The notes below the pieces were generated by a model. The model did not search any database and was not told where the DNA came from. It saw only the letters and a program-made list of their open reading frames with translations. From assembly GCA_963772155.1 (NCBI GenBank), contig CAVYVX010000016.1:8469-72468 (forward strand): a DNA stretch of 64,000 bases. The letters run 5' to 3'. The translations under genes were made by a program, and so were the position numbers. The DNA comes from an uncultured Acidobacteriaceae bacterium (GTDB taxonomy: Bacteria > Acidobacteriota > Terriglobia > Terriglobales > Acidobacteriaceae). The first letter of the stretch is position 1. Every line of letters starts with the position of its first letter. This document shows, piece by piece, positions 1 through 64,000 of this stretch.

Positions 1-150
1 GGTCTCGCCCGCGGCGGTCTTGTCGCCTTTTTCCAGGCTCTCGCGCAGGCCCCGCAGAGCCGTGCGCAGTTCGGAAGCGTTGGCCCGGTTGCGGACGGTC
101 CGCTTCTCGGTCTGTCGGGCGCGTTTCAGCGCCGAAAAATGATTTGCCAT
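1..150 (-). CDS. rpsT: 30S ribosomal protein S20, N-terminal 50 codons (gene runs off the window start)
   Basis: Own reverse-complement translation from the ATG at 148-150: [50 protein letters not shown], a typical S20 N-terminus. Absent from the ORF track because it is truncated. Confidence 0.85.
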
Positions 151-413
151 GCGGCTTGATTACCTTTTTTACCCTGGATTGCGCCAGGAGGATATTCCGG
201 TAGGAACCGAAACTGTATTCTACGGGAGCAGGTCGCATCGGGTCAAATAGATATAGATTCGCCCAGCCCGCTCGAACGCCTGAATGTACTCATCAACTCT
301 TCCACCCCAATCGTCGTGATGGAGACGGTCGAAGAAGTCCGCGGGCTTTCACTGGTACGTGCGGCTTGCCTCCAAGTGCGTAGTGATCCGGCGCCATCGC
401 CCAGCACCGGGGA

Positions 414-905
414 TTACCGGTGCGCAAGCAGAACGCGCACCAGGATCGCATTATCCACGCGCACGATCAGCCTCGAAAATTTTTCCTTGCCAACATTTTG
501 CATGGCCTCGTAGCGCGGGTTGAGCGCTTCCACGTTCACGCGCAGCGGCGTCTTGGCGTCCTTGGGCACATCGAAGCTCACGCGGATGTCGGGCTGCCCG
601 TCGCCATCCACGTCCACCACGTCAGAAACGTGGGGTGGCAGCGCGCTCACCGGTTTCCAATCAAGCTGCACGAATGGCTTTTCGAGTTGCAGCATGTGTG
701 GCGATACCGGCCGGTGAATGCCGATGGTGTAGCCGGCGGCCTGGATCGTGCGCACCGTCGGTCCGCCGGAGAACACCTCGTCCACGTGCAGTCCCAGGCT
801 GGCAAACCCTTTTGTGAACGCTCCCATCAGCAGAAAAGGTACCAGCACTGCCGCGAACACGGTCATTCCCGCTGCCGTGTAGCCCAGTTTTGCGGGTATT
901 GTCAT
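414..905 (-). CDS. hypothetical protein with one N-terminal TM anchor
   Basis: ATG at 903-905. Hydrophobic stretch AAGMTVFAAVLVPFLLMGAF. Lies 24 nt downstream of the polyferredoxin gene on the same strand. No family recognised. Confidence 0.45.
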   Translation of the reverse strand: MTIPAKLGYTAAGMTVFAAVLVPFLLMGAFTKGFASLGLHVDEVFSGGPTVRTIQAAGYTIGIHRPVSPHMLQLEKPFVQLDWKPVSALPPHVSDVVDVDGDGQPDIRVSFDVPKDAKTPLRVNVEALNPRYEAMQNVGKEKFSRLIVRVDNAILVRVLLAHR

Positions 906-929
906 TCGCCCCTCCTAGCCGCGCTCCAA

Positions 930-2102
930 TCAAATGAAGACATGCAAAATGGTCGCAAGGCCCTGCACAATGATGCTGCCGCCGAACATAATGGCCATAC
1001 CCCAGGCACCGTACAGCAGCAGCAGTCGCGCGCGTTCCGGATGGCTTGCGACTTCCGTCCCTTTGATGTGCCACACGGCAGCGTCTTTCGGACAAACATC
1101 CACGCACGCGCCGCACTTCATGCATGACATCAGGGTCTCGCCCTGCGCGATGGATTCGTCCGTCAGGGACATGGTCGGGCAAGCGGTCTTACAGAGTACG
1201 CAGGGCGAGCAGCGCGTCTTGTCGATCTTCACGTCGAACACGCTCGTCTTGTTGAAGATCGATTGGAACGCCCCGAACGGGCAAAAAAATGCGCACTGGG
1301 TTCTCTTCTTTGTGAGCAATGGCAGCACGATCACCAGTCCTGCAAACAACATGATAAAGATGCCGTTCTGAACCATCCCCAAAGTGTTGCGGGCCGCCAC
1401 GTATTCCGACACCGCCTTGAAGGGGCAGAGCCACATGCAGTAAACCGAATCGAACAGGGCCAGCGACAGCAGTGACATGGCCAGCAATACAGCCCATGGG
1501 CCGTAGCGCCAGCGCGTGTCAATCTTTTTCAGCTTCGCGCGCTTCGTGACCGATGCCATGCCTTCTTCTATTCCGCCGAAGAAGCACAAATAGCTGCACC
1601 AGCCCTTGCCGACCACAATCGTCATCGCCAGCCACAAACCCGCCATGGCCGCCATTCCCGCGCCCGACATGCCTCCACCAGGCAAGATCGAACCGGGGAA
1701 CACCACCGTCTTGGTGAGCGCCGCTGGCAGGATGAGCAGTGGAATCGGCAGGAAACAAAATGGCGTTCGGCCCGCGATCATCTCTTCGATCGGGATGCCC
1801 ATCGTTCCCCGCATCGCTATAACTTGGTGGATGAAGCCCACCGGGAACAGCAGTCCCATCGCCACGAAGAACCAGCGGCGCCAGCGATAGGTGGTCCGCG
1901 TCCGCATCATCATGAAAAACAGCGCAATCATGAAAACCGCGGTCATGACGATGGCGATCTGAGCGGCCGATCGGGTTGCCGAAAACGAATGCTTAAACAT
2001 GAGCAGCGACCAGAGTGCGATCGGCAAGGTCAGCAGAATCGAGTTGCCCGCACTTCGGGGCGCGGTTTGTCGTAGCTGGCGGATTCGAGCTTCAGTAGCC
2101 AT
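930..2102 (-). CDS. integral-membrane polyferredoxin (NapH/MauN/YccM-like 4Fe-4S protein)
   Basis: Membrane Cys motifs CSYLCFFGG and CPFGAFQS. Two ferredoxin motifs, CSPCVLCKTACP and CMKCGACVDVCP. ATG at 2100-2102 preceded by GGGAGAAAGG. The ORF-track start at 2117 is a TTG. Confidence 0.75.
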   Translation of the reverse strand: MATEARIRQLRQTAPRSAGNSILLTLPIALWSLLMFKHSFSATRSAAQIAIVMTAVFMIALFFMMMRTRTTYRWRRWFFVAMGLLFPVGFIHQVIAMRGTMGIPIEEMIAGRTPFCFLPIPLLILPAALTKTVVFPGSILPGGGMSGAGMAAMAGLWLAMTIVVGKGWCSYLCFFGGIEEGMASVTKRAKLKKIDTRWRYGPWAVLLAMSLLSLALFDSVYCMWLCPFKAVSEYVAARNTLGMVQNGIFIMLFAGLVIVLPLLTKKRTQCAFFCPFGAFQSIFNKTSVFDVKIDKTRCSPCVLCKTACPTMSLTDESIAQGETLMSCMKCGACVDVCPKDAAVWHIKGTEVASHPERARLLLLYGAWGMAIMFGGSIIVQGLATILHVFI

Positions 2103-2778
2103 GCACCTTTCTCCCAATCAGCATCGCCAATCCCAGATAGAAATAATAGAGGGCAATGAGAACCATCGCCATCCGTGCGACGGTGGTCACGGCCTCGTTG
2201 CGCCGGACGCAACCCAGGCTTAGAAATGGAAGAAACCACATGGAAGTTCCAACAAAAAATACCGCAAAAAAATAAAGGGCCGCGGCAATGCTTCCCAACT
2301 CAGCCGCCCTCACACCGGCGGCCACAAACGGAGGGCAAAGACTGAAGCCAGTCAGGAAGCCCAACGCCGCCGCACCGGATACGCCTCCTTTTCTCGCCAC
2401 GCCAATGGTCACAAGCTCTGAACCCGAGCACGACTGGGCACAAGCGTGCCCAACCGAGTACGCGTACCAGAGCAGCACACACGCGAGCAACACGTGAACC
2501 ACGCCAGCCATTGGCAGACGCAGTGCCGGAGGAAACGATATCAGGGTGCCGAGTTCCCAGGCCACGACGGCAAACAGCAGGTATCCAACAAAGCGCGCTC
2601 CCAGAAAGCTGCAGAGATAGCGGGTATTCAGCCGTATGCCCGCCCGCTCTGCCAGCAAAGAAGGAACTACTACGGGTCCACACGAAGCCATGCAAGCAGG
2701 TCCGGAGGCCAGCCCCAAGGCCAACGCCTCGCCGAATATGGAATACGCGGCCACCGCCCGGATCCTAACATTGCTCAC
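2092..2778 (-). CDS. polytopic membrane protein with Cys motifs (DsbD_2 / TauE-like; family uncertain)
   Basis: About six hydrophobic helices. Motifs GPACMASCGP and GFSLCPPF. Its stop overlaps the polyferredoxin start by 11 nt. Confidence 0.45.
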   Translation of the reverse strand: MSNVRIRAVAAYSIFGEALALGLASGPACMASCGPVVVPSLLAERAGIRLNTRYLCSFLGARFVGYLLFAVVAWELGTLISFPPALRLPMAGVVHVLLACVLLWYAYSVGHACAQSCSGSELVTIGVARKGGVSGAAALGFLTGFSLCPPFVAAGVRAAELGSIAAALYFFAVFFVGTSMWFLPFLSLGCVRRNEAVTTVARMAMVLIALYYFYLGLAMLIGRKVHGY

Positions 2779-2949
2779 TTCGCCCCGTCTGTGACGTGCG
2801 GACGGCTCTGGTCCAATTCCAAAGACGGCGTTCTTCTATCCCGCTCGCCGCCAGTCGCTCTCCCTCCCCATTGACTCGCCCGCCCGCGCTACGCTGAAAT
2901 CAAATGGTTGGTGCCCGCCCCGAAATCGCGCCCAGCTAAACCTCAGACT

Positions 2950-3513
2950 TCATTCCGCGATCCCCGCCGCACGTCGTGCTTCGCTCCACTGGTCCGTCAA
3001 ACCTAACTCGGCGATCCACTTTGCCAAATAGGAGTGGTCCAGCGCGTCCCATCGCGCTCTCAAGATGGCCGCTGCGTCTTCAATTTGCCGCCGCGACTGC
3101 GCCAGCTTTGCCCATTCGAGCTTCGAGATGATGACGTCCTCGGCGCTCGCGACGACGAGGTGGACGTCGTGCAGATTGACACGTTGGCGACGCCTGAATT
3201 CCTCCTGACTGAAGGCCCGCGATTTGCGGAGGATCAAATCGATCTTCCAGCCCGTTGCCAGGTCGATCACATTGAACATGGACTGACGCTTGTGGGCTTC
3301 CAGGGCCGATTCCAAGTCGGCGTAGTATTCGTTGCCCGATAGCGCCTCGACGAATACCCGCAACTGCGCGGGAGTGGCTTCGATCACGAGATCAATATCC
3401 TGTGTGGATCGCGGAGCGCCATAGTGGGCGCTGGCGAAAGAACCGGTAGAGCATGTAGCCAATGCCAGCTTGATCGAGCGCCGTGGTGATTCGTCGGAAT
3501 ACGTCCGGAACAC
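2950..3513 (-). CDS. nucleotidyltransferase-fold protein (MNT/AbiEii-like, putative TA-type module)
   Basis: GSFASAHYGAPRSTQDIDLVI matches the GS...DxD NTase signature. Sits directly downstream of a 59-aa partner ORF. Confidence 0.5.
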   Translation of the reverse strand: MFRTYSDESPRRSIKLALATCSTGSFASAHYGAPRSTQDIDLVIEATPAQLRVFVEALSGNEYYADLESALEAHKRQSMFNVIDLATGWKIDLILRKSRAFSQEEFRRRQRVNLHDVHLVVASAEDVIISKLEWAKLAQSRRQIEDAAAILRARWDALDHSYLAKWIAELGLTDQWSEARRAAGIAE

Positions 3514-3518
3514 TCATC

Positions 3519-3698
3519 TTAGTCCGGCCATAGCAGCCCGGCCGGCAACGGCGCCGGGAGGAATGCCAGCCTTAACAGTTCCCGCGCGGCCTGCGCCTCC
3601 GTCCACTCGGGATGGTCTCGCCGGATCCCCTCCTGCGCCAGCTCGCGGGCGAACAAGCTCATCTCGAACGCCAGCAGCAGTCGCTGCTCCCCCGACAT
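3519..3698 (-). CDS. small helical partner protein of the NTase
   Basis: Internal ATG at 3696-3698 gives MSGEQRLLLAFEMSLFARELAQEGIRRDHPEWTEAQAARELLRLAF... The upstream part of the track ORF overlaps mazF antisense and looks non-coding. Confidence 0.4.
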   Translation of the reverse strand: MSGEQRLLLAFEMSLFARELAQEGIRRDHPEWTEAQAARELLRLAFLPAPLPAGLLWPD

Positions 3699-3795
3699 GG
3701 CGCTCTGAATCTGAAGCTGGAGGCTTGCGCCGCCGGGCTTGTGTCGCTCATCGCCATGGGCAGATATTACCACGCTATCGCTGCAATTGCCAGAC

Positions 3796-4158
3796 TCATG
3801 TCCGCGCAAACATCTCAAGAAGCGTGGCGGAAACATCCTGCGCGGTCTTTGCCGAGACCTTTCCCAGCCTCCGCACCAATCGCTGCCGGTCCACGGCGCG
3901 GAGTTGGTCCAGCGCCACCTGCCCTTGTTTTCCCTGAAAACGTACTCCTATGCGCGTCGGGTACGGCCGCGTGACCGTGGTCATGGGAGCGATAATGACG
4001 GTCCGCAGATGCCGGTTCATTTCATCGGGAGAGACGACCAGACAAGGCCGCGTTTTCTGGATCTCGACTCCCTGCGCCGGATCGAGCGTCACCAGCCAGA
4101 CCTCGTCTTGTTGCGGTGGGCGATGTGTCGCACTGTGCGGCGCGCTTACCACCGCCAT
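3796..4158 (-). CDS. mazF: MazF/PemK family endoribonuclease toxin
   Basis: VWLVTLDPAQGVEIQKTRPCLVVSPDEMNRHLRTVIIAPMTT is a PemK-type core. Follows the AbrB-type antitoxin after a 15-nt gap. Confidence 0.8.
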   Translation of the reverse strand: MAVVSAPHSATHRPPQQDEVWLVTLDPAQGVEIQKTRPCLVVSPDEMNRHLRTVIIAPMTTVTRPYPTRIGVRFQGKQGQVALDQLRAVDRQRLVRRLGKVSAKTAQDVSATLLEMFART

Positions 4159-4173
4159 TCCTTGCGGTCGAAT

Positions 4174-4398
4174 TCATTCGCTGCCGCGCTCTCCAGCAAG
4201 AGTCTCGTCTTCTCCAGCATGGCCCGACGCGCGGAAGGCTTCGCCCCACCCTTGCCGTGCCCGCCGCTCCGGAGATACGATCAAGCGGTCGCGCTCGACC
4301 CGCACTTCGACGGTCTCGCCGAATCCGCATTGCTCGATGATTGGCTTTGGTATGCGGATGCCACGGGAATTGCCGATTTGAACCAGTTCCGTTCTCAT
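4174..4398 (-). CDS. mazE: AbrB/MazE/SpoVT-type antitoxin
   Basis: VQIGNSRGIRIPKPIIEQCGF is a swapped-hairpin SpoVT/AbrB motif. Confidence 0.8.
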   Translation of the reverse strand: MRTELVQIGNSRGIRIPKPIIEQCGFGETVEVRVERDRLIVSPERRARQGWGEAFRASGHAGEDETLAGERGSE

Positions 4399-4570
4399 GC
4401 CGGGAACACCTCTGTAATTACATTGTAACCACGGTATATTGATTTAGCAATGGCCGCCAGGATGGTGCGCTTTTGCCACAGGTGGCCGGCGCCGCCGGAA
4501 AACGGCTTCCTGTATCTGACGCCATGCAGGCTGGCAACCTTGAAACCTGACGGCGAACCCTCTACACTAA

Positions 4571-4748
4571 AGCGTGTTTCATAAATATCCATCCGGCCGG
4601 AAGGCGCGACCCTCAGGGGCTAAAGCCCGCATTTTCCTGGTCCTAAACGGCACCCTTCGGCTTCCCCCTCGACTTCGCTCGGGGCTTCGGCAAAACGGGC
4701 AGGCTCCTGAAGCCGTGCCCTACCCAAAACCAATTTATGAAACACGCT
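4571..4748. mobile_element. MITE-like element, family with GTTTCATAAAT termini
   Basis: Perfect 16-bp terminal inverted repeats: AGCGTGTTTCATAAAT (4571-4586) and ATTTATGAAACACGCT (4733-4748). The interior is built of small hairpins (GGGGCTAAAGCCC etc.). Reverse-complement homolog at 42640-42765. Confidence 0.7.
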
Positions 4749-4810
4749 GTTACAACTTTCCACCCCACCACATAATACTCGCGCCCAACAAACCGGCGCG
4801 AGGAGGGTCC

Positions 4811-7357
4811 ATGCATCGTTGCCGTTCCGGTTTTCTTCTTTGGTTGGCGATGGCGTTCGCCGCCGCCCTCACCGGCTGCCTGGGCAAGAGCAGCAACAAC
4901 TCCGGCAACGGGGCCGTCACATCCGTTTCCCTGAGCCCCACCCTTAACGCATCCATGGACGTTGGCGGCACTCTGGTTTTTACCGCCGCCGGCAAGAATG
5001 CCGCCGGCAAAGCCGTCTTCGGCGTCAACATTCAATTTGTCGTCAAGAGCGGCAGCATGGGCGCTCCGGCGCCAATATCGATCGTCAACAACGGGTCCGG
5101 CAGTGGCAGCGCCTGTGCCGGCGCCTGGGACACCGCCGGCGCCATTTGCAGTCCGGGCACTCCCGGAATCGCCATCGTGACCGCTGTCATCGACGGCGTC
5201 AGCAGCGCACCGACCACCGTCTATGTCCACCAGCACATTGACCACATTGAGATCAGCCCCATCACCCCGCAGGGTCCGCCGCAGCAGCAGTACGCCTGCT
5301 TCTCGCAAGGTAAATACTGGGACTACCAAGCCATCTCCTACAGCGAAATTGCAGGCAAAAAAGTGGACATCTCCAGCAGCGTCGGCCCCGTGAGTTGGTC
5401 GTCGACCAACGCCGGAGTGGTCACGACGACTGCCCTGTACAACTCAGACCAGCCCACCGTGCTGAACCAGGTCCAGGCCACCGCCAACACGCCCGGCATC
5501 ACCCAGCTTTACGCCAGCGTCTCCGGAGTCACCAGCAACCTCTATACGTTCACGACCTGCCCGATCCAAGCCATCTACCTCCAAATCGGGGGCCAGGACC
5601 AGGCCGGGAACTCGATCGTCGTCGACACCGGAGGCAGCGTGGACGTAACGGCCATTGCCGTCGATACGCTGTGCGGCATAGCCAATAGCACCGCCTTGAC
5701 CACAGTGCCCCTCACCTGGAGCACGACCAATCCTGAGGTGATCGCCTTCGGCAGCAGCAAAGGCACCTCGACAAGCAACTCTGCTGCCGCTGGCAGCAAT
5801 GCCGGCGGCGCCACCCTCACCGCTTCTTGTACTCCTCCAACCTGCAATATCGGGCTGCCCGGACCGACGCCATCCGGACAACTTGTACCCAGTCTCCCCA
5901 TCTACGCCAGCAACTACCAGGCCATCTCCAATCCTCCCGCCGGGACCTGCCAGTTGCCCAACATGACGCACGGCTATGGCGCGATCTCGGTTGATGTAGT
6001 ATTAGCCGCGGACGCCAAGACACCGGTCTACACCGCCTGGGCCGCGACCACCGGCTGCGCGAACGCCCCTGGCTGCGCCAGCGCGCTCTTCTCCGTGACC
6101 CCTGGTACCACTCCCATCGGCTCCACCATTCTGACCCTGCCGCGCACTCCCAATTCCATGATGTTCAACCATGGGTCGTCGCCGCGCCTTTACATCGGCA
6201 GCGATCAGGGTCTGATGTATGCGGATGTCGGCAAGCTCTCGGTCAACCTCATCTTCAACGACGCAACCTCCTGCAACGTTGTCTTGTGCGGCCAAGTGCT
6301 CACCATCTCGAACGATGGCAACCTGGTCGTCGTTTCCGACACCGTTTCCACCCCCAGCCAGGTCTACATCTACAACGGAGGCAGCACCACTGCCGCTCCC
6401 GTCGACCTCATCCTGTCGAACTCCGGCGAAACCGCCACCGCCGCCGCCTTCTCGCCCGACCAGTTGAAACTCTTCATCCTCACCAACCAGGGCAATATGT
6501 ACGTCTACTCGACGGTCGACGCGCTGGCCCCAGTTAAGCTCGCGGCGTCGGCGGCCGATGTCGAATTCTCGGCGGATGGCAGCTTCGCCTATGTCGCGGG
6601 CTCGCCCGCCGGTTCGGTGTCTGCCTATTCGACTTGCTCGACACCCAGCGAGGCAAGTGTGAACATCGCAAGTGTCGCAACCTCAAGCACGCTGCTGAAG
6701 ATTTTTCCGTCGCCTGTCATCCCGCCACCTTCAACTGCCGGTCAGGGGGGCTACTCAGGGACAACGCAGAACATCGTCGCTCTCGAACAACCGAATGCGG
6801 GCGCCAAGCAGGGCACTTCCGTCGGGATCTTGACTGCGGAGTTTACGCAGGACCCGATATCTTACAGCGATCCGCTCCAGCTCACTTGCAATACTCCGTC
6901 GGTCAGCCTCACTGCGGCCCAGTCCGTCTATCTCGGCCAGGGCACTTTTACTCCGATCTATTCGCAGCTCGTCGCCGATGGCAGCGAACTCCTCATCGTC
7001 GCCAGGAATGTCCCGACCGTGCTTCTGTTCAATGTGAACAGCGGAGCCACGACCTCCGTCCCGCTCTTGCGGCAAAACTTCGGCAGCAGCTACCCCTTCG
7101 CCGCTTCCGCCTCCACCGACGGCAGCCAGGTCTTCGTCGCCGCTTGCGATCGGTTTGAGAACAACGATCCCAACCAAGCCTGCGTCGCAGCCTCGGTGCA
7201 CATCGTCAGCACCGGCCTGGGCAGCACCGATCCAGTCGATTACCAGCAAGTCCCCTATGTCAACGTCAGCGACGCCAACGACACCAATATGTGCAACAAC
7301 GGCGGCATCTCCGCAACCCAGTGCCTCCCCAATCTAATCGCCATTGAGCCGCAGTGA
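4811..7357 (+). CDS. secreted lipoprotein with Ig-like (Big_2-type) domains and YVTN-type beta-propeller repeats
   Basis: ATG at 4811 preceded by AGGAGG. Signal peptide plus lipobox (AAALTGC). The ORF-track start at 4574 lies inside the MITE terminus. Confidence 0.7.
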   Translation: MHRCRSGFLLWLAMAFAAALTGCLGKSSNNSGNGAVTSVSLSPTLNASMDVGGTLVFTAAGKNAAGKAVFGVNIQFVVKSGSMGAPAPISIVNNGSGSGSACAGAWDTAGAICSPGTPGIAIVTAVIDGVSSAPTTVYVHQHIDHIEISPITPQGPPQQQYACFSQGKYWDYQAISYSEIAGKKVDISSSVGPVSWSSTNAGVVTTTALYNSDQPTVLNQVQATANTPGITQLYASVSGVTSNLYTFTTCPIQAIYLQIGGQDQAGNSIVVDTGGSVDVTAIAVDTLCGIANSTALTTVPLTWSTTNPEVIAFGSSKGTSTSNSAAAGSNAGGATLTASCTPPTCNIGLPGPTPSGQLVPSLPIYASNYQAISNPPAGTCQLPNMTHGYGAISVDVVLAADAKTPVYTAWAATTGCANAPGCASALFSVTPGTTPIGSTILTLPRTPNSMMFNHGSSPRLYIGSDQGLMYADVGKLSVNLIFNDATSCNVVLCGQVLTISNDGNLVVVSDTVSTPSQVYIYNGGSTTAAPVDLILSNSGETATAAAFSPDQLKLFILTNQGNMYVYSTVDALAPVKLAASAADVEFSADGSFAYVAGSPAGSVSAYSTCSTPSEASVNIASVATSSTLLKIFPSPVIPPPSTAGQGGYSGTTQNIVALEQPNAGAKQGTSVGILTAEFTQDPISYSDPLQLTCNTPSVSLTAAQSVYLGQGTFTPIYSQLVADGSELLIVARNVPTVLLFNVNSGATTSVPLLRQNFGSSYPFAASASTDGSQVFVAACDRFENNDPNQACVAASVHIVSTGLGSTDPVDYQQVPYVNVSDANDTNMCNNGGISATQCLPNLIAIEPQ

Positions 7358-7388
7358 TTAGAGTGGGACCAAAGTCGCTGTATCCCGC

Positions 7389-7417
7389 TTTGAAGGGGCG
7401 CGGCTTCAGCCGCGCCG
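7389..7417. repeat. REP-like hairpin unit TTTGAAGGGGCGCGGCTTCAGCCGCGCCG
   Basis: 7-bp stem GCGCGGC/GCCGCGC with loop TTCA. Related copies at 48041-48069 and 37081-37108. Confidence 0.7.
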
Positions 7418-7437
7418 TAAGGAGCCTATTAAGTTTT

Positions 7438-7535
7438 GTCATCCCGAGCGACCGGGGTGGGGGAGCGAGGGATCTGCAATTCGCCCGCAGCAAAATTGCA
7501 GATTCCTCGCGCCAAAACCGGGCGCTCGGAATGAC
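7438..7535. mobile_element. MITE-like element with GTCATCCCGAGCG termini
   Basis: Termini GTCATCCCGAGCG (7438-7450) and CGCTCGGAATGAC (7523-7535), 1 mismatch. Nested inner palindrome GGATCTGCAATT...AATTGCAGATTCC. A solo half-site is at 49631-49643. Confidence 0.6.
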
Positions 7536-7694
7536 AATTTTTCTCTTAATGCGTGCATCCTTCCCACTGAAGTGTCACTATAATGCGCGATCCTCAATAA
7601 GCTCCCCCTTTTTCGTTTTGGATTTTGGCTGATCGCGGCGCGTGCGAGCGGCACACCCGAAGCCGCGGCAGCGGAAGAGGGCCGCGAGCTGTCT

Positions 7695-8105
7695 CTACTC
7701 CCCGACTTGTTTCCCCACGCTGTCCAGCACGCCGTTGATAAACTGCACCGACTCGGGCGTGGAAAACTTGCGCGCAATCTCCAGCGCCTCGTTGATCACG
7801 ATCGCGTGCGGCGTCGCCGGATACCCCAGGAACTCGGCCACCGCTCCGCGCAGCACATTGCGGTCCACCGCCGCCATCCGGTCCATGCGCCAGTGTTGCG
7901 CGTGCTTCTCGATCAGCCCGTCGATCTCCGCCAGCCGGCCGCTGGCCACGCGGAACAGATCGTCGGCAAACCCGCGCGCTTCTTCCTCCACATTGCCCCG
8001 CTCGGCCCAGAACGTCTGCCGCACAAGCTCCGGCGCCTGCTTGCCCATGTCCGCCTGAAACAGCATCTGCAGGACCAGTTCGCGGGATTTGCGCCGAGTG
8101 CCCAA
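7695..8105 (-). CDS. nusB: transcription antitermination factor NusB
   Basis: SRELVLQMLFQ...LGYPATPHAIVINEALEIARKF. Classical ribH-nusB order. Confidence 0.9.
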   Translation of the reverse strand: MGTRRKSRELVLQMLFQADMGKQAPELVRQTFWAERGNVEEEARGFADDLFRVASGRLAEIDGLIEKHAQHWRMDRMAAVDRNVLRGAVAEFLGYPATPHAIVINEALEIARKFSTPESVQFINGVLDSVGKQVGE

Positions 8106-8108
8106 GAT

Positions 8109-8140
8109 CAGTTGTCAGTGGCCAGTGGCCAGTTGTCAGT
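8109..8140. repeat. heptamer tandem array (CAGTKGY x4.5)
   Basis: CAGTTGTCAGTGGCCAGTGGCCAGTTGTCAGT. An inverted partner lies at 8298-8328. Confidence 0.7.
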
Positions 8141-8213
8141 AAAACCTAGAATTCCTTTTGGCTAACACCAGTCTACAGGACAGTTGGATTGCGGACGGAC
8201 AGCGGATTGCCTG

Positions 8214-8918
8214 TCACGAGCGTGATTTCCGTTTCTTGGAAGCAGGAGTTGTCCTTCCCTTCCTAACGCCTGGGACCTGAGACCTGGAGCCGGTTTTACT
8301 GGCAACTGGCCACTGGCCACTGGCAACTTCCTGTAGATTCGCCATCTCGATGGCCGCCAGCGCCGCTTCGGCGCCCTTGTTGCCCATCTTCAATCCGGCG
8401 CGATCAATGGCCTGCTCCAGCGTGTCGCAAGTCAACACGCCAAACGCATGAGGTACGCCCGTCTCCTGCGCCGACTGCCCAATGCCGCGCGTAACTTCGT
8501 TGACGATCACGTCGTAGTGCGCCGTGTCGCCGCGCAGCAGACAGCCGATGCAAACGATGGCGTCGTATTTCTTCGTTTCGGCCAGCGTGCGGGCCGCCAA
8601 GGGAATCTCGAACGCTCCGGGAACCCGCGCCAGCGCAATGTCTTTCTTCTTCGCGCCCGAGCGCAGCAATCCGTCGTAAGCGCTCTGGAAGAGCCGTTCG
8701 GTGATGAAAGAGTTAAAGCGAGAGACGACGATAGCAAACCGCTTGCCCGTAGCGCCGAGACCACCCTCGATGGCCCGGACCTCCGGCTCGGGAATCGTTT
8801 CGAGTTTTATTTTTTCTTTCGTGGCTTTTCTCCTTGGCCTGCTTGGAAACGATATATGAATCTTCCGTAGAGACGCGGCTTGCCGCGTCTCCGTCGGCGT
8901 GCAAAGAAGACGGGGCAA
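8214..8918 (-). CDS. ribH: 6,7-dimethyl-8-ribityllumazine synthase with atypical N- and C-terminal extensions
   Basis: Core KRFAIVVSRFNSFITERL...VPGAFEIPLAA...GTVIRG-like...NKGAEAALAAIEMANL. The only start codon upstream of the core is a TTG at 8916-8918, inside a palindromic element. The C-terminal 40 aa read through a heptamer array. Confidence 0.8.
   Translation of the reverse strand: MPRLLCTPTETRQAASLRKIHISFPSRPRRKATKEKIKLETIPEPEVRAIEGGLGATGKRFAIVVSRFNSFITERLFQSAYDGLLRSGAKKKDIALARVPGAFEIPLAARTLAETKKYDAIVCIGCLLRGDTAHYDVIVNEVTRGIGQSAQETGVPHAFGVLTCDTLEQAIDRAGLKMGNKGAEAALAAIEMANLQEVASGQWPVASKTGSRSQVPGVRKGRTTPASKKRKSRS
8298..8328. repeat. heptamer tandem array, inverted copy of 8109-8140
   Basis: ACTGGCAACTGGCCACTGGCCACTGGCAACT. 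Lies inside the ribH 3-prime coding extension (VASGQWPVAS). Confidence 0.7.
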
Positions 8919-8931
8919 GCCCCGTCTCTAC
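8867..8931. repeat. composite palindromic element (two AGACG..CGTCT hairpins in inverted orientation)
   Basis: GTAGAGACGCGGCTTGCCGCGTCTC ... AGACGGGGCAAGCCCCGTCTCTAC. A single unit also occurs at 15059-15078. Confidence 0.7.
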
Positions 8932-8933
8932 AC

Positions 8934-9716
8934 TCACCTGCCCTTAAACGTCGCCGCCCGCTTCTCCAGAAACGCCGCCGTGCCTTCTTTCTTATCTTCG
9001 GTGGCGCAGCAGACGCCAAACAAAGTCGCCTCCAGATACAATCCTTCGGCCAGCGTCATCTCCATCCCTTTGTTGACCGCCTCCATAGCATACTGCACCG
9101 CCAGCGGCGCATTGGCGACGATCTTCGCCGCAATCGCCTCGGCGCGCGGAATCAGATCCGCCAACGCCGTCACTTCATTCACCAAGCCAATGCGATGCGC
9201 TTCCTGCGCCGTGATCGGTTCCCCGCAGAGCGCCATCTGCATGGCCAGCCCCTTGCCCACCAGCCGCGGCAGCCGCTGCGATCCGCCATATCCCGGAATA
9301 AGTCCCAGCTTCGCCTCGGGCAGCCCGAACTTCGCGTTGTCGCTGGCGAGGCGCATCGTGCAAGCCAGCGCCAGCTCGCATCCGCCGCCCAGCGCAAAGC
9401 CGTTAATGCAAGCAATCACCGGCTTGCCCAGATTTTCGATCAGGTCGAGCACGGCCTGCCCCCGGTGCGCAAACTCCTTGCCAGAGACCGCGTCCAGCTT
9501 CGCCAGCGCGCCAATGTCGGCGCCCGCAACAAAAGCCTTCTCGCCCGCGCCAGTCAAAATCGCCACGCGGATCGCGGCATCGTTCCTGATGTCAAGAAAC
9601 GCCGCCCCCAACTCTTCCATGGTGGCCAGGTTGAGCGCATTGAGCACCTTCGGCCGGGTGACGGTGACGTAAGCGATGGAGTTTTTCTTTTCGAGAAGAA
9701 TGTTTTCGTAGGTCAT
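8934..9716 (-). CDS. enoyl-CoA hydratase/isomerase (crotonase) family protein
   Basis: MTYENILLEKKNSIAYVTVTRPKVLNAL...GAGEKAFVAGADI...CINGFALGGGCELA. ATG at 9714-9716. Confidence 0.85.
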   Translation of the reverse strand: MTYENILLEKKNSIAYVTVTRPKVLNALNLATMEELGAAFLDIRNDAAIRVAILTGAGEKAFVAGADIGALAKLDAVSGKEFAHRGQAVLDLIENLGKPVIACINGFALGGGCELALACTMRLASDNAKFGLPEAKLGLIPGYGGSQRLPRLVGKGLAMQMALCGEPITAQEAHRIGLVNEVTALADLIPRAEAIAAKIVANAPLAVQYAMEAVNKGMEMTLAEGLYLEATLFGVCCATEDKKEGTAAFLEKRAATFKGR

Positions 9717-9727
9717 AGAAGTTAAGA

Positions 9728-9991
9728 TCACTTGATCAGTTTGAGACGGCGCATCTCGGCTTCATTCCATCCGATATCCGCGAGCAAGGCTTTCAGCAAT
9801 TTTGGGCCGTATGTCTTGCGGGGATGGTAGTGAATAACGATGCGTCTGGTTGGATTGCCCGTTTTGATGTAAGCGATAGTTGCGCCGGCACTCGCGTGGT
9901 CTTGTTGATAGCCGTCTCTTATTAGAGCGGCGATCAGCTCGTCCGCAGTGCGGGATTTTAGCTGATTCCAGACGTGCTGTGGGAAGGCCAT
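9728..9991 (-). CDS. hicA: HicA-family mRNA interferase toxin
   Basis: ADELIAALIRDGYQQ...VIHYHPRKTYGPKLLKALLADIGWNEAEMRRLKLI. Confidence 0.7.
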   Translation of the reverse strand: MAFPQHVWNQLKSRTADELIAALIRDGYQQDHASAGATIAYIKTGNPTRRIVIHYHPRKTYGPKLLKALLADIGWNEAEMRRLKLIK

Positions 9992-10392
9992 TGCAGTTCA
10001 AGATGACGCAAAAAGGCCCCCGGAGGAACCGTTGGGATTTGCTCCTCGCGGTCTAGCGTGCAATCCGGCCCAATCGGCAAAGGCTCTCCATGCGCCGCGA
10101 GAGAGTCCACATACACGCGCGCCGCTTTCGTGGCGTTGCGGAGAGCTTCATTCTCCGTTTTTCCATCCACGTGCAGACCTTTGAAAGCAGGGCAGAAGGC
10201 ATGGAACGAGCCGCCGTCCGGCTCTACTATAACGGTGAACTTCAGCCGCAGGCGCACAGCCGTGGCTGGTTTCCGAAGAGCGCGTTTCGCTGCTGTGGTT
10301 CTCACGCCGGATGCCCCTTTCCCCAAACTTTTATGATACTCCGCCTTCTTGTTCGTGAACCAATCGCCGCGGACATAAGCCGACTGCCCCAT
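9958..10392 (-). CDS. hicB: HicB-family antitoxin (start uncertain)
   Basis: LKFTVIVEPDGGSFHAFCPAFKGLHVDGKTENEALRNATKAARVYVDSLAAHGEPLP is a UPF0150/HicB core. Possible starts are the ATG at 10390-10392 or an internal GTG just before RLRLKFTV. Overlaps hicA by 34 nt. Confidence 0.65.
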   Translation of the reverse strand: MGQSAYVRGDWFTNKKAEYHKSLGKGASGVRTTAAKRALRKPATAVRLRLKFTVIVEPDGGSFHAFCPAFKGLHVDGKTENEALRNATKAARVYVDSLAAHGEPLPIGPDCTLDREEQIPTVPPGAFLRHLELQWPSHSTSGIS

Positions 10393-10609
10393 CTTTGCGC
10401 GTTCTGTGCGCAAGGGTGGGTGAACCGAAATCGGGACACGGGCCGCTTCAGAAGTCAGCGAAGAGGCTCAAGCAGGAGACGACCCTGAAATCCCACCCTT
10501 CAAAAAACGAAGGGTGTGGCACCCGGCCCGGCTTGCCCCGACCCTCACTTGAAACACGGTCCCACGTGTCCAGTTATAAGGGGTGCACTACACCTCAGTC
10601 CTGGCGCCA

Positions 10610-11167
10610 TCAGTCGAAGATGAAGATGGCCGCCGCGATCACGGTCGTCCACAGGCCGCGTTTATCGCCTACCGCCGATTGCGTCACGTTGGCGGTGCGC
10701 ACGATCTTGTTCGAGATGCGATAGATTTCTTTTTTCTCGTCCCAGGAGCGATCGGAATCGAACTCCACGTTCAGCGTGGTGGCCAGCATTTCGGCGGCAA
10801 GTTCTTCGGCGTAATCCCCGGCGGAGTCTTCGGTCTCGCCGAAAGAATGGTGCTCGCTCAGATATCCGTAGGTGGTGCGATCGGCGGGGATGGCGACGCC
10901 AATCGAAGAGGCGAGCAGGCGGTGCGGTTCGTGGGTGGAGTTTTCGGCGACCACGGCGAAGACGACTTCTCCGGGGTACAGATACCTGAGTCCCTGCGAG
11001 CGCGGGATCAGCTTGCAGTTGGGCGGAAAGATGGAAGAGACACGAACCAGGTTTTGCGCGGCGATGCCGGCGTCGCGCAAGGCGAGTTCGAAAGAGGTGA
11101 GGCGCTCGCGATGTTTCCCCACGCCTTTAGTGAAGAAAATCTTCTTGGGAACCATGTCCTTGCCCAA
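10610..11167 (-). CDS. pdaD: pyruvoyl-dependent arginine decarboxylase
   Basis: [11 protein letters not shown] contains the Ser-Ser self-cleavage site. Overall PvlArgDC-like. TTG start at 11165-11167 lies 8 nt after GGAGG. Confidence 0.75.
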
Positions 11168-11327
11168 TTCATTTGCCTCCAGGAACGTTCCAATTACCCG
11201 AGAAGAAAAAATCTAACACAGCGCTTTGAATAGAGTGTGAAGAAAAACGGACAAAGGCCAAATTTTTCCTACCACCGCCCGCTTGGCGGTCACGGCGCCG
11301 GCGAAAATGAGGGCGCTTCCGTAAAGT

Positions 11328-11813
11328 TCAGGCCGCGGACACGCGGATTTTGCCCGCCGCCAGCGGGATGAGCGCCGGTTTCACCAATTCGCGGAAATCG
11401 GCAAACTTCATGCGCACCAGTTCACGATGAGAACCCGCGTTGAAGGCGATTTCCTTGTCCTCGGCCAGAGACTGGTCGGCGAAAACGTCCATGCCGTAAA
11501 GATTGCCGAAAGGCGGCATGGACCCGGTTTCGCAGTCGGGAAAACGGTCGCGAAATTCCTCCTCGCCGGCCAGTTCCACCGACTCCGCCGCCAGATATTT
11601 CTTCAGCCGGCATAAATCCACGCGGAGCGAAGCCGGCACCACCGCCATGGCCAGACGGCCATCTACCATGACCATGACAGTTTTCGCCAGTTCCTTACCC
11701 GGCGTGTGGGTGAGGGCGGCAATTCCCTGGGCCGTGTAGGCCACCGAATGCGAAATTACGAGGTATTGAATGCGGTTACGATCCAGGAACTCCCGCAGCT
11801 TGGAAAGAGGCAC
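11328..11813 (-). CDS. YbaK/EbsC-type aminoacyl-tRNA deacylase-domain protein
   Basis: GKELAKTVMVMVDGRLAMAVVPASLRVDL...GSMPPFGNLYGMDVFAD...AFNAGSH. GTG at 11811-11813 lies 5 nt after GGGAGG. The longer track ORF looks like an over-extension. Confidence 0.65.
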   Translation of the reverse strand: MPLSKLREFLDRNRIQYLVISHSVAYTAQGIAALTHTPGKELAKTVMVMVDGRLAMAVVPASLRVDLCRLKKYLAAESVELAGEEEFRDRFPDCETGSMPPFGNLYGMDVFADQSLAEDKEIAFNAGSHRELVRMKFADFRELVKPALIPLAAGKIRVSAA

Positions 11814-12067
11814 AGACACCTCCCGTCCGGCCCGCAAGCAGGATGGACTCCGAAGGACTGGCGAAGCCCGCTCCGCGGCCGGCGCCGCATCCATTATGCG
11901 CTCTTCGCAGGTCGAAGAACCAGCGAAATTTCATCGGGGGCCAGCGATACGGCCAAAAGGGGGAATAAAGCGCGGGGCAAGAACTGGCACAGGCGAGCCA
12001 GGAATGTTCACTTTTGGCCGCGCAAAACTCGCTGTTCCGGGAAACGGCGAGCTTCAATTTGTCACCC

Positions 12068-12298
12068 TTACGCGGCTTCTTTCGTGACCAAGGCGGGCGC
12101 GGCTTCTCTCGCCGGCGGCCCCACGATCTTCATCTCGCGCCAGTCGTAGCTGAACTCCCTGCCGCAGTCCAGGCATGCGACGTAGGTGCCCGTGCGCTGG
12201 GCCGCCGGAGTGCGGCGCGTACCGGCGCGCACCGTGAGCGGAAAACTGTAGCGTGCGTGCCGGCAACCGAACATAGCGTCGATCAATTTTGCAAACAT
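12068..12298 (-). CDS. small zinc-ribbon-like hypothetical protein
   Basis: CRH...CLDC spacing (GCRHARYSF...YVACLDCGREF). Confidence 0.4.
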   Translation of the reverse strand: MFAKLIDAMFGCRHARYSFPLTVRAGTRRTPAAQRTGTYVACLDCGREFSYDWREMKIVGPPAREAAPALVTKEAA

Positions 12299-12533
12299 TG
12301 TGTACCCCCCACGGAACAGAAGCGATGTAACTTGTTCGTCCCCTTCGCCTGTATGTTTAGGCGAATCCCTACTTATTTAGATTCGAGTCGTGCGGGAAAG
12401 ATTCGCGGCCCCGGCGGCATATCGGCTGTGCCTCCTGGACGTTCCAAAGTGAAGCGATTGCCAGCATTCACCGGAACGGAGCGGCAGAAAAAGCTGGGAG
12501 AATCAAGAGGAGCGCAAGCGGCGAGCCTGGAGT

Positions 12534-12791
12534 TTAGCTGCTTCCATGCTCCGGCTTCTTGTGCCCAGAACACTTCTTCATGATGGCCGCCTGCAGCCGC
12601 GTTCGCAGATCGTCGGGCAATTCGTACAACTCCGAGTTGCGGTAGATTTCGATGGTTTTGCGAGTGGTATCGCAGACCACGTAGCAGTTGTGGCACCAGG
12701 CCAGGTGGCCGTCGAGTTCGGCCTTGGTTTGGGCGTCCAGCGCGCCGTCGAGATAATTGGTCAGTTCGTTGAGGAAATCAGAGCACTTCAC
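12534..12791 (-). CDS. zf-HC2 anti-sigma factor
   Basis: HLAWCHNC (H-x3-C-x2-C). The GTG start overlaps the sigma-factor stop as GTGA (12788-12791). Confidence 0.7.
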   Translation of the reverse strand: MKCSDFLNELTNYLDGALDAQTKAELDGHLAWCHNCYVVCDTTRKTIEIYRNSELYELPDDLRTRLQAAIMKKCSGHKKPEHGSS

Positions 12792-13417
12792 TGGTCGCCA
12801 TCTCCACTCGCCCGTTTCTGAAAGTACTGGCTGAGCCGCTCGCGCAATTGCAGGCGCGCGCGCAGCAAACGCGATTTCACCGCCGGGACGCTCAACTCCA
12901 GCGCCTGCGCCGTCTCTTCGGTCGAGAGGGCCTCCACGTCGCGGAGCACGAACACCGTCCGGAATCCCGCCGGCAACCCTTGAATCGTACGCGTCAGAAT
13001 GTCCCGCAACTCCGCCTGGTTGTACATCTGCTCCGGATTGGGGCTCCAATCCGCAACCTCGCGGGGAAGTGAGTCATCCTCGGTTCTTATTTCTTCATCC
13101 AGAGAGACCGTACGTTCCGGCTTTCTCCGGCGCAACTTCATCAGCGCTTCGTTGACCGCAATGCGCACCAGCCAGGTATAAAACTTGGACTGTTCCTGGA
13201 ATTTCGCCAGGTTCCGATATGCCTTGAGGAACGCCTCCTGCACAACGTCTTCGGCGTCCTCGCGGTTCTGCGTAATGTGCTGGGCGATGCGGAAAACGTT
13301 GCGATCGTAGCGCCGCACCAGTTCTTCAAACGCTTGATCGTCGCCGCGCTTGGCCCGCCGCACCAGCGCCATTTCTTCGCTGACCGGTGGCTCTACGTTT
13401 TGTTGGATGGTCCCCAT
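12788..13417 (-). CDS. ECF-type RNA polymerase sigma-70 family factor
   Basis: Region 2 DVVQEAFLKAYRNLAKF..FYTWLVRIAVNEAL. Region 4 VFVLRDVEALSTEETAQALELSVPAVKSRLLRAR. Confidence 0.85.
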   Translation of the reverse strand: MGTIQQNVEPPVSEEMALVRRAKRGDDQAFEELVRRYDRNVFRIAQHITQNREDAEDVVQEAFLKAYRNLAKFQEQSKFYTWLVRIAVNEALMKLRRRKPERTVSLDEEIRTEDDSLPREVADWSPNPEQMYNQAELRDILTRTIQGLPAGFRTVFVLRDVEALSTEETAQALELSVPAVKSRLLRARLQLRERLSQYFQKRASGDGDQ

Positions 13418-13508
13418 GGGTGATTTGGTGCAGATTATTCCGGCCCGCCGGCAATATGCCGTTGCTATTGTACTTGGTGGGCACCGTTTTCTGCGCGTTG
13501 TTTTAGAA

Positions 13509-13644
13509 AGTTCTCAGTTCCCAGTTCTCAGTTCTCAGCAACCACATTCGGAACATCCGTGTCTGGGTACTGGGTACTGGGCACTGGGTACTGAGAACTG
13601 GGTTCTGAGAACTAAGAACTGAGAACTGAGAACTGGGTACTGAG
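13509..13644. repeat. inverted heptamer tandem arrays (AGTTCTC x4 facing NACTGRG x11)
   Basis: Left arm AGTTCTCAGTTCCCAGTTCTCAGTTCTCAG (13509-13538). Right arm GGGTACTGGGTACTGGGCACTGGGTACTGAGAACTGGGTTCTGAGAACTAAGAACTGAGAACTGAGAACTGGGTACTGAG (13565-13644). Confidence 0.75.
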
Positions 13645-13750
13645 GGGCTCGTACCAAGGTGTACCGGAGCCGCCCGCAAACGCCCATATAATTACAGCTT
13701 GGAAGAGTTACTCTCTTCGTCCCCCAAGAAAATCGGATCGCGGAGCTTTA

Positions 13751-14950
13751 ATGAAGGAGCGGGGTTGGATTGAACCCATTGTGGAACGTGTGGTGGCCCA
13801 GGTTTGGGACAGCCATGCCGCCCCACTGCGCACTGAGATTGTCCGCCGGGTGATGGAGGAGATCGCGGCCCAATCCGCGATTGCCCAGGCAAACATCGCC
13901 GAACCAGGCACCGGCGCGGCTGCTGCGGACCGTCCGGCAGAGTTAGCGCGGGCGGTGGCAGAAATCCAAATGGGCGGGTCGCAACGGGAAATCCTGTGCG
14001 CCTTGCTCGATACCTGCGCCCGCTATGCGGCCCGCGTTGCCCTCTTTATCGTCAAGGGCAGCCATGCCACGGGATGGCAAGCGCGCGGCTTCGCCAATAA
14101 CCAGGCGGTGAAAGATTTCGTTCTCGATGAAGGCGCTCCGGCGATTGCCCACGCCATCGCCGGGTGCGTGCCGGCGAGCGCGCCGGCCGCCGATCTCGAC
14201 GCCCATTTCCTTAACCAACTGGGAACGCCAGCCAGCGGCGAGGGCCATATTCTCCCCTTGATTTTGAAGGGCAGAGTCGCCGCCCTGCTCTACGCCGACA
14301 GCGGAACCGAAGCGCACGGCCCGCTCGATGGCGGATCGCTCGAACTGCTGGTGCTGGCGACGAGCGCCTGGCTCGAAGTGATCGCGCTCCGCAAGAACGC
14401 GCACCAGCATTCGCCGGCCGCAAGTCTCCCGTCGGACAGTCATCGCTCGGACAGTCAGGATGTTCCAGCGCTGCCCACGGAGCCGGCCTCTGAAGATTCC
14501 TCCGCCGCTCGGCATGTCCCTGGCCAGGCGATGGTCGCAGCGGCCTCAGCATCGGCGCCAGCGGTTGAGGCTGCGGCGATGGCCGTCGAATCCCAGAACG
14601 CGCCCGCCGAGCCGCTGCCCCTCGCTCCTGCGGAGACCGAGGCCGCACCTGGGACGCCGTCCGTTTCCTCCATTTCGCCCGAGCATCGGGAGGTCCACCG
14701 CAAGGCCCAGCGCTTTGCCCGCCTGCTGGTCGATGAAATCGAACTTTATAATCGGGCACAGGTCGCGGAAGGCCGGAAAAACAGGGACCTCTACGACCGC
14801 CTGCAAGACGCCATCGAAAAAAGCCGCGTGACGTACCACGAACGTTACGGCAACACGGTGGCGGGTCCCGGCAATTACTTCCAGCGTGAAATAATAAGAA
14901 GTTTGGCGGAAGACGATCCGTCCATCATGGGTGCCAACTTTCGGCAGTAA
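13751..14950 (+). CDS. hypothetical protein, GAF-like middle region and conserved basic C-terminal domain
   Basis: Long clean ORF. C-terminus RFARLLVDEIELYNRAQVAEGRKNRDLYDRLQDAIEKSR looks conserved, but I cannot name the family. Confidence 0.5.
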   Translation: MKERGWIEPIVERVVAQVWDSHAAPLRTEIVRRVMEEIAAQSAIAQANIAEPGTGAAAADRPAELARAVAEIQMGGSQREILCALLDTCARYAARVALFIVKGSHATGWQARGFANNQAVKDFVLDEGAPAIAHAIAGCVPASAPAADLDAHFLNQLGTPASGEGHILPLILKGRVAALLYADSGTEAHGPLDGGSLELLVLATSAWLEVIALRKNAHQHSPAASLPSDSHRSDSQDVPALPTEPASEDSSAARHVPGQAMVAAASASAPAVEAAAMAVESQNAPAEPLPLAPAETEAAPGTPSVSSISPEHREVHRKAQRFARLLVDEIELYNRAQVAEGRKNRDLYDRLQDAIEKSRVTYHERYGNTVAGPGNYFQREIIRSLAEDDPSIMGANFRQ

Positions 14951-14961
14951 GCAGGATTTGC

Positions 14962-17398
14962 GTGCGCCGTTTTGCAGGTGTAGTTTTCGCTGGAATTTTC
15001 TTTCTGCTCCGGCCCGGTTTTTTGCCGCCCGCAGTCGCCCAATCCCAACCGTCCGTAAAGACGGGGCTTGCCCCGTCTCCGGCGGCGAGCGCGCCCGCCA
15101 AGAGCGCGCCGGCTAAGACTAAATCGGCCAAGACTAAGTCGGCAACGGCCGCGCCGGCTAAGACCGCGTCGTCCGCGCGCGCGCCAGTGAAACGGACAGC
15201 TTCACAAAAGACCGCCACTCCCGTCGCCAAAGCTAGGAAAAAGCGCAAGCCCGTGTCTCCGCGCGTGCGCCGCGTGCGGCGCGCCTTTGTTGCCTCCGCC
15301 AATCTTCGTTCCATGGCGCAGCAGTTGTTGCAGGACCGCACTCCCATCGCTTATGCCGGAGTAGAATCCTACGCGCGCCGCCACCCCAAGGAAGACGCCG
15401 GCGCCCTGGCCTGGCTCGCCATCGGTTACGCGCGCACGCTCGATCGCGACTATGCCAAGGCGATTGATCCTCTCAACCGCGCCAAAGCCGGCGCCAGCGA
15501 ACTCGGAGACTACGTTGCCTACTACCTCGGCGACGCCTACCTGAAAACGGCGCACAATGCCGAGGCGCTCGCCACGCTGGCCGATTTCGGCAAGAATTTT
15601 CCCGACTCGCTTCTGGTCCGCGATGCCCACCTCGTCTATGCGAATGCGCTGATCGAGGAAGGGCGCGCGCCCGAAGCTGCCGCCCTGCTTGAAAAAGACC
15701 GCGCTCCCGTGCGCAGCGATCTGGAATTTGTCATCGGTCGCGCCTACGCCGCCGCGGGCAACACTCAGCGGGCCGCGAGCGCTTTCCGCAACGTTTACTT
15801 CAACCTTCCCAACAGCGTCGAGGCCGATGGGGCGGGCGCGGAGTTGCGCAAGCTCGCGATTTCCGGCTCGGTCGCCGAGCGCCGCACGCGCGCCGATTTA
15901 CTGTTCAAAGCCAAGCACTATGCGGAAGCGGCCCACGATTACCGCGATCTTGTCGAAGAGGCCGGTTCGGCGAACCGTCCGGAAGTGCAGTTGGCGCTGG
16001 CGCGAGCTCTCGAAAAAAACGGCGGCAGCAACAGTAAAGAAGCCCGCCAGCTTCTGACCGCCATGGGAGCGCAGACCGGCGATGCCGAAGCCGAGCGCCT
16101 CTACCTGCTGAGCGAGACCCAGCGTTCCACCAGCGATGAAGAGGCCGTGCAACGCACGCTGAACGAGCTGCGTCAATTTGGCCCGGCGAGCCCGTGGCTG
16201 GAACAGGCCCTGCTTTTCGCCGGAAACATGTGCCTGCTGAAGCGCGACTACGATTGCGCCATCGCCTACTTCCGCGAATTGCAGCAGCGTTTTCCGAACG
16301 GCGCGCACGCCTCCTACGCGCACTGGAAGGCCGCGTGGCTGAGCTTCCGCCAGGGCCGGACCGATGAAGCCCGGCAAGCATTCGAACGGCAAATTGAACT
16401 TTATCCCGATTCCGCGGAAGTTCCCGCCGCCCTCTACTGGCGCGCGCGTCTCGCCGAAGAAGAAGGCGACCCGGCCATGGCGCGGGCGTTTTACGGGAAA
16501 CTCTCCGGCCGCTTTCGCAACTACTATTACGCGGAGTTCGGACGGCAGCGACTTGCAACGCTTGCCGGGCGCGGGCGCCGGCTCGTCAAGTAACGGCTCA
16601 TCGGACGAAGCCACGCCGCGCTACCCGCTGCTCGACCGCATTTCTCCGCTTGCAACCGAGGAAAAAATTACCGCAACCAATCCTCCCGACGACAACCTGC
16701 GCGTGGAGCGGGCCCGTCTGCTCTCCAACGGAGGCCTTGCCGATCTGGCCGTGCGCGAGTTGCAGGCCGCCGCCAGCGAAGAAGACGGGACCTGGGCGCC
16801 GCCGGAAATGGCCCGCGTTTATCAGGACCTCGGCCGCTATGATCGCGGCATCGAAATCATGAAGCGGGCAGCGCCCAACTATTTCGCCGTAGATATTCCC
16901 GACCTGCCGCGTCCCTACTGGGAAGCGCTTTTTCCCCGCGCCTACTGGGCCGATCTGCGCAAGTATTCCGAACTCAACGGCCTCGATCCATATCTCGTCG
17001 CATCGCTCATCCGGCAGGAGTCGGAGTTCAACGCGCTGGCTCTCTCCCACGCCAACGCCGTGGGCCTGATGCAGCTTTTGCCCAAGACGGGCAAGACCGT
17101 CGCCAAGCAAGTCAAGCTCAAGGGATACAGCGCGCCGCAACTCTATACTCCGGCCGTGAACCTCCAGCTCGGCACGCGCTATTTCAAAACCATGGCCGAC
17201 AAGTACAACGGACAGTATGAGTACGCACTGGCCGCCTACAACGCCGGTTCCGACCGCGTGGACGACTGGCTGGGCGAGGGCCATTACCGCGACGCGCAGG
17301 AGTTCGTCGAGTCCATTCCCTTCACTGAGACCCGCGAATACGTCCAAGCCATCCTGCGGAACGCCAATGTGTATCGCCAACTTTACGGGACGCCGTAG
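14962..17398 (+). pseudogene. slt: Slt70-type soluble lytic murein transglycosylase, reading frame broken (+1) near 16540-16600
   Basis: ORF 14962-16593 carries a signal peptide plus TPR-like superhelical repeats. ORF 16364-17398 carries the SLT catalytic domain (LIRQESEFN..GLMQL..AYNAG). The two overlap in different frames. Confidence 0.7.
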
Positions 17399-17602
17399 CG
17401 GATCGGGCGATCGGGTCGTTGAGCGAGCTTCGGCTTCTACTGCGTCCTTCCCGCCGTAATAGAGATGGGGCGCAATCTCGTATGTGCGGCAGACCTAGGG
17501 CGGTTTCGCCATTGCTGTACCCTGCTCGCGTAGGGACAGCCGCCCTCGGCTGTCCCAGTTGAGCGCAGTTCGGCCACAAATCCATTGGCTCCACAATGCG
17601 CT

Positions 17603-17769
17603 ATAGAAACTGTGTGAGAACTACGATTTCAGAGTCGCGGGAGAATGGACCTAACGCTTTTCAGGCGCGAAGCGCCATAAGAATGCAGCCCACGGCGTCA
17701 GCCGTGGGTTCAAGTGGAAAAGCAACAAGCCCCAGCGGGGCGAAAGATGAGTTCTCACACAGTCTCTAT
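17603..17769. mobile_element. MITE-like element with 20-bp terminal inverted repeats
   Basis: ATAGAAACTGTGTGAGAACT (17603-17622) against AGTTCTCACACAGTCTCTAT (17750-17769), 1 mismatch. Internal hairpin CCCACGGCGTCAGCCGTGGG. Confidence 0.65.
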
Positions 17770-18128
17770 ATCACCACGAGTGACCAGCAAGCCTCAAGCG
17801 CCACCGCTGGCGCGCTGATGGAGATTTATTGAGAGTTGCCCACTTTTACGGCTGACTTGTGAAAATGTTTACATAAAGGACGCCTGTTCGCGTCTAAAAT
17901 CAGCCCGGCTCAGTGGTAGCAAGGCTCCAAGTGTGACCACAATCACAGCTTTTGCCTGCTGTTCGCGATCATCACGACTAGGCCCAAACGTGCCATTGCA
18001 CGGGTCCTTGCAAGGCAGGGTAGTGGGTCAGTTTCCTTTTCCACAGGGGGTGGGCTATGATTAGGCCGCCCCGGAAGCCGCGCTTTCCTTCGTTGGCCAA
18101 ATCTAAGCGGCTTCCATCTCGGAGAGCC

Positions 18129-19025
18129 ATGACAATCTGCATAGCAGCCGCTTGCCAAAAAAGCACGAAAAATGACGAGCCGTGCATAGTATTTTGCTGT
18201 GACTGGAAAGCCGAAGTTCCCGAAGTTGGAAGCGCAGAAACGGCGATGAAATTTCGGCACCTATCTGACCAATGGAAGGCATTGATAGCAGGAGACATGT
18301 CGCGGGCAGATGAACTCTGCATTCGGTATGAATCTCGTCTGAAGGAAAACAATTTTAGCGAGGCAAATATGGCAGATGAAGTGCGCTCCGTCTTCCATGC
18401 CTATAAAAAGACACTTGCCGATAGTTATTTGAAATCCACGTTTGGGTTTTCTTTTGATGAACTAATAGCAAAAGGCAAGGATACCTTTGGAGATCATTTC
18501 TTCAGTACGTGCCTTGAACAGATTTCCAGACTCAGAGTGAATGCTGAGTTGATTATCGCTGGCATCACTACAGTTTATGATTACGCAGAAAAACGATTCC
18601 GATCCAGTCCTTTAATTTGTTCGGTGAGTGAAAGCCAAGACGACCCTGTCGCTATAGAAACTGAATTTGCCGTTGTGGGGTCAGGCGGCAATGCTGCTAA
18701 GACTATGTTGTTTTACAGGTCGCAGGAATCCATAGATTCTCTAATGGAAACCGTGTACGCAGTTTATGAAGCAAAGACAATCAGCGAAACAGTACCTGGC
18801 GTTTGTGAGGCTTTATTTTTAGCAGTTCTTTACCCGGATAATACTCTGCTCCAACTATCTGATACAGGATACAAAAGATGCCAAGAACTGTTCACTCGGT
18901 TTGGGCCAAAAAGCAGAGAGATCAAAAAAAGAGACGATTGGTTTAGATTCAAGCCGAACTATTTTGAATCTATCGCTCCCCCAAAGCCCTCGCCACCATC
19001 TCCCGATCCGCCAGAGAAGCCTTGA
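18129..19025 (+). CDS. HslV/proteasome-beta-like Ntn-hydrolase-fold protein (tentative)
   Basis: MTICIAA places Thr right after Met. CCDWKAE, TAMKFRHL..ALIAGD..RADE and AVVGSGGNAA line up with HslV T1, D17, K33 and the GSGG motif. AT-rich codon usage. An alternative ATG at 18057 would add a 24-aa propeptide. Confidence 0.45.
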   Translation: MTICIAAACQKSTKNDEPCIVFCCDWKAEVPEVGSAETAMKFRHLSDQWKALIAGDMSRADELCIRYESRLKENNFSEANMADEVRSVFHAYKKTLADSYLKSTFGFSFDELIAKGKDTFGDHFFSTCLEQISRLRVNAELIIAGITTVYDYAEKRFRSSPLICSVSESQDDPVAIETEFAVVGSGGNAAKTMLFYRSQESIDSLMETVYAVYEAKTISETVPGVCEALFLAVLYPDNTLLQLSDTGYKRCQELFTRFGPKSREIKKRDDWFRFKPNYFESIAPPKPSPPSPDPPEKP

Positions 19026-19872
19026 CCACTGGTTTTGGCAGTAACGCGCACAGTTCCTCAATACTCCAAATGTGATCCGTCAATCCCGCCTGCATCGCTG
19101 GCGTGACGCGCAAGGTCTGGTGAATTCGGCAGAAATTGTAGTGCATGTAGTGCAGTGCAACCGAGTAACGGTGATTGTCTATTTTCTTGCTAAATCCATT
19201 CGTTAGTCGCGTGAATCGCCGCATCTGCATCCGCATCGTGAGGTTCTGGCGCTCAACAAAACTGGTGCTGACGTGCTTTGGATCGGGATTCCCGCTCACA
19301 ACCTTCATGTCGCAACCGATGCACTTCGCTGGCGAATACTGGCGTTCGCCGTCCATCGCAGCACCGTAGATTTTCTGCAACTGCGCGTAGTCAATGTCAG
19401 CGCCGAAGGCATTCTCTACAGCTTCCAAGTATGCTTTGTGGCCGTCCGTGGTGATCTGTACGCGGTTCCTGATTCGGCTGGCGCAATCTTCCATGAAGTC
19501 TCTAGCCCATCCGCCGTCACGTCCGCCCACGAGGTACGCGACAACCAGCTTCGTGTCCGCATCAATTCCTACCCACGTCCAAACGTCGCCCCAGCCCTCC
19601 TGTTTTTTCTCTGCGCTGACGTTCTTCGCCTTCGCTCCGACGAAGCACCAGATTTCATCCGCCTGTAAACGGCGTACTTTGAGATTGGTGACGTAGCGAT
19701 TATGATAGGCAGCGCACGCACAGCCAATATCGGCTAGGAGTTTCGCAACGGTGTTCTTCGCCACTCCGGTCATGCGAACTGTGGCGCGAATCGAACAGCC
19801 CTCAATCAAGCAATTGACCACTCTGGCGCGGGTTTCAGTGTTCAAGCAATTCATAATGACCCTTTGTACCAT
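18970..19872 (-). CDS. DDE transposase, IS1-family-like (single ORF)
   Basis: DEIWCFVGAK..WTWVGIDADTKLVV..ITTDGHKAY..SFVERQNLTMRMQMRRFTRLTNGFSKK..YNFCRIHQTLRVTPAM. A second ATG at 19854 (MNCLNTE) is the likelier start. I found no clear terminal IRs. Confidence 0.65.
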   Translation of the reverse strand: MVQRVIMNCLNTETRARVVNCLIEGCSIRATVRMTGVAKNTVAKLLADIGCACAAYHNRYVTNLKVRRLQADEIWCFVGAKAKNVSAEKKQEGWGDVWTWVGIDADTKLVVAYLVGGRDGGWARDFMEDCASRIRNRVQITTDGHKAYLEAVENAFGADIDYAQLQKIYGAAMDGERQYSPAKCIGCDMKVVSGNPDPKHVSTSFVERQNLTMRMQMRRFTRLTNGFSKKIDNHRYSVALHYMHYNFCRIHQTLRVTPAMQAGLTDHIWSIEELCALLPKPVVKASLADREMVARALGER

Positions 19873-20009
19873 AGCCGCTTAAGCATGTCAAGAGAAAAAT
19901 GCTATAATTATCACAAGAAGTTCGCCTTCCCCGTGCGGCCCGGAATTTTGCTCTTGTTCTATACTGCTTTTAGAGAGATAATTCGCGCCGAACGCATTGG
20001 GAGGAGTTT

Positions 20010-20252
20010 ATGGCCTTGGAAAAAGAACTCGCGACGTACAAGAGCAAACTCCCCGAATTGAAGGGCAGTGAGGGCAAATTCGTCCTCATTCATGGTGATG
20101 ACGTAGTTGATACATTTACCAGCTACGAGGACGCCATCAAAGAAGGGTACGCTCGTTTCAAACTGGAACCGTTTCTTGTTAAGCAGATACAGGCGATTGA
20201 ACAGGTACAGTTTGTCACTCGCCTCATAGCGCCGAGCTGCGCTACAACTTAA
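20010..20252 (+). CDS. small conserved hypothetical protein, upstream partner of the retropepsin-like gene
   Basis: GGGAGGAG RBS. MALEKELATYKSKLPELKGSEGKFVLIHGDDVVDTFTSYEDAIKEGY.. The stop overlaps the next start as TAATG. Confidence 0.55.
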   Translation: MALEKELATYKSKLPELKGSEGKFVLIHGDDVVDTFTSYEDAIKEGYARFKLEPFLVKQIQAIEQVQFVTRLIAPSCATT

Positions 20253-20695
20253 TGCCACATTTTACCCGGCAGTTGACAAACAACGCGCCTATCATCACCG
20301 CCGTGTTGCGCGTGACACAAGCCCGTGCCGACGCTTTGGCGGCTGTTCAGCAACAAGTACCTCAGCCGCAACGAATGAATGCGATGGTTGATACCGGCGC
20401 GAGTTGCACTTGCGTAGACCCCGCAATTATTCAATCACTGGGTCTGTCTCCTACTGGCAGCACTCTAATGTTCACTCCTTCAACGGGAGCGCAAGGGCAC
20501 ATCACCGATCAATTCGATGCGAGTCTCCAGATTTACCGTACCACTGAGGAACCGCCTTTAGAAATCCCTGTCATAGCGGTAGTGGCTTCTGATTTACGTG
20601 CCCAAGGAATTGACGCATTGATTGGGCGGGATGTATTGCAGCATTGCTTGCTTTCATACAATGGTCAGGAAGGTTTTTTCACGCTAGCTTTTTGA
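20252..20695 (+). CDS. retropepsin-like (clan AA) aspartic protease
   Basis: MVDTGAS (the D-T/S-G catalytic motif) and ALIGRDVL (retropepsin flap/dimer motif). Confidence 0.65.
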   Translation: MPHFTRQLTNNAPIITAVLRVTQARADALAAVQQQVPQPQRMNAMVDTGASCTCVDPAIIQSLGLSPTGSTLMFTPSTGAQGHITDQFDASLQIYRTTEEPPLEIPVIAVVASDLRAQGIDALIGRDVLQHCLLSYNGQEGFFTLAF

Positions 20696-21007
20696 TTTCT
20701 TCCACCGCGCCCTAGCAGCCTTCGTCGCTACTTTGCTGCGCTCTGCCCTTGTCATGGTCTTCATTCGCCGTTTCCCGCCGATCTGACCGCCCTTGCGCCC
20801 GATTGCAGCCATGTACGCGGAGAGATCAGGAGGTGCGGCTATTGGCGGTTCTGGTGGGCCTTGCGGCGGCTCTGGTGTCTCGCTTGTCGAGTGGTCTACA
20901 ATCCACTTCGCAAGCTGGTTTGGGTCACGCGGACGTTTGCCCTTGCCGATGGTCACGAAACCATCATGCCACAATCGGGATGCTAAAGCGAGGCTGTGAA
21001 TATCCAA
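20684..21007 (-). CDS. small basic hypothetical protein (KRPRDPNQLAK... GRKGG...ARW tail)
   Basis: Likely GTG start at 20954-20956 (VTIGKGKRPRDPNQLAKWIVD). No function recognised. Confidence 0.45.
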   Translation of the reverse strand: MDIHSLALASRLWHDGFVTIGKGKRPRDPNQLAKWIVDHSTSETPEPPQGPPEPPIAAPPDLSAYMAAIGRKGGQIGGKRRMKTMTRAERSKVATKAARARWKKSKS

Positions 21008-21060
21008 ACTGACCCACTACCCAAGGCAGGCATAATTGGCGACAAGATGATTGAGGATCT

Positions 21061-21582
21061 ATGATGAAAATTTCTGTTCTTCTTGTACTCTGTCTGATGT
21101 TGAGTGCCTTCAGCGTTGCTCAAGAATTCCCACAGGTAGAGGTATTTGGCGGCTACTCATACATGCGTTTCGCAAACGCACTTAACCTCAACGGCTGGAA
21201 TGGTGCAATGCAGTATAACGTCAACCGCACGGTTGGGATCAAAGCAGATGTCAGTGGTCATTACGACACTCCTTATGGTGCTCTCAATTCCTACAGTTTT
21301 CTCTTTGGGCCTGTGTTTTCCACTCGAGTTGAAGGGTTCACCCCCTTTCTCCATGCGCTTGCTGGTGCGAACCGGATTAGCACAAGCATTGACGGGCTAA
21401 GTGCCTCTGACACCGCTTTTGCGATGGCGTTTGGCGGCGGTGTGGACATAAAAGTGGCTCACCGTTTTTCCGTCAGGCCGGTACAGGTAGATTACCTTTT
21501 CACGAAGCACTTTACCGCCATGCATCAAAACAACGTCCGCGTGTCCGCTGGCTTAGTATTCGAGCTTGGCGGGTACAAGTAA
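21061..21582 (+). CDS. small outer-membrane beta-barrel protein (OMP_b-brl type)
   Basis: Signal peptide MMKISVLLVLCLMLSAFSVAQ. Alternating aromatic/Gly strands (VEVFGGYSYMRF ... VSAGLVFELGGYK). Confidence 0.65.
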   Translation: MMKISVLLVLCLMLSAFSVAQEFPQVEVFGGYSYMRFANALNLNGWNGAMQYNVNRTVGIKADVSGHYDTPYGALNSYSFLFGPVFSTRVEGFTPFLHALAGANRISTSIDGLSASDTAFAMAFGGGVDIKVAHRFSVRPVQVDYLFTKHFTAMHQNNVRVSAGLVFELGGYK

Positions 21583-22130
21583 TGAGAAGCGTGGGATCGG
21601 CAGTATCGATCAGCCGAGTTTATCTATAACCACATCGCGTGTCCGCCTCTTCGCAGTCCTGCGGTTTTCACCGGGCTGGTATTCACAGCGGGAAACGATG
21701 TTTTCACCGGGTTGTTCTCTGCGGAATCGGCCCGTGCGTCCGCTGCGAAATAAGCGTGAGCGTCGCGTCAGAAAAAAATTCAATCTGAATTCCACAATCC
21801 CCCGTGAATGTGGCAAGGCCCTACGTCGGCCAAAAAACTGAGCGCAGCCCACCTAAAGCATTTTCACCAATAGTGTAAGACAAGGCATCTTCACGGTTGC
21901 TGTTGGCCTTGCCGTCGACAATCCCTCAGGGGCTAAAGCCCGCATTTCTGGCGGCCGTTAGCGGCACGCTAAAGCCGTGCCCTTCCCGATTCCGGCTATG
22001 GCTTACAGCAACTCTGAAAATGCTCTAGTGCCGGAGTCCGTAGAATACGGACACCATACGGACACATGGATTCAAGCAAAAAGCTCCGGAAAGAGGGGAA
22101 CGCATAAAACCATCATGGATACTGGATGAA

Positions 22131-22155
22131 GATGGTGAGCGCGGAAGGAATCGAA
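22131..22155. repeat. attL-like direct repeat, a copy of the 3-prime end of tRNA-Lys
   Basis: GATGGTGAGCGCGGAAGGAATCGAA is identical to 28366-28390. The copy does not continue into a foldable tRNA. Confidence 0.75.
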
Positions 22156-22817
22156 TCCGCGCACAAGAGTAGTTTCATACACTTAGACCGCGGCAGATGG
22201 CATCTTTCGCGGCTAATGCCACGCAATTCCGTGTGAACGGCACGGAAACGGCACGGGTACGAACACGCTAATATAAAGCAGCATAGAGCGCAACGGCTCG
22301 CGGAATTGACCGCAAGGCGCGGATGGTATAGGCGCTTATTCCAGGCGGACCTCGCGACCGCACAAGCGGAGCGGTTCATGGCACGGCCTATGGAAATCAG
22401 CCGCGACACGGGAGGCACAAGCGGCGAGCGTGGGCAGGCGAGAGGGAGAACGGGATATTTTTGCGCTAATTTGTGGGGCTAGAGCGGGATTTGTGGTCTG
22501 CCAGTCAAATCGGCTCCCGGCCACTAAACTTGACGGGATTCTGCCAATTGCCAGTTACTCAACCGAGCCTTATTCCCATCCGGCTTTTCCCGCGCTCGTG
22601 ACCTCACATCCTATTATGATATTTCTCCTTGACGATAGTGATTCTTTGGCCTAGCGTGGCCGTGTCGACAGGAAACGAGTTTCCACCTTGGTTTCGCCGA
22701 GCACGCCGGAGCACCCTTTTGCACTGGGCCTCAACCGTCGCGCCCCCTCCCAGGCACCGTTTCCCAGTTCAAAAGGGCGATGTCGAATTCAATTCCATAT
22801 TGGTTAAGGGAAGAGTT

Positions 22818-25800
22818 ATGAATAACTCAGCGCCACATCGCAGATGGATTTCAGGAATACGCGCGGGTGCCCCACAGTCTGCCCTGAGCTTGTCGAAAGG
22901 TCTCGCGCTCTTCGAGAAGTGGGATCGAGTGTGCGCTATCCGCGCGGCGCTGGCGTTGGCGATCTTGCCGTTTACCATTCCAGGACAAGCACAACCATCG
23001 CCACAGGTATTGCACAATCACGTCCGCCCGGTAGTTGCCCGCGGGCAGGCCGTGCCGGTGGGTCATCTTCCCCTCACCCAGCATCTGCAACTCGCCATCA
23101 TGCTGCCGCTCCGCAACCAAGCTGAACTAACCAGCTTGTTGGATCGGCTTTATGACCCCACCAGCCCCGACTACCGTCAATTTCTCAGCGTGGCCCAGTT
23201 CACCAAACGGTTTGGGCCCACGGAGCAGGATTATCAAGCGGTGGTTGATTTCGCCAAGGCCAACGGTTTCAAGGTGACCAACAGGCCACCGAATCGCCTG
23301 CTGGTGGATGTCAACGGCTCGGTCGAGCAAATCAACAAGGCTTTCCATGTGACGATGATGGTCTATCGGCATCCCACGGAGGGCCGTACTTTCTATTCGC
23401 CGAACCGCGAACCCTCGCTCAATCTGAGCGTGCCCGTGTCGCACATCGCCGGGCTGGATAATTTCTCCATACCGCGTCCCATGCTGATGAGAGCACCAGC
23501 AGGGAAGGCGATTCGCAGCAACCTCACCGGCTCGGGTCCGGGCGGTTCCTATCTTGGCAGCGATATGCGGGCGGCCTACTACGGCGGCGCCGCGTTCACC
23601 GGCAATGGTCAGGCGGTCGGACTCTTGGAATTTGGAGGCTACAACCTCAGCGATGTGGATTTGACCTTTACCACTGCCGGACAAGCCGTTCCCAGCGTCC
23701 CCATCAACAACGTGCTACTGGACGGCGCAAGCGGAGGCGCGAACGGCAACGATACCGAAGAGGTGCTGGACATTGTGCAGGCGATTTCCATGGCCCCCGG
23801 CTTGAGCCAGCTCCGCGTCTATATCGGTTCGAGTGACGTGGACATATTTAACCAAATGGCCACGGAGAATCTTTGCCAACAACTGAGCGTTTCGTGGGCC
23901 TGGTATCCGGATGACCCTTCGTCGGACGATCCCATCTTTCAGGAGTTTGCGGCGCAGGGTCAGAGTATTTTCGTCGCTTCCGGGGATTGGGGTTCATACC
24001 CCAGTTCGACCAAACCCTATTATTTCCCTGCGGAAGACGCTTACGTGACGGCCGTCGGCGGGACCGATTTGACCACTACAGGCCCTGGTGGTCCGTGGCT
24101 TTCGGAGACAGCGTGGACACCTGACAGCGGCGGCGGCATCAGCCCCGACGGCATTTTGATTCCGAGCTGGCAGGCAGGGATGGCCAATACCTCGAACGAC
24201 GGTTCCACAACTTATCGCAATGTGCCGGACGTGGCCGCGGAAGCCAATTTCGACAACTACGCCTGCAACATGGGCGTATGCGAAGGAGGTTGGGGAGGCA
24301 CCAGTTTCGCGGCGCCACGCTGGGCTGGCTTTATGACGTTGGTCAATCAGCAGGCGGTGGAGGCAAACAATCCAACCGTGGGTTTCATTAACCCGGCAAT
24401 CTATACGATCGGCGAGGGTTCCAGTTACAACAGCGACCTACACGACATCGTGAACGGGAATAACTGCGATGGTGGCACTCCGTGTTACTACGCCGTTACA
24501 GGCTATGATCTGGTGACAGGATGGGGAAGCCCGAACGGGCAGAATCTGATCAACGCTCTAGCGGGGTTCGCGGCGCCAGGCTTCACGCTTGTGGCTTCGC
24601 CGAGCGGCTTATCCATTGAACAGGGCGCTCTCAGTACAACCACCATCACGGTGCATGACTTAGGAGGATTCACCGACAGCGTTGATATGGCCATCTCTAA
24701 CCTGCCCAGCGGCGTGACCGCACAGTGGGGCACAAATCCAACCACCGAAACCAGTGTGCTTACGCTGACGGCCAGCGGCACGGCCACCCTCGGAACGGCC
24801 TATGTGACTATCACCGGAACCTCTGGAACCTTGGTCACGACCACAACCATTGCTCTAACCGTTATCCCAAACTTTGCACTTTCGGCTAACCCGAGTATTT
24901 TGACTATCCAACAAGGCGTATCCGACACAACCACCATTACGGTAACCGACGTGAGCGGATTCAGCGGCAGTGTAACTCTGGCTGTGTCCGGCCTACCCAA
25001 CGGCGTGACTGCACAGTGGAGCACAAATCCAACCACCGGAACCAGTGTACTTACACTGACGGCCAGCGCCACGGCCGCTCTTGGGACGACAACGGTGACC
25101 ATCACCGGAAGCTCTCCTGGTGTCCAGTCCGCAACCACCACGCTTACTCTCACGGTCATTCCGTTTACGTCCGCCGCCCAAGAGAATATCCTTCTTTCGT
25201 TTAACGGTCTGGACGGCATGACCTCCCTGTCCGGACTCGTGGCTGGACCGTCGGGAAACTTCTATGGAGTCACTTCGATTGGAGGCCATGGAAACTGTGC
25301 CGACTGGGGCGGCGGAGCCGGCTGCGGCACAGTCTATGAACTTACCTCGCCGGCCGAGAGCGGCGGAGCGTGGACCGAAACTGTTCTTTATAACTTTCAG
25401 GGGGGCGCAGATGGCGACGAGGTTGTGGCGAGCTTGATCCTCGACGCGCAAGGCAACCTTTACGGAGTGACTGAACTAGGGGGCGGCGGTAGCTGTACCT
25501 ATGGTTGCGGAACGATATTTGAACTTAGTCCCCCTGCCACGCAAGGGGGCAGTTGGACTAAAACGACTCTATATACATTTCAAGGAGGGATGACAGACGG
25601 TTCTTATCCTGAGGGAACGCTGGTTTTCGACGCAAAGGGAAATCTTTACGGTACTAGCTTTTTTGGCGGCGGCCCGAACTGCGGGGGTTACGGGTGTGGA
25701 ACGGTATTTGAATTGAGTCCCTCGAAAACAGGTGGTGGTTGGAGCGAAACTGCGCTCCATGTTTTTGTCGGACCGGACAACGGCGACGGGTACCTTCCGA

Positions 25801-28046
25801 ATAATAATCTTGTTTTCGATGCCGAGGGCAATCTGTATGGCACTGCCGATTCTGGCGGGGCCTACAACAATGGGGCCGTATTTGAGCTGAGTCCCCCGAC
25901 CGGACAGGGAGGAAAGTGGACGGAACAGGTGATTTACTCATTCATCGGCGCACCTGATGGAGCAAATCCGGAAAGTGGTCTCACGCCCGGCGCGAATGGC
26001 GTCTTTTACGGTGTAGCTTCAGGCTCCGGGCCGGCTGAATATGGAACGGTTTATCAGTTAACGCCCCCTGCCCCGGGCAGCAGCCAGTGGACGCTCGCAG
26101 TGTTGTTCGGCTTCAACCTGAAAGCGGCAGGCGGCAATCCGGGGGGACCGCTCGTTCTCGATGCGAGCGGGAATCTTTATGGAACGACTGCGGTGGGTGG
26201 GGATTACTCCTGTCCTTCCCCGTACAACGACGGATGCGGGGTTGTGTTCGAGTTGGTCAACTCCTCGGGCAGGTACAGCGAAAACGTGCTGCACAGCTTC
26301 ACCGGCACTGGTGGAGACGGAATCCAGCCCGAGTCCGGCTTAATCATGGACGCACTCGGCAACCTTTATGGCACCACCGAACTTGGCGGCACCCAAGGTT
26401 ATGGGACCGTGTTCGAGATTGCCAGCCCAACTACCGCAACGCCGGGCTTTACGCTTTCGGATTTGCCTGGCAGTCTGTCCATTGTTCAGGGCGCGTCCGG
26501 TACCAGCACCGTCACGGTGACCGACGTGAACGGATTCACCGGCAGCGTAACTCTGGCCGCATCGGGCTTGCCCAGCGGTGTCACCGCAGCGTTCGGCACG
26601 AACCCCACCACCGGAAGCAGCGTGCTCACGCTGACCGCGAGCAGCACGGCCACTATCGGGACGGCGACGGTGACCATTACCGGCACCTCTGGCAGCCTGA
26701 CCGCAACCACCACGCTTGCGCTCACAGTCAAAACCTTTACGGCCACTTCATTGACTTCATCGTTGAATCCGTCGAACTATGGGCAGGCGGTGACGTTTAC
26801 GGCAGCGGTTGCGCCCGCGCCGCCGAATGGAGAAACGATCACGTTTATGAACGGCATCACGGCACTGGGAACAGGGACGTTGAGTGGAGGGTCGGCTAGC
26901 TTCGCAACTTCGGCGCTGGCAGGGGGTACTTACTCGATCACGGCGGTGTACGCCGGGGACTCCAACTTCTTCGGCAGCACGTCGAACACAGTGAGCCAGA
27001 CAGTCAATCCGGTTAGTCAGAGCATCACGTTCACCACAAATGCACCGGCGAGTGCGGCGTACAACAGCAACTTCACGGTGGCGGCCAGCGCCAGCTCGGG
27101 CTTGGCGGTGACATACACATCTTCCGGGTCGTGCAGCAACTCAGGCGCGACGTACACCATGACCGGCAGCACGGGAACGTGCTCGGTGATTGCCAACCAG
27201 GCGGGCAACAGCAACTATTTGGCGGCGCCGCAGGCGACAGCGTCCGTGACTGCGACTCGGGCAAAGCAGAGCATCGTGTTCACGTATGTGCCGAGCAGCG
27301 CAGCCTATAACAGCAACTTCACGGTGGCGGCCACGGGCGGCGCCAGCGGGATCCCCGTGACCTTTACGAGTGGCGGGTCATGCAGCACTGTGGGCGCGAC
27401 GTACACCATGACGAGCGGCACGGGAACCTGCACGGTGATTGCAAACCAGGCGGGCAACAGTAACTACTCGGCGGCGCCGATGACGACAGCGTCCGTGACT
27501 GCGACTAAGGCGACGCAGAGCATCGCGTTTACCATAAACGCACCGGCGACGGCGGCCTACAACAGCAACTTCACCGTGGCGGTCAGCGCCAGCTCGGGCT
27601 TGGCGGTGGGTTACACGTCTTTCGGGTCGTGCGGCAATGCGGGCGCGACGTACACCATGACCAGCGGCAGCGGAACGTGCTCGGTGATCGCCAACCAGGC
27701 GGGTAACAACAACTACTTGGCGGCAACGCCGGTCACGCAGAACGTGACTGCGACTCCGGCGACGCAGAGCATCACGTTCACCCGGAACGCACCGGCGAGT
27801 GCGGCGTACAACAGCAGCTTCACCGTAGCGGCCAGCGCCAGCTCGGGTCTGGCGGTGACTTACACGTCTTCCGGGGTGTGCAGCAATGTGGGTGCGACTT
27901 ACACCATGACGAGCGGCATGGGAACGTGCTCGGTGATTGCCAACCAGGCGGGCAACGGCAACTACTCGGCGGCGACGCCGGTTACGCAGAGCGTGATTGC
28001 GGACAAAGGCACGCATAGGCCGCGAAAGCTGGTGGACCCACGGTGA
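22818..28046 (+). CDS. giant secreted S53 (sedolisin) peptidase with Ig-like modules, GloVer-type repeats and 83-aa tandem repeats
   Basis: Pro-kumamolisin-like propeptide (LDRLYDPTSPDYRQFLS). Ser motif GGTSFAAP. Three about 95-aa Ig-like modules. Seven G-x-[LF]-Y-G...G-T-[VI]-[FY]-[EQ]-L repeats. A Big_3-like domain. Four 83-aa repeats. ATG at 22818. An alternative GTG at 22929 gives a cleaner signal peptide. Confidence 0.8.
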   Translation: MNNSAPHRRWISGIRAGAPQSALSLSKGLALFEKWDRVCAIRAALALAILPFTIPGQAQPSPQVLHNHVRPVVARGQAVPVGHLPLTQHLQLAIMLPLRNQAELTSLLDRLYDPTSPDYRQFLSVAQFTKRFGPTEQDYQAVVDFAKANGFKVTNRPPNRLLVDVNGSVEQINKAFHVTMMVYRHPTEGRTFYSPNREPSLNLSVPVSHIAGLDNFSIPRPMLMRAPAGKAIRSNLTGSGPGGSYLGSDMRAAYYGGAAFTGNGQAVGLLEFGGYNLSDVDLTFTTAGQAVPSVPINNVLLDGASGGANGNDTEEVLDIVQAISMAPGLSQLRVYIGSSDVDIFNQMATENLCQQLSVSWAWYPDDPSSDDPIFQEFAAQGQSIFVASGDWGSYPSSTKPYYFPAEDAYVTAVGGTDLTTTGPGGPWLSETAWTPDSGGGISPDGILIPSWQAGMANTSNDGSTTYRNVPDVAAEANFDNYACNMGVCEGGWGGTSFAAPRWAGFMTLVNQQAVEANNPTVGFINPAIYTIGEGSSYNSDLHDIVNGNNCDGGTPCYYAVTGYDLVTGWGSPNGQNLINALAGFAAPGFTLVASPSGLSIEQGALSTTTITVHDLGGFTDSVDMAISNLPSGVTAQWGTNPTTETSVLTLTASGTATLGTAYVTITGTSGTLVTTTTIALTVIPNFALSANPSILTIQQGVSDTTTITVTDVSGFSGSVTLAVSGLPNGVTAQWSTNPTTGTSVLTLTASATAALGTTTVTITGSSPGVQSATTTLTLTVIPFTSAAQENILLSFNGLDGMTSLSGLVAGPSGNFYGVTSIGGHGNCADWGGGAGCGTVYELTSPAESGGAWTETVLYNFQGGADGDEVVASLILDAQGNLYGVTELGGGGSCTYGCGTIFELSPPATQGGSWTKTTLYTFQGGMTDGSYPEGTLVFDAKGNLYGTSFFGGGPNCGGYGCGTVFELSPSKTGGGWSETALHVFVGPDNGDGYLPNNNLVFDAEGNLYGTADSGGAYNNGAVFELSPPTGQGGKWTEQVIYSFIGAPDGANPESGLTPGANGVFYGVASGSGPAEYGTVYQLTPPAPGSSQWTLAVLFGFNLKAAGGNPGGPLVLDASGNLYGTTAVGGDYSCPSPYNDGCGVVFELVNSSGRYSENVLHSFTGTGGDGIQPESGLIMDALGNLYGTTELGGTQGYGTVFEIASPTTATPGFTLSDLPGSLSIVQGASGTSTVTVTDVNGFTGSVTLAASGLPSGVTAAFGTNPTTGSSVLTLTASSTATIGTATVTITGTSGSLTATTTLALTVKTFTATSLTSSLNPSNYGQAVTFTAAVAPAPPNGETITFMNGITALGTGTLSGGSASFATSALAGGTYSITAVYAGDSNFFGSTSNTVSQTVNPVSQSITFTTNAPASAAYNSNFTVAASASSGLAVTYTSSGSCSNSGATYTMTGSTGTCSVIANQAGNSNYLAAPQATASVTATRAKQSIVFTYVPSSAAYNSNFTVAATGGASGIPVTFTSGGSCSTVGATYTMTSGTGTCTVIANQAGNSNYSAAPMTTASVTATKATQSIAFTINAPATAAYNSNFTVAVSASSGLAVGYTSFGSCGNAGATYTMTSGSGTCSVIANQAGNNNYLAATPVTQNVTATPATQSITFTRNAPASAAYNSSFTVAASASSGLAVTYTSSGVCSNVGATYTMTSGMGTCSVIANQAGNGNYSAATPVTQSVIADKGTHRPRKLVDPR
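27018..28015 (+). repeat. four tandem 249-bp coding repeats
   Basis: Units start at 27018, 27267, 27516 and 27765 (QSI[TVA]FT...SV[TI]A[TD][RKP][AG][KT]). Similarity to the repeat consensus stops after ACGCA at 28011-28015. Confidence 0.8.
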
Positions 28047-28362
28047 GCTTCCCCGGCCCAGGCTCGGCCGGTTGCCCTGGTCCTACGATCAAGTGTGGCG
28101 CGTGTACCAGAAAGCCGGTGCTAAAGCTGGCATCGGCGGGCTCGGTACGCACTCGCTGCGTCACACGTATAGAAGTTGGCTGGACAGTGTAGGGACCCCG
28201 ATAGCCGTACAGCAAAAACTCATGCGTCACGCGGACATCCGTACCACAATGAATATTTACGGGGACATCGTGACGGATGAAATGGCCGTAGCGAGCGGGA
28301 AAGTTGCTCGGTTAGCGCTGAACGGCACGGGAAGCGGCACGGGAACCACCGCAACTGATTGA
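28016..28362 (+). pseudogene. tyrosine recombinase (phage integrase) C-terminal remnant
   Basis: GTHSLRHTYRSWL...LMRHADIRTTMNIYG holds the HxxR box and catalytic Tyr region. The N-terminal two thirds or more are missing. Lies 5 nt from the tRNA-Lys 3-prime end. Confidence 0.75.
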
Positions 28363-28367
28363 AAAGA

Positions 28368-28443
<76 letters not shown>

Positions 28444-28496
28444 ACTGCCTGCGGCAAGCTGGCGGGAAATTTAGATTGTATCATCCGTTGTGCGCC

Positions 28497-28695
28497 GTCA
28501 TTGTGCGCGATGGGAATCGGGTACCAGGACCGGCGCATTAAATTCCTTTTCCAACTGCGCGGGATTAAGCGCGGCCAAGACCAGGTTGAACGTGTCGCGC
28601 GAGGGAATGCCCGAAGGCAAGGGCAAAAACGTCTTCAGCCACTCGATCTTGGCCTTGGCCGCTCGAAGAACACGCCGAACGGCGCCCTCCGCCGA
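28497..28695 (-). pseudogene. ISAs1-family transposase N-terminal fragment
   Basis: Own translation: SAEGAVRRVLRAAKAKIEWLKTFLPLPSGIPSRDTFNLVLAALNPAQLEKEF. It matches the ISAs1/H-repeat motif FL.LP.GIPSHDTF. Bounded by in-frame stops, with no DDE domain. Confidence 0.5.
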
Positions 28696-28842
28696 TCACC
28701 ACCGCGCAGCAACGAAAAACCCCGATGCCCCGCATCCATAACCTCTCCGGCCGCCCCGCTTTGGCGGCCGTTAATTAAACGATAAGGGGTGACAAAGTCT
28801 GGTTGCAGTTAATACGACATTTTCTCGTTGCAGCAACACAAC

Positions 28843-29241
28843 TCACGGCCCACCTTGCAAGAGAACAACCGGCTGACTGGATTTCGAATAGAAATGGCAA
28901 TCGAAACAATCAGGATGCAGGTTCACGGCGTTGTGGCACTTGTCGCAGAACCGGGTCTTGTCCTTGTGGCACTGGCTGCAACTATTCAAGGTGACCTCGT
29001 TTCGGATCCCATCCCGCACCGCCTTGTCCCTGAGTTCGTAGAGAAGGACCTTGTGGTTCTGTCGCATCCAGCCGATGTCTCGGACACAGCGCTCGGAGGG
29101 GGAAGACGAAACCTCCAGGAACGGTTTTTGGGGAAATATGGAGAGCCATGCGAAACGCCCCGCGCTGTACGCGAATGGGGACAGAATGATGACACCTGCG
29201 AGGGCTGGAAAAAGCCATGCCGGAGGTCTATTCGGCTTCAT
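28843..29241 (-). CDS. membrane-anchored triheme cytochrome c, DsrJ-like
   Basis: ATG at 29239-29241 lies 5 nt after GGAGG. N-terminal anchor AWLFPALAGVIILSPF. Three CxxCH motifs (CSQCH, CDKCH, CFDCH) in the last 45 aa. Extra Cys in SERCVRD. Overlaps the qmoC stop by 14 nt. Confidence 0.6.
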   Translation of the reverse strand: MKPNRPPAWLFPALAGVIILSPFAYSAGRFAWLSIFPQKPFLEVSSSPSERCVRDIGWMRQNHKVLLYELRDKAVRDGIRNEVTLNSCSQCHKDKTRFCDKCHNAVNLHPDCFDCHFYSKSSQPVVLLQGGP

Positions 29242-30430
29242 GAAGACCTCCCAGCGGCTGCCGGCCAGTATGCTCTGCATACACCATCGCAGTGGCGCGG
29301 TAGATCATGTGGGCGAACTTGGAGTAGGGCAGCAGCACCAGCAGCGCGAACACAGTTGCGAGGTGGATGACGTACATCGCATAGCGGAGCGGGTCCACGC
29401 GCGCGTAGTGGAGAACCTCGCATCCGAATCCCGTAAGCACCGCAGCCGCCGCTAAGCCAAGAAACGTCCAATCGAACCAGGTTCCCTTACGGCCCGTGCC
29501 AGGCATTCGGTCGCGAACCATTCTGTCGCGGATCATGAGGGCGCACCCGATCAGGAGGGCGACACCCGCCAAATTGGCGAGGATCTTCCAGGGGCTCCAA
29601 AAGTTGAAGGGGTAAGCGAAACCATTCCCGAGCAGCGGGTTGAATCGAGCGGTCAGTACCCAGAGGTCCACGACGAGCAAGCCCAGAAAGCCAAAAAGAA
29701 CGAGCCGGTGGGAATTCATCCGCGACCGTTCAGCCGTGCACAGATCAAAGTCCTCATGCAGGATGATCCTGCGCAACGCCGATCGAACGCTCGCCATAAG
29801 CGATTGCGTTCGGCCCGTGCGTCCGGCCGCGCGGTCGCACGCCTTCAGGTCGCGCCAGAAGCGCATCACGCCCCAAGCCATTGCCACCGCATCCAGGAGC
29901 GCGAATGGCGCGAAAAATCCGATCAGGAGCCACTGCGGCAGTTGGCTCCAGTACGAAATGACGATGTGATTCGGGGTGGACGAAGCGGCGAAATACTTTT
30001 CCAATGGCGCGCGTATCCACACCATCAAACCCAGCAGTATGCACGGAATAAGCAGCAGGAGCGGCAGAGAACCAGGCCGGTTCACCCAATTGCCCAGCCA
30101 GCGCGGCACGCTGTAATGGACAATGGCTTCCCTCCGAATCGCCGCCATTACATCCCCTGGCCGCGCACCACGCGGGCAACGCAAGGAGCAGTCGTTGCAC
30201 TGATAGCAAAGCCAGACGTCTGGATCCGCGAGCAGCCGGTCTTTCAGGCCCCACTGCGCCCAAATCATTTCTTTTCGCGGAAAAGGCTTCTGGGCGCCGG
30301 AGAGTTCGCAAACCACCGAGCACATGGCGCATTGGAAACACTTCTTGAGGTCTTCGCCTCCGCTCGCCATGAGGCGATTGCGGAACTCTCTATCCGGCAG
30401 TATGCAAGCGGGAGTGGGCGTCGTCGTCAT
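29228..30430 (-). CDS. qmoC: quinone-interacting membrane-bound oxidoreductase subunit C
   Basis: HdrC-like CFQCAMCSVVCE and CYQCNDCSLRCP, followed by a multi-helix NarI/HdrE-like membrane domain. Position after qmoB. Confidence 0.85.
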   Translation of the reverse strand: MTTTPTPACILPDREFRNRLMASGGEDLKKCFQCAMCSVVCELSGAQKPFPRKEMIWAQWGLKDRLLADPDVWLCYQCNDCSLRCPRGARPGDVMAAIRREAIVHYSVPRWLGNWVNRPGSLPLLLLIPCILLGLMVWIRAPLEKYFAASSTPNHIVISYWSQLPQWLLIGFFAPFALLDAVAMAWGVMRFWRDLKACDRAAGRTGRTQSLMASVRSALRRIILHEDFDLCTAERSRMNSHRLVLFGFLGLLVVDLWVLTARFNPLLGNGFAYPFNFWSPWKILANLAGVALLIGCALMIRDRMVRDRMPGTGRKGTWFDWTFLGLAAAAVLTGFGCEVLHYARVDPLRYAMYVIHLATVFALLVLLPYSKFAHMIYRATAMVYAEHTGRQPLGGLHEAE

Positions 30431-30436
30431 CTTTTG

Positions 30437-32716
30437 TCAGCCCTTGAATGGGTTGAGACCCACGGCATCGATCTGCGCGGCAAACTCGTCGATGAGCGCC
30501 GGCAGCCGGTGGTAATCGGAAAGGGCGATTTCCTCGATGCGTACCCGCTGCTCCTCCAGAGCGAGTTGAAGAAGTTTCTGGCGTATGTTCTCACTGCGCG
30601 TACCCATCAACTCGCTGCCTCGTATGAAGTGGCACTGGTAGTCGTCGCCCGACTTGCATCCCAGCAGCAGGATGCCGTCGAATCCGTGCGCCAGCGCGTC
30701 GGCAATCCAGATCACATTGACCGCTCCCAAACACCGCACTGGAATCACGCGCACAAAAGGACTATAGCGAAGACGAGCGATGCCGGCGGCCTCCAGTGCG
30801 GGCAATGCGTCGTTTTCGCACGCCAGAATTAAGAGCCGCGGCTTCTCCTCGAATGCGTCGGGAATGTTCACCGCTTTGATCATCGAGGAGACGATGTCGA
30901 TCGAATAATCGCCAAATGAAATGATGCGCTCCGGGCAAGCGCCGAGACAGATGCCGCAGCGGCGGCAGCGCCCCGGATTCGGAAGCGGAGTGCCTTTGTC
31001 GTCCTCGTCGAGGCTGCCAAAGGGACACTCCTCAGTGCAGCGTTGGCACTGCGTGCAGCGCTGCATGTAAAAATCCGGGAAGGACAGATCGCCCCATCGC
31101 GGATGCAGGGTGACTCCCCGCGCGGTCAGCTCCACACATTGGATCGCCTTGAGCACCGCTCCCTCGGCGTCCGCGAGGCAGCCCTCTATATCGTTGGGCG
31201 CGCGCATACAGCCCGCCGCATAGATACCCGTCCGCCGCGTCTCGTAAGGGAAACAGATGAAGTGCGAATCGGGAAATCCGCCAGGCAACATCGGAAGGTC
31301 GGGACCCTGCCGATAGGTCAAGCGGAGCAGGTCCGTGCCCTCGTGCTGCCCCTGGTCCGCCACAAGCTGGCGTGCCCCGTCCAGTTGGGGCCCTGGTTGC
31401 CCCTTGTCAATGATGGCCCTGGCAATGATGGCCTTGGCATCGCGGACCTTCCGAATCGCTTCGCCATCGGCGGCAACCGGCACCATTCCCGTCGCCAGCA
31501 CCACGAGATCGGCCTCAACCTGGATTGAGGGTCCAAGCAGAGTGTTCTCGACGTTCACTTGCAGCCCCCGCGCGCTGCCGGCCTCAGCCGTAGTAACCGA
31601 GATCACATCCCCTTTCATCATGGATATTCCGGGGTCTTCTTGAGCGCGGCGATAGAAATCCTCGGACTGCCCCGGCGTGCGGATGTCTTTGTAGAAAATG
31701 TAGGCTTCAGCTTCCGGATCCAGCTCACGGGCCCACAGCGCCTGTTTCAGAGATACCCGACAACATACCGCGGAGCAGTAGGGAAGATGGGCTGCATCGC
31801 GCGATCCGGCACACTGCACGAATGCAATTCGCCGGGCTGGCCTGCCGTCGGATGGACGGCAAATCTGGCCCGTGGCCGCCAGACGTTCCATCTCGACATT
31901 GGTGATCACGTCGGGACTCCGGCCATAGCCAAGATGACCCAAGCGCGAGGCGTCATACGGCTTCCACCCGGTGGCCTGAACGATAGCTCCGGCTTGGGTA
32001 TGGACCGTCGAACCGTTGATAACCAACTCGACATCGAACTGACCGGGCTGGCCGCTGATGCTCTTGATCGCGGCAGATCGGTGAATCTGGATGCGGGGGT
32101 CTTTCTCCAACTGGAGAATCCAGTCGTTGAGATCGATGGCCTCCAGATCCCGGTACGGCGCGCTCTTGGGGAACTGTCGTTTGAAGGAGCGCAGCCATCC
32201 CCCGAGTTCGACCTCTTTCTCAACCAGCACGACCCGATAGCCTGCGCGGCTGGCCTCTCTGGCGGCGACCATCCCGCTGGGCCCACCGCCAACAACAAGG
32301 ATGGTACGGTCGGCGGCGATTTTGGCCGGTTCCCGAATCTCGGCCTTGAGCGCGCGCGCGATTCCCATGCGCAGGTTGTCCTCGGCAAGCATCTGCGTGT
32401 CTTCGTTGTGGGGTTCGTGGCTCCAAACCACCAACTCGCGCAAGTTCACCCTTTCCACGAAGCAAGAATCGAAGGAAAAAGTCTGGGAGTGAAAACGCCC
32501 TGAACAACCCGCAATGACCACCGATGCAAAACCGGACTGGATTCGCTCTTTGATCTGCGCCACTCCCTCATCGCCACAAAGAAACGAATGAGAGCGGCAA
32601 AGGCCCACGCAGCGCTCTTCAGCGGCAACTTTCTCGATGGCCGCCATGTCGAGCGAAGATCCGATGTCGCATCCGCCACAGATGAAGACCGCGACGTTTT
32701 TTTTCTCGTCAGCCAC
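30437..32716 (-). CDS. qmoB: quinone-interacting membrane-bound oxidoreductase subunit B (HdrA-like)
   Basis: MADEKKNVAVFICGGCDIG. FAD motif ILVVGGGPSGM. Ferredoxin motifs CTQCQRCTEECP and CRRCGICLGACP. MvhD-like C-terminus. Confidence 0.85.
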   Translation of the reverse strand: MADEKKNVAVFICGGCDIGSSLDMAAIEKVAAEERCVGLCRSHSFLCGDEGVAQIKERIQSGFASVVIAGCSGRFHSQTFSFDSCFVERVNLRELVVWSHEPHNEDTQMLAEDNLRMGIARALKAEIREPAKIAADRTILVVGGGPSGMVAAREASRAGYRVVLVEKEVELGGWLRSFKRQFPKSAPYRDLEAIDLNDWILQLEKDPRIQIHRSAAIKSISGQPGQFDVELVINGSTVHTQAGAIVQATGWKPYDASRLGHLGYGRSPDVITNVEMERLAATGQICRPSDGRPARRIAFVQCAGSRDAAHLPYCSAVCCRVSLKQALWARELDPEAEAYIFYKDIRTPGQSEDFYRRAQEDPGISMMKGDVISVTTAEAGSARGLQVNVENTLLGPSIQVEADLVVLATGMVPVAADGEAIRKVRDAKAIIARAIIDKGQPGPQLDGARQLVADQGQHEGTDLLRLTYRQGPDLPMLPGGFPDSHFICFPYETRRTGIYAAGCMRAPNDIEGCLADAEGAVLKAIQCVELTARGVTLHPRWGDLSFPDFYMQRCTQCQRCTEECPFGSLDEDDKGTPLPNPGRCRRCGICLGACPERIISFGDYSIDIVSSMIKAVNIPDAFEEKPRLLILACENDALPALEAAGIARLRYSPFVRVIPVRCLGAVNVIWIADALAHGFDGILLLGCKSGDDYQCHFIRGSELMGTRSENIRQKLLQLALEEQRVRIEEIALSDYHRLPALIDEFAAQIDAVGLNPFKG

Positions 32717-33995
32717 GATGAGGACTCACGCAATACTGGAGAGCTTTGAGCGCGGCGCTCGACGCATCGCGCACACAGGATGCGACGTCCATCGGACGCC
32801 GGGCACATCCCGCCGCAAAATGACCGGGCAGCGGCTGCGTACCCGACAAAAAACCATGGGGATCGCGGCTCAGCGCGCCCGACGGCAAAGCCGGATCTTT
32901 CCCAAGCGCCGGGACCATGCCCGCCGCCAGCACCACCAGACTTACTTTTTGGCGAATGCGGCTTTCGGCCAGCACGTCCTCAGCCTCGACCACCAAGTCG
33001 CCCGACGCTCCTTCCTCGGTTACCTTGGCCACTTTGCCTTTGATGAGATGAAGCTTGTCGTCCTTTTGGGATTCGGCAAGAAACAGCTCTTGCCTGCCCG
33101 GGGAGCGGAGGTCGATGTAGTAGACATAAATGTGGGCGTCCGGATATTGCGCCCGCACATACCTGGCTTGCTTGAGCGACGCCATGCAACAGACGCTGGA
33201 GCAGTGTTTGAGGTGGTTGTCGTCGCGCGACCCGGCGCACTGCACGAAGGCCACGCTTTCGATCTCCTTGCCATCGGAAGGACGGACGATCCGGCCTTTT
33301 GTAGGTCCAGATGGCGCCGCGAGTCGTTCCATCTGTACGTTGGAGACCATGTTGGCGTGGGCACCCAACCCCTCGACCACGCTCGCATCGAAGGGGTTCC
33401 ATCCCGTGGCCCATATTAGAGCCTGGACCTCAAACTCAAGGCGGAGCGCGGCCATCCGCAGGTTGATAGCATCGTAGGGGCAAGCCGCCACGCACTTGCC
33501 GCACTGCTCACCGACGCAGGTGGCGGGATCGATCGTGTATCGAAAGGGCCAGGCTAGGTCGCTGGGAAGGTATATGGCGCGGGTCGCTCCCATGCCGTAG
33601 TTGAATGCGTCGGAGCGCGATTCCGGACAGACCGCGACGCAGTCTCCGCAGGCCGTGCACCGTTCATTCACGAATCGTGGCTGCTGCTCGACCGTCACCC
33701 GATGGCAGCCGTCTTCGGTCCGCACCTCGGTCCGCACCTCTGCCACTTCCGACAAGGTAAGGCATCGGATGCGCGCGCTGCTGCGAATTCGCCGGAGGTT
33801 GATTTCGAGGCCGCACAACGGTGGGCAGAGTTTGGGAAAGTACTGATGCATCTGCGCCACGCGCCCGCCGAGATAAGCGCTGCGCTCGACGAGGATGACG
33901 TCGCACCCGGCCTCCGATGCCTCGATGGCGGCGGTGATGCCCGTGATCCCGCCGCCCACGACCATCACTGTGCCACGGCTGTCGCATCCTCTCAT
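32709..33995 (-). CDS. qmoA: quinone-interacting membrane-bound oxidoreductase subunit A (HdrA-like)
   Basis: VMVVGGGITGITAAIE. CTACGDCVAVCP and CGKCVAACP. An 8-nt overlap with qmoB. Confidence 0.85.
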   Translation of the reverse strand: MRGCDSRGTVMVVGGGITGITAAIEASEAGCDVILVERSAYLGGRVAQMHQYFPKLCPPLCGLEINLRRIRSSARIRCLTLSEVAEVRTEVRTEDGCHRVTVEQQPRFVNERCTACGDCVAVCPESRSDAFNYGMGATRAIYLPSDLAWPFRYTIDPATCVGEQCGKCVAACPYDAINLRMAALRLEFEVQALIWATGWNPFDASVVEGLGAHANMVSNVQMERLAAPSGPTKGRIVRPSDGKEIESVAFVQCAGSRDDNHLKHCSSVCCMASLKQARYVRAQYPDAHIYVYYIDLRSPGRQELFLAESQKDDKLHLIKGKVAKVTEEGASGDLVVEAEDVLAESRIRQKVSLVVLAAGMVPALGKDPALPSGALSRDPHGFLSGTQPLPGHFAAGCARRPMDVASCVRDASSAALKALQYCVSPHRG

Positions 33996-34090
33996 GGATT
34001 ACGTTCCCTTCATGGGGAGGGATCGAGCGCGTTGCGCTGGCTGCCCACTGCACGGACGATTGGATGAATCCGAAGCCGAAGCCGAATCCT

Positions 34091-36007
34091 TCATGGCGCG
34101 CTTTTCTCAGGCCGCTTGCCGACAATGTACTTCACCGGCCGCTTCATCATCTTCCACTGGCCCGTCGTTCGATCGAAGATGCAATTGCAGAAAGCCAGCC
34201 AGTCCTGGTTGTCGAGGGACGGCTTATCGGTGCGGAAATAGTATCCAGGCCACCGTGTCTCCTCGCGGAAGTACATGGACTGCACGTGGGCTTCGGCCTG
34301 GTGCAGGCGATGAACGCTCTCCCAGCAACGCATCAACTCGTGCGAGTTTTCGGCGGCCAGAAGCGCGGAGTCCGTCCTCAGAAATGCCAGAAGCTCCATG
34401 CCCTTTTCCAGGAGCTTGCCGCTGGTCTTGAACTGGCTCGACACGCCACCCGCATACTCGTCCATGATCTTCTGCAGGCGGTACATGAACTGTTTGGGAC
34501 GAAGATAGGCGGGGTTGACATCGGGGTCCGTGGTATTGGCTTGATTGGCCTGAAACACATCGAGGGGCTTGAGTATCTCGGACTTTAGAGTCTCGATCAA
34601 TGCGAGGTCAACCTGCGGGGCTGTGTTGTGGTCAGCGATGTAGGAAATGGCTCCTTTGGCCGCAATGCGCCCCTCGGTGAACGATCCCGAGGAGAACTTG
34701 TGACTCGATGCCCCGGACGCGTCGCCGGCGGCGAAGAGGCCAGCGACAGTGGTCATGTTGGGGTAACCCCAGCAGTACTCCGGCCTGGTCGCATCGTTCT
34801 GTAGGTCCGCGGGGCCGGAAACCCAGGCGCCGGAAGCGCCGGAGTGCGAACCGATGAAATAGGGCTCGCACGCCATGATCTCGGATGGTTTGACCTCGGG
34901 TTCGACATTGGTGGCGGCCCAGAGGATCGCTTGTGAGATGGTCATGTCGAGGAAGTCTTCCCACGCCTCCGACTCGAGTTCCTTGAGCTTCTTCTTGGCC
35001 GTTTTCTCGTCCGGCGACTCCTTTGCTATGCGCTGGATCGCGTCCGCCGTCTGCATGTAGATCGGCCCCTTGCCCTCCATCACGTCGAGCATCATGAGCC
35101 AGTTGCGCAGGTTCGCGGGCACGGGTTTGACGTGGCCGTAGGGTGCCCATTTGTCCAACTCGGCGGCGTTTTCGACCATGTAATCCTTGCCCGCGGCGTT
35201 GGTGGCGATGGCTTTGAAGAGCAGGAACCACGCACCCACCGGGCCGTAAGCGTCCTTGAAGCGCACCGGTATGAACCGGACTTCCTGGCAGGTCATCTCG
35301 GCCCCGGCGTAGATGGTGAAGAACGCGCTCGCTCCCGAGTTGAACGGCGGATACCAGGAGCGGCCGAACCCCTCTCCCGTGGAACGGGGCTTGAAGATAT
35401 GCACGGCGCCACCCATGGCCACCAGTGTGGCCTTGGCCTCGAACACGTACACGGTGTTCTCACGAGTGCTGAATCCGATTGCGCCCACGCACCGGTCGCC
35501 ATCCATCAACGGATGGGTCAGGAATACCCTCTCGAAGTACTGCCCTCCCGCTTCGGCCAGCGCGTTCTTGGCCGCTTCCGCCACGATGACCTTGTAGGAC
35601 TCGCCGTTGATCATCAACTGCCAGCGCCCCTCGTGCACGTACTTGCCATCCTTGTCCTTCCATATGGGAAGGCCCCACTTTTCAAAGAGGTGGACAGTGG
35701 AATCGACGTGGCGTGCGACGTTGGCGACGAGGTCCTCGCGTGTGATCCCCATCAAGTCGTTGCGGACGTAGTCGACATAGTCTTTCACGCTGTTGTTGCC
35801 GCTATTGAGGTCAACGTACATGTTGATGGCCGACAGCCCCATGGCGACGGCGCCGGACCGCTCCATCGCCGCCTTGTCCACCAACGTGACCTTCAGGCCG
35901 TGCTGGCGGGCCCAATAACTGGCTTCGACGGCCGCGCCGCAGGCAGCCATGCCCCCTCCGCAGATGAGTAGGTCCGTTTGCACGACTACGGTCTTGAAAT
36001 CAGCCAT
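34091..36007 (-). CDS. aprA: adenylylsulfate (APS) reductase alpha subunit
   Basis: FAD motif DLLICGGGMAACGAAVEA. Size and position directly after aprB. The ATG at 36005-36007 (MADFKT) lies 9 nt after AGGAG. Confidence 0.9.
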   Translation of the reverse strand: MADFKTVVVQTDLLICGGGMAACGAAVEASYWARQHGLKVTLVDKAAMERSGAVAMGLSAINMYVDLNSGNNSVKDYVDYVRNDLMGITREDLVANVARHVDSTVHLFEKWGLPIWKDKDGKYVHEGRWQLMINGESYKVIVAEAAKNALAEAGGQYFERVFLTHPLMDGDRCVGAIGFSTRENTVYVFEAKATLVAMGGAVHIFKPRSTGEGFGRSWYPPFNSGASAFFTIYAGAEMTCQEVRFIPVRFKDAYGPVGAWFLLFKAIATNAAGKDYMVENAAELDKWAPYGHVKPVPANLRNWLMMLDVMEGKGPIYMQTADAIQRIAKESPDEKTAKKKLKELESEAWEDFLDMTISQAILWAATNVEPEVKPSEIMACEPYFIGSHSGASGAWVSGPADLQNDATRPEYCWGYPNMTTVAGLFAAGDASGASSHKFSSGSFTEGRIAAKGAISYIADHNTAPQVDLALIETLKSEILKPLDVFQANQANTTDPDVNPAYLRPKQFMYRLQKIMDEYAGGVSSQFKTSGKLLEKGMELLAFLRTDSALLAAENSHELMRCWESVHRLHQAEAHVQSMYFREETRWPGYYFRTDKPSLDNQDWLAFCNCIFDRTTGQWKMMKRPVKYIVGKRPEKSAP

Positions 36008-36046
36008 GTTCATGTTCTCCTTAGGACTTTCCGAATCCTGAAACAC

Positions 36047-36514
36047 CTACAGTGTGGGAACCTTGTCTAGTTTGACCCGTCCAACTTCCGTGTTCAAACC
36101 CGCGGGCTCACACATCAATGTTGGACTCTTGAGATCGGCGTCGGCGGTCGGGTATTGATCGAAGGGCTTGGCTTTGCCCTCCGCAACGCCTCGTCGAATG
36201 GGGAAATTGAAACGCTTGGGCCGGATGTCCTGGTTGCGGAATTGCACGGTCCACAGGATGTCCTCGCTGCTTCGCATCGCGGTCACGTTCGCGCCCAGGG
36301 GAATGAAATCGGCATACCCGCGGACCTCGATGGCCTGCGTGGGACAGATCTTTACGCAGTTGTAACATTCCCAGCACATCGAGGGATCGCGGTTGTAGGC
36401 CTTCATGATCTGCGAGTTCAGCACCATGAGGTCGTTGGGGCAGATATACTGGCAGGCGGTCTTGTCGAGCGCCTTGCATCCGTCACATTTGTTCGCGATA
36501 ACAAAACTGGGCAT
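36047..36514 (-). CDS. aprB: adenylylsulfate (APS) reductase beta subunit
   Basis: MPSFVIANKCDGCKALDKTACQYICPNDLM...CWECYNCVKICP plus the characteristic C-terminal tail. Confidence 0.9.
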   Translation of the reverse strand: MPSFVIANKCDGCKALDKTACQYICPNDLMVLNSQIMKAYNRDPSMCWECYNCVKICPTQAIEVRGYADFIPLGANVTAMRSSEDILWTVQFRNQDIRPKRFNFPIRRGVAEGKAKPFDQYPTADADLKSPTLMCEPAGLNTEVGRVKLDKVPTL

Positions 36515-37080
36515 TTTGCCTCCGGGGTTCAGAAGGGTCGCTAGGGTAATGTGTGATCTCCAAATCGTAGAGCATCCGTGCGGAAGCTCAATGGGAGAAT
36601 TGCAACGCCGAGGGATATCCAGGATCTCCCAATGCCCACCAAGTCACGGACCAACTTGCCGCTAAGGCCGGAACCCAAATTCGAGATATGTTCTTTTCCT
36701 CGACGGAATCCGCTGAGCTTCATTTCTTTCATGGCGGTGATCATAATATATGAAGAAGCTAAACGGGGGTCTGTGAGCCACGTCACGTACCATGTTGCGG
36801 GCAGGCACCGGTGAGCTTCTCTTTGAAATATCCTTTGCCGCCGGGAACTTCGGACTGACCGCAGGTCTGTGCGCGGCATCACTGACAGCCGGCCTTCCCA
36901 AATTGCAGACTCAGGGAGTGTTCATCCGGGCAGGTGTGTGCAAGGGCCGGACTTCCAGTGTGCGGAGCCAGAAGAGGAAGGCCAATCTCTGCGCCGTTTT
37001 TGGGGCCGAGGGCCGCGCAAGGAGTCCATTGCCTTCCCTCTCTGGCGTCGGCCTAAGAACCTGTCCAGAAACTGTTGGGT

Positions 37081-37240
37081 TTTGAAGGGTACGGGCTTCA
37101 GCCCGTACGTACAAGCGCAAAATGACAGCGGGCTTTAGCCCCCGAGGGGCGGCATGGCTCGCGAACCCATTCCCTCAGCGGCTGAAAGCCGCGTCGTTTT
37201 GTAGCCTCAACGGACGGGCTGAAGCCCGTCCCCTTCAAAA
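37081..37240. repeat. composite palindromic element (hairpin-containing inverted arms)
   Basis: Left arm TTTGAAGGGTACGGGCTTCAGCCCGTAC (37081-37108). Right arm GACGGGCTGAAGCCCGTCCCCTTCAAA (37213-37239), 26 of 27 complementary. Two further hairpins lie between them. Confidence 0.65.
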
Positions 37241-37318
37241 CGTAAGTTTTTGGACAGGTTCTAATAACGTGAATGCAGGCTGGAAGATATCCGTATGCTC
37301 GGCTAGGATGACCCCGCT

Positions 37319-39991
37319 ATGGAAACCGTCATAGGGACGGAAATTCGCGATTTCAGGCTGCGCGGCAACTACGTTAATCAGCGCAGCCTCCTGTCCGGGA
37401 TAGACCCGCATTCTCGCAGGATGGAAGACATAGTTCCGGACAGCCCGGAATACTCCCCGGCCGTGGTCGAGTTCGAACTTCACGATGGTCAAACCGGCAG
37501 CATCGTGGTCAGTGAAGTCGATATTCCTCTACTATGCGACGATGATTTTGAAAAAGCGAAAGCGCACCTTGGGCTGCTTCTGAATGCCCGTCAAGGTGAC
37601 GCTGAGGCTGCGAAGAAGCTTGCTTCGCAGGCGCAAGAACAACGCTTGGCAGCGGAGCGAATTCAACCATCCGAAAGCGGTTTTGTCGTTCCCTCAACGA
37701 GCTGTGAGACCCACTCGGAGCAGGACATAAGTCAAAAGGCATTCGTCCTCCTGAAACTAAGCCAACTTGGCTATCCTGTGCCGGACTTCGTCGTACTTAC
37801 GTCCCAGACTTATGCCGAGCGTGCCCAGCGCTTCGAGGAGCACATCGCGGACGCCATCAAGCAACTCGAAATCCTCACCATGCGGAGACTGGGAGACTGC
37901 GAGAGGCCGCTCGTCTTCGCGATTCGCTGCGCCACGCCCCACTATATTCCCGGAATCCTGGACACTTATCTCAACGTCGGCGTGACCGAAAGTACGTTGC
38001 CCAGTTTGGAGAAGATGTACGGCCCGGTGGCCGCGCGCAAGATGTTTCTGAATAACCTCAGAAACCTGTGCCAGGCCCTCTACCATGACAAGCATGTTGC
38101 GATTATCAAGGCCGTCAAGTCCGACCTGCGTCCCGATAAGGTTGAGCGTCTCGTGGAACGGCTGTCGGAGGTCGTCAGGAAAACCGACCGGAGATTAATT
38201 GAGGATGCCTTTTTTCAGGCCACCTTTTTTGCCAGGCAGGCCTACGAGCATTTTGAAAAGAACCTGGAACTCGTGCTCACACTGTGCCGAGGCGCGGAAC
38301 ATTATCCCAGTCTCATTTTGCAGAAAATGATTTGCACGGTCCGGCACGAAAATGCCTATGCCGGAGTCGTCTCCAGCCGCAATACGCAAACGGGTTTGGG
38401 CATAGAACTGCAAACCACCCGCAATATTTTCGGCGAAGAGATGATGACGGGAACAGCCGAGATCCAAACGACCTCTTTCGAGGACCGCGAGGCAATCAAG
38501 GACGCCTTTCCCGCCGTCTATCATTTTGTCCCACGCCTCAGGGACCTGGAGCGGGAGTTTGAGTCCCCTGTAACCATCGAGTTCGCGGTCGAAGCCACGG
38601 AAAGACAGCAATTGTTCGCGCTCCTGCAACTGAATCAGACGGGAATGGCGGGGCGAGCGGCAATTACTTCGGTGGTGGACATGCACAAGTCGGGGACAAT
38701 ATCGCGGCAACGCGTGACCGAGCTCATCCGGCCCTACCACCTCAGGCAGCTAACCAGCGACACCATCGACCAGGACGCTTTCCTTGTGCTTAAGAGCTTC
38801 TGCTCGGGATTCGCGGTTTTGCCCAGATCGGCAGTCTCGGCGCGCGTTTACTTCACGGGTGACCGCGCTTTGAAAGCCAAGATCCGGGGCGAGACGGTAT
38901 GTCTTTGCAAGAAGACGTTTTCGCCCACCGACACTGTGGTGATGCGCGAGATGGATGCAATCATAAGCCTGACCTCGGCCGCGGTGCACGTAGTCACTAT
39001 CTGCCAGAGCTTGGGCGTCCCGGCCCTGCTCAGCCTTGAGAAAAACGGCGCAACCTTGCTGCCTGACGGGCGCCTGGTTAATTCCTTCGGGATGGAAATC
39101 AGGGAGGGGGATTGGATCACGGTTTCCTCCAGGCGAAGAACTCTTTACGAAGGGAAGGCGAAGTTCAAGCCCGCCAGACTCTTGCGCTACATGAGGGGAG
39201 AGCCGGTCGAGCTGGATGAGGAAGAGCGGAAAGTCTTTGCCGCTATGGCCTATTCATACCGCTACTACAAGCAGTTGACCCGGGGCCTCGAGGTCGATCA
39301 GATCTCCACCCTCAGCGAAGTCGTCAGGCTGGTTGACTTCGAGCTGCGCGGCGAATCGGAAGAAGCCAGGCAACTGGTCAACGGCTGGTTCGACGAACGC
39401 GAAGCGTTGTACATGGAAGAGGTCCTGAAGAGCGACATCGGCGACCACCTCGGGCAAAGCAACGTTTTCGAGATGCTCACCTTGGACCGGAAGATCAGGT
39501 TCTTCAAGCAGGCCCTGGCCAAGTGCTCTGGTCAACGCATCTCCGGCTACGAGGCGGGCGCTTTCATGCTGGGCCGCTTCTTGTGCTTGCGCTATCCCGC
39601 CGCTTTCTGGAAGTGCTTTACCCCATCCGAGATCGGGCTGCTCGTGAATGAGTGGGTCCTCTTCGAGAAATACATGCAGGTCTTGCAGAACGTAGGCGAG
39701 AGAAAAATTCTACTGGCGCGAAAGCAGATCCTCAAGCGTGGGCTCGAACAGCTTTCGCTTAACCCCGGCAACTTGCAACCACTCATCACGCTTAAACTGA
39801 GCGGCGTCAAGCTGGAGGAAGCGAAAGAGTCTTTGCCCGAATGGAGCGATCCCCAGTCCAAGCGGGTGCTCGAACTTCTGCAACAGCCGTACCGCGTTTT
39901 TTACGATTTCAACGCGGCATGGTCCGTCAGCCAACTGGAGAAGATCTGCCGCGAAGAAGGCCTCCCCTTACCGGGCCCCGATGCCTGCTAG
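37319..39991 (+). CDS. PPDK-like dikinase: ATP-grasp (PPDK_N) plus phosphohistidine swivel domain, no PEP/pyruvate TIM barrel, novel N- and C-terminal regions
   Basis: [32 protein letters not shown] aligns with PPDK [48 protein letters not shown] aligns with SHAAVVARGMG (His at 38987-38989). No RTEHMF, GSNDLTQ or CGE motifs after residue 618. Confidence 0.7.
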   Translation: [890 protein letters not shown]

Positions 39992-42523
39992 AGTGGCCGG
40001 CCCCGGCGCCGTGGGCCGCGACTTCAAGCCGTATAGATAATCGCGGTCAATGATCGATTCCATCTCCCGCAGCACTTCGGGAAGTTCCTTTCCGTCCCTG
40101 GCGGCAATCAGGCGGCCCAGCGCGAGCGACAGGGAAAGCACCGCATTCATGCCGAGATTCGCCTTTCTCTGCATGATCTGGATCTTCTCCTCCACGCTCG
40201 CGTTGGGAGCGATCTTGCCGCGTTTCATGGCGAGATCCAGTTCCAGCAGCAAAAGCTCGCGGTCGATGTCGACGAGCGTGCCGAGCGCCGAGATCTTCTG
40301 TCCCAGAAAACGGGGGGCGAGCACTTCGGTCACGTTGGCCACCGCGTTGAGGCACCCTTTCCCGTTGTAACGCTTTGCCCTCATCCAGAGGTCGCCCAGT
40401 TCGCGATTTTTCCTGGTGACGTTCTCGGCCTTCACGTTGGCGGCAAAGCGGTAGGTCTTTTCTTTCTCCTTGAAGACGAAATAGTCCGGGAATTTCCGCG
40501 TGAGCGGATTGGCCTCGATAATGCTGTCGACCAAGTGGATGGCCTCATCCGTCCCCGCCGAGGTGCCCAGGGGCGTGGCCGCGGAGAACTTCATCCCGTT
40601 GTCGAGCGTCACGACCACTCCCACGGTTGGGATGCCCGCGTTCGTTGGCTCCTCGTGAGCGGAAATGTCGGCGATCATGAGATCGGGATCGAGCTTCCGC
40701 GTGATCTTGATCCCCTTCTTCGCCATTTCCATCAATTCGACTATTCTTCCGTACTTGACCAGCCTTTCCGTGTTGGCCCCGCCTCCACATTTCAGGCCGA
40801 GCGCGCCCACCGCGAAACTGATGTCGGCTTCCATTACTTCGTTGGGAGATTTGGAGCGGTGGGATACCACCAAAGCCAGCCCCAACTGCTTCGCCATGCG
40901 AGTGGCCAGCAGGGTCTCACTCAGCGTGCCGATCTGATTGGCTTTAATCAGGGCAGTATTGATGAGCCCTTGCTCGGCGCACCTTTGGATCGTGGTGTCC
41001 TTCGTCGTCACCAAATCGTCCCCGATGATGAGGATCTCCTGGTCGAGGGCCTTCATCAGCTTCTTCCATCCTTCGTAGTCGTCCTCGGCGAAGGGGTCTT
41101 CCAACGAGACGATGGGATATTTCTTTACCCAACTAATGTATAGGTCGACCATTTCGTCCGTGCTCAGGACCTTGGGGTCCTCAGCTCGCCAGAAGAGGTA
41201 CTGGCCGATCGACTCCTTCTCGCCGGTCTTCTCCCGGTAAGCACTGCTGAGTTCACTGGCGGCCGGATCAAGCGCGATGCAAACATCCTGATCGGGGACA
41301 AAGCCACATTCCTCGATGGCCTGCACGGCCACCCTTAATGACCTCTCTTCGGGGAGTAAATCGCCCTTCTCCTTGGCATAGGAGGCGACGATTCCTCCTT
41401 CCAGGCCTACGCCCACAAAATTGAGCCCTTCCGTATCCTGAATTATCTGGATTGCCCGGCTTTGCAGAAGATTGGTGACTCGCTGCGCCTCAATGTAGTC
41501 TTTGGCGGTGAGGGGAAGGAACATCAACTCCTGGAAGCTCAGGTTGCCGCCCATCTCCTCGGTGTGACGCCCGCCCATGATGCAGTTTCTGAACTCCCAT
41601 GGGGCAAACACAATCTTTCCGTCCGCCAGTTCCAGCTCCTGGAGCCGGTGCAGCCTGAGCTTGCGCCGCAGCTCGGCTGGCTTGACCGAGCGCGCCTCTT
41701 GCGTCTCGCCGACTGGCTCCGTGGCCCGCACTTCCGCCACCCTGGCTGCCGCCTCTCTTTGCCTCTCCTGGAACGCCTTGTATTTCCCTGCGTCCGAGAG
41801 CAGGAAGTCGAAGAGGGCAACCACCCCAATGGTGAACAGGGCCCTTCCCACGTACACCGCTGCCGGCAACGCCGTGTACAGGCCCAGCATGATCAGAACG
41901 ATTCCCGGCAAGAATGTGAACTGACTAAGTATCTTGCTCGCTCTTGGCCCCGCCGCCGACACAGCCAAATTCTGCGTCTTCACCGCCGGGTGGAAGCTCC
42001 CCGCCTCCTTATGTACTCCCGGGAAAGTTCCGTACGGGATTTTCACGAACATCTCGAGATACCAGAGCCACCTGCCAAGCGGCCCTTGCTTCAGTTTTTC
42101 CTCCGCCGGCGCCGCCAGCTCCGGTCTCAGATTGTTGGTCTTGACCGCCGTCAGATAGTGCCCCATCTCGTGGATGGCAATATTGCAATGCCATGCCATA
42201 TACCACATCGCAGAGGAGATCACGACTTCAATGCTGAGAAACATCTGCCGCATGACGTCGAATTTCGATGCCACGTGGAGAGAAATGCTTAGTAAGGAGG
42301 TCAGGAAGGCGGCGTGGAAGGAAACCAGCTTGTGGTTGGCGATGATCCAGCCACGATCCAGGCGCGCAGTGTCGCTCGCCTCACGGGTCCACGCGAAAAT
42401 ACGCTCGGGGAGTCCGCGCAACGCCCGAACAATCCCAGCCGGGAGCTGTCTCCGGCGGCTGTTCTGATGTGGATGAGCGGATTGAACGACGGGGTCTTTC
42501 GACGGCCCGGAGTAATTCGGCAT
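39968..42523 (-). CDS. membrane HExxH (M50-like) domain fused to a circularly permuted enolase (C-terminal barrel first, N-terminal domain last)
   Basis: ATG at 42521-42523 lies 5 nt after GGAGA. The track start at 42649 is inside a MITE terminus. HEMGH at 42158-42172. Barrel motifs FQELMF, GLEGG, ALDPAASE, YPIVSLEDP, IIGDDL, LIKANQIGT, SHRS and LKCGG come before the N-domain motifs GIPTVGVVV, PLGTSAGTDEA, RYNGKGCLNAV and ANLGMNAVLSLSLA. Confidence 0.75.
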   Translation of the reverse strand: MPNYSGPSKDPVVQSAHPHQNSRRRQLPAGIVRALRGLPERIFAWTREASDTARLDRGWIIANHKLVSFHAAFLTSLLSISLHVASKFDVMRQMFLSIEVVISSAMWYMAWHCNIAIHEMGHYLTAVKTNNLRPELAAPAEEKLKQGPLGRWLWYLEMFVKIPYGTFPGVHKEAGSFHPAVKTQNLAVSAAGPRASKILSQFTFLPGIVLIMLGLYTALPAAVYVGRALFTIGVVALFDFLLSDAGKYKAFQERQREAAARVAEVRATEPVGETQEARSVKPAELRRKLRLHRLQELELADGKIVFAPWEFRNCIMGGRHTEEMGGNLSFQELMFLPLTAKDYIEAQRVTNLLQSRAIQIIQDTEGLNFVGVGLEGGIVASYAKEKGDLLPEERSLRVAVQAIEECGFVPDQDVCIALDPAASELSSAYREKTGEKESIGQYLFWRAEDPKVLSTDEMVDLYISWVKKYPIVSLEDPFAEDDYEGWKKLMKALDQEILIIGDDLVTTKDTTIQRCAEQGLINTALIKANQIGTLSETLLATRMAKQLGLALVVSHRSKSPNEVMEADISFAVGALGLKCGGGANTERLVKYGRIVELMEMAKKGIKITRKLDPDLMIADISAHEEPTNAGIPTVGVVVTLDNGMKFSAATPLGTSAGTDEAIHLVDSIIEANPLTRKFPDYFVFKEKEKTYRFAANVKAENVTRKNRELGDLWMRAKRYNGKGCLNAVANVTEVLAPRFLGQKISALGTLVDIDRELLLLELDLAMKRGKIAPNASVEEKIQIMQRKANLGMNAVLSLSLALGRLIAARDGKELPEVLREMESIIDRDYLYGLKSRPTAPGPATLAGIGAR

Positions 42524-42639
42524 GGCGTTCTCCAGTGACTGGGCGACAGCGCTGCGATTCGCCTGCAGTCCGCAAACTCGCTGCTCTGATTCGAGGACCA
42601 TTCCCAAATCGGCTTGGGATCGGTGTGCATCCCCTAGAA

Positions 42640-42765
42640 CTGGTTTCATAAATTAGGTTTTGGGCAGGGCACGACTTCAGCCGTGCCGCTCAGGGCCGCA
42701 ATTGATGTGGGCTTTAGCCCCTGAGGGCCTGGCTCCCCGTTCCGAAAAAACGTTTATGAAACCAG
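42640..42765. mobile_element. MITE-like element, same family as 4571-4748 (opposite orientation)
   Basis: 13-bp perfect termini CTGGTTTCATAAA (42640-42652) and TTTATGAAACCAG (42753-42765). The interior is homologous to the reverse complement of 4571-4748. Confidence 0.7.
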
Positions 42766-43005
42766 TCTAGTGCATTCTCTACCGCTGGCGGCTGTCGGTC
42801 TGTGACCCCTATCACACCAGGGTATGCGCCATGTACAGGACGATATGTTCTCAGCTTGCTGCTTTGCGGAAAGGCCTTGTGTCGCTTCAGCGGTAGAATG
42901 ATTCGCTCGTCCAGATAGGTGTGCCCGGTGGCCATGCGCGGCATTTTACCGCCGCCGGGCGCGCGGCCTCAGCAGCTTTAGCGGATCTCACCCGTTTGTA
43001 ATCGC

Positions 43006-45522
43006 CTACTCCATTTTCGCGTACTTCTCTCGCGCTTCCTGCAGCATCGAGAGCACCGACTGTTTCTCCGTTTCGGTGTTCCACGAAGTATTACTCCGCA
43101 CTCCGGAAATCAGCCGGTCAATCCACGCGATGAAGTAAGCTGCGTCTGCCGCGCCGCGCACGGGAGCGCCAGCCACGTTTACATACACCGGACTGGTCGT
43201 CGCATAAGGGTATATGTCGAGAATCGGATACTCCGCTTTGTCGCTGAAAGCGCGCAGAACGCACCACCCGCTCGCCTCAAGCGGGATCGAGCCCTCAACG
43301 TGCGCCGAGCTGCGGCCGCTGTCCATCGCCAACTCCCGCGCCACCTTTCCGTTACAGACGACTTGGAGATGGTCCACCGGAACCATCGAAACCAGGTCCG
43401 CCGAAAACCGCACTTCTTGTCCCTTTTCCAGCCGCACTTCCCCGCCAATCGCCTGCCCTCCCAGCGAGAACCTCAGCAACGGCCCATTCGTCGCAAACGT
43501 CCGGCCCGCCTTGATCGCCCCGAGCCAAGGCCCGATCCTTAGCTGCCCGGAAGGCACTTCGGCATAGACGCGGTTCAATCCCACCGGCCCGCGCACCGAC
43601 GCGTAGTTGCCCATGAAATCCGTACCCGCGGCCGCGGGCAGCCGGAAACCGCAATTCAGCAGCTTATACCAGACCTCGGCCGTCGACTTATGATCGGAAA
43701 AACCGACTATCTCCATGTAATCAACCTTACCCAGCGCCACATCCGCGGGTAACTCGTCGGTAAGTGAAGCGTCCTTCACCGGATCGGGGAAACTGTCAAA
43801 AGGATGCACGTATCCCACCAGCGCGCCCTGTTCATGCGCCATATCCGCGACATTCGCATTTGCCGGATAAAGGCTGGCCGCCGCCGTATTGGGATAGGAC
43901 GCATAGCCGGGAATAATGAAGTTACGCGTCAGATTAAGTAACCCCAGATGTCCCCAATAACTCGTGTGAAACTCCTGTCCGTACAGCAGCAGATGGTCCG
44001 CGGTCGAGGCCGGGTCGAGTTGTGGCGAGAAGTACGTCATGTCGGGAACGCGCTGTTCCTTATTCACCACCAAATCTTCCACAATCGCCACATTTTCAGC
44101 CGCTGCCTGCTCCACCAGGTGCGCCGGAATATTCCGATATGTTCCCGCGTAGTTCATGTGCGTATGAATATCGCCGCCCACCCAAGCCGAGGCTGCGTCC
44201 ACGGCGATAGACAGCCCCACCATCCGCACCGTAAGCCGCGTGGTGTTATTGGCCTTCACCTCCACCTTGCGCCGTTCAAAATGATTTTCGAATCCGCGCA
44301 TCACTTCCACTTCGACATTGCCAACCGGCGCCGCGATCTCCGACGCACCCGAGGTGTCGAAGTAGTGCGCTTCAAACGGCCGCTCCGCGCGGTCAAAGCT
44401 GTCGTCGGCGTGCATCCATGCGTTGCCGGGAGCATAGGCCAGTCCGTCCGCGGCGGTCACGAAAACCCTCGCCGCTGCTGGGTTTCCAATAGCATCCACG
44501 ACACGCAGTGAAATTCGCCCCATCGGTTTCAGATATTTTCGTTCGCCCGCGACCACCTCCGTTTGCTCTCCGCCCGGTATCTTCTGTATCCACAGGGCGG
44601 TATTTCCATCGCGGTTGGAGATGAACGCGATCTTCGATCCATCCGGCGACCACCGGGGATTAGTGTTGTCAAAAGCGCCATAAGAAATGGGGAACGCATC
44701 TCCTCCCGCCGCCGGCATCAGCCATAGTTGGTGCCAGCTCTGGCCCAGATATGATGCATACACCATGCGCTTGCCGTCGGGCGAAAAGTCGGGACGAGCC
44801 TTCCAGTTCGTCTCCTCATCGTGGATCTCATGCGCCTCGGCGCCCGGTTCCACCTTGATCTTCCAGAAGCCGCCGGTGCCGTGAATGTGCCCCCGGTTCG
44901 ATATGAAGAGAATTGCCGAGCCATCTCGCGTCCACACCGGACTGATCTCGTGGTCCACCTTGCTGTAGTAATAGCGAGGCAGCGAGCTGACATTTTCAGG
45001 AGTAAGTTGCCACACGCCGCTGAGTAACCCGTCTGCGAATTGGCCGACAAAGATATGAAAGTGTCCCTTATAGGACGTCGACACGAACGCCAGGCGTTTT
45101 CCATCCGGCGAGAATCGCGGCTCCACATTCACCGCGCCTCCGGATGTCATCTGCCGCGTCCGCCCATCTCGCAAATCCAGCGACCACAATTCGATGGCGT
45201 CGCGATCGTAGCGCGCAAAAACCACCCATCGTCCATCGGGCGACCAGTCCGGCTGATAGTCATAGCCCGGTCCGGCGGTAAGCTGCTCCGCATTCGCGCT
45301 GCGCAGTTCCTGCCGCCACAGCGAGCCCGCCATCGAATACACCAGGCTGTGCGAATCGGGAGACCAGGCTGCCGCGCTCGGCCCCGTCGTCAACTGCGGC
45401 AAATACATTTCCCTGTAGTAATACGGGTGCGGAAGATCGATCTGCTTAAGCACCGGTTCGCGCTGCGCGAAACAAGAAACACAAGTAAGAAGAAATAGAC
45501 AAGCCAGACGGAACTTTAACAA
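43006..45522 (-). CDS. secreted TolB-like PD40 beta-propeller fused to a CehA/McbA (PHP-type) metallohydrolase domain
   Basis: Repeated WSPDG/FSPDGK PD40 motifs. GGDIHTHMNYAG metal motif. TTG start at 45520-45522 lies 4 nt after GGAGG and gives the signal peptide LLKFRLACLFLLTCVSCFAQ. Confidence 0.65.
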   Translation of the reverse strand: MLKFRLACLFLLTCVSCFAQREPVLKQIDLPHPYYYREMYLPQLTTGPSAAAWSPDSHSLVYSMAGSLWRQELRSANAEQLTAGPGYDYQPDWSPDGRWVVFARYDRDAIELWSLDLRDGRTRQMTSGGAVNVEPRFSPDGKRLAFVSTSYKGHFHIFVGQFADGLLSGVWQLTPENVSSLPRYYYSKVDHEISPVWTRDGSAILFISNRGHIHGTGGFWKIKVEPGAEAHEIHDEETNWKARPDFSPDGKRMVYASYLGQSWHQLWLMPAAGGDAFPISYGAFDNTNPRWSPDGSKIAFISNRDGNTALWIQKIPGGEQTEVVAGERKYLKPMGRISLRVVDAIGNPAAARVFVTAADGLAYAPGNAWMHADDSFDRAERPFEAHYFDTSGASEIAAPVGNVEVEVMRGFENHFERRKVEVKANNTTRLTVRMVGLSIAVDAASAWVGGDIHTHMNYAGTYRNIPAHLVEQAAAENVAIVEDLVVNKEQRVPDMTYFSPQLDPASTADHLLLYGQEFHTSYWGHLGLLNLTRNFIIPGYASYPNTAAASLYPANANVADMAHEQGALVGYVHPFDSFPDPVKDASLTDELPADVALGKVDYMEIVGFSDHKSTAEVWYKLLNCGFRLPAAAGTDFMGNYASVRGPVGLNRVYAEVPSGQLRIGPWLGAIKAGRTFATNGPLLRFSLGGQAIGGEVRLEKGQEVRFSADLVSMVPVDHLQVVCNGKVARELAMDSGRSSAHVEGSIPLEASGWCVLRAFSDKAEYPILDIYPYATTSPVYVNVAGAPVRGAADAAYFIAWIDRLISGVRSNTSWNTETEKQSVLSMLQEAREKYAKME

Positions 45523-45908
45523 GAGCCCTCCACCATGGGTGTGGCGCAATCGCCGCCCGCGTCCCTTAGTCGTATGTATCACGAATCTCCTGCTTGACTT
45601 CAAAAGCGGCAACCAGTGTACACCCATCTCGCCTGCTCGCGTCACCGTGAAACCAATTTTCATACGGATCGCCCCCGTCGGTACGAGGTCCCGTACCAGC
45701 GCAGCCTGGATTACGCCATTTGTGGCCTACTTTTGCAACACCTGTCCTTACCCCACAATCCGCTGTTGACGATTTCACCGCCGGCCTGACCACCATCCAT
45801 CTATCCCGCCGGTACCGGCAGCAACGCGATCCACCCAGCTCGACTCCCGCTCGCTTCTCGCGCCACTTCCGCTGGCCTCACGATTTGAGTTAAGGTTGTA
45901 GACCGGAC

Positions 45909-47273
45909 ATGAAAAACAAGTTCTTGTTATTGGCTGCCGGCGCCTTCACCTTGGCCGCGATTCTCAGCGTGGTGAACAATTTCTTTACGCCGCTATCCGC
46001 AACTTTGCTCTTCGCCGTGCGCTGGATCGCCATCGCCACCCTGATCGTTTACGGCTTCTACAAGCGCACGCTCTCCACTTGGATTTTTGTGGCGATGGTC
46101 GCCGGCGCGGCCGTTGGATACGACTGGCCGCACACTGCGGTCAACCTGCGGCTGATCGCCATGATCTTCCTGCGGCTGATCAAGACCATCATCGCGCCCC
46201 TGCTCTTCGCCACGCTGGTCAGCGGCATCGCGGCCCACTCCAACCTGAAAAAAGTTGGGCGCATGGGCATCAAGGCGATCGTCTTCTTCGAGATCGTCAC
46301 CACGCTGGCGCTGTTTATCGGCCTGGCCGCCATCAATATCAGCAAAGCCGGCGTCGGAGTGCATGTGCCCGCGCCCAGCGGCGAAACCGTCGAGGTGCAG
46401 AAGCTGACTGCCTCTGAGACCATCCTCCACATCTTCCCAGAGAATATCGCCAAGTCCATCGCCGAAGGCCAGGTGCTGCAAGTGGTCGTTTTCAGCATCT
46501 TGTTCGGCATGGCCCTGGCGATGGTGCGCGAGGATCGTCGCCAGTCCATGCTGAAGTTTACCGAGAGCTTGGCGGAGGTCATGTTCAAGTTCACGAATCT
46601 CGTGATGTACTTTGCTCCCTTCGGCGTGGGCGCAGCCATTGCCTACACCGTCGGCAGCACGGGCATGGGCATCCTGCTCAATCTTGGCAAACTGTTGCTT
46701 ACGCTCTATGTCGCTCTGCTCATCTGCATAGTTGTGGTGCTGCTGCCGGTGGCAATGCTGGCGCGCGTGCCCCTGAAGAAGTTCATCGCCGCCGTCGCCG
46801 AGCCGGTCTCGATTGCCTTCGGGACGGCGAGTTCCGAGGCGGCTTTGCCCCGCGCCATGGAAGCCATGGAAGCCATCGGCGTGCCCCGCCAGGTGGTGGC
46901 CTTTGTCATGCCCATGGGCTACAGCTTTAACTTGGTGGGAAGCACTTTGTATCTATCGCTGGCGGCGATCTTTGTCGCGCAGGCCGCCGGCGTGCACCTC
47001 AGCCTGGGACAGCAACTTCTGCTCATGCTCACCCTCATGCTGACCAGCAAGGGCGTGGCCGGAGTCTCCCGCGCCGCCATCGTCATCCTCCTGGGAACGG
47101 TCGGATCGTTCGGCTTGCCAACCGAGCCGGTCTTCATCCTGCTCGGTATAGATCAGTTGATGGACATGGGCCGGACTTCCATCAACGTGCTGGGGAACTG
47201 CCTGGCAACCGTGGTGGTGGCGCGGTGGGAAGGCGACTTCGAAAAAGAAAAACCCGCGCCGGCGGCGTTGTAA
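45909..47273 (+). CDS. dicarboxylate/amino acid:cation symporter (DAACS family)
   Basis: About 8 TM helices plus re-entrant loops. AFGTASSEAALP and MPMGYSFNLVGS motifs typical of the GltP/DctA family. Confidence 0.8.
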   Translation: MKNKFLLLAAGAFTLAAILSVVNNFFTPLSATLLFAVRWIAIATLIVYGFYKRTLSTWIFVAMVAGAAVGYDWPHTAVNLRLIAMIFLRLIKTIIAPLLFATLVSGIAAHSNLKKVGRMGIKAIVFFEIVTTLALFIGLAAINISKAGVGVHVPAPSGETVEVQKLTASETILHIFPENIAKSIAEGQVLQVVVFSILFGMALAMVREDRRQSMLKFTESLAEVMFKFTNLVMYFAPFGVGAAIAYTVGSTGMGILLNLGKLLLTLYVALLICIVVVLLPVAMLARVPLKKFIAAVAEPVSIAFGTASSEAALPRAMEAMEAIGVPRQVVAFVMPMGYSFNLVGSTLYLSLAAIFVAQAAGVHLSLGQQLLLMLTLMLTSKGVAGVSRAAIVILLGTVGSFGLPTEPVFILLGIDQLMDMGRTSINVLGNCLATVVVARWEGDFEKEKPAPAAL

Positions 47274-47282
47274 ACTCGATCT

Positions 47283-47748
47283 ATGGCTTTGCCTTCGCGC
47301 TCCCGCGATTCCAGCAATCTTTTCTCCGCGGCGAAACCCGCGCCCGCCGCCCACACTGCGCACGTCGATGGCGGAGCACGCGGCAATCCAGGGCCCTCCG
47401 GCTACGGCGTCGCCATCGCCGACGCCTCCGGCCACACCGTCGCCGAGCTTAGCGAATACCTGGGCCACCACACCAACAACTACGCCGAGTATCAAGGACT
47501 GCTCGCCGCGCTGCGCTATGCCGCCGAAAACCAAATCAAGGCGCTCAAGGTGGTCAGCGATTCCGAGCTGATGGTGCGGCAGATGAAAGGCATCTATAAG
47601 GTGCGTCATCCCGAGCTGCGCAAACTGTACGATCAGGCGCAGCAACTGGTTCGCCAGCCTCGAGCGCTTCGAAATCCGCCACGCCCTCCGCGAACACAAC
47701 CAGGTTGCGGACCGCCTGGCCAATCAGGCAATGGATAGAGGGCGATAG
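47283..47748 (+). pseudogene. rnhA: RNase H (type 1 fold), +1 frame break at about 47658
   Basis: Frame 0: AHVDGGARGNPGPSGYGV..NNYAEYQGLLAAL..VSDSELMVRQM...QQLVRQ. The conserved end [29 protein letters not shown] is in the +1 frame, with its stop at 47746-47748. Confidence 0.7.
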
Positions 47749-47807
47749 AAGGCAAGTTTCAAGGTTTCACGAGCCACCGGCCACTGGCCGCCGGCAACTG
47801 TTTTCCA

Positions 47808-49337
47808 ATGGACCTCGACGACACCATCGTCGCCATCGCCACCCCGCCCGGTCGCGGCGGCATCGGCGTTGTCCGCTTGGCCGGCCCCCATGCCAAAGCC
47901 ATCGCCGAGCCCATGCTCCGCCTCACCCGCGCCCTCGAACCCAATCATGCCCAACTCTGCGACCTCGTCGAACCGTGTGGCGCGGGCGCCCTCGCCCGCG
48001 AATCTGCTGACACCGCCGCCCCCACCGCCCCCGACCCTGCTTTGAAGGGGCGTGGCTTCAGCCACGCCGTTCCCACCACAAATGATGATGGGGCTTCAGC
48101 CCCCGTCCCCATCGACCAAGTCGTCGTCACCTATTTCGCCCGCCCCCACTCCTACACCACCGACGACATCGTCGAAATCTCAGCCCACGGCTCACCCGTT
48201 GTTCTCCGCCACATCGTCGAACTCTCCCTCGCCCACGGCGCCCGTCTCGCCGAGCCCGGAGAATTCACCCTCCGCGCCTTTCTCAACGGACGCCTCGACC
48301 TCACCCAAGCCGAAGCCGTCCGCGATCTCATCGACTCCCAAACTCTCTTCCAGGCCAAAGTCGCCGCCCAGCAGCTCGAAGGCGCGCTTTCCCATCGCAT
48401 CAAGCCCATCAAGCGCAACCTCATCGACCTTATCGCCCTCCTCGAAGCCGGCATCGACTTCGCCGAAGACGACGTCTCCATCGCTCCCGACTCGACCATC
48501 CAAACTCGCATCGCCGAAGTCCAAGCCCCGCTGGCCCAACTCGCCGCCACCTTCACTTACGGCAAGATCGTTCATCAAGGACTAACTCTGGCCATCGTAG
48601 GCCGTCCCAACGTCGGCAAATCCAGCCTTTTCAATTGCCTCGTCGAGCGCGAGCGCGCCATTGTCACCGCCCAGCCCGGCACCACCCGCGACCTGGTCGC
48701 TGAAACCGTCGCCATCGGTGGCATCCCCGTCGAGCTTGTGGACACCGCCGGCATCCGTCCCGCCCACGCCCAAGCCAAGGACGAAGCCGAATCCATCGGC
48801 ATCCGCAAATCTCTCGAAGCTCAAGCCGACGCCGACTTAGTCCTATTAGTAAGAGATATTACTCAGCCCATAACTCAGGAAGACGAAGACTTACTGACCA
48901 AAATTGCCCCCCGCCCCGCCATCATAGTGGAAAACAAATCCGATCTGCTGCGCTCGTGTGGGGACGGCAAGTGTGGGGACGGGCGACTCGCCCGTCCAGC
49001 CGAGCCAAGCTCGCCGACTCCCCCCATAATTCAAACCTCCGCCCTCACCGGCGACGGCATCCCCGCCCTCCGCACCGCCATCCTCCGCCACCTCGCCGGA
49101 GACTCCACTCCCCACCCCGAATCCGGCTTCCTCACCGCCGTCCGCCATCACAAACTAATTGCCGACGCGCTCACCGCCCTCGACGCCGCCACCGCCGCCC
49201 TATCCGCCCGCGTTCCCCACGAGATGCTCCTACTCGATCTCTACTCCGCCCTCCACTCCCTCGACGAACTCACCGGCTCGACCACCACCGACGACATCCT
49301 TTCCCGCATCTTCTCCACCTTTTGCATTGGAAAATAG
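47808..49337 (+). CDS. mnmE: tRNA modification GTPase MnmE with two in-frame insertions
   Basis: [20 protein letters not shown]1 motif GRPNVGKSS, also DTAGIR and NKSD. C-terminal FCIGK. Confidence 0.9.
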
Positions 49338-49338
49338 A

Positions 49339-49576
49339 ATTGCTTCCATTCACGATTTGCGGCGTACCGGCGCGACGCTGCTGACTGAGAAGGGTTTCAA
49401 CCGGGATGTGATCGAAAAGGCCCTGAGTCATGAGAAGCAAGGCATCCGCGCCGTTTACATTCTGGCTGAATACGCCGCAGAACGAAATAAAGATGCTGCA
49501 ATGGTGGGCAGACTACGTGGACGCCATTGTGAATGAGTCCAAGGTGATTGTAGGTAATTTCGGGGGCGTCGCTTAG
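49339..49576 (+). pseudogene. P4-type tyrosine integrase C-terminal remnant with a +1 frame break
   Basis: IASIHDLRRTGATLLTEKGFNRDVIEKALSHE..GIRAVY.LAEYAAER, then KMLQWWADYVDAIVNESKVIVGNFGGVA in the +1 frame. Begins 2 nt after the mnmE stop. Confidence 0.6.
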
Positions 49577-49729
49577 CAGCCCGTGGTGAAAGTGAGAACC
49601 CGAAGTTTCACCCTCAATTCACCTGATTTTGTCATCCCGAGCGCAGCGATAATCATTCGCGCGATAATGCACCAGCGGTAGCGAACTGAATCGCGCCACT
49701 CGCTTCTCTCAGGCTTCATACTCGCTGAA

Positions 49730-50290
49730 TCAGGGTCGTCGATTGCGATACAAGGAAGGATCTACCTGCAGGGCCATCGCTTCAGTATCCAAATCAAGTT
49801 GCAGGAAATCACGGACCGTCTTTGCACAGGCAGCGGGATCGAGCAGCGCTTTTCGATACCCCATACGGCAGACCGGGATGTCCTCTCTCTCTTCCAGCCA
49901 GGCGACGACCTCCCGCATGTGATCGCGAAACGCTGAAGTTAGTAGCGCCGGATCCATCGCTTGGATGACGCTGCGTCGCTGCAACATTTCGTCCTGCGAA
50001 GCAAGAACCTCGGGCAGCGGCCGCTCCATAAAGATCAGCCGGTAATTTCTGCCCCTCGGAACCGACAAAAGAAGCTGGGAGATGATTTTCACCGCCTTGC
50101 CTTCGGCCTCGTCGATGAGATCGGGTTCCTTAGGCAAGAGCTTGATCGGCCCCCACTCGCAATAGCCGCGGGGATTGTCGATGTCCGGCTTGCGTTCGAG
50201 GTCGGCAAGCAGGGGCATGCCGCCGGCTGCCAGCATCTGCATCATCAGCAACGTCCCCGAGCGAGGCAGGCCCGAAACGATGGTAATCAC
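49730..50290 (-). CDS. P-loop sulfotransferase-like protein
   Basis: SGLPRSGTLLM resembles the PAPS 5-prime-phosphosulfate-binding loop. GTG start at 50288-50290. The longer track ORF overlaps the upstream gene by 68 nt. Confidence 0.5.
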   Translation of the reverse strand: MITIVSGLPRSGTLLMMQMLAAGGMPLLADLERKPDIDNPRGYCEWGPIKLLPKEPDLIDEAEGKAVKIISQLLLSVPRGRNYRLIFMERPLPEVLASQDEMLQRRSVIQAMDPALLTSAFRDHMREVVAWLEEREDIPVCRMGYRKALLDPAACAKTVRDFLQLDLDTEAMALQVDPSLYRNRRP

Positions 50291-50324
50291 GATTCGCCTT
50301 CGTACGTTTGCGCTGCCCGGCAGC

Positions 50325-52466
50325 TTAAGAGGCGTTAGGTGGCGCGACGCTCCAAGCTCTTCCGTCCAGATGGCCGGGCAGTGGCAAGCCAAATAATTTC
50401 AAGACCGTGGGAGCAACGTCGACGATGGCGGGCTTCTCTTCCGCGATCTTGCGATTGCAGAAAAGAACACCCGGAACCAACCGCGGATCGATGCAATGAT
50501 CGCCACTCCATGCTTTCAGATTGTCCTCGAAGACCACGCTCGTGACCTTGCCCATCACCGAATCCCACGACGCGCGGAACCCGTCGCCATATCCGACGAT
50601 CAGGTCGGGAGCGTTGTCCACATAAGGTCCGGCATAGACCGAGTCACGATTAAAGACACCCGTGATTCCCACGCGGCCCGAGGCAGGGTCCACCAATCCG
50701 TCGAGTTTGCGTAGCAATTCCTCTTTCAACGCTTCCGCTTCGACGCCAGAGTCGACAATGCCCTGACGCTCACGTCCTTTGAGATTCAAGTAGAGGCCGT
50801 TCAAACCCATGGTATACGCACGCGTCCGTGACCAGTCCACATCTTCAAACCAATCGCCACTCTCACTCTTTCCGGATTTCAGTGCGAGATATCCATTCTG
50901 ATGCAGCCAGGCATTCAGATTCACGCAGCGTGCGAACGACTTGAAACCGTGGTCGGAGACGACCATCAACAAGGTCTTGTCATCCATCCGCTGCATGACG
51001 CGGCCGACCAGTTCGTCCATGCGCGTGTACAAATCCTCAATCACGCTTGGCCGCTGGCTGAGCGGTACTTCGCGGGCCGCAGGATGGTCCTCCTCCAGGT
51101 AGCGCCAGAACATGTGCTGCACGCGATCCGTGGTATCGAAAACGCAGACGCACAGGCCCTGTGGCGTTTTCTCTAAAGCGTCGAACAACATGCGCTCTCG
51201 ATCCTCATGATTGGCGTAACACTGGGCCAGGAAGGCATCGTCATCCAGCACTTTCTCATTTAGAGCCCACGTGTCTTCAGCCAACCCCAACGTGGCATAC
51301 GGCCCCAATAGTTTGGCGAGATAGACCGAGTAAGTCAGCGGGTGCGAAATCGGAAGATCGGGCTTGCCAGGATCGATATTCACCGGCGTGACATAGACTT
51401 CGACCTCAGGCGATATTTCCTTTAGATAAAAGCGGCAAATTCCATGCGCGCTGAAACCAATGCCGGCTTTGAACTTGACCGGAATCCAGTCCGAGTAGTC
51501 CCCTACCTTCAACGTGAATTTGTGTGAATCTACGATGAAGCGCGCCAGGTTCCCGCTGTCGTCGGGATGTATCTCGAAATGCACTCGCAATTCGCCGCCC
51601 GAGCCGGGCAGCAGCGGATCTTCCGGGCCGGGCACGAAGGACCGGCACATGCCGTCCCCGCGCTCGACGGGAACTCGAACTCCGCCCTCGCGAAACTTGT
51701 CGCCACTTGGACGGGTTGTGCACAGGCAGAAAGTCCCCTGGCTTCCTTTCAGGTCAGGCACACACATGCCCGAAAGCAGCACGCCAGAGAACTTCTCTGG
51801 CGGGAAGGTCACGGGAACGCGAATCACGGAACAGAAAATCCCCGCCTCGCCCAGCCAGTGCCAGAACGGCGTGCCGTAGCGCATGCGTTTGATCCTGGCT
51901 CCGCCCAGCGGAATGGTGTATTTGCCGATCTTCAAGCTACGCTTGGGGCCTTTAATTTCTGACGAAGAGAGGTAAGGAAGGTAGTTGCTGAGGTCCCGCG
52001 CAAGGAAATCGTAGATGTTGTGCTTGCCGGGATTTACCCCGGTCATGAACGTCGACCACGCCACCGGAGAAATGGGTGGGAATGTGGTTCGCAATTTCCG
52101 GAATGTTGCCTGCTCGCGCAACTTCGCCAGATTCGGGAGCCTGCCTGCGGCGATGAAGCGCTCGGTAAGTTCCGGGTCCATCCCGTCAAAGCCGAGAATG
52201 ACGGCGCGCTTGATCTCGGCTTTGCCGTAAGCCTTGCGTTTTCGCAATAGCCGGAACAGTTGCCGGAACGGCCACACTAAGAAGGCGTAGATCGAATAGA
52301 GGAATGCAACAAAAAGCGTCCAGAATGAAGAAAGTACTGCGAACCCGGCACCCGGCCCCGCATACGCGTGACAGCAAGGCGGAAACAACAGAATAATGCC
52401 AAAAACCACGCAACCGGCGAGGACCCGCCGGCGTTCGCTAAACAGACTGGCCCCGCTCCAACTCAT
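50325..52466 (-). CDS. alkaline-phosphatase-superfamily enzyme, type I phosphodiesterase/nucleotide pyrophosphatase (NPP) type, N-terminal TM helices
   Basis: VILGFDGMDPEL..FPPISPVAWSTFMTGVNPGKHNIYDF..VVSDHGF..WSGDHC. Paralog of 53517-55511. Confidence 0.65.
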   Translation of the reverse strand: MSWSGASLFSERRRVLAGCVVFGIILLFPPCCHAYAGPGAGFAVLSSFWTLFVAFLYSIYAFLVWPFRQLFRLLRKRKAYGKAEIKRAVILGFDGMDPELTERFIAAGRLPNLAKLREQATFRKLRTTFPPISPVAWSTFMTGVNPGKHNIYDFLARDLSNYLPYLSSSEIKGPKRSLKIGKYTIPLGGARIKRMRYGTPFWHWLGEAGIFCSVIRVPVTFPPEKFSGVLLSGMCVPDLKGSQGTFCLCTTRPSGDKFREGGVRVPVERGDGMCRSFVPGPEDPLLPGSGGELRVHFEIHPDDSGNLARFIVDSHKFTLKVGDYSDWIPVKFKAGIGFSAHGICRFYLKEISPEVEVYVTPVNIDPGKPDLPISHPLTYSVYLAKLLGPYATLGLAEDTWALNEKVLDDDAFLAQCYANHEDRERMLFDALEKTPQGLCVCVFDTTDRVQHMFWRYLEEDHPAAREVPLSQRPSVIEDLYTRMDELVGRVMQRMDDKTLLMVVSDHGFKSFARCVNLNAWLHQNGYLALKSGKSESGDWFEDVDWSRTRAYTMGLNGLYLNLKGRERQGIVDSGVEAEALKEELLRKLDGLVDPASGRVGITGVFNRDSVYAGPYVDNAPDLIVGYGDGFRASWDSVMGKVTSVVFEDNLKAWSGDHCIDPRLVPGVLFCNRKIAEEKPAIVDVAPTVLKLFGLPLPGHLDGRAWSVAPPNAS

Positions 52467-53251
52467 ATCTCAATTCCGAGAATACTCTTGAAAACGAAGC
52501 CTGTCAGCAAAGACAACACGAAGAACAACCAGATCCAGTTCCATGCAAAGCCGGCGAAAGCGATGTCGCGTGGGGGATACTGCACCTCGATTGCGTCGAT
52601 CATGCCATTCTCCGGCAGTGCGGGCTCCGCAGAGAGGAACATGCGCTTCCAAAACTGCTTTCGCAACCGAACGGGAGATAAGCGTGGCATGCCCAAGCCA
52701 ACCACTACATTTTTTGAGAAAATCTGACCGGAGGCTTCAATGGCGACCGGGTATTTTCCATTCCTGGAAGCCACAACTCTCCAGACCAGTTCGTTTTCTG
52801 AAGGCACGTGGACTGCCGGTGCAGTGGCCGCCAATCCCTCCGGCAACCGGAGCGTAATATCATTTAGCGTCTGCGGATCGGCCACACGCGCTTTCACCAG
52901 GAACGACTGCCCGGTTCGGATCGGCAACGATCCCAAGTAGCGATCGATCTGCACAATCAGAAACACCAGTGGAATAATCACACACAATAAAGGCTTGAAC
53001 GCCAAGCGCAGATAATCGCCGGTCGCCAGCAGGATGCGCCCGTACGAACGCAGCACAACGGGGATTTGGTCCTGAAAGAGTCGAAGCGCCAGCAGGTGTG
53101 CTTTCAGGCGGTCCTTCGCCAAGTGAATCGCGCGCTGGTCGGAAGTGTAGCGAAACACGACCACCATCGCCAGCCCGATCGCCAGGGAAATCAGGCACAC
53201 GACTACAGCCGGTAAGTTGATTGTCAGAAAGCTCATACGAGAATGCAGCAA
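52463..53251 (-). CDS. membrane protein of unknown function
   Basis: Hydrophobic helices at both ends. The stop overlaps the next start as ATGA (52463-52466). Confidence 0.5.
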   Translation of the reverse strand: MLHSRMSFLTINLPAVVVCLISLAIGLAMVVVFRYTSDQRAIHLAKDRLKAHLLALRLFQDQIPVVLRSYGRILLATGDYLRLAFKPLLCVIIPLVFLIVQIDRYLGSLPIRTGQSFLVKARVADPQTLNDITLRLPEGLAATAPAVHVPSENELVWRVVASRNGKYPVAIEASGQIFSKNVVVGLGMPRLSPVRLRKQFWKRMFLSAEPALPENGMIDAIEVQYPPRDIAFAGFAWNWIWLFFVLSLLTGFVFKSILGIEI

Positions 53252-53279
53252 AGCGAACCTGCGTTCGTACCCCGGTCAG

Positions 53280-53492
53280 CTACTCAATATACCCAAGTCC
53301 CTGGAGCCGCTTCTTAATGATTTCCTTCGAGGTTTTGCCACCTTCGCCAGGAGGCAGCACCTTGTCGACTTCCTTTTCGAGAGCATGCAGCACAAATTCG
53401 TCCACTGACGCGTAACCGCACGCTTCCGAACATTGCTTCACTTTGTCGAGCAATTCGCCTTCGATCTTTACCTTGTGAGAGCCGAACATCAA
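53280..53492 (-). CDS. small ribbon-helix-helix-like protein
   Basis: KVKIEGELLDKVKQCSEACGYASVDEFVLHALEKEV fits a strand-helix-helix pattern. Confidence 0.4.
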   Translation of the reverse strand: MMFGSHKVKIEGELLDKVKQCSEACGYASVDEFVLHALEKEVDKVLPPGEGGKTSKEIIKKRLQGLGYIE

Positions 53493-53516
53493 TCACCTCA
53501 ATCGCGGGCCAAACGA

Positions 53517-55511
53517 TCAGTGCGTCGTCCCGCTCGACTGAAACACTGAACGTCCAATCATACCCTCCGCTTTGCCGATTCCAAATTCCCCCAGAATCGT
53601 TGGCGCGATATCCGTTAGCGCCGGGGATTCGCTCGCAATCTTCCGGTTGCTCAGCAACACTCCAGGTACGAGGGTGTAGTCGATGCAATGATCGCCGCTC
53701 CACGGATTGGTGTTGTCTTCAATTTCATCGGCGGGAAAAGCGCCTAGGATCGTCTTCCACCCCGCGCGGTAACCGCGGTTGTACCCCACGAGCATGTCCG
53801 GACCGGATTGCGCGAACGGGCCTTGATAAGCGTCGCGGGCAAAATCCACGCGGGTGATTACCGGCAGATTTGTCTTTCCATCTCTTACTGCGAGCAACTT
53901 CCCTCGGATTTCCGCCATCAACCGATCGGCAATAGCTCCATGTTCGACAATTCCATTCCGCTCTCGCCCCCTTAGATTCAGATAAAGGCCATTGAGTCCA
54001 ATACCATAAGCACGCGTCTGGGTCCAATCGACGCCCGCAAAGGGCTCATTCGAATTCAAATTGGCATCAGCTTTCAATTTGATGTAGCCATTGTTCAGAA
54101 GCCACGTATTCAGATTGAACGAACGGTAGTAAGGTGCAAATCCGTGGTCGGACAAAACGAGCAAAGTTGTGTGGCTGTCCAGTTTAGGCAGCACTTCCCC
54201 GAGTACCTGATCCATCTGCTGGTAAAAATCCGAAATGGCCGATCCATTTTGGGCAGCAAGCGCAGGATCATATTCCGGATGCTTCGAGTCCATTAGCCGC
54301 CAGAACATGTGCGAGTTGAGATCGAGGCTCGAGAAATAGAAGAAGAAAACACCCTGTTTGAATTTGGGAAACTCAGCGTCAAAAATCCGGCGATGATCGG
54401 CCAGCACGGTCCGTGCCTGCTCCAGGTATTCGCCATCGTCGAGCACACCATCCATAAGAGCTTTCGTGTCTTCGGAGATCCCCAAAGTATGAAACTCCCC
54501 GGCTTCGTCCGACAGGAGGCCGGAGTAGTCCGCCGGAGTCGAAATCGGCAGCGCAGGATCGGCAGGATCAATGTTGATCGGCGAGACGTAGAGTTGGAAT
54601 CGGGGATGCGCTTGCTTGAGATAAAAGCGGCACATTCCTTTTACATGGCTGAAGAGAGGAATCAGTTGGAAGTCGACGCGGATCCAGTCGCTCCACTCCC
54701 CCTCCCGCAACACGAATTCCTGACCCTGCACTGCGATCTTAGCCACGGCCTCCAGAGGATCCACGGCGACCAGGAATGGCTCCGTCGCGGCAGAAGACCC
54801 TTTTCGAAGAGCATTGTCGGGACCGATAAGATTGGCCACCACGTGTGAGTTTTCAACCTGGACCGGGATGACCTGCCCGCCTTCCACTGCGCCAGCCGCG
54901 GCCGCTGGATCATCCGTATAAAAGGAAAATGTTCCGTAGGTTCCGCGCAAGTCCGGAGTGCCCATGCCCGACAGAGTTTTTCCTTTCGTCGGGACCGGAG
55001 GAAAATTCGAGGGGATCCGGAAAATCGTGTTCGGTACGCCGTGCTCATCCAAAATCTGCCAGAACGCGCGACCTTGCCGCAGTTGCTGGGCGCTGCCACC
55101 ACCCAGAGGGATCCGCCAGTTGCCGAGGTGGATCGCGTGCTTCGCGCCTTCGACCCGCGAGGCGGAAAAATATAGATTCAAGGTTTTCGGATCGCGATGA
55201 ATGAAATCAAAGATCCCGTGACCACCCGCATTCATACCAGTAATGAAATTCGACCATGCCACCGGACTCTGGGGCGGGATGCTGGTAGTAAGTTGGCGAA
55301 AATCTCCCTGCGCGGCCAGTTTGGCGAAATTGGGCATCTTGCCCTCGCCCATGAACTGCCGCAGCAGTTCCGGATCCATGCCGTCAATTCCCAGAATGAT
55401 GAGACGGTGATCGCTGCGCCATTCAACATGCGAGGATCGGCAAGACAGCAGCGTCACGGCCGTGACTGCCAAAAGCAACGAAGTCAAAAATACCCAAACG
55501 GTTTTTTTCAC
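53517..55511 (-). CDS. alkaline-phosphatase-superfamily enzyme, NPP type, secreted/lipoprotein
   Basis: Signal peptide with LLSC. LIILGIDGMDPEL..IPPQSPVAWSNFITGMNAGGHGIFDF..VLSDHGF..WSGDHC. Confidence 0.65.
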   Translation of the reverse strand: MKKTVWVFLTSLLLAVTAVTLLSCRSSHVEWRSDHRLIILGIDGMDPELLRQFMGEGKMPNFAKLAAQGDFRQLTTSIPPQSPVAWSNFITGMNAGGHGIFDFIHRDPKTLNLYFSASRVEGAKHAIHLGNWRIPLGGGSAQQLRQGRAFWQILDEHGVPNTIFRIPSNFPPVPTKGKTLSGMGTPDLRGTYGTFSFYTDDPAAAAGAVEGGQVIPVQVENSHVVANLIGPDNALRKGSSAATEPFLVAVDPLEAVAKIAVQGQEFVLREGEWSDWIRVDFQLIPLFSHVKGMCRFYLKQAHPRFQLYVSPINIDPADPALPISTPADYSGLLSDEAGEFHTLGISEDTKALMDGVLDDGEYLEQARTVLADHRRIFDAEFPKFKQGVFFFYFSSLDLNSHMFWRLMDSKHPEYDPALAAQNGSAISDFYQQMDQVLGEVLPKLDSHTTLLVLSDHGFAPYYRSFNLNTWLLNNGYIKLKADANLNSNEPFAGVDWTQTRAYGIGLNGLYLNLRGRERNGIVEHGAIADRLMAEIRGKLLAVRDGKTNLPVITRVDFARDAYQGPFAQSGPDMLVGYNRGYRAGWKTILGAFPADEIEDNTNPWSGDHCIDYTLVPGVLLSNRKIASESPALTDIAPTILGEFGIGKAEGMIGRSVFQSSGTTH

Positions 55512-55534
55512 GGACTCAATCTTCTGCAGCGCTC

Positions 55535-57313
55535 TTGCAGCGCTCGCTGCTTATGACATTTTCTTCGAACGTTGTTAGACTTCTATCCATGTTGCGGCAT
55601 CTATGCGCGTGGTCTTTTGTTGGAATTATAGCCCTGGTTATTTTTCCGGTCGACTCCTGGCCTGCGAGCAAACCAAACATTATTCTCATTACGGTTGACT
55701 CGATGCGGGCAGACCGAATGGGCTTTCTTGGCGCCCGTGAAAAATTGACTCCCAGATTGGATGAACTTGCACACGACGGGCTCGTTTTCGAGCGTGCCTA
55801 CGCGCAAGCACCCGACACAGTCGCTTCTTCCGCCACAATTCTCACCGGCGCTTATCCTCAGACGCATCGTGCCAGTCAATTCGGCGTTCCTCTCGCTCCC
55901 ACCCTGCCCTATCTCCCGGACTTGCTTCATGGCGCCGGATACCGCACCGCAGCATTCGTGGGATCGGTCCTGCTCGATCCCCGCGACGGACCGTTCCAGA
56001 GCTATGACCGCGGGTTCGATGAATATGAGGCCAACTTCCATCTGCCGCAGCGCGGCGAGAGCCGCTTCCACTCGGTTGCACTGCGCGACGCCCAGGTTAT
56101 CGAGCTTGCCACCAGGTGGTTGGCCGTCACCAAACAACGGCCATTTTTCCTTTGGGTGAATCTTCATCCTTCCGGTGAAATTTCCTACGATCGCGTCCTC
56201 TCCTCGGTCGATCTGGCCGTCGGGCGCCTGCTCGACTTTCTACGCACGCAGTCGCTGTACAACGACGCTCTGATCGTAGTCGCATCCAGCCATGGCCAGA
56301 GCCTCGGAGCACATGGCGAAGACACCCATGACATTTTCCTCTATGACGAAACAATCCACGTGCCGCTTATCTTAAAGCTGCCCGGAAACCAGATGGCCAG
56401 ACGGAAGGTCACAAACCGCGCTCGTCTGCTGGACGTTGCTCCCACCGTCCTCGAACTGGCAGGCGTTCCCGTTTCTTCCCAGATGCAGGGGCAATCGCTG
56501 CAGCGAATCGCTCAAACCAGTTCGCAAACGGATCAACCGGCTTACGCGCGCAGCGATCTGGCTCAGCAAGGCTTCGGAAGCAGCCAGCTCGAATCATGGC
56601 GGGCGGGAAAATATCTCTACATTCGTGCGCCCCAACCGGAACTGTACGATTTGTCATCCGATCCGAGTGCGAGCCACAATCTGGCGCAGAGTTCCAAGGC
56701 AACGCTCGAAACCATGGCCGCACAACTGCAAGCACTCGATGCCCGTCTCGCGAAGGAGCCTGGCAACTCGACTGCTTCCGCTCTCACTTCCAGCGAAATG
56801 CAGAAATTGGCTTCTCTGGGATACGTCGGATTGCAGAGTACCAATGGCGCTGTGAATGCCGCAACCGCGGGCACCGACCCCAAGAAGCTCATCGCCATGA
56901 TCGACAAAACGCTGCAAGCGCTGTCCGATGTGGACGACGGCAAGCCGGGAAACGCTATCGCCATCCTCCGACAGGTGCTCGCCTCACAACCGAACTCCTA
57001 TCTTGCGCAGTACGCCATGGGCGCGGCACTCGCCCAACAGCAGCAGTACACCGAAGCCATTGAACATCTGCACAAAGCCATCGTACTACAGCCAGACTCC
57101 GCATGGGCTAACCTTGCCATGGGTCTTGCTCTCATAAAGACTGGCGATTTCAAAACCGCTGCCGTGCATCTGGAAGTCGCATCGTCACATTTGCCGAGGC
57201 TTGCCATGCTGCACTCGAGGCTAGCCGACACCTACGAACATCTAGGACGTAACCAGGACGCGGCACGCGAACGCGTCCGGGCATCACAGACAGATAACAA
57301 GGCAAACCACTGA
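55535..57313 (+). CDS. sulfatase-fold (AP superfamily) domain plus C-terminal TPR repeats, no formylglycine motif
   Basis: IILITVDSMRADRMGF. APDTVASSATILTG stands where sulfatases have C/S-x-P-x-R. TPR-like C-terminus. The start may be the ATG at 55589. Confidence 0.65.
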   Translation: MQRSLLMTFSSNVVRLLSMLRHLCAWSFVGIIALVIFPVDSWPASKPNIILITVDSMRADRMGFLGAREKLTPRLDELAHDGLVFERAYAQAPDTVASSATILTGAYPQTHRASQFGVPLAPTLPYLPDLLHGAGYRTAAFVGSVLLDPRDGPFQSYDRGFDEYEANFHLPQRGESRFHSVALRDAQVIELATRWLAVTKQRPFFLWVNLHPSGEISYDRVLSSVDLAVGRLLDFLRTQSLYNDALIVVASSHGQSLGAHGEDTHDIFLYDETIHVPLILKLPGNQMARRKVTNRARLLDVAPTVLELAGVPVSSQMQGQSLQRIAQTSSQTDQPAYARSDLAQQGFGSSQLESWRAGKYLYIRAPQPELYDLSSDPSASHNLAQSSKATLETMAAQLQALDARLAKEPGNSTASALTSSEMQKLASLGYVGLQSTNGAVNAATAGTDPKKLIAMIDKTLQALSDVDDGKPGNAIAILRQVLASQPNSYLAQYAMGAALAQQQQYTEAIEHLHKAIVLQPDSAWANLAMGLALIKTGDFKTAAVHLEVASSHLPRLAMLHSRLADTYEHLGRNQDAARERVRASQTDNKANH

Positions 57314-57409
57314 CAAAAGTCTTCGGCTCCATAGTCAAACGGCGGAATCTGTCTCATCGAGCCGCCGCCGTTTGTGAGTTGATGCCATCCGTTGTGCTAG
57401 TCTGAGCAC

Positions 57410-59369
57410 GTGAAGCTTTGCCTCATTTTGATCCGCTTCGGTGTGCTGGGGATTCTGTGCGCCGCAAACCTGTTTGCCTCTGCCAAAACATCGCCGCCGG
57501 ACGTCTTCCTGATCACGATCGACACTCTCCGCGCCGACCATGTTCATTGCTATGGGTACGCCAACGTGCAAACACCCGCCTTGGACGGCCTCGCGAAAGA
57601 CGGCATCCGCTTCGCCGAGGCTTTCACACCCAGTCCCATCACCAACACATCGCACGCCAGCATTCTCACCGGCCTTCTGCCCGGCTCGCATGGCGTGACT
57701 GACTTCGCCGTGCCACTCGCTGCAACTCACGCCACGATTGCGGGGTTGCTCCAGGCACAGGGTTACCACACTGCGGCCTTCATTGGAGCGGTGATCCTCG
57801 ACAGCAAAGCCTTGGCGCCGGGGTTCGATCGAGGATTTGATTTCTACGATAACTTTCCGGAACATCCGCAGACGACCTCCCGCTGGGGACGGCTCGAACG
57901 CCGTGGCATGGATGTGGTGCAGCGCGCAGAACAGTGGTTGAACGGCCATCCTGCCGGCCCACATTTTGTCTGGGTTCATCTCTACGATCCGCATGATCCG
58001 TACGAACCGCCCGCGCCTTATTCCGAACTGTACAAGAATCGCCTCTACGACGGCGAAATCGCCTACGCCGATTCTGCTCTTGCGCACTTTATCGCTTATC
58101 TCAAGGAAACTGACCGATACAGCAGTTCGATTATCGTCACGGTTGGTGACCACGGCGAAGGTTTGGGAGAGCACCATGAAGATACTCATGGAATCTTCCT
58201 GTATGACTCGACCACCCACGTGCCACTGATCGTAAAGCTGCCCGGCGGACTCGAAGCCGGCACTACAGTTACGGCTCAGGTGCGTACCATCGACATTGTG
58301 CCGACGCTGTTGGATTTGGTGGGTATTACTGCTACTCAGACGGAGGATGGGGAGTCGTTGAGGACTTATTTTGCAGGTAAGGATGGGACCGGACGTTCCT
58401 GCCTTTGGGGAAACCGATTACCCGCTGCGCTTCGGATGGGCTCCGCTGCGCTCTGTGCGGAATGAAGGATTCAAGTTCATCGAAGCGCCACGCCCCGAAC
58501 TTTATGACTTGCAGTTCGATCCTGCAGAATCGAACGATAAGTACGACTCTCGCGACGCGCGCGTGAAGAAATCCCGTGCCATGTTGGCCGACCTGCGTGC
58601 AAGAGAGGCAATGGCGCAAAGTTCGAAGGCAGCGACTGCGGAAAGTGCCAGCACGGAACTGAATGCGTTGGGGTATCCGGATTCCACCGGCACGGAAAGC
58701 ACAGCAAAGACTCTTGATCCTTTGTCGCTGCCTGATCCCAAAGACAAGATTGAACAACAGAATCTTTTGCACGCGGCGATGATTGCCTCGGAAGACAATC
58801 GTCCCGAGGACGCGCGCAAGTCCCTGGAGAAAGTGCTCGCCCTCGATCCCAAGTCGCCGACTGCGCTCCGTCAAATCGGTGAAGTGGAATTCGCGACAGG
58901 AGACTACGCTCAGGCTGCACAACACTTGAAGAGAGCGGTGGAAGTCCGTCCGGGCGACGCGACTGCCTCGTTCTACGAGGGACAGGCGATGGAGAAGATG
59001 CACAATCTGGCGGGCGCTCGGGATGCGCTCGAAACCAGCCTGAAACTTATGCCGGAGCAGATTCCGGCACGTCTTCTGTTGGGTCAAGTGTGCCTGGGCT
59101 TGAAAGACCCGAAAGCCGCGGAAGATCAGTTCGAAGCGGCGTTGCTGCTCCAGTCGGACAATGTGGAAGCGCAACTCGGTTTGGCAAACGCGCAACTAGC
59201 CGAAGGCGGGTTCGCGGAAGCGGCTCAACTGCTGGAGGCCCTGTCGAAAGTGGAGGCACAAAACGCGGATGTCTTCGATCTGTTGGCGAAGGCTTATTCC
59301 GGCTTGGGCAAAACAGCGGAAGCTCAACGGGCAGCGGCAAAATTCCGGCAACTCCGCCCCAATAAATAG
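57410..59369 (+). pseudogene. sulfatase-fold plus TPR paralog, +1 frame break near 58386-58392
   Basis: ORF 57410-58465 ends in out-of-family sequence after YFAGK. ORF 58371-59369 resumes with PDVPAFGETDYPLRFGW..APRPELYDL and the TPR repeats. Confidence 0.65.
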
Positions 59370-59522
59370 TCACCGCCCAGAAACAATCCCAACAAGTGCT
59401 CGGATCAAATGATTTCCGCGATAGTACGCCCACAAATATATGGTTCTGCTGATCGTCCGCTCCTCGCATGCTTCTTCGTAACATACACGGCTGTGGATTG
59501 GCAGTACTTTTTCAGCAGCCTG

Positions 59523-61487
59523 CTAGCGGTTTGCGCCCTTTGTCAACTGCTCAACAATGGCTCGTTCTTGCGCCGCCAAGGTTTCGTCCCCGAGCTTTGC
59601 ATAGGCGCGAGCCAGGTATTCGTGCGGTTCCGGGGAGTCCGGTTTGGTCGCGCTTGCCGTCTTCAGGTACGGAATCGCGTTTGCAGCGTCGTTTTCGCCG
59701 AGGCTGATCTCGCCCAGCAGGAGATTTGCTTCGTAATGCTGCGGTTGGAGTTCGCGGGTATGCAATGCCATTTTCTTTGCGTCGGCAATTCGTCCGAAGT
59801 TTAAATAGAGATCGGCCAACGCATAGTTGACTTGTGCCGATTGTGGCAGTATCTCCGCGGCGCGCTCCATTTCCGGTACCGCCGCTTTGAGATCGCGCTT
59901 TAGAATGAGTGTCATGGCCAGTCGGAAGTGCCCTAGCCCTTGATCCGGGAACATCTCCACTTCTTTTCGCAAAGTCGCCAATGCGTTGTCGACATTGCCC
60001 GTGGCCAACCACGCTTGGGCTAAATCGTTGTAAGCGGCCCATAGTTTTGGATCCCGCGCGAGCACGGCTTGTATTTTTCGGAACGCTTCCGTGGGCCGTC
60101 CATCCCCCAAATCGACTCCCGCCTCGGCCAACTCATTGGCTACGGCCACCTTGTCTTTGGGATCGATATCCCCGATTGGCGAGATCGTGCTGTTGGTGGA
60201 TGCGACGTAGCCGAGAGCGTTGACTTGCTCCACTTGCTCGGGATCGAGATTCACGGAGCTTGTGCCGTGAGGGCTGCGCGTTTTCTCACGGAATGCCCTA
60301 ACCTGCGCCGCGAGCGTGCGAGCGACCGCCGGGGATGAAGGTGCGAGATCGTGCTGTTCCGCCGGGTCTTTGGATGTTTCGTACAATTCCGGCCGTGGCG
60401 CTTGCACGAACAAATACTTCCCCGTCCGCAGCGCACGCAACGCGCTCCAGCCATACGCTTCGCGGGGATAGTCGGTTTCGGCGTAAGCCGGCCGGTCGTC
60501 CCAGCCGCTTGCCTTCCCCGCCGTCTGCTTCATTAGCGGCAGCAGCGACCGCCCCTGAATACTACTTGGCCTGGCAACGCCAACAATCTCAAGGATGGTT
60601 GGCAGGACATCAACCAATTGGGCCTGCGCATCTACAATTGCGCCCGCCGATTGTTGGCGAGGCAATTTGAACAGCAATGGCACCCGGATCGTTGAGTCGT
60701 ACAAGAACAGCCCGTGGTAGAGCTCGCCGTGTTCGCCGAAGGCCTCACCATGGTCCGCCATGACCGCGATCAAGGTGTCGTCGAACAGTTTCGCCGCACG
60801 TAAGCGGTCGAAGAACCCGCCCAGGACCGAATCGACGTAGGCAATTTCGCCGTCGTATGGGTTCAGCCGGAAGCGCTCGGCAAAAGGCTGGGGCGGATCA
60901 TAGGGAGCGTGCGGATCGTAGAGATGAATCCATAGGAAGAACGGTTCATTGCCATTCTTCTCCACCCATTTTTCCGCACGGGCGACAACCTCGGCGGCCC
61001 GCCGCCGGTTGCTGGAATAGCGGTCTTCGCCCGGGCGAGTACTGTGGAAGCCGGCATTGTATTCGTCAAATCCGCGATCGAAGCCGAGCGCTATGCCGTT
61101 CCGGGCCTGCAGGATAATCGACCCGACAAAGGCGGCGGTGCGATATCCCGCGCCGCGCAGGATTGCAGGCGCGAAAGGCAGATTCTCAGGCACGGGGTGG
61201 GAAGGCATATTCACGTTGTGGAATTGCGGATAAGTGCCCGACAGGATAGTGGCATGGGACGGCGTAGTAAGCGGGGCCTGCGCGTAAGCGCGCGTGAAAA
61301 CGATTCCGTCGCGGGCCAGGGCGTCGAGATTGGGTGTGAGTTTTCGCTTCGATCCGAGAAACCCCATGCGGTCGGCGCGAGTCGTATCCAGCGTAATCAG
61401 GATGACATTGCTGTGCTCGGCTCCCGCCGAGGGCAGAGCCGTAGCCAGCAAAACTACAATTGCAAATAAACAACGATGGGCAAACAT
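59523..61487 (-). CDS. sulfatase-fold plus TPR protein (intact copy of the tandem duplication)
   Basis: Signal peptide. VILITLDTTRADRMGF. APLTTPSHATILSG. TPR C-terminus. Confidence 0.7.
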   Translation of the reverse strand: MFAHRCLFAIVVLLATALPSAGAEHSNVILITLDTTRADRMGFLGSKRKLTPNLDALARDGIVFTRAYAQAPLTTPSHATILSGTYPQFHNVNMPSHPVPENLPFAPAILRGAGYRTAAFVGSIILQARNGIALGFDRGFDEYNAGFHSTRPGEDRYSSNRRRAAEVVARAEKWVEKNGNEPFFLWIHLYDPHAPYDPPQPFAERFRLNPYDGEIAYVDSVLGGFFDRLRAAKLFDDTLIAVMADHGEAFGEHGELYHGLFLYDSTIRVPLLFKLPRQQSAGAIVDAQAQLVDVLPTILEIVGVARPSSIQGRSLLPLMKQTAGKASGWDDRPAYAETDYPREAYGWSALRALRTGKYLFVQAPRPELYETSKDPAEQHDLAPSSPAVARTLAAQVRAFREKTRSPHGTSSVNLDPEQVEQVNALGYVASTNSTISPIGDIDPKDKVAVANELAEAGVDLGDGRPTEAFRKIQAVLARDPKLWAAYNDLAQAWLATGNVDNALATLRKEVEMFPDQGLGHFRLAMTLILKRDLKAAVPEMERAAEILPQSAQVNYALADLYLNFGRIADAKKMALHTRELQPQHYEANLLLGEISLGENDAANAIPYLKTASATKPDSPEPHEYLARAYAKLGDETLAAQERAIVEQLTKGANR

Positions 61488-62101
61488 TAGCCGGAGTTTA
61501 GCATATAAACACGTATTCCCAGGTTTCGCGTTCGGCGTTTTCCGCCCAGAACTCTACCGCGAGTGGGCGACAGTGGACTTTATCATTGATCTGGAATTTC
61601 CTTTTTGGATTCCCAAACGGTGAGGGTTATACGCCCCGTTGCCTCCTTTCGCGTCAATCTGGCGCGGTTTCCCATCCCAGTCGGACCCCGTGGTCTCCGC
61701 AAGGCCCCCCGCCCCCGCTCCCCTCTCGCCCTCTCGCGCACACACTCTCGCTCCCGCCCCCACGTGGCCTGACCGCTTTTTTGTACCAAGCAGAAAGTTA
61801 GTGTAGCGCCGTTTTGACTTGGCAGAATCCGCAGCAGGGAAGCCTTGCGGAACACGACCTCGAGACCGGAAATAACCTGTCTCGCTAGAGGTGTGTCCAA
61901 GAAATCACTTTTCGACCTGCATGCCTTGCATGTTGGAGTCGGACTAAGACACAACCCCAATAGGTAGGGACCGAAACGGGTGAATTCCGAATACTCGGAC
62001 ACACTCCTGGAATATGCGGCAAACTCCATCATCAAGATATTAGTAGAGTAGGGGGGGCACCAAGCAACTCAACTCCAGGGTCACACCAACTGCAAAACGC
62101 T

Positions 62102-64000
62102 CTAGCGGTTTGCGCCCTTTGTCAACTGCTTAACAAGGGTTCGTTCGTGCGCCGCCAAGGTTTCGTCCCCGAGCTTTGCATAGGCGCGAGCCAGGTATTC
62201 GTGCGGTTCCGGGGAGTCCGGTTTGGTCGCGCTTGCCGTCTTCAGGTACGGAATCGCGTTTGCAGCGTCGTTTTCGCCGAGGCTGATCGCGCCCAGCAGG
62301 AGATTTGTTTCGTAATGCTGCGGTTTGAGTTCGCGGGTATACAATGCCGTTTTCTTTGCGTCGGCAATTCGTCCGAGGTTGAAATAGAGCTTGGCCAACT
62401 CATAGTGGACTTGTGCCGAATGTGGCACTGTCTCCGCGGCGCGCTCCATTTCCGGTACCGCCGCTTTGAGGTCGCGCTTTTGAATGAGTGTCATGGCCAG
62501 TTGGAAGTGCCCTAGCCCTTGATCCGGGAACATCTTCACTTCTTTTCGCCAAGTCGCCAATGCGTTGTCGACATTGCCCGTGACCAACCACGCTTTGGCT
62601 AAATCGTTGTAAACGGTCAGTAGTTGTGGGTCCCGCGCGAGCACGGCTTGCATTTTTCGGATCGCTTCCTTGGGCCGTCCATCCCACAAAGCGAATTGCG
62701 CCTCGGACATCTCATTGGCTACGGCCACCTCGTCTTTGGGATCGATACCCCCGATTGGCGAGATCGTGCTGTTGGTGGATGCGATGTAGCCGAGAGCGTT
62801 GACTTGCTCCACTTGCTTGGGATCGAGATTCACGGAGCTTGTGCCGTCAGGGCTGCGCGTTTTCTCACGGAATGCCCTAACCTGCGCCGCGAGCGTGCCA
62901 GCGACCGCCGGGGATGAAGGTGCGAGATCGTGCTGTTCCGCCGGGTCTTTGGATGTTTCGTACAATTCCGGCCGTGGCGCTTGCACGAACAAATACTCCC
63001 CCGTCCGCAGCGCGCGCAACGCGCTCCAGCCAAACGCTTGGCGGGGATAGTCGGTTTCGGCGTAAGCCGCCCGGTCGTCCAAGCCGCTTGCCTTCCCCGC
63101 CGTCTGGTTCATTAGCGGCAGCAGCGACCGCCCCTGAATACTACTTGGCCCGGCAACGCCAACAATCTCAAGGATGGTTGGCAGGACATCAACCAATTGG
63201 GCCCGCGCATCTACAATTGCGCCCGCCGATTGTTGGCGAGGCAATTTGAATAGCAATGGCACCCGGATCGTTGAGTCGTACAAGAACAGCCCGTGGTAGA
63301 GTTCGCCGTGTTCGCCGAGGCCCTCACCATGGTCCGCCATGACCGCGATCAAGGTGTCGTCGAACAGTTTCGCCGCACGTAAGCGGTCGAAGAACCCGCC
63401 CAGGACCGAATCGACGTAGGCAATTTCGCCGTCGTATGGGTTCAGCCGGAAGCGCTCGGCAAAAGGCTGGGGCGGATCATAGGGAGCGTGCGGATCGTAG
63501 AGATGAATCCATAGGAAGAATGGTTCATTGTCATTCTTCTCCACCCATTTTTCCGCACGGGCGACAACCTCGGCGGCCCGCCGCCGGCTGCTGGAATAGC
63601 GGTCTTCGCCCGGGCGAGTACTGTGGAAGCCGGCATTGTATTCGTCAAATCCGCGATCGAAGCCGGGTGCTACGGCCATTCCGGGCCTGCAGGATAATCG
63701 ACCCGACAAAGGCGGCGGTGCGATATCCCGCGCCGCGCAGGATTGCAGGCGCGAAAGGCAGACTCTCAGGCATGGGGCGGTAAGGCATACTCACGTTGTG
63801 GAATTGCGGATAAGTGCCCGTCAGGATAGTGGCATGGGACGGCGTAGTGAGCGGGGCCTGCGCGTAAGCGCGCGTGAAAACGATCCCGTCGCGGGCCAGG
63901 GCGTCGAGATTGGGCGTAAGTTTTCGCTTCGATCCGAGAAACCCCATGCGGTCGGCGCGAGTCGTATCCAGCGTAATCAGGATGACATTGCTGTGCTCGG
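62102..64000 (-). pseudogene. near-identical second copy of 59523-61487, +1 frame break near 63670-63690, runs off the window end
   Basis: Colinear with copy 1 at offset 2579-2580 nt. ORFs 63645-63947 and 62102-63709 are in different frames. Confidence 0.7.

Follow-up and report, generated by a model that had tools for sequence, protein, structure and literature searches.

Does the proximity of an aprBA-qmoABC operon to genes for a PPDK-like dikinase and a permuted enolase mean that sulfate activation is linked to PEP metabolism in this acidobacterium? Such a shortcut would have been an attractive solution to the disposal of AMP and PPi by sulfate reducers. A sequence-only reading of the 64,000-nucleotide stretch of DNA analysed here (the window) had proposed that the pair recycles these products, while allowing that the adjacency might be coincidental. 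The genes and the geometry it described were recovered at the same coordinates by ORF calling and by Pfam and NCBIfam searches. In our view, two independent units probably stand side by side by chance, the first an APS-reductase operon and the second a membrane-bound enolase-plus-dikinase system whose mechanism we infer from its parts.

The first unit is best explained as an ordinary acidobacterial dissimilatory APS-reductase operon, aprB-aprA-qmoA-qmoB-qmoC followed by a DsrJ-like cytochrome gene, all on the minus strand. The product of aprB (36047-36514) carries the APS-reductase C-terminal domain (PF12139, E 2.6e-23) together with Fer4, and the gene lies directly upstream of aprA (34091-36046), ending at 36047 where aprA starts at 36046. 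AprA is a flavoprotein that scores 864 bits against TIGR02061, above the equivalog cut-off of 641.75. Further along, qmoA (32709-33995; FAD_oxidored and Fer4 domains) and qmoB (30437-32716; FAD/NAD-binding, Fer4 and FlpD domains) are 85-90% and 82-90% identical, respectively, to their counterparts in related operons. The HdrA-like QmoA and QmoB are encoded directly upstream of qmoC (29228-30430), itself above the equivalog cut-off of NF038018 (378.8 versus 300 bits). The final gene (28843-29280) encodes a DsrJ-like small cytochrome c of 145 aa, which matches NF038038 (cytoc_DsrJ) with 64 bits (E 1.3e-17), under the cut-off of that model. The five related apr loci with contigs long enough all have this gene after qmoC, with identities of 64-78%; the contig of locus L165 stops inside qmoB. 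The order aprB-aprA-qmoA-qmoB-qmoC is common to the window and to dissimilatory operons of sulfate-reducing or sulfur-oxidising prokaryotes, and such operons are known from peatland Acidobacteria (Hausmann et al. 2018, PMC6018796). Overall, the operon is 82-93% identical to operons of Terriglobales MAGs. Unlike the known dissimilatory operon, those of this clade have the extra conserved DsrJ-like gene after qmoC; DsrO/DsrP-like genes come next in the relatives and are absent from that position in the window. As the sequence-only reading had said, there is no gene for sat, dsrAB or inorganic pyrophosphatase among the 29 larger window ORFs scanned with Pfam or NCBIfam.

Divergently from aprB, across an intergenic spacer of 804 bp (36515-37318) in which a promoter scan found no sigma-70-like consensus site, lies the gene for the dikinase-like protein (DIK; 37319-39991, plus strand; 890 aa). 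Likeness to PPDK is confined to residues about 140-620 (PDB 1dik residues 24-514, E 1e-21), a stretch that comprises the nucleotide-binding and phospho-histidine domains. The ATP-grasp (PPDK_N-like) nucleotide-binding domain spans residues about 136-500 (37724-38818; 1dik residues 24 to ~430) and is also recovered by Foldseek, in which the DIK model matches PPDK structures with E 6e-20. Here K140, R203, G212, E421 and Q437, equivalent to PPDK K22, R92, G101, E323 and Q335, are invariant in the family. The full set of nucleotide- and phosphate-site residues is nevertheless not retained, as D321 of PPDK is replaced by T419 (at least 90% conserved in the family) and R337 by N439 (invariant). R337 is important for the nucleotide/pyrophosphoryl partial reaction; for this residue, as for K22, R92, D321, E323 and Q335, we take the roles to be those in C. 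symbiosum PPDK. Due to these two substitutions, canonical dikinase chemistry is not assured for DIK, which scores 116 bits against the PPDK equivalog model TIGR01828 (cut-off 843). The phospho-histidine swivel domain follows at residues about 501-620 (38819-39178; 1dik residues ~430-514), and within it H557 (38987-38989) aligns with the catalytic H455 of 1dik. This histidine does not vary among 51 sequences, is conserved to at least 98% in a set of 155, and is kept in a distant DIK (28% identity) from locus L136, while the motif surrounding it is divergent and modelled with low confidence.

Outside this core, DIK goes its own way. The N-terminal, family-specific domain (residues 1-135; 37319-37723) has no match in Pfam or PDB; residues 45-135 align with the L136 protein, and the domain is modelled as an alpha/beta fold with pLDDT of about 60-88. 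Beyond residue about 620 we found no sequence match in Pfam, NCBIfam or PDB, and the C-terminal domain (residues 621-890; 39179-39991), which takes the place of the PEP/pyruvate barrel, is modelled as all-alpha without a significant Foldseek match. This region is highly conserved in the family and partly common to the L136 protein. With no match to PEP-utilizers_C, the sequence-only reading was right that the dikinase lacks its PEP-binding barrel. DIK thus resembles PPDK and PEP synthase in having an ATP-grasp and then a swivelling histidine domain in identical order, and differs from PPDK in its own 135-aa N-terminal and 270-aa helical C-terminal domains and in the missing barrel. In coupling an ATP-grasp and His~P core to a non-PEP acceptor module or separate subunit, rifampicin phosphotransferase and glucan-water dikinase are like DIK, and phenylphosphate synthase is another dikinase with a swapped or split acceptor. 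Consistent with this likeness, the DIK model also matches rifampin phosphotransferase (RPH) and HpeI in Foldseek. Unlike those acceptor-swapped enzymes, DIK-type dikinases have an enolase-fold protein, separate or fused, as a constant partner. An exact look-up of the window DIK sequence (P0121) returned no record.

That partner, ENOL, is encoded on the minus strand (39968-42649; 893 aa). Pfam and PDB alignments place Enolase_C at residues 350-641, followed by Enolase_N at 659-709 and 826-851, and on this evidence the domain order is a genuine circular permutation. The barrel (residues about 341-641; 40727-41629) matches PF00113 with E 2.4e-57 and PDB enolases with E 1e-50; the capping domain (residues about 659-860; 40070-40675) comes after it, with PF03952 at 659-709. 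In the PDB alignment, ENOL 663-708 corresponds to enolase 9-54 and ENOL 826-851 to enolase 101-126, with an insertion of about 115 aa in the capping domain. The metal-loop serine S697 and the catalytic or metal residues H362, E374, E417, D461, E517, D544, K569, H597 and K620 are all present, each conserved to at least 98% among 159 sequences. We take these to be equivalent, in order, to S39, H159, E168, E211, D246, E295, D320, K345, H373 and K396 of yeast enolase. Judged by these residues, the enolase looks catalytically intact. Over the barrel and capping domains it shares about 35% identity with solved enolases, with every catalytic and metal ligand present; in contrast to canonical enolase, the barrel comes first, the capping domain carries the insertion of about 115 aa and a four-helix membrane domain is fused to it. 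Its score against the enolase equivalog TIGR01060 is 244 bits (cut-off 300). Since a canonical 431-aa enolase adjoins ENOL in one locus (L085), ENOL is a paralogue and not the housekeeping enzyme. A 436-aa ORF occupies the matching position in locus L087.

Ahead of the enolase domains, hydropathy indicates about four hydrophobic helices (membrane domain, residues about 97-300; 41750-42361, minus strand). A HExxH motif (H160-E161-M-G-H164) stands at the end of a hydrophobic segment, in a predicted transmembrane helix, and is conserved family-wide; an LFDFLLSDAG motif follows with D281, D286 and G288. Among 159 sequences both motifs show at least 98% conservation, and as HExxH and LDFxxADxG they are kept in about 25 ENOL clusters at 35-50% identity. 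As in M50 (site-2) proteases, RseP and SpoIVFB among them, HExxH ends a hydrophobic helix and a conserved Asp-containing motif lies in a later one; this motif may supply a third zinc ligand, as the Asp of LDG-type motifs does. The core is far smaller than in M50, at about four helices, and its scores lie under the Pfam cut-off: the Pfam scan of the window ENOL gave no match to PF02163 (Peptidase_M50), and weak matches occur in L038 (20 bits versus a cut-off of 27) and among precomputed matches of ENOL homologues. The cytoplasmic appendage also differs, being an enolase in ENOL and a PDZ or CBS domain in M50 proteases. The structure model of ENOL, built with 48 close homologues in the alignment, has a mean pLDDT of 53 (barrel below 50) and so cannot serve to assess either the active site or the M50 fold; in Foldseek this poor model gave weak enolase matches and none for the membrane domain.

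In the window the DIK and ENOL genes are convergent and overlap at their 3′ ends by 24 nt (39968-39991), precisely as the sequence-only reading had it; being convergent with overlapping 3′ ends, they are not an operon. When all window proteins were compared by tblastn with 44 genome loci of the ENOL family, DIK adjoined ENOL in 39 Acidobacteria loci; with nine Terriglobia-type metagenome loci, the pair is found in about 48. Of 38 related loci, most have the two stop codons −24 to about +100 nt apart, with 24-nt or 4-nt overlaps or gaps below 100 nt as the recurring arrangements. By clustering of ORFs, nothing but DIK-ENOL is conserved in synteny across the informative Terriglobia genomes (39 of 39), with no family besides these two common across the ENOL-family genome loci. 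Each of the two proteins has at least 120 close clusters.

The association extends well beyond Terriglobia. At 50% identity the ENOL module falls into at least 30 clusters, and it is known from Acidobacteria, Planctomycetota, Omnitrophota, Thermodesulfobacteriota and numerous metagenomes of wetlands or sediments. Besides the Terriglobia pair we encountered, in other phyla, four more ways of joining ENOL to a dikinase: ENOL-X-dikinase fusions of some 2,100 aa, a dikinase-ENOL fusion, a fusion of ENOL to full PPDK, and operons of two kinds. In the first of these arrangements (L042, seven metagenome loci, P0252 and P0266), a single protein of about 1,750-2,400 aa runs from ENOL through a region X of about 700 aa to PPDK_N and the histidine domain, and ends without a barrel. 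In P0260 the order is reversed, with the dikinase N-terminal to ENOL, and in P0280 ENOL is fused to a complete PPDK. As for the operons, L041 has a GWD-like dikinase after ENOL in the same direction, and L136 has its full-length DIK, a histidine-phosphatase-family protein and ENOL, all in one direction. Homologues of the N-terminal, histidine and C-terminal domains of DIK were not found in the giant fusions with sub-HMMs, and hhalign gave no homology between region X and the N- and C-terminal domains of DIK. Among non-Terriglobia ENOL loci with enough flanking sequence, a dikinase is present in a minority only, with none within 10 kb in L084, L103 and L114. The linkage itself is seen in Omnitrophota, one Thermodesulfobacteriota MAG and many sediment contigs. 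DIK-ENOL is therefore a conserved two-protein module, linked or fused in several bacterial phyla. That the two are functionally coupled is strongly supported, because they form the only conserved synteny in the loci and are fused or co-operonic in other phyla.

Is the link to apr, then, more than adjacency? The proposal that DIK and ENOL form a dedicated PPDK-like device for recycling AMP, PPi and PEP, with functional adjacency to aprBA-qmoABC, draws on the divergent arrangement of DIK and aprB across 804 bp, on the AMP and PPi consumption expected of PPDK-type chemistry, and on the histidine and most nucleotide-site residues being kept in DIK. Moreover, some pair-bearing relatives carry the name Candidatus Sulfotelmatobacter, and dissimilatory sulfur genes are known from that genus (PMC6018796), an observation that we count against two independent units. 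At the locus level, however, the comparison is negative. AprA, AprB or QmoABC were found by tblastn within 10 kb of the pair in none of the 39 Terriglobia genome loci searched; L036 gave weak Hdr-like matches only (30-38%). Conversely, neither DIK nor ENOL lies beside the closest apr operons (AprA 88-93% identical) in any of four distinct contexts, and among the matches listed (the best 120 for AprA) no contig of an AprA match agrees in length with one of an ENOL or DIK match. In these matches, AprA relatives of at least 84% identity form a handful of 90% clusters, below which lies a cross-phylum plateau at 81-83%. Where ENOL and a dikinase are associated in Omnitrophota, Thermodesulfobacteriota or sediment sequences, apr was not seen at the annotated loci. 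The asparagine at the position of PPDK R337 also speaks against this chemistry. Recycling of this kind is thus very improbable and, at the locus level, already largely refuted: the idea that dikinase and enolase-like protein work together has stood, on synteny, fusions and operons, and their tie to sulfate activation has not. The adjacency, being single and unrepeated in any related locus, is not more than chance would give, in line with the caution already voiced in the sequence-only reading. Upstream of DIK, a near-identical Logan contig extends for only 105 nt, so that the aprB-DIK junction is known from one assembly. Tetranucleotide composition gave no signal of recent transfer or chimerism (r versus the rest of the window 0.94 for apr-qmo, 0.79 for DIK and 0.84 for ENOL). 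This neighbourhood, therefore, gives no evidence for a link between sulfate activation and PEP, which spares effort in following it up.

Other roles can be proposed for the pair. ENOL may be a site-2-type intramembrane metalloprotease whose enolase domain senses the glycolytic state (2-PG or PEP) and which DIK modulates by phosphoryl transfer, so that metabolic state would govern the cleavage of some membrane-bound substrate, for example an anti-sigma factor. The conservation of HExxH and LDFxxADxG across the approximately 25 divergent clusters and the weak Peptidase_M50 matches are consistent with this, as is the common presence in M50 proteases of cytoplasmic domains that bind ligands, for example CBS or PDZ; a sigma-54 activator lies downstream of ENOL in L038, and a PAS/GAF histidine kinase upstream in L129. 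We nevertheless consider such a regulator rather unlikely, as conservation of all enolase catalytic and metal residues favours turnover over mere binding, the fusion to full PPDK suits a metabolic pathway, the operon with a histidine-phosphatase-family protein may suit one too (phosphoglycerate mutases belong to that family), and no conserved anti-sigma or sigma gene is nearby. Alternatively, DIK could phosphorylate a different acceptor to which its all-alpha C-terminal domain binds, be it a glycan, a lipid or a small molecule, with ENOL only supplying or consuming PEP or anchoring DIK at the membrane. The analogy with rifampicin phosphotransferase and glucan-water dikinase, the Foldseek matches to RPH and HpeI, the strong conservation of a 270-aa domain in the acceptor position, the GWD-like partner in L041 and region X in the fusions all point in this direction. 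Yet the partner dikinases are of three unrelated architectures with only the ATP-grasp and histidine domains in common, X is not homologous to either terminal domain of DIK, and the PPDK of one fusion is complete; what stays constant is ENOL and not an acceptor domain, which makes this account distinctly improbable. Improbable as well is a rewired PPDK-type machine, in which the membrane-anchored permuted enolase barrel would replace the lost PEP/pyruvate domain, a substitution already suggested in the sequence-only reading, and the swivelling DIK histidine would trade phosphate, without an intermediary, with PEP formed at the enolase site. Overall, 2-PG + AMP + PPi or Pi would be interconverted with pyruvate + ATP, and the M50-type site might link this reaction to some process at the membrane. 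If true, the enolase fold would have a catalytic use not described before, and substrate-level phosphorylation or gluconeogenesis a new route at the membrane.

For the account that we favour, two units adjacent by chance, the second unit probably acts on 2-PG, PEP and pyruvate. ENOL would be an M50-type (site-2-protease-like) HExxH membrane domain carrying a cytoplasmic, circularly permuted enolase, and DIK a PPDK-family enzyme that kept its ATP-grasp and swivelling phospho-histidine, lost the PEP/pyruvate barrel and gained terminal domains of its own. The histidine of DIK may be loaded or unloaded with an adenine nucleotide, and its phosphoryl group exchanged with a C3 phospho-acid handled by ENOL along 2-phosphoglycerate → PEP → pyruvate. 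Such a system would be a membrane-tethered step of lower glycolysis or gluconeogenesis, apart from the housekeeping enolase and with no dedicated role in sulfate activation. Against this account we count the conserved M50-type motif, for which a purely metabolic model has no use, the convergent orientation of the two genes, which gives no co-transcription, the T419 and N439 substitutions in DIK, and the small share of non-Terriglobia ENOL loci that have a dikinase.

The module is widespread and is without a description in the literature searched: searches on permuted or membrane enolase, M50-enolase and enolase-dikinase fusions found no enolase-dikinase pairing, and those on PPDK in sulfate reduction gave nothing relevant beyond known acidobacterial apr operons. 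New here are a seemingly active permuted enolase joined to a site-2-protease-like membrane domain and its repeated partnership or fusion with a dikinase, usually one without an acceptor barrel. If the two proteins exchange phosphate, the mechanistic repertoires of both dikinases and enolases would be extended, and abundant soil anaerobes would harbor an unrecognised step of central carbon metabolism.

At the far end of the apr-qmo operon, a search of up to 38 kb found no att-like direct repeat of tRNA-Lys. The tRNA-Lys(CTT) gene itself (28368-28443, minus strand; ARAGORN; Rfam tRNA, 74.6 bits) is a flanking landmark directly downstream of the operon and belongs to neither unit.

The sequence-only reading had tied DIK, a PPDK-like protein (PPDK, pyruvate, phosphate dikinase) without a PEP/pyruvate barrel, and ENOL, a membrane-anchored, circularly permuted enolase, to aprBA-qmoABC as possible recyclers of the AMP and/or PPi of sulfate activation. 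Comparison of loci does not support such a neighbourhood. With each GTDB species represented by a single genome, a scan with ENOL gave 44 family loci with up to 10 kb of flank on each side, and tblastn with all window proteins placed DIK beside ENOL, convergently, in 39 of the 41 from Acidobacteria, the two exceptions being a second ENOL copy and a 2.4-kb contig. The stop-to-stop distance was −24, −4 or <100 nt in most loci. Clustering of all ORFs left ENOL and DIK as the only families common to these loci, with reshuffled surroundings, and tblastn detected AprA, AprB or QmoABC within these flanks in none of the 44. Conversely, the nearest apr operons (AprA 88–93% identical to that of the window; one from an NCBI Terriglobales MAG) sit in four different contexts, in each of which, contig permitting, aprBA-qmoABC is followed by a DsrJ-like gene, and neither DIK nor ENOL lies within 10 kb. 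Since pair loci lack apr and qmo and these apr operons lack the pair, the adjacency stands as a single case, and AMP/PPi recycling by the pair gains no support from the loci compared. AprA relatives at ≥84% identity are few, with a cross-phylum plateau at 81–83% below them, against at least 120 close clusters for ENOL and at least 120 for DIK; this does no more than suggest that the apr lineage of the window is missing from most relatives with the pair.

ENOL (39968–42649, minus strand, 893 aa) consists of three parts: about four hydrophobic helices carrying an HExxH (H160, E161, H164) and a conserved LFDFLLSDAG motif, an enolase barrel (residues 341–641), and an enolase capping domain (659–860) into which some 115 residues are inserted. 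Because the capping domain occurs only after the barrel, the domain order is a true circular permutation. The enolase catalytic residues and metal ligands, for which we assume yeast enolase numbering, are all present, each at least 98% conserved across 159 sequences. Its domain order and its score set ENOL apart from canonical enolases, yet the residues of the active site are intact. It is a specialised paralogue rather than a housekeeping enzyme, as indicated by an ordinary 431-aa enolase immediately after the permuted one in L085 (9992–13991) and by the 1870-aa protein of L088 (856–6468), in which a further enolase barrel is fused to ENOL; in L087 (8566–12579) a 436-aa ORF occupies the same position as the L085 enolase.

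DIK (37319–39991, plus strand, 890 aa) resembles PPDK only over residues ~140–620, which align with residues 24–514 of the 1dik chain (E 1e-21); Foldseek matched its model to PPDK structures at E 6e-20. This stretch comprises an ATP-grasp nucleotide domain and a swivelling phospho-histidine domain. Equivalents of PPDK K22, R92, G101, E323 and Q335 are invariant in the family, as is the catalytic H455 (H557 in DIK), while D321 is replaced by a conserved Thr (≥90%) and R337 by an invariant Asn. The PEP/pyruvate barrel is absent, its position taken by a conserved all-helical domain of 270 residues that found no match by sequence or fold, and the 135-residue N-terminal domain is family-specific. 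Lacking the barrel, with two site residues changed and scoring 116 bits where the cut-off is 843, DIK lies outside PPDK; it is a member of the dikinase superfamily. Full-text literature searches yielded no account of a permuted or membrane-anchored enolase or of an enolase–dikinase module.

Beyond Acidobacteria, the ENOL module (membrane domain plus permuted enolase) varies widely: clustering at 50% identity gives at least 30 clusters, many of them within proteins of 1.4–6 kaa. The module is recurrently linked to a dikinase, in several different arrangements. Single-ORF fusions of ~1,750–2,400 aa (L042, a Thermodesulfobacteriota MAG; seven metagenome contigs; P0252; P0266) run from ENOL through ~700 aa of unannotated sequence to PPDK_N and a canonical GGSTSH His domain, and stop without a barrel. 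P0260 has the dikinase before ENOL, and P0280 joins ENOL to a complete PPDK including PEP-utilizers_C. The L136 operon encodes a full-length DIK homologue (28% identity over residues 45–757), a histidine-phosphatase-superfamily protein and ENOL; in this homologue the His and the Thr and Asn substitutions are kept, along with portions of both terminal domains. An operon of an Omnitrophota MAG (L041, 8798–18114) places a 1414-aa ENOL before a 1675-aa glucan-water-dikinase-like protein. The two have in common a paralogous N-terminal domain (~330 aa, 47% identity) behind a hydrophobic signal-peptide-like N-terminus, and a ~107-aa C-terminal segment, which hints at joint localisation or assembly. 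The association is not universal, as several distant ENOL loci with 10 kb of flank contain no dikinase. The giant proteins P0255 (6041 aa), P0286 (4136 aa) and P0280 (3697 aa) enclose the module within several thousand further residues devoid of Pfam annotation. In L010 (12586–16794, an Acidobacteriota MAG) DIK is broken into two parts, of 269 aa and 606 aa, between which lie ~1.6 kb with three small ORFs, and the gene was likely disrupted by an insertion.

DIK and ENOL are under joint selection and both keep their catalytic hallmarks; ENOL is membrane-anchored, and DIK has no acceptor barrel of its own. We infer that DIK would shuttle a phosphoryl group between His557 and an adenine nucleotide, and that the compound giving or taking up this group would be a C3 phospho-acid on which ENOL acts (2-PG to PEP to pyruvate). 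Such a substrate fits the fusion of ENOL to a complete PPDK in P0280, and may fit the phosphatase/mutase-family gene of L136. It is rather unlikely that the His of DIK extends into the active site of ENOL, as originally proposed; the helical domain at the DIK C terminus may serve it instead. The 3′ ends of the two convergent genes overlap by 24 nt, and they are therefore not co-transcribed.

A purely metabolic model offers no explanation for the M50-type site of ENOL, and this keeps alive a regulatory alternative, itself unlikely, in which ENOL is a metabolite-gated intramembrane protease. Its HExxH and Asp motifs are retained in about 25 clusters of just 35–50% identity, a conservation that suggests a working metal site; Pfam M50 scores fall under the cut-off, and the AlphaFold model is of poor quality.

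The apr-qmo operon is of a known kind, already described in peatland Acidobacteria (PMC6018796). All genes listed for the region by the sequence-only reading were recovered by ORF coordinates and profile matches. On the minus strand lie aprB (36047–36514), aprA (34091–36046; TIGR02061, 864 bits, cut-off 642), qmoA (32709–33995), qmoB (30437–32716), qmoC (29228–30430; NF038018, 379 bits, cut-off 300) and a DsrJ-like small cytochrome gene (28843–29280), with an 804-bp spacer between the divergent aprB and DIK. Its observation that sat, dsrAB and pyrophosphatase are missing also held among the 29 larger window ORFs scanned. The operon matches the remaining window in composition, giving no compositional hint of chimerism or recent transfer. 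The DsrJ-like gene is a clade-specific addition; in the window, as in all five related apr operons of Terriglobales whose contigs are long enough, it lies directly 3′ of qmoC (64–78% identity; L080, L082, L163 and L164 among the loci). In L080 and L163 the next genes are of Fer4_11 (DsrO-like) and NrfD (DsrP-like) type, suggesting a hybrid qmoABC-dsrJOP-like unit, whereas the window has the J-like gene alone and then tRNA-Lys(CTT) (28368–28443, minus strand), for which a search as far as 38 kb returned no att-like repeat.

Elsewhere in the window, an 1805-aa ORF (22629–28046, plus strand) carries seven GloVer (Gloeo_Verruco) choice-of-anchor repeats and contains two tandem 249-nt copies at 27500–27997; in tetranucleotides, its segment correlates least with the remainder of the window (r 0.72). 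A weak IS1-type transposase match (18970–19872, minus strand), which may be a mobile-element remnant, lies in a low-GC stretch at ~16–24 kb (GC 0.50–0.55), and an Acido-Lenti-1 small RNA lies at 17663–17708 (minus strand; Rfam RF01687, 50 bits, gathering score 37). This RNA and the relatives of its proteins assign the window to Terriglobia (Acidobacteriota). Paralogous alkaline-phosphatase-superfamily genes cluster at 50325–63709, two of Phosphodiest type (50325–52466, 53517–55511) and three sulfatase-TPR fusions (55535–57313, 59523–61487, 62102–63709). A permuted tmRNA called by ARAGORN inside a sulfatase-TPR gene, on the opposite strand (60873–61378, plus strand), is probably a false positive, as Rfam reports no tmRNA at its gathering threshold. 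Finally, an 885-aa fusion (43006–45663, minus strand) combines TolB-like PD40 beta-propeller repeats with a CehA/McbA-family metallohydrolase domain.

Follow-up and report, generated by a model that had tools for sequence, protein, structure and literature searches.

The route by which QmoABC passes electrons to APS reductase is an open problem in sulfate respiration, as is the question whether energy is conserved at this step. The locus described here raises the question of what a small gene for a DsrJ-like triheme cytochrome c (hereafter J) does directly after qmoC, at the end of an aprBA-qmoABC cluster. A sequence-only reading had taken J for an orphan that is translationally coupled to qmoC. 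The whole stretch of DNA that was analyzed, 64 kb in length, is referred to as the window, and the coordinates of its relevant features are collected in Table 1.

The cluster was recognized as QmoABC by a QmoC score above the equivalog cutoff of 300, by qmoA and qmoB lying upstream on the same strand and by the adjacent aprBA genes. The true start of aprA probably lies about 13 codons inside the maximal open reading frame. A search of the 64-kb window yielded no dsrM, dsrK, dsrO or dsrP, in agreement with the earlier statement that none of these genes flanks J and that tRNA-Lys comes next. The integrase fragment on the far side of this tRNA gene marks a mobile island where the two genes that follow J in related loci, O (DsrO-like) and P (NrfD-like), would have stood. 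The terminator-like element after J is a consensus match only, its fold z-score of −1.6 not being significant.

Table 1. Features of the aprBA-qmoABC-J locus and its downstream flank in the window.
Feature	Coordinates	Strand	Evidence and remarks
Phage-type integrase, C-terminal fragment	27997..28362	+	Match to Pfam Phage_integrase limited to profile positions 104-166 of 172; adjoins tRNA-Lys
tRNA-Lys(CTT)	28368..28443	-	Next feature downstream of J; flanks synteny break
GC-rich hairpin, then terminator-like stem and T-run	28724..28768	-	About 80-120 nt downstream of J
Putative former start of DsrO-like gene	28838..28846	-	GTGAGTTGT (ATGAGTTGT in relatives); end of conserved aprBA-qmoABC-J block
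Qmo-linked DsrJ-like triheme cytochrome c gene (J)	28843..29241	-	132 aa, MKPNRPP...QGGP*
CxxCH span of J	28894..28980	-	Inside last 45 residues; invariant in all alignments
Three heme c attachment motifs of J	CSQCH 28966-28980 (residues 88-92), CDKCH 28933-28947 (99-103), CFDCH 28894-28908 (112-116)	-	
Candidate distal heme ligands Cys52, Met59, His63 of J (C-x6-M-x3-H)	29053..29088	-	Conservation
N-terminal membrane anchor of J, residues 10-35	29137..29214	-	AlphaFold2 helix; preceded by K2 and R5; translation LFPALAGVIILSPFAYSAGRFAWLSI
J start ATG	29241-29239	-	Sequence check
GGAGG ribosome-binding site of J	29247..29251	-	Inside qmoC coding sequence; 5-nt spacer TCTTC to ATG
qmoC	29228..30430	-	400 aa; HdrC-like FeS domain and six-helix cytochrome b domain; NCBIfam qmoC 378.8 bits, cutoff 300; transmembrane helices by hydropathy
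QmoC TM5-TM6 periplasmic loop (predicted), LHYARVDPLRY with His341 and Arg349	29381..29413	-	Signature of J-linked QmoC
qmoB	30437..32716	-	HdrA-like and FlpD/MvhD domain; 84-91% identity to qmoB of related loci
qmoA	32709..33995	-	HdrA-like flavoprotein
aprA	34091..36046	-	Maximal ORF; FAD_binding_2; 89-95% identity to aprA of related loci
aprB	36047..36514	-	APS-reductase_C and Fer4 domains

The coordinates of the 132-aa open reading frame, of the GGAGG 5 nt before its start and of its overlap with qmoC were verified; the qmoC stop codon (TAG, 29230-29228) falls within the beginning of J, so that 14 nt are shared. An alternative in-frame ATG at 29280 would give a 145-aa protein, and the 132-aa start is favoured since homologues begin at the position equivalent to MKPNRPP. 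The remaining features claimed for the protein, namely an N-terminal anchor, a Cys at residue 52 (within SERCVRD) and three CxxCH motifs in the C-terminal 45 aa, were borne out by a sequence check and by an AlphaFold2 helix at residues 10-35 (block pLDDT 92-95), a stretch that is hydrophobic. The positive-inside rule, together with the requirement that a heme c domain be exported, predicts an N-in/C-out orientation; the anchor presumably stays uncleaved and holds the heme domain in the periplasm. The AlphaFold2 monomer had a mean pLDDT of 64 and a poorly modelled heme domain (pLDDT 38-57), a quality at which fold matches would carry no meaning. PDB sequence searches with the J protein and an 18-sequence profile as queries returned no match. 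In the 65 qmo-linked and canonical DsrJ proteins compared, C52, H63 and the three CxxCH motifs were invariant and M59 was conserved in at least 90%; DsrJ biochemistry and structure make Cys52, Met59 and His63 candidate distal heme ligands. Since 27 close homologues were found (E 1e-42 to 1e-76) and each of the 121 retrieved family members carries exactly three CxxCH motifs, J is not a chance open reading frame. The small gene after qmoC can be taken as real and as coding for a membrane-anchored triheme cytochrome, with heme binding read from its motifs. In three NCBI records (P0028, P0036 and P0056) the J protein is named "hypothetical protein".

As judged from its sequence, J is homologous to DsrJ, yet it is not a canonical DsrJ. 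The NCBIfam DsrJ model (NF038038) was matched over profile positions 16-121 of 121 with 64.7 bits (E=9.5e-18), below its equivalog cutoff of 100 bits; this near-full-length match and the conserved Cys/His ligand candidates uphold the DsrJ-like identity proposed at first reading. Seven other qmo-linked J proteins from related loci scored 65.5-74.5 bits against the same model (64.7-74.5 bits for all eight scored, the window included), as compared with 128-175 bits for three canonical DsrJ proteins. In neighbour-joining trees of these short proteins, with canonical DsrJ represented mostly by Desulfobacterota plus one acidobacterial sequence, the qmo-linked J clade was split from canonical DsrJ with a bootstrap of 200/200. 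A canonical acidobacterial DsrJ from a dsrABCTMKJOP locus, taken for this comparison from another Acidobacteriaceae contig, was 35% identical to J of the window (54 bits). This low identity and the different clade speak against a displaced copy of an ordinary dsrJ, a possibility that the sequence-only reading had raised against its own proposal. No canonical DsrP or DsrJ of the same genome was present among the top 120 matches. It is probable, jointly with the whole explanation developed below, that J represents a separate branch of the DsrJ superfamily, as yet without a name, that is dedicated to the Qmo complex.

More than 60 loci, from Acidobacteriota, Planctomycetota, Zixibacteria and metagenomes, carry a member of the J clade directly after qmoC, and J follows qmoC in every clade member for which upstream context was recovered. 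The qmoC/J junctions are 4-14 nt overlaps or short gaps. J of the window, on the same strand as qmoC, directly after it and with a 14-nt overlap, belongs to this subfamily, and the coupling to qmoC that had been proposed from the overlap recurs as the same type of junction in the more than 60 loci of this survey of qmoC-downstream genes. Among the metagenome qmoC loci, J followed qmoC in 49 of the 73 that were informative, a count that includes one locus with O and no detected J (L100); the sample was ranked by similarity to QmoC of the window, which biases fractions such as 49/73 and may have left out canonical QmoCs of Archaeoglobus, Chlorobi, Nitrospirota and Desulfovibrio. Full J-O-P was present in L001, L039, L042 and L064 and in 28 of these 49 metagenome loci. 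Most J loci go on with a DsrO-like and an NrfD-like gene to give qmoABC-J-O-P, a layout that matches dsrMK-JOP. The qmo-linked O scored above the NCBIfam DsrO cutoff in every locus tested, and P scored above the DsrP cutoff in Terriglobales. The term orphan holds for the window, where J has no M, K, O or P neighbour, and fails for the family, which is large, spans several phyla and is usually arranged as qmoABC-J-O-P. In the acidobacterial MAG CO124 dsrA directly follows qmoC, so that the expression data for CO124 are silent on Qmo-linked J. For the acidobacterium SbA7, Hausmann et al. reported qmoABC and a separate dsrMKJOP; the gene after qmoC is not listed.

Ties between J and QmoC were also seen in the proteins themselves. 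QmoC and J are naturally fused in two proteins that belong to different clades, P0251 and P0312. Three contigs carry an identical P0251, two of them from different samples (JGI 3300072015 and ENA ERZ23491197), and its context is qmoA-qmoB-[qmoC::J]-O-P. Such a fusion is topologically feasible because the C-terminus of QmoC and the N-terminus of J would both be cytoplasmic. The TM5-TM6 loop of QmoC, predicted to be periplasmic from hydropathy and the cytoplasmic N-terminal FeS domain, holds two diagnostic positions: 341 is His in all J-linked QmoCs (57/57) and Arg in all J-less ones (24/24), and 349 is Arg in 57/57 of the former and Ala in 23/24 of the latter. J-less QmoCs differ from the J-linked ones (57/57) in all three predicted periplasmic loops. 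QmoC of the window has all four signature features (His341, Arg349, Trp281 and the 154-158 insert), and J-only loci retain the J-linked form of QmoC. Because the J-less QmoCs form one clade (100/100), the signature counts as a single evolutionary event and not as 81 independent observations.

The O-P half of the J-O-P module is absent from the window, where a tblastn search for O or P remnants returned nothing beyond weak matches to ferredoxin motifs within qmoB, aprB and similar genes. Between the window and L007, its nearest relative, DNA homology extends 5 nt beyond the J stop, to position 28838; about 5 nt of O remain in the window, and the 9-mer at 28838..28846 is not significant alone. 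The case for loss of O is built on longer remnants in relatives, not on this 9-mer. Directly after J, Tat-signal codons from the beginning of O are left in L007 (about 8), L004 (about 9), L008 (about 10) and L002/L011 (about 35; tblastn E=0.002). On the J tree, J-only lineages are interleaved with JOP lineages, and the J-only arrangement recurs in a second clade (L066, L106 and L119). By this comparison of loci, the J-only state of the window is a derived one, due to secondary loss of O and P. Each deletion ends within about 105 nt past the J stop. J is kept under purifying selection similar to that on qmoC, with dN/dS values of 0.18-0.32 for J-only pairs, 0.22 for JOP-JOP pairs and 0.15-0.26 for qmoC. 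No J-only locus has lost the reading frame, any of the three CxxCH motifs, Cys52 or His63, and no consistent compensating His or Met substitutions were found in J-only lineages. That J was kept repeatedly after loss of O and P is counted among three ties of J to QmoC, and it provides a natural experiment on which parts of the module are dispensable.

J of the window might be read as a non-functional leftover of a degraded qmoABC-JOP operon, spared so far by its 5′ overlap with qmoC. O and P are clearly lost, intermediates of decay are known (in L045/L046 a deletion in O has joined it in frame to P, and L097 carries a partial duplicate of J), and one J heme would be without the His ligand that O donates in DsrMKJOP. 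Against this, an overlap of 14 nt cannot shield 385 nt, dN/dS in J-only loci is not above that of qmoC or of JOP lineages, the heme motifs and both ligand positions have survived in all of them, all deletions stop short behind J, and the J-only arrangement is seen in the second clade too, which makes a leftover unlikely. J could also be a spare DsrJ for an ordinary DsrMKJOP of the genome, with no functional tie to Qmo and its position a mere transcriptional convenience. Its homology to DsrJ with the same ligand residues would agree with this, as would the canonical dsrMKJOP of the related subdivision-1 acidobacterium SbA7, located on a scaffold separate from qmoABC, and the fact that qmo-linked O and P of Terriglobales pass the NCBIfam DsrO and DsrP cutoffs. 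A spare subunit is nevertheless highly improbable in view of a J clade that lies apart from canonical DsrJ, the acidobacterial one included, a linkage to qmoC that is invariant across phyla, the QmoC::J gene fusions and periplasmic loops of QmoC that co-vary with the presence of J.

Two further possibilities concern the chemistry of J. An independent periplasmic redox enzyme or sensor, whose His/Cys heme reacts with sulfite, thiosulfate or polysulfide, would make sense of the invariant Cys52, which corresponds to the His/Cys heme of DsrJ, and hemes of this type are found in SoxXA and TsdA. For DsrJ itself, a 2026 preprint weakens the idea that catalysis takes place at the His/Cys heme: mutants with substituted Cys ligands grew normally, growth was affected by dsrJ deletion, and DsrJ served as an electron bridge between DsrO and DsrM. 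As neither thiosulfate nor sulfite activity was detected for DsrMKJOP, and as the tight linkage and the fusions to QmoC point to a subunit role, such an activity of J is decidedly unlikely. J is also small, membrane-anchored and multiheme, as would suit a quinol dehydrogenase of the NrfH/NapC/CymA type or a relative of cytochrome c3 that only superficially resembles DsrJ, and a weak match to Pfam Cytochrom_c3_2 (PF14537; E=0.005, 17.7 bits, cutoff 25) was obtained. J has three hemes, not four, NCBIfam gave no NrfH match at E<=1 as against 9.5e-18 for DsrJ, and the Pfam matches were below threshold; this identity is effectively refuted by the NCBIfam and Pfam scores and is extremely improbable.

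The explanation we prefer, and regard as probable, is a QmoABC-J(OP) complex with J on QmoC and secondary loss of O and P. Within it, homology, clade membership, synteny, the loss of O-P, purifying selection, the fusions and the QmoC signature are observations; docking of J, the direction in which electrons flow and the partner of the J-only form are proposals. The ancestral unit would be qmoABC-J-O-P, often with aprBA before it, in which O is a putative Tat-exported DsrO-like four-cluster FeS protein and P a putative quinone-interacting membrane protein of the NrfD family; QmoC, as an HdrE/NarI-type dihaem cytochrome b, would take the place of DsrM and QmoAB that of DsrK. In the cryo-EM structure of DsrMKJOP (2026 preprint), DsrJ lies at the periplasmic side of DsrM and connects DsrO with the hemes of DsrM along the path P, O, J, M, K, and one DsrJ heme obtains its sixth ligand from DsrO. 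By analogy, Qmo-linked J would dock on the periplasmic loops of QmoC, most likely as a periplasm-facing, membrane-anchored heme wire, and electrons from quinol oxidised at P would pass via O and J to QmoC, QmoB/A and AprBA. O and P have been deleted in the lineage of the window and, in separate events, in several further lineages, with J intact under purifying selection; this would leave a QmoABC-J complex in which J is probably still a periplasmic heme extension of QmoC. Because O supplies the sixth ligand of one heme in DsrMKJOP, that heme of J would be ligated differently without O. The electron partner of J in J-only loci may act in trans, the candidates being a soluble cytochrome c, canonical DsrOP and other FeS or cytochrome proteins; J may instead contribute to assembly or heme potential of QmoC, with QmoC using its own quinol site. 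More broadly, we hold it about evenly balanced whether in Acidobacteriota, Zixibacteria, Planctomycetota and many unbinned environmental lineages the APS-reductase input complex is, in place of the textbook QmoABC of three subunits, a DsrMKJOP-like transmembrane QmoABC-J(OP), in which an NrfD-type subunit oxidises quinol and electrons reach QmoC over a periplasmic relay of FeS and triheme proteins, the window showing a stripped-down QmoABC-J.

No description of qmo-linked J or JOP was found in the full-text literature searched. For the Desulfovibrio qmo operon, a promoter-distal hypothetical gene (DVU0851; "qmoD", Dde_1114) is cited from Zane et al. (2010) as a fourth gene co-transcribed after qmoABC. 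Qmo-linked J suggests a hitherto undescribed periplasmic module of the APS-reductase-feeding complex in many uncultured bacteria. A Qmo with the J-O-P module of DsrMKJOP offers another architecture that is concrete and open to test; what this module does became clear only with the 2026 cryo-EM preprint. If such a Qmo is real, the old question of how menaquinol oxidation is coupled to APS reduction and energy conservation gets a second, structurally explicit solution, and the well-studied J-less Qmo might even be the derived form. For pipelines that use dsrO and dsrP as markers of a complete DsrMKJOP, Qmo-linked genes may be counted instead, since the qmo-linked O passes the DsrO cutoff and P of Terriglobales the DsrP cutoff.

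Compared with DsrJ of DsrMKJOP, J has a similar size, an N-terminal anchor, three C-terminal CxxCH motifs and, before the hemes, the same conserved C-x6-M-x3-H pattern of Cys, Met and His; DsrO-like and NrfD-like genes come next in most of its relatives, and it would act as DsrJ does, with its hemes forming a bridge at the periplasmic side of a cytochrome b of the HdrE/NarI type. It differs in being only 30-45% identical to canonical DsrJ, in its separate clade and score below the cutoff, in the absence of an insert of about 11 residues present in the compared Desulfovibrionaceae DsrJ and in following qmoC instead of dsrK, in the window without O or P. Canonical QmoABC (Desulfovibrio, Archaeoglobus, Chlorobaculum) has orthologous QmoA, QmoB and QmoC and is linked to aprBA, but the described complexes are without a c-type heme subunit or periplasmic module, a point on which the literature on described complexes agrees with the sequence-only reading. 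In the J-less QmoCs sampled, all three periplasmic loops are different, and the next gene is mostly sat. The product of DVU0851/"qmoD" is not known to be a heme protein. Tmc and Hmc of sulfate reducers share a design principle with the proposed Qmo-J, the combination of a periplasmic multiheme cytochrome c, a cytochrome b of HdrE type and an FeS protein in the cytoplasm, and QmoC is weakly homologous to TmcC and HmcE (NCBIfam); their c3-type tetra- or hexadecaheme cytochromes, however, have no relation to DsrJ, and on the cytoplasmic side they have an HdrD-like protein in place of QmoAB/AprBA. In cable bacteria DsrMKJ occurs without OP in the complex, and an external electron partner has been proposed. 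There as here, a J-type cytochrome is kept with a cytochrome b partner and no O-P is encoded alongside; the partner is DsrMK in cable bacteria and QmoABC in the window, and homologues of DsrOP are still present in cable bacteria, within a tetraheme cluster of their own, whereas the window locus has lost O-P outright.

The gene following qmoC (J) is a minus-strand ORF of 132 aa whose ribosome-binding site, spacing and overlap with qmoC were borne out by the coordinates (table). Its N-terminus carries basic residues (K2 and R5) followed by a hydrophobic stretch, residues 10-35 form a helix in the AlphaFold2 model (pLDDT blocks of 95 and 92), Cys52 lies within SERCVRD, and the heme motifs are CSQCH (88-92), CDKCH (99-103) and CFDCH (112-116), confirming the anchor, lone cysteine and three CxxCH motifs of the sequence-only reading. 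On the same strand, qmoC, qmoB, qmoA, aprA and aprB lie 5′ of J (profile matches; qmoC scored 378.8 bits against NCBIfam qmoC, cutoff 300). A terminator-like hairpin, tRNA-Lys and a truncated phage-type integrase lie 3′, and neither dsrM, dsrK, dsrO, dsrP nor sat was found within the 64-kb window, in agreement with the neighbourhood claimed earlier. Elsewhere in the window, an ARAGORN tmRNA call with an asterisk flag and the unusual tag peptide AWDGVVSGACA looks atypical in length and tag; it may be spurious or represent a permuted tmRNA. In an 893-aa ORF, an enolase C-terminal domain (350-641) precedes a partial N-terminal match (659-709); this odd order points to an ORF called too long or to rearrangement or duplication of eno.

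Positions of features in the window and in compared loci
Sequence	Feature	Position	Strand	Remark
Window	J start codon ATG	29241-29239	-	
Window	J stop codon TGA	28845-28843	-	
Window	GGAGG of J	29251-29247		5-nt spacer TCTTC
Window	qmoC stop codon TAG	29230-29228	-	14-nt overlap with J
Window	End of homology to L007	28838		5 nt past J stop codon
Window	tRNA-Lys	28368-28443		
Window	Integrase C-terminal fragment	27997-28362		5 nt from tRNA-Lys
Window	Pro-kumamolisin/Big_3_5 repeat ORF	22629-28046		1805 aa
Window	Aspartyl-protease-like ORF	20252-20695		
Window	IS1-type-like ORF	18970-19872	-	300 aa
Window	aprA-qmoA gap	33997-34084		~90 nt
Window	Enolase-domain ORF	39968-42649	-	893 aa
Window	tmRNA call	60873-61378	+	506 nt
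L007	aprA ORFs	2400-3782; 3505-4308		
L007	aprA-qmoA gap	4329-5227		~900 nt
L013	Divergent NrfD gene (P)	6819-7997		
L035	Divergent NrfD gene (P)	11167-12381		
L035	Kinase and response regulator	12431-14351		
L035	CD-NTase + Cap15-like pair	18612-20167	-	
L039	Two multiheme cytochrome genes	16970-21146		665 aa and >800 aa
L045	Deletion of O	6585-7757		qmoABC-J-P
L046	Deletion of O	4999-6171		qmoABC-J-P
L097	Tandem partial J duplicate	2050-3003		

A DsrJ HMM search did find similarity: the sole meaningful family match of J was NCBIfam NF038038 (DsrJ; E=9.5e-18, profile positions 16-121 of 121), at 64.7 bits against a curated cutoff of 100. NCBIfam and Pfam profile searches gave no match to NrfH/NapC. 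The Pfam matches, c3-like and paired-CXXCH, were sub-threshold. Seven other qmo-linked J proteins scored 65.5-74.5 bits against NF038038, and three canonical DsrJ proteins, one from the canonical acidobacterial locus L041 (order dsrAB...C-T-M-K-J-O-P), 128-175 bits. When 65 proteins, qmo-linked and canonical, were aligned, C52, H63 and all three CxxCH motifs proved invariant and M59 was conserved in at least 90%. The likeness to DsrJ noted from sequence thus stands as homology with the ligand residues kept, but J is not a canonical DsrJ, scoring below the cutoff and falling in a clade of its own. That J might be a displaced copy of an ordinary dsrJ is contradicted by the separation of the qmo-linked and canonical clades (bootstrap 200/200, 61 sequences; this and all other trees are NJ trees of short sequences with partial taxon sampling) and by identities of 35% (54 bits) to canonical acidobacterial DsrJ versus 42-51% (95-106 bits) to qmo-linked J of other phyla. 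The J family of Qmo loci is large. Exhaustive HMMER searching of 1.84 billion representatives gave 904 DsrJ-superfamily clusters (50% identity, E<=1e-3); among the best 150, 77 favoured the qmo-J HMM over the canonical DsrJ HMM by at least 15 bits and 56 the reverse, also by at least 15 bits. NCBI product names are "hypothetical protein" for three members of the qmo-linked clade (P0028, P0036, P0056) and "DsrJ" in the other clade.

Close relatives of J (63-86% identity), which without exception came from peat metagenomes and MAGs of Terriglobales/Acidobacteriaceae, lie in every case directly 3′ of qmoC in the order aprBA-qmoABC-J. In several, the next gene after J encodes a Fer4_11 protein (O) of 239-243 aa with the twin-arginine signal MSCSRRAFL..., and the one after that an NrfD protein (P) of 381-385 aa. 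These Terriglobales JOP loci, L001/L010 (5.25-Mb chromosome, OY970265.1), L039, L042/L065, L064 and that of P0138, have gene overlaps of 14, 4 and 20 nt, and their O and P lie above the NCBIfam cutoffs for DsrO (256 vs 200) and DsrP (368 vs 350). Outside Terriglobales, qmoA-qmoB-qmoC-J-O(-P) was present in every clade member with recovered upstream context: L012 (Planctomycetota), L013 and L014 (other Acidobacteriota), L015 and L035 (Zixibacteria) and L036-L038 (unbinned or unnamed contigs). O of these loci is above the DsrO cutoff; P is very divergent (77-82 bits vs the DsrP cutoff of 350; 21-26% identity to DsrP), is 75-93% conserved within the group, and appears from its sequence to be an NrfD subfamily of its own, as yet unnamed. 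Genes for a PAS-domain histidine kinase and a single-domain response regulator often lie 3′ of these loci, consistently in L035-L038, and may encode a dedicated regulator pair. Further observations were a CBASS-type defence pair a few kb from the Zixibacteria locus L035 and, 6 kb 3′ of the operon on the Terriglobales-like MAG contig L039, two very large multiheme cytochrome genes with faint MtrC/c7/c3-like Pfam matches.

The gene 3′ of qmoC was surveyed in JGI metagenomes among the best 80 of at least 570 qmoC loci, ranked by similarity to the window QmoC, so that proportions are biased. Within these 80, qmoC was followed by J-O-P in 28 loci, J-O up to the contig end in 5, J up to the contig end in 8, J only (1.8-4.6 kb downstream without O or P) in 5, J-P with O precisely deleted in 2 and O without detected J in 1 (L100); 24 had no J, with sat after qmoC in 14 of them, and 7 were uninformative. 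The qmoC-J arrangement is clearly common despite this sampling, and the description of J as an orphan gives way to a widespread qmoABC-J-O-P arrangement. Where O was deleted (L045, L046), what is left of its Tat signal, the first six codons (MTSSRR), reads in frame into the N-terminus of the NrfD-like P. In L097, a second J copy, near-exact over ~90 residues with one CxxCH only, is probably a pseudogene.

In JOP loci, the O start overlaps the J stop as ATGA. Every J-only Terriglobales locus keeps the first O codons at the exact J-stop position, truncated at differing points: ~35 codons in L002/L011 ((L)SCSRRTLLVGIGAIAC..., with CTG in place of the start ATG; tblastn E=0.002), ~10 in L008 (MSCSRRTFLV), ~9 in L004 (MTCSRRMFL), ~8 in L007, the nearest relative of the window (MTCSRRTF), and GTGAGTTGT only in the window, which alone is not significant. 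Window and L007 share 87-91% DNA identity from aprB through J (whole-locus comparison), and homology ends immediately thereafter. Downstream flanks of J-only loci are mutually unrelated, and two adjoin tRNA genes (tRNA-Lys with the integrase fragment in the window, tRNA-Leu in L002). The J tree places JOP lineages (P0013, P0006, P0011) between the J-only ones (P0004; the window/L007/L008 group; P0020), so that at least three independent losses of O and P are needed. J-only (L066, L106, L119) and JOP loci (L069, L077, L087) also occur together in a second QmoC clade, which is the sister group (99/100) of the Terriglobales QmoCs. These comparisons indicate that the "orphan" J of the window is a derived state. 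The integrase fragment (Pfam profile positions 104-166 of 172), overlapped by the 3′ end of the pro-kumamolisin/Big_3_5 ORF, looks, together with tRNA-Lys, like the decayed edge of a tRNA-integrated island exactly at the synteny break. The same variable region holds an ORF that weakly matches an IS1-type DDE transposase, adjoined by the aspartyl-protease-like ORF. The aprA-qmoA gap differs between L007 and the window, and the seemingly split L007 aprA suggests a frameshift or assembly error.

Frame, three heme motifs, Cys52 and His63 are kept in all J-only genes. By the Nei-Gojobori method, dN/dS of J was 0.18-0.32 for J-only pairs (window-L007, 0.32; window-L008, 0.26; L007-L008, 0.23) and 0.22 for a JOP pair; qmoC of the same genomes gave 0.15-0.26. 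J thus appears to be maintained, not decaying. The O-P deletions all end within ~105 nt past the J stop, as would be expected if selection preserved J as far as its stop codon.

Two proteins, P0251 (545 aa) and P0312 (561 aa), consist of a full QmoC, a short linker and the J membrane helix with the triheme domain. They fall in different QmoC/J clades and were each found on three contigs; P0251 is identical on all three, two of them from different samples (JGI 3300072015, ENA ERZ23491197), in the context qmoA-qmoB-[qmoC::J]-O-P. The fusion makes topological sense: QmoC, with six helices and its FeS domain in the cytoplasm, would have a cytoplasmic C-terminus, and the J anchor starts on that side. 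In a tree of 81 QmoC sequences, the 24 J-less QmoCs group together in one clade (100/100) and differ from all 57 J-linked ones in three periplasmic loops predicted by hydropathy. In window numbering, His341 is His in 57/57 J-linked and Arg in 24/24 J-less sequences, Arg349 is Arg in 57/57 and Ala in 23/24, and Trp281 is Trp in 55/57 and Met in 21/24; a 3-5-residue insert at 154-158 occurs in the J-linked form only and a 7-14-residue insert after 343 in the J-less form only. J-only loci, including the window, have the J-linked form. Since the J-less QmoCs are one clade, the differences count as a single evolutionary transition; the co-variation is suggestive of joint working, not statistical proof. 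QmoC and DsrM are both HdrE/NarI-type cytochromes b, QmoC also having weak TmcC and HmcE matches.

A structural precedent is Archaeoglobus fulgidus DsrMKJOP (2026 cryo-EM preprint), in which DsrM carries DsrJ on its periplasmic face, electrons pass through P, O, J, M and K, and one DsrJ heme takes a His ligand from DsrO. According to the same preprint, Cys-ligand mutants grow normally and dsrJ deletion abolishes growth, the periplasmic side of DsrM is remodelled in JOP-containing complexes, and cable bacteria have DsrMKJ without OP. Together with this precedent, the fusions, the co-variation and the retention of J with qmoC after O-P loss argue that J works with QmoC. By analogy, a full QmoABC-JOP would oxidise quinol at P with release of protons on the periplasmic side; from there electrons would run via the FeS clusters of O, the three hemes of J, the hemes b and FeS clusters of QmoC and the QmoB/QmoA flavins to AprBA, a route that could reverse during sulfite oxidation. 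The window complex would be QmoABC-J, in which J most likely still caps QmoC with hemes on its periplasmic side. Three options, unranked, may be considered for it. Electrons could enter J from a partner in trans, canonical DsrOP being a candidate for Terriglobales because their qmo-linked P, lost in the window, is 57-58% identical to acidobacterial DsrP; in SbA7, a related subdivision-1 acidobacterium, dsrMKJOP is on another scaffold than qmoABC. A soluble cytochrome c could instead dock on J, or QmoC itself could oxidise quinol, with J serving assembly or heme tuning. A His (H133 in L001 numbering) is invariant among the O proteins aligned here, and the O-liganded J heme would have to take a different ligand once O is lost; periplasmic His341, invariant in J-linked QmoC, is a speculative candidate contact.

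Qmo complexes described so far are QmoABC, QmoAB-HdrBC and QmoAB-HdrD, none with a c-type cytochrome, as had been claimed. No qmo-linked J or JOP module was mentioned in the text of the literature searched, which included a large synteny study of Dsr/Qmo evolution, papers on sulfur cycling by acidobacteria and the 2026 preprint on the DsrMKJOP structure. The loci combine known modules, QmoABC and a DsrJOP-type module, in a way that this literature does not describe, and the window shows the reduced QmoABC-J form. Compared with DsrJ, the window J is homologous and would work in a similar manner; from the DsrJ equivalog it differs in score, operon context and clade.

Follow-up and report, generated by a model that had tools for sequence, protein, structure and literature searches.

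We identified, in a window of 64,000 nucleotides (the whole stretch of DNA that was analyzed) from an uncultured Acidobacteriaceae bacterium, a gene coding for a four-helix membrane domain followed by an enolase TIM barrel and then by the enolase capping domain. The most likely reading, to which we give a probability of roughly 0.55, is that the product would be an active, membrane-tethered enolase paralogue that works on 2-phosphoglycerate (2-PG) and phosphoenolpyruvate (PEP) together with a His-phosphotransfer dikinase. The fusion gene is real and widespread in bacteria and is apparently undescribed so far. Enolase is among the most conserved and best-studied enzymes, and we know of no natural circular permutant or integral-membrane form. 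The original prediction had called the topology and the fusion undescribed, and a literature search for permuted, membrane or M50-fused enolases returned nothing relevant.

The open reading frame (39968..42649, minus strand) runs without a break across 893 codons, counted from a Met at 42649, and residues of the fusion protein are numbered from this Met unless 851-aa numbering is stated. Translation probably starts at M43 (nt 42523), since a GGAG lies 6 nt upstream of that ATG and homologs measure 805-851 aa, spanning 88-95% of the 893-aa frame. The features of the gene are as follows.

39968..42523, minus strand: probable coding sequence of the fusion (851 aa if started at M43)
42356..42523, minus strand: basic, disordered cytoplasmic N-terminal tail (residues 43-98)
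41792..42355, minus strand: four-helix membrane domain, weakly M50/site-2-protease-like (residues 99-286)
42158..42172, minus strand: HEMGH (H160, E161, H164; residues 160-164), cytoplasmic half of TM2
41945..41956, minus strand: AAGP motif, cytoplasmic start of TM3
41786..41797, minus strand: SDAG, family consensus ADPG (residues 285-288), cytoplasmic end of TM4
41639..41785, minus strand: helical cytoplasmic linker from membrane domain to barrel (residues 289-337)
40715..41638, minus strand: enolase TIM barrel with the full catalytic and metal set (residues 338-645)
40838..40864, minus strand: SHRSKSPNE (residues 596-604), keeping the His, Arg and Ser of the phosphate and catalytic site
40679..40714, minus strand: new junction between the old barrel C-terminus and the old capping-domain N-terminus (residues 646-657)
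40034..40678, minus strand: enolase N-terminal (capping) domain, now C-terminal (residues 658-872)
40376..40525, minus strand: family-specific insertion of ~50 aa in the capping domain (residues 709-758)

Pfam Enolase_C (PF00113) matched residues 350-641 (E 2.4e-57; 194.9 bits against a cut-off of 21.5) and Enolase_N (PF03952) matched from residue 659 (E 3.1e-14; 53.7 bits against 35). The canonical order of capping domain then barrel was thus not found; instead the barrel (350-641) comes ahead of the capping domain (659-851), and since the Enolase_C match precedes the Enolase_N match the protein is circularly permuted, as had been predicted. Searches with phmmer against PDB enolases agreed with this order, placing enolase residues 135-411 on query 341-641, 4-53 on 659-708, 57-112 on 759-819 and 101-126 on 826-851; the barrel matched PDB enolases at E 1e-50. 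The capping domain does hold the predicted insertion of some 50 aa: residues 709-758 have no counterpart between enolase residues 53 and 57 in these alignments, and the insertion was found family-wide. TIGR01060 gave 243.9 bits in three stretches, under its equivalog cut-off of 300. The AF2 model of the fusion protein (pLDDT 84.8, pTM 0.81) was confident for the barrel and for the capping domain (pLDDT ~87-96), and Foldseek superposed the barrel on solved enolases with E 2e-18 and an rmsd of ~2.2 Å over ~296-300 columns at 30-34% identity. Enolase matches filled the Foldseek list for this model.

Retention of the full catalytic and metal set, also claimed at the outset, held for the window protein and across the family. 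E168, E209, D246, E290, D317, K342, H370, R371, S372 and K393 (E. coli numbering) and the loop Ser all aligned, and each motif named in the original prediction was in its place: FQELMF (372-377), GLEGG (415-419), ALDPAASE (459-466), SLEDP (515-519), IIGDDL (541-546), LIKANQIGT (567-575), SHRSKSPNE (596-604), LKCGG (619-623) and PLGTSAGTDEA (693-703), together with HEMGH (160-164) and SDAG (285-288) of the membrane domain. PLGTSAGTDEA bears the Mg-II Ser, which was retained in 120/120 homologs. The catalytic set was seen in 119-120 of 120 close homologs, and among ~30 representatives of 30-90% identity the QE, EGG, D, E, DD, K-NQIG, SHRS, K-GG and loop Ser positions were near-invariant. The noted change of SHRSGETED to SHRSKSPNE proved to be family-wide, with SHRSKSPND as the signature, whereas canonical neighboring enolases carry SHRSGET.D; in having KSPND where GETED would follow SHRS, the loop is unlike that of every canonical enolase. 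Tandem-module proteins contained one degenerate and one intact enolase, as would be expected for an obligate dimer, and the module is probably dimeric.

The predicted hydrophobic helical domain with an HExxH was supported by both hydropathy and AF2, which placed TM1 at 99-121, TM2 at 140-170, TM3 at 228-259 and TM4 at 262-285 (helix pLDDT 84-93), with a cytoplasmic loop (171-227) of two helices and a beta-hairpin. Two further helices (247-268 and 282-291 in 851-aa numbering) form the linker. The N-terminal tail was weakly conserved among homologs, had a pLDDT below 50 over most of its length and contained nine K+R against five D+E; the topology is N-in, and by the positive-inside charge distribution the three membrane motifs and the enolase all face the cytoplasm. 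HEMGH, inside the AF2 helix 140-170, was invariant in alignment A5 and in 119/119 close homologs and near-invariant among diverse representatives, and it would supply putative zinc ligands and a catalytic Glu. A138, G140 and P141 (A5 numbering) of the AAGP motif were invariant in A5 and aligned with the AGP of an M50 protein. D286, a candidate third metal ligand, was likewise invariant (D192 in A5, D244 in A1) and lies within LDxxxADPG; the Asn and Pro of NxxPxxxLDG are missing. The Pfam order was indeed M50-like domain, Enolase_C, Enolase_N, with a Peptidase_M50 (PF02163) match at residues 157-299 (E 0.0033) under the gathering score. PF02163 scored 17.2-18.8 bits against a gathering score of 27.2 and matched 7 of 18 diverse members at E<=1 (best E 7e-6); hhalign of the membrane domain with a bona fide M50 protein gave a colinear alignment (E 8e-4, probability 25%), and the membrane-domain profile found no matches among PDB sequences. 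The resemblance to M50 site-2 proteases put forward originally stood as weak colinear matches, and an M50 relationship is weakly supported by sequence, because the scores were sub-threshold and NxxPxxxLDG was reduced to an invariant Asp.

The 364 species genomes in which relatives were found span at least six phyla, with members in Acidobacteriota, Elusimicrobiota, Binatia, Planctomycetota, WOR-3 and Stahlbacteria. The hosts were mostly uncultured soil and sediment lineages. The family barrels were monophyletic in a neighbor-joining tree (bootstrap 99/100), and a single evolutionary origin of the family was shown. Canonical eno lay directly downstream of the module at five loci (L055, L074, L077, L084 and L085) and 4.6 kb away at another (L026), and it was an immediate neighbor in several phyla; since it coexists with the module, the fusion enolase is a paralogue and not a replacement of canonical eno. 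Soluble, TM-less permuted enolases were considered and set aside: the barrel-first representatives look N-terminally truncated because all begin at protein residue 1-4, and no clear soluble member was found among the family representatives. An anti-phage defense system was also rejected, as PADLOC gave no match for the fusion protein or for its partner and inheritance looks vertical.

That the gene is an artefact, whether a chimera made in assembly, a pseudogene with a frameshift or an enolase joined wrongly, is exceedingly improbable. The exact fusion protein was missing from a collection of 15 billion proteins, though a neighbor protein was found there; the gene might not have been called in the source record. 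Against an artefact stand the 893 uninterrupted codons, the confident AF2 model, the conserved linked partner gene and the relatives encoded in 364 species genomes. The architecture and the junction were the same in 119/119 close homologs and in relatives of at least six phyla, with the barrel-to-capping junction identical in every family member. Because this junction recurs in more than 119 independent homologs (JGI, ENA, NCBI and Logan assemblies) and across hundreds of independent assemblies, a chimera or pseudogene was rejected.

Adjacent to the fusion gene, and convergent with it, lies a gene for a dikinase resembling pyruvate, phosphate dikinase (PPDK) that overlaps its 3' end by 24 nt. 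This partner, the most informative element of the context, was missed by the original prediction. Its features are as follows, in the residue numbering of the partner.

37319..39991, plus strand: PPDK-like dikinase, 890 aa
37724..38818, plus strand: ATP-grasp (nucleotide-binding) domain (residues 136-500)
38819..39178, plus strand: phosphohistidine swivel domain (residues 501-620), with His557 at nt 38987-38989
39179..39988, plus strand: all-helical, strongly conserved C-terminal domain (residues 621-890)

The partner matched TIGR01828 at E 1.5e-33 over profile positions 18-514 of 865, scoring far under PPDK equivalog cut-offs, and matched PPDK in the PDB at E 1.4e-21 and in Foldseek at E 2e-15 (rmsd 4.4-4.8 Å over ~375 columns). 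Pfam PPDK_N was sub-threshold (22.5 against 27); K140 and R203 were invariant. The swivel domain matched Pfam PEP-utilizers at E 0.0067, and H557, invariant in 19 sequences, aligned with the His of the PPDK motif GGMTSH in a region where AF2 confidence was low; on this alignment H557 is the predicted catalytic His. The PEP/pyruvate TIM barrel (PF02896) was not detected in the partner, as neither Pfam nor PDB gave a match past residue 620. A degenerate PEP-utilizers_C barrel was rejected for this region, which hhalign reached: AF2 predicted helices only (pLDDT 60-90), and neither Pfam, PDB nor Foldseek supported such a reading. Many polar residues of the C-terminal domain were invariant.

Inspection of the neighbors showed that the partner adjoins the module in 50 of the 56 loci of the Terriglobia/Elusimicrobiota/Binatia clade, where other neighbors vary. 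In giant proteins (P0132, P0140, P0146, P0138 and P0160) partner and module are fused in one polypeptide, and P0160 has a complete canonical PPDK (PEP-utilizers_C, PF02896, E 7e-73). The giant relatives also bear HD and possibly kinase-like domains. No partner was found within 10 kb in Planctomycetota and WOR-3 loci by tblastn and domain HMMs, and in most loci the partner is convergent with the module and not co-transcribed; both observations count against coupling to the dikinase.

Our preferred reading is a membrane-tethered enolase paralogue working with the dikinase. Its N-in four-helix domain, M50/site-2-protease-derived or -like, has a His-Glu-x-x-His...Asp site on the cytoplasmic side of the bilayer, within that leaflet, and is joined by two linker helices to a complete enolase barrel with the capping domain after it. 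This cytoplasmic part would be a working, probably dimeric enolase-type dehydratase at the inner membrane face, with 2-PG/PEP or a very close analogue as its substrate. The enolase module would exchange PEP or phosphoryl groups with the partner; since the partner has the ATP-grasp and swivel domains of PPDK and no barrel of its own, the two proteins may form a membrane-bound, PEP-centered phosphotransfer unit (2-PG <-> PEP <-> His~P <-> ATP). As for the membrane zinc site, it might have been retained as an anchor or might provide a second activity, hydrolytic or gating. That the HExxH Glu is nearly invariant suggests catalysis by the membrane domain itself, for which a membrane-tethered enolase does not account.

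This last point bears on the possibility, which we regard as unlikely, that the protein is primarily a site-2-type intramembrane metalloprotease and that the enolase is a cytoplasmic metabolite-sensing or gating domain coupling regulated intramembrane proteolysis to 2-PG/PEP, in the manner of SpoIVFB with its CBS domain or RseP with its PDZ domains. In its favor, the HExxH with its catalytic Glu, the AGP and the Asp that ends the last TM helix show little or no variation and sit in the cytoplasmic leaflet, as their counterparts do in site-2 proteases; Pfam M50 and a real M50 protein both match weakly and colinearly; and WOR-3 loci have a conserved neighbor that is another membrane metalloprotease (M48), which also occurs near one giant relative. 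However, enzyme-derived sensor domains usually lose catalytic residues, and a sensor role is disfavored because the complete enolase set is kept across phyla. One relative (P0153) has lost the HExxH, AGP and Asp, yet its enolase is intact. M50 membership is sub-threshold, no anti-sigma, sigma or other typical site-2-protease substrate gene is conserved nearby, and the linkage to the PPDK-like gene is left unexplained.

An enolase-superfamily dehydratase or lyase with a switched substrate, acting not in glycolysis but in an envelope or secondary pathway, is likewise improbable. The substrate might be a head group that resembles 2-phosphoglycerate and is phosphodiester-linked or membrane-associated, or it might be another alpha-proton acid, made by the dikinase partner, and the membrane domain would present or process a lipid- or peptide-linked form. 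The original prediction had taken the altered loop to mean that the substrate may not be 2-PG, and this loop, family-wide beside the phosphate-binding Arg and Ser, together with the 50-aa insertion in the lid domain, does allow that the substrate could differ. Consistent with a switch, the membrane domain is obligatory, the barrel-less partner is similar to "X, water dikinases", rifampin phosphotransferase among them, glycosyltransferase or flippase genes neighbor the module in Planctomycetota and WOR-3, and the recurrence of HD phosphohydrolase and possibly kinase-like domains in the giant relatives hints at a more specialized phospho-metabolite pathway. On the other hand, no change is seen in any residue that binds the two Mg ions or the carboxylate or phosphate of 2-PG, canonical eno is an immediate neighbor in several phyla, one relative forms a single fused protein with a complete canonical PPDK, and no lipid or glycan biosynthesis gene is conserved across clades. 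The conserved PPDK-like partner and its fusions argue that the chemistry is still centered on 2-PG/PEP and not on some unrelated substrate. A fainter prospect than either of these is that the permuted enolase barrel replaces the missing PEP/pyruvate barrel of the partner, the swivel His domain docking on the enolase active site, where GETED has become KSPND, so that a membrane-bound "enolase-dikinase" moves the 2-PG/PEP phosphoryl group directly to or from ATP. Such a hybrid might also couple transfer to the intramembrane zinc site, for example gating proteolysis or transport by carbon and energy status, and it would be a new kind of glycolytic-membrane machine.

The family is a monophyletic group of permuted membrane enolases that occurs in hundreds of species from six or more bacterial phyla, pairing a site-2-protease-like zinc site with an enolase and linked to a dikinase without its own PEP-binding barrel. 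If the coupling to the dikinase is true, it would place a node of lower glycolysis/gluconeogenesis at the membrane or reveal a new membrane process driven by PEP, and it would serve as a natural test case for domain permutation enabling new fusions. It would also correct the automatic annotation of these proteins, now "enolase" or "hypothetical", which is relevant to metabolic reconstructions of Acidobacteriota, Planctomycetota and candidate phyla.

Compared with canonical enolase (EC 4.2.1.11; PF03952 + PF00113; TIGR01060), the fusion protein has both domains, a barrel 30-34% identical to solved structures that superposes at ~2.2 Å, all catalytic, Mg-binding and phosphate-binding residues and probably the dimeric state. 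It differs in the reversed order of barrel and capping domain, in the four-helix membrane domain, the 50-aa capping insertion and SHRSKSPND for SHRSGETED, and it falls under the TIGR01060 cut-off (243.9 vs 300), forms a separate clade and coexists with a normal eno. With M50 proteases (RseP, SpoIVFB, mjS2P) it shares an HExxH in a TM helix, an AGP starting the next core helix, a beta-hairpin between these two helices, an Asp ending the following helix and the location of the motifs near the cytoplasmic face. Both carry a large appended soluble domain, which is PDZ or CBS in known site-2 proteases and a complete enzyme in the fusion protein. Unlike M50 members, the fusion domain is under Pfam gathering, has LDxxxADPG for NxxPxxxLDG, does not match solved site-2 proteases by sequence and has no evident substrate or anti-sigma partner. 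The dikinase partner shares with PPDK and the related His-swivel dikinases (PEP synthase and rifampin phosphotransferase) the ATP-grasp domain, the central mobile domain and the invariant His aligned to the PPDK catalytic His, and its best structural matches were PPDK followed by RPH and PpsA. It departs from PPDK in scoring far below the equivalog cut-offs, in an extra N-terminal domain of 135 aa, in a conserved all-helical domain of ~270 aa in place of the PEP/pyruvate TIM barrel (PF02896) and in its obligatory link to a permuted membrane enolase.

We analyzed the fusion gene and the dikinase gene that converges on it (the partner), counting residues of the fusion protein from the Met at 42649.

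39968-42649, minus strand: fusion gene, an uninterrupted ORF of 893 codons
39968-42523, minus strand: the same gene from its likely start at M43
37319-39991, plus strand: partner gene, PPDK-like dikinase

A GGAG lies six bases 5' of the M43 codon (nt 42523) and homologues are 805-851 aa long; we take M43 as the likely start, and the predicted range of 39968-42523 is exactly the one that it gives. Pfam models matched in the order Peptidase_M50 (residues 157-299, E 0.0033, 17.2 bits, under the gathering score of 27.2), Enolase_C (350-641, E 2.4e-57) and Enolase_N (from 659, E 3.1e-14, 53.7 bits, above the cut-off of 35). The NCBIfam enolase equivalog TIGR01060 scored 243.9 bits over three stretches and did not reach its cut-off of 300. 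With phmmer, residues ~135-411 of solved enolases aligned to 341-641 of the fusion protein, 4-53 to 659-708, 57-112 to 759-819 and 101-126 to 826-851. The order of these pieces places the barrel ahead of the capping domain, in agreement with the Pfam order and with the circular permutation that had been proposed. The ~50-residue insertion expected within the capping domain was located at 709-758, and every motif quoted in the original prediction was found at its position.

An AlphaFold2 model built from a 24-sequence alignment (mean pLDDT 84.8, pTM 0.81) had the following parts.

43-98: basic, disordered N-terminal tail
99-121: TM1
140-170: TM2, with H160-E161-x-x-H164
171-227: cytoplasmic loop of two helices and a beta-hairpin
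228-259: TM3, with A232-A-G-P235 at its start
262-285: TM4, followed by D286
between TM4/D286 and the barrel: two linker helices
338-645: eight-stranded barrel
between barrel and capping domain: junction of 12 residues
658-872: capping domain

Basic residues were concentrated in the N-terminal tail, in the long cytoplasmic loop and, after TM4, in the linker, which predicts an N-in topology with the enolase and each of the three membrane motifs facing the cytoplasm. A Foldseek search of the PDB returned only enolases, the barrel superposing at ~2.2 A over ~296-300 columns with 30-34% identity. The permuted capping domain fell outside this alignment because Foldseek aligns sequentially.

The architecture was widespread. 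Searching a 5.8-billion-cluster protein collection with the fusion protein gave 635 matches, the best 120 of which all had 79-88% identity over 85-97% of the query. Their sources were Terriglobia/Acidobacteriota assemblies in JGI, ENA, NCBI and Logan, where they were annotated either as 'enolase' or as 'hypothetical protein'. Among these best 120, the HExxH, Asp and enolase motifs were present in 119 of 119 scorable sequences, AGP in 118 and the capping-loop Ser in all 120. Searching 1.84 billion representatives, clustered at 50% identity, exhaustively with HMMER added ~30 full-length relatives (30-64% identity), all with the membrane domain, then the barrel, then the capping domain. When one genome was scanned for each GTDB species, 364 encoded a relative. 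In the 80 loci that we fetched, identities were 77-89% in Terriglobia, 70-73% in 'Deltaproteobacteria'/Binatia/Elusimicrobiota MAGs, 56-60% in Planctomycetota/Phycisphaerae and 48-50% in WOR-3/Stahlbacteria. An assembly chimera at the domain junction had been named as what would overturn the prediction; since the same architecture recurs in independent assemblies and in 364 species genomes, we consider an artefact scarcely credible. In a neighbour-joining tree, 31 family barrels formed one clade against 28 canonical enolases (99/100 bootstraps); their median identity was 53% to one another and 32% to the canonical ones. These data indicate a single, old origin of the permutation plus fusion. 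The exact fusion protein, from either start, was not in a 15-billion-protein collection, where the exact neighbour protein P0271 (NCBI+ENA) was present; the fusion gene may be uncalled or flagged as a pseudogene in the source record.

Catalytic residues were compared in ~30 representatives across the family. In E. coli numbering, those that were invariant or nearly so were E168 with the Gln before it in FQE, E209 in EGG, D246, E290 and D317 as metal ligands, the Lys K342 in KxNQIG, H370, R371 and S372 in SHRS, the Lys K393 in KxGG and, from the capping loop, the Ser of G(T/V)SAG. The catalytic and metal set reported for the single protein is therefore retained family-wide, and the enolase part looks catalytically complete. 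Two departures from canonical enolase near the substrate were also family-wide, namely the lid-domain insertion and KSPND for GETED after SHRS, so the altered loop seen in the window is a property of the family. A switched substrate, to which these departures would point and the retained catalytic set would not, is in our judgement an unlikely explanation of the fusion protein. In the tandem proteins P0154, P0166 and P0170 the first enolase module was degenerate and the second intact, which would be the pattern expected of an obligate dimer fused into one chain. P0173 also has two tandem membrane-plus-permuted-enolase modules; the first modules of the tandem relatives are without enolase catalytic residues, and those of P0154 and P0170 are also without the HExxH Glu; the second modules are intact.

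Another rival explanation concerns the membrane domain, which we aligned on its own in 18 sequences (29-52% identity to the window protein). Invariant columns were the H, E, G and H of HExGH, A-G-P, one Arg, the Asp of ADPG and three Gly/Pro positions in the beta-hairpin loop. The HExxH Glu of zincins is not a metal ligand, so its conservation argues for catalysis over a purely structural metal site and makes the putative zinc site in the membrane a probable hydrolase. Seven of the 18 sequences gave a PF02163 match with E<=1, the strongest at 7e-6, and none exceeded the gathering score. The membrane-domain profile found no match among PDB sequences. With hhalign, a genuine M50-CBS protein from locus L016 gave E 8e-4 at a probability of only 25%, aligning TM1, HExxH, the beta-loop and AGP colinearly; the signs of homology to M50 are weak but colinear. 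The conservation of the membrane motifs would suit a site-2 protease with the enolase as its sensor. P0153 has lost all three membrane motifs and keeps its enolase intact, and enolase function is therefore not strictly dependent on the zinc site; we hold the sensor-protease explanation to be doubtful. A Peptidase_M48 plus zinc-ribbon gene adjoins the module (the membrane domain with its permuted enolase) in 11 WOR-3/Stahlbacteria loci (e.g. L071, 4336-6042), the WOR-3 copies having the ribbon fused at the C-terminus, and another M48 gene lies near the giant relative P0123 (L005, 1006-1866).

The reading that we prefer involves the partner. It aligned to residues 24-514 of Clostridium symbiosum PPDK (E 1e-21), a stretch that covers the ATP-grasp domain, which binds the nucleotide, and the phosphohistidine domain, with H557 on the catalytic His. 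In 19 partner sequences H557 was invariant, as were the residues equivalent to K22 and R92 of PPDK. The last 270 residues had no Pfam or PDB match and were all-helical in an AF2 model (pLDDT 60-90 there, 66 overall, His domain poor). Foldseek matches were confined to the ATP-grasp part, with PPDK first (E 2e-15), followed by rifampin phosphotransferase and PEP synthase. The restriction of the PPDK match to the ATP-grasp and His domains, with the helical C-terminus, points to a His-swivel dikinase that lacks PPDK's PEP/pyruvate barrel. The partner was present in 50 of 56 fetched loci of the Terriglobia/Elusimicrobiota/Binatia clade, usually immediately downstream and convergent, while all other neighbours were variable; four of the six partner-less loci had essentially no flank. 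On two metagenome contigs it was co-directional, 110 nt downstream of the module. Among remoter relatives, the dikinase was fused N-terminal to the module in P0140 and C-terminal in P0132, P0146 and P0138, and P0160 joined a permuted enolase to a complete canonical PPDK including PEP-utilizers_C (E 7e-73). The module is genetically coupled to PPDK-type phosphohistidine enzymes. Within 10 kb of the module in Planctomycetota and WOR-3 loci, tblastn and domain HMMs found no partner. In the window the two 3' ends overlap by 24 nt (39968-39991), leaving no terminator space, and in many Terriglobia loci (e.g. L006, L018, L020, L022, L024, L056) the two genes likewise overlap or nearly abut tail to tail. 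In the Acidobacteriota MAG locus L016 (13435-14964), the partner is broken after residue 599 by a ~1.5-kb insertion encoding a 323-aa integrase-core (IS3-like) transposase.

Ordinary enolase coexists with the module. Canonical-order eno genes (~430 aa, with GASTG..EA near the N-terminus and SHRSGET.D) lay directly downstream of the module in L055, L074, L077, L084 and L085 (Binatia, Stahlbacteria, WOR-3) and 4.6 kb from it in the Terriglobales MAG locus L026; the 64-kb window held none. That MAG, JBHGAZ01 (L026, L027), has two module copies, one adjoining a partner and the other without a partner and with the canonical eno 4.6 kb downstream. Many relatives sit inside giant bacterial proteins of 1,000-6,000 aa, which have further domains in common but not in a fixed order. 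One of these, an HD phosphohydrolase domain, lies next to the module in P0123, P0125 (residues 256-519, Pfam HD 23.9 bits), P0130, P0136, P0157 and P0160. A ~200-aa domain, kinase-like by eye and matching no Pfam model, is common to P0125 (40-256), P0163, P0127, P0135 and P0139, and the cut end of P0131 has a sub-threshold match to cupin-type glucose-6-phosphate isomerase. PADLOC defence models matched neither the fusion protein nor the partner.

Other features of the window were noted.

18001-22000: G+C 0.50-0.52 against ~0.59-0.62 elsewhere; may be a foreign island
22629-28046, plus strand: 1805-aa protein with pro-kumamolisin activation and Big_3_5 domains
29228-36046, minus strand: Fe-S/flavoprotein cluster resembling heterodisulfide-reductase/MvhD modules (Fer4 dicluster; Pyr_redox_2 + FlpD fusion, 759 aa; FAD_oxidored + Fer4; FAD_binding_2)
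50325-55511, minus strand: two adjacent type I phosphodiesterase/nucleotide pyrophosphatase family genes

We put the probability that the fusion protein is a membrane enolase working with a PPDK-type dikinase at roughly 0.55. The module would be an active, probably dimeric enolase-type enzyme at the membrane, acting on 2-PG/PEP or a very close analogue, and would give PEP or phosphoryl groups to the dikinase or take them from it. The two proteins are complementary, the partner having no PEP barrel and the fusion protein having a PEP-binding one, which makes it an attractive possibility that the swivel His domain would dock directly on the barrel of the enolase. The membrane zinc site could be an enolase-gated protease, an enzyme of the same pathway or mainly an anchor.

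The original prediction knew of no enolase with such a topology or fusion, and full-text searches of the literature for enolases that are permuted, bound to the membrane or fused to M50 gave nothing relevant; nor does NCBIfam offer a model specific to the fusion protein. Compared with canonical enolase, the fusion protein matches the two Pfam domain models and has the catalytic residues but departs in domain order, the TIGR01060 score and the SHRSGETED signature. It is predicted to work like an enolase, but these departures speak against annotating it as the housekeeping one. The proposed likeness to M50 proteases stood in motif order and membrane placement, but the protein scores under the curated cut-off and has only half of the LDG motif; its membership of M50 is putative. 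The partner qualifies for the PPDK family by two of three domains only. There is a real chance that this two-gene system is something categorically new.
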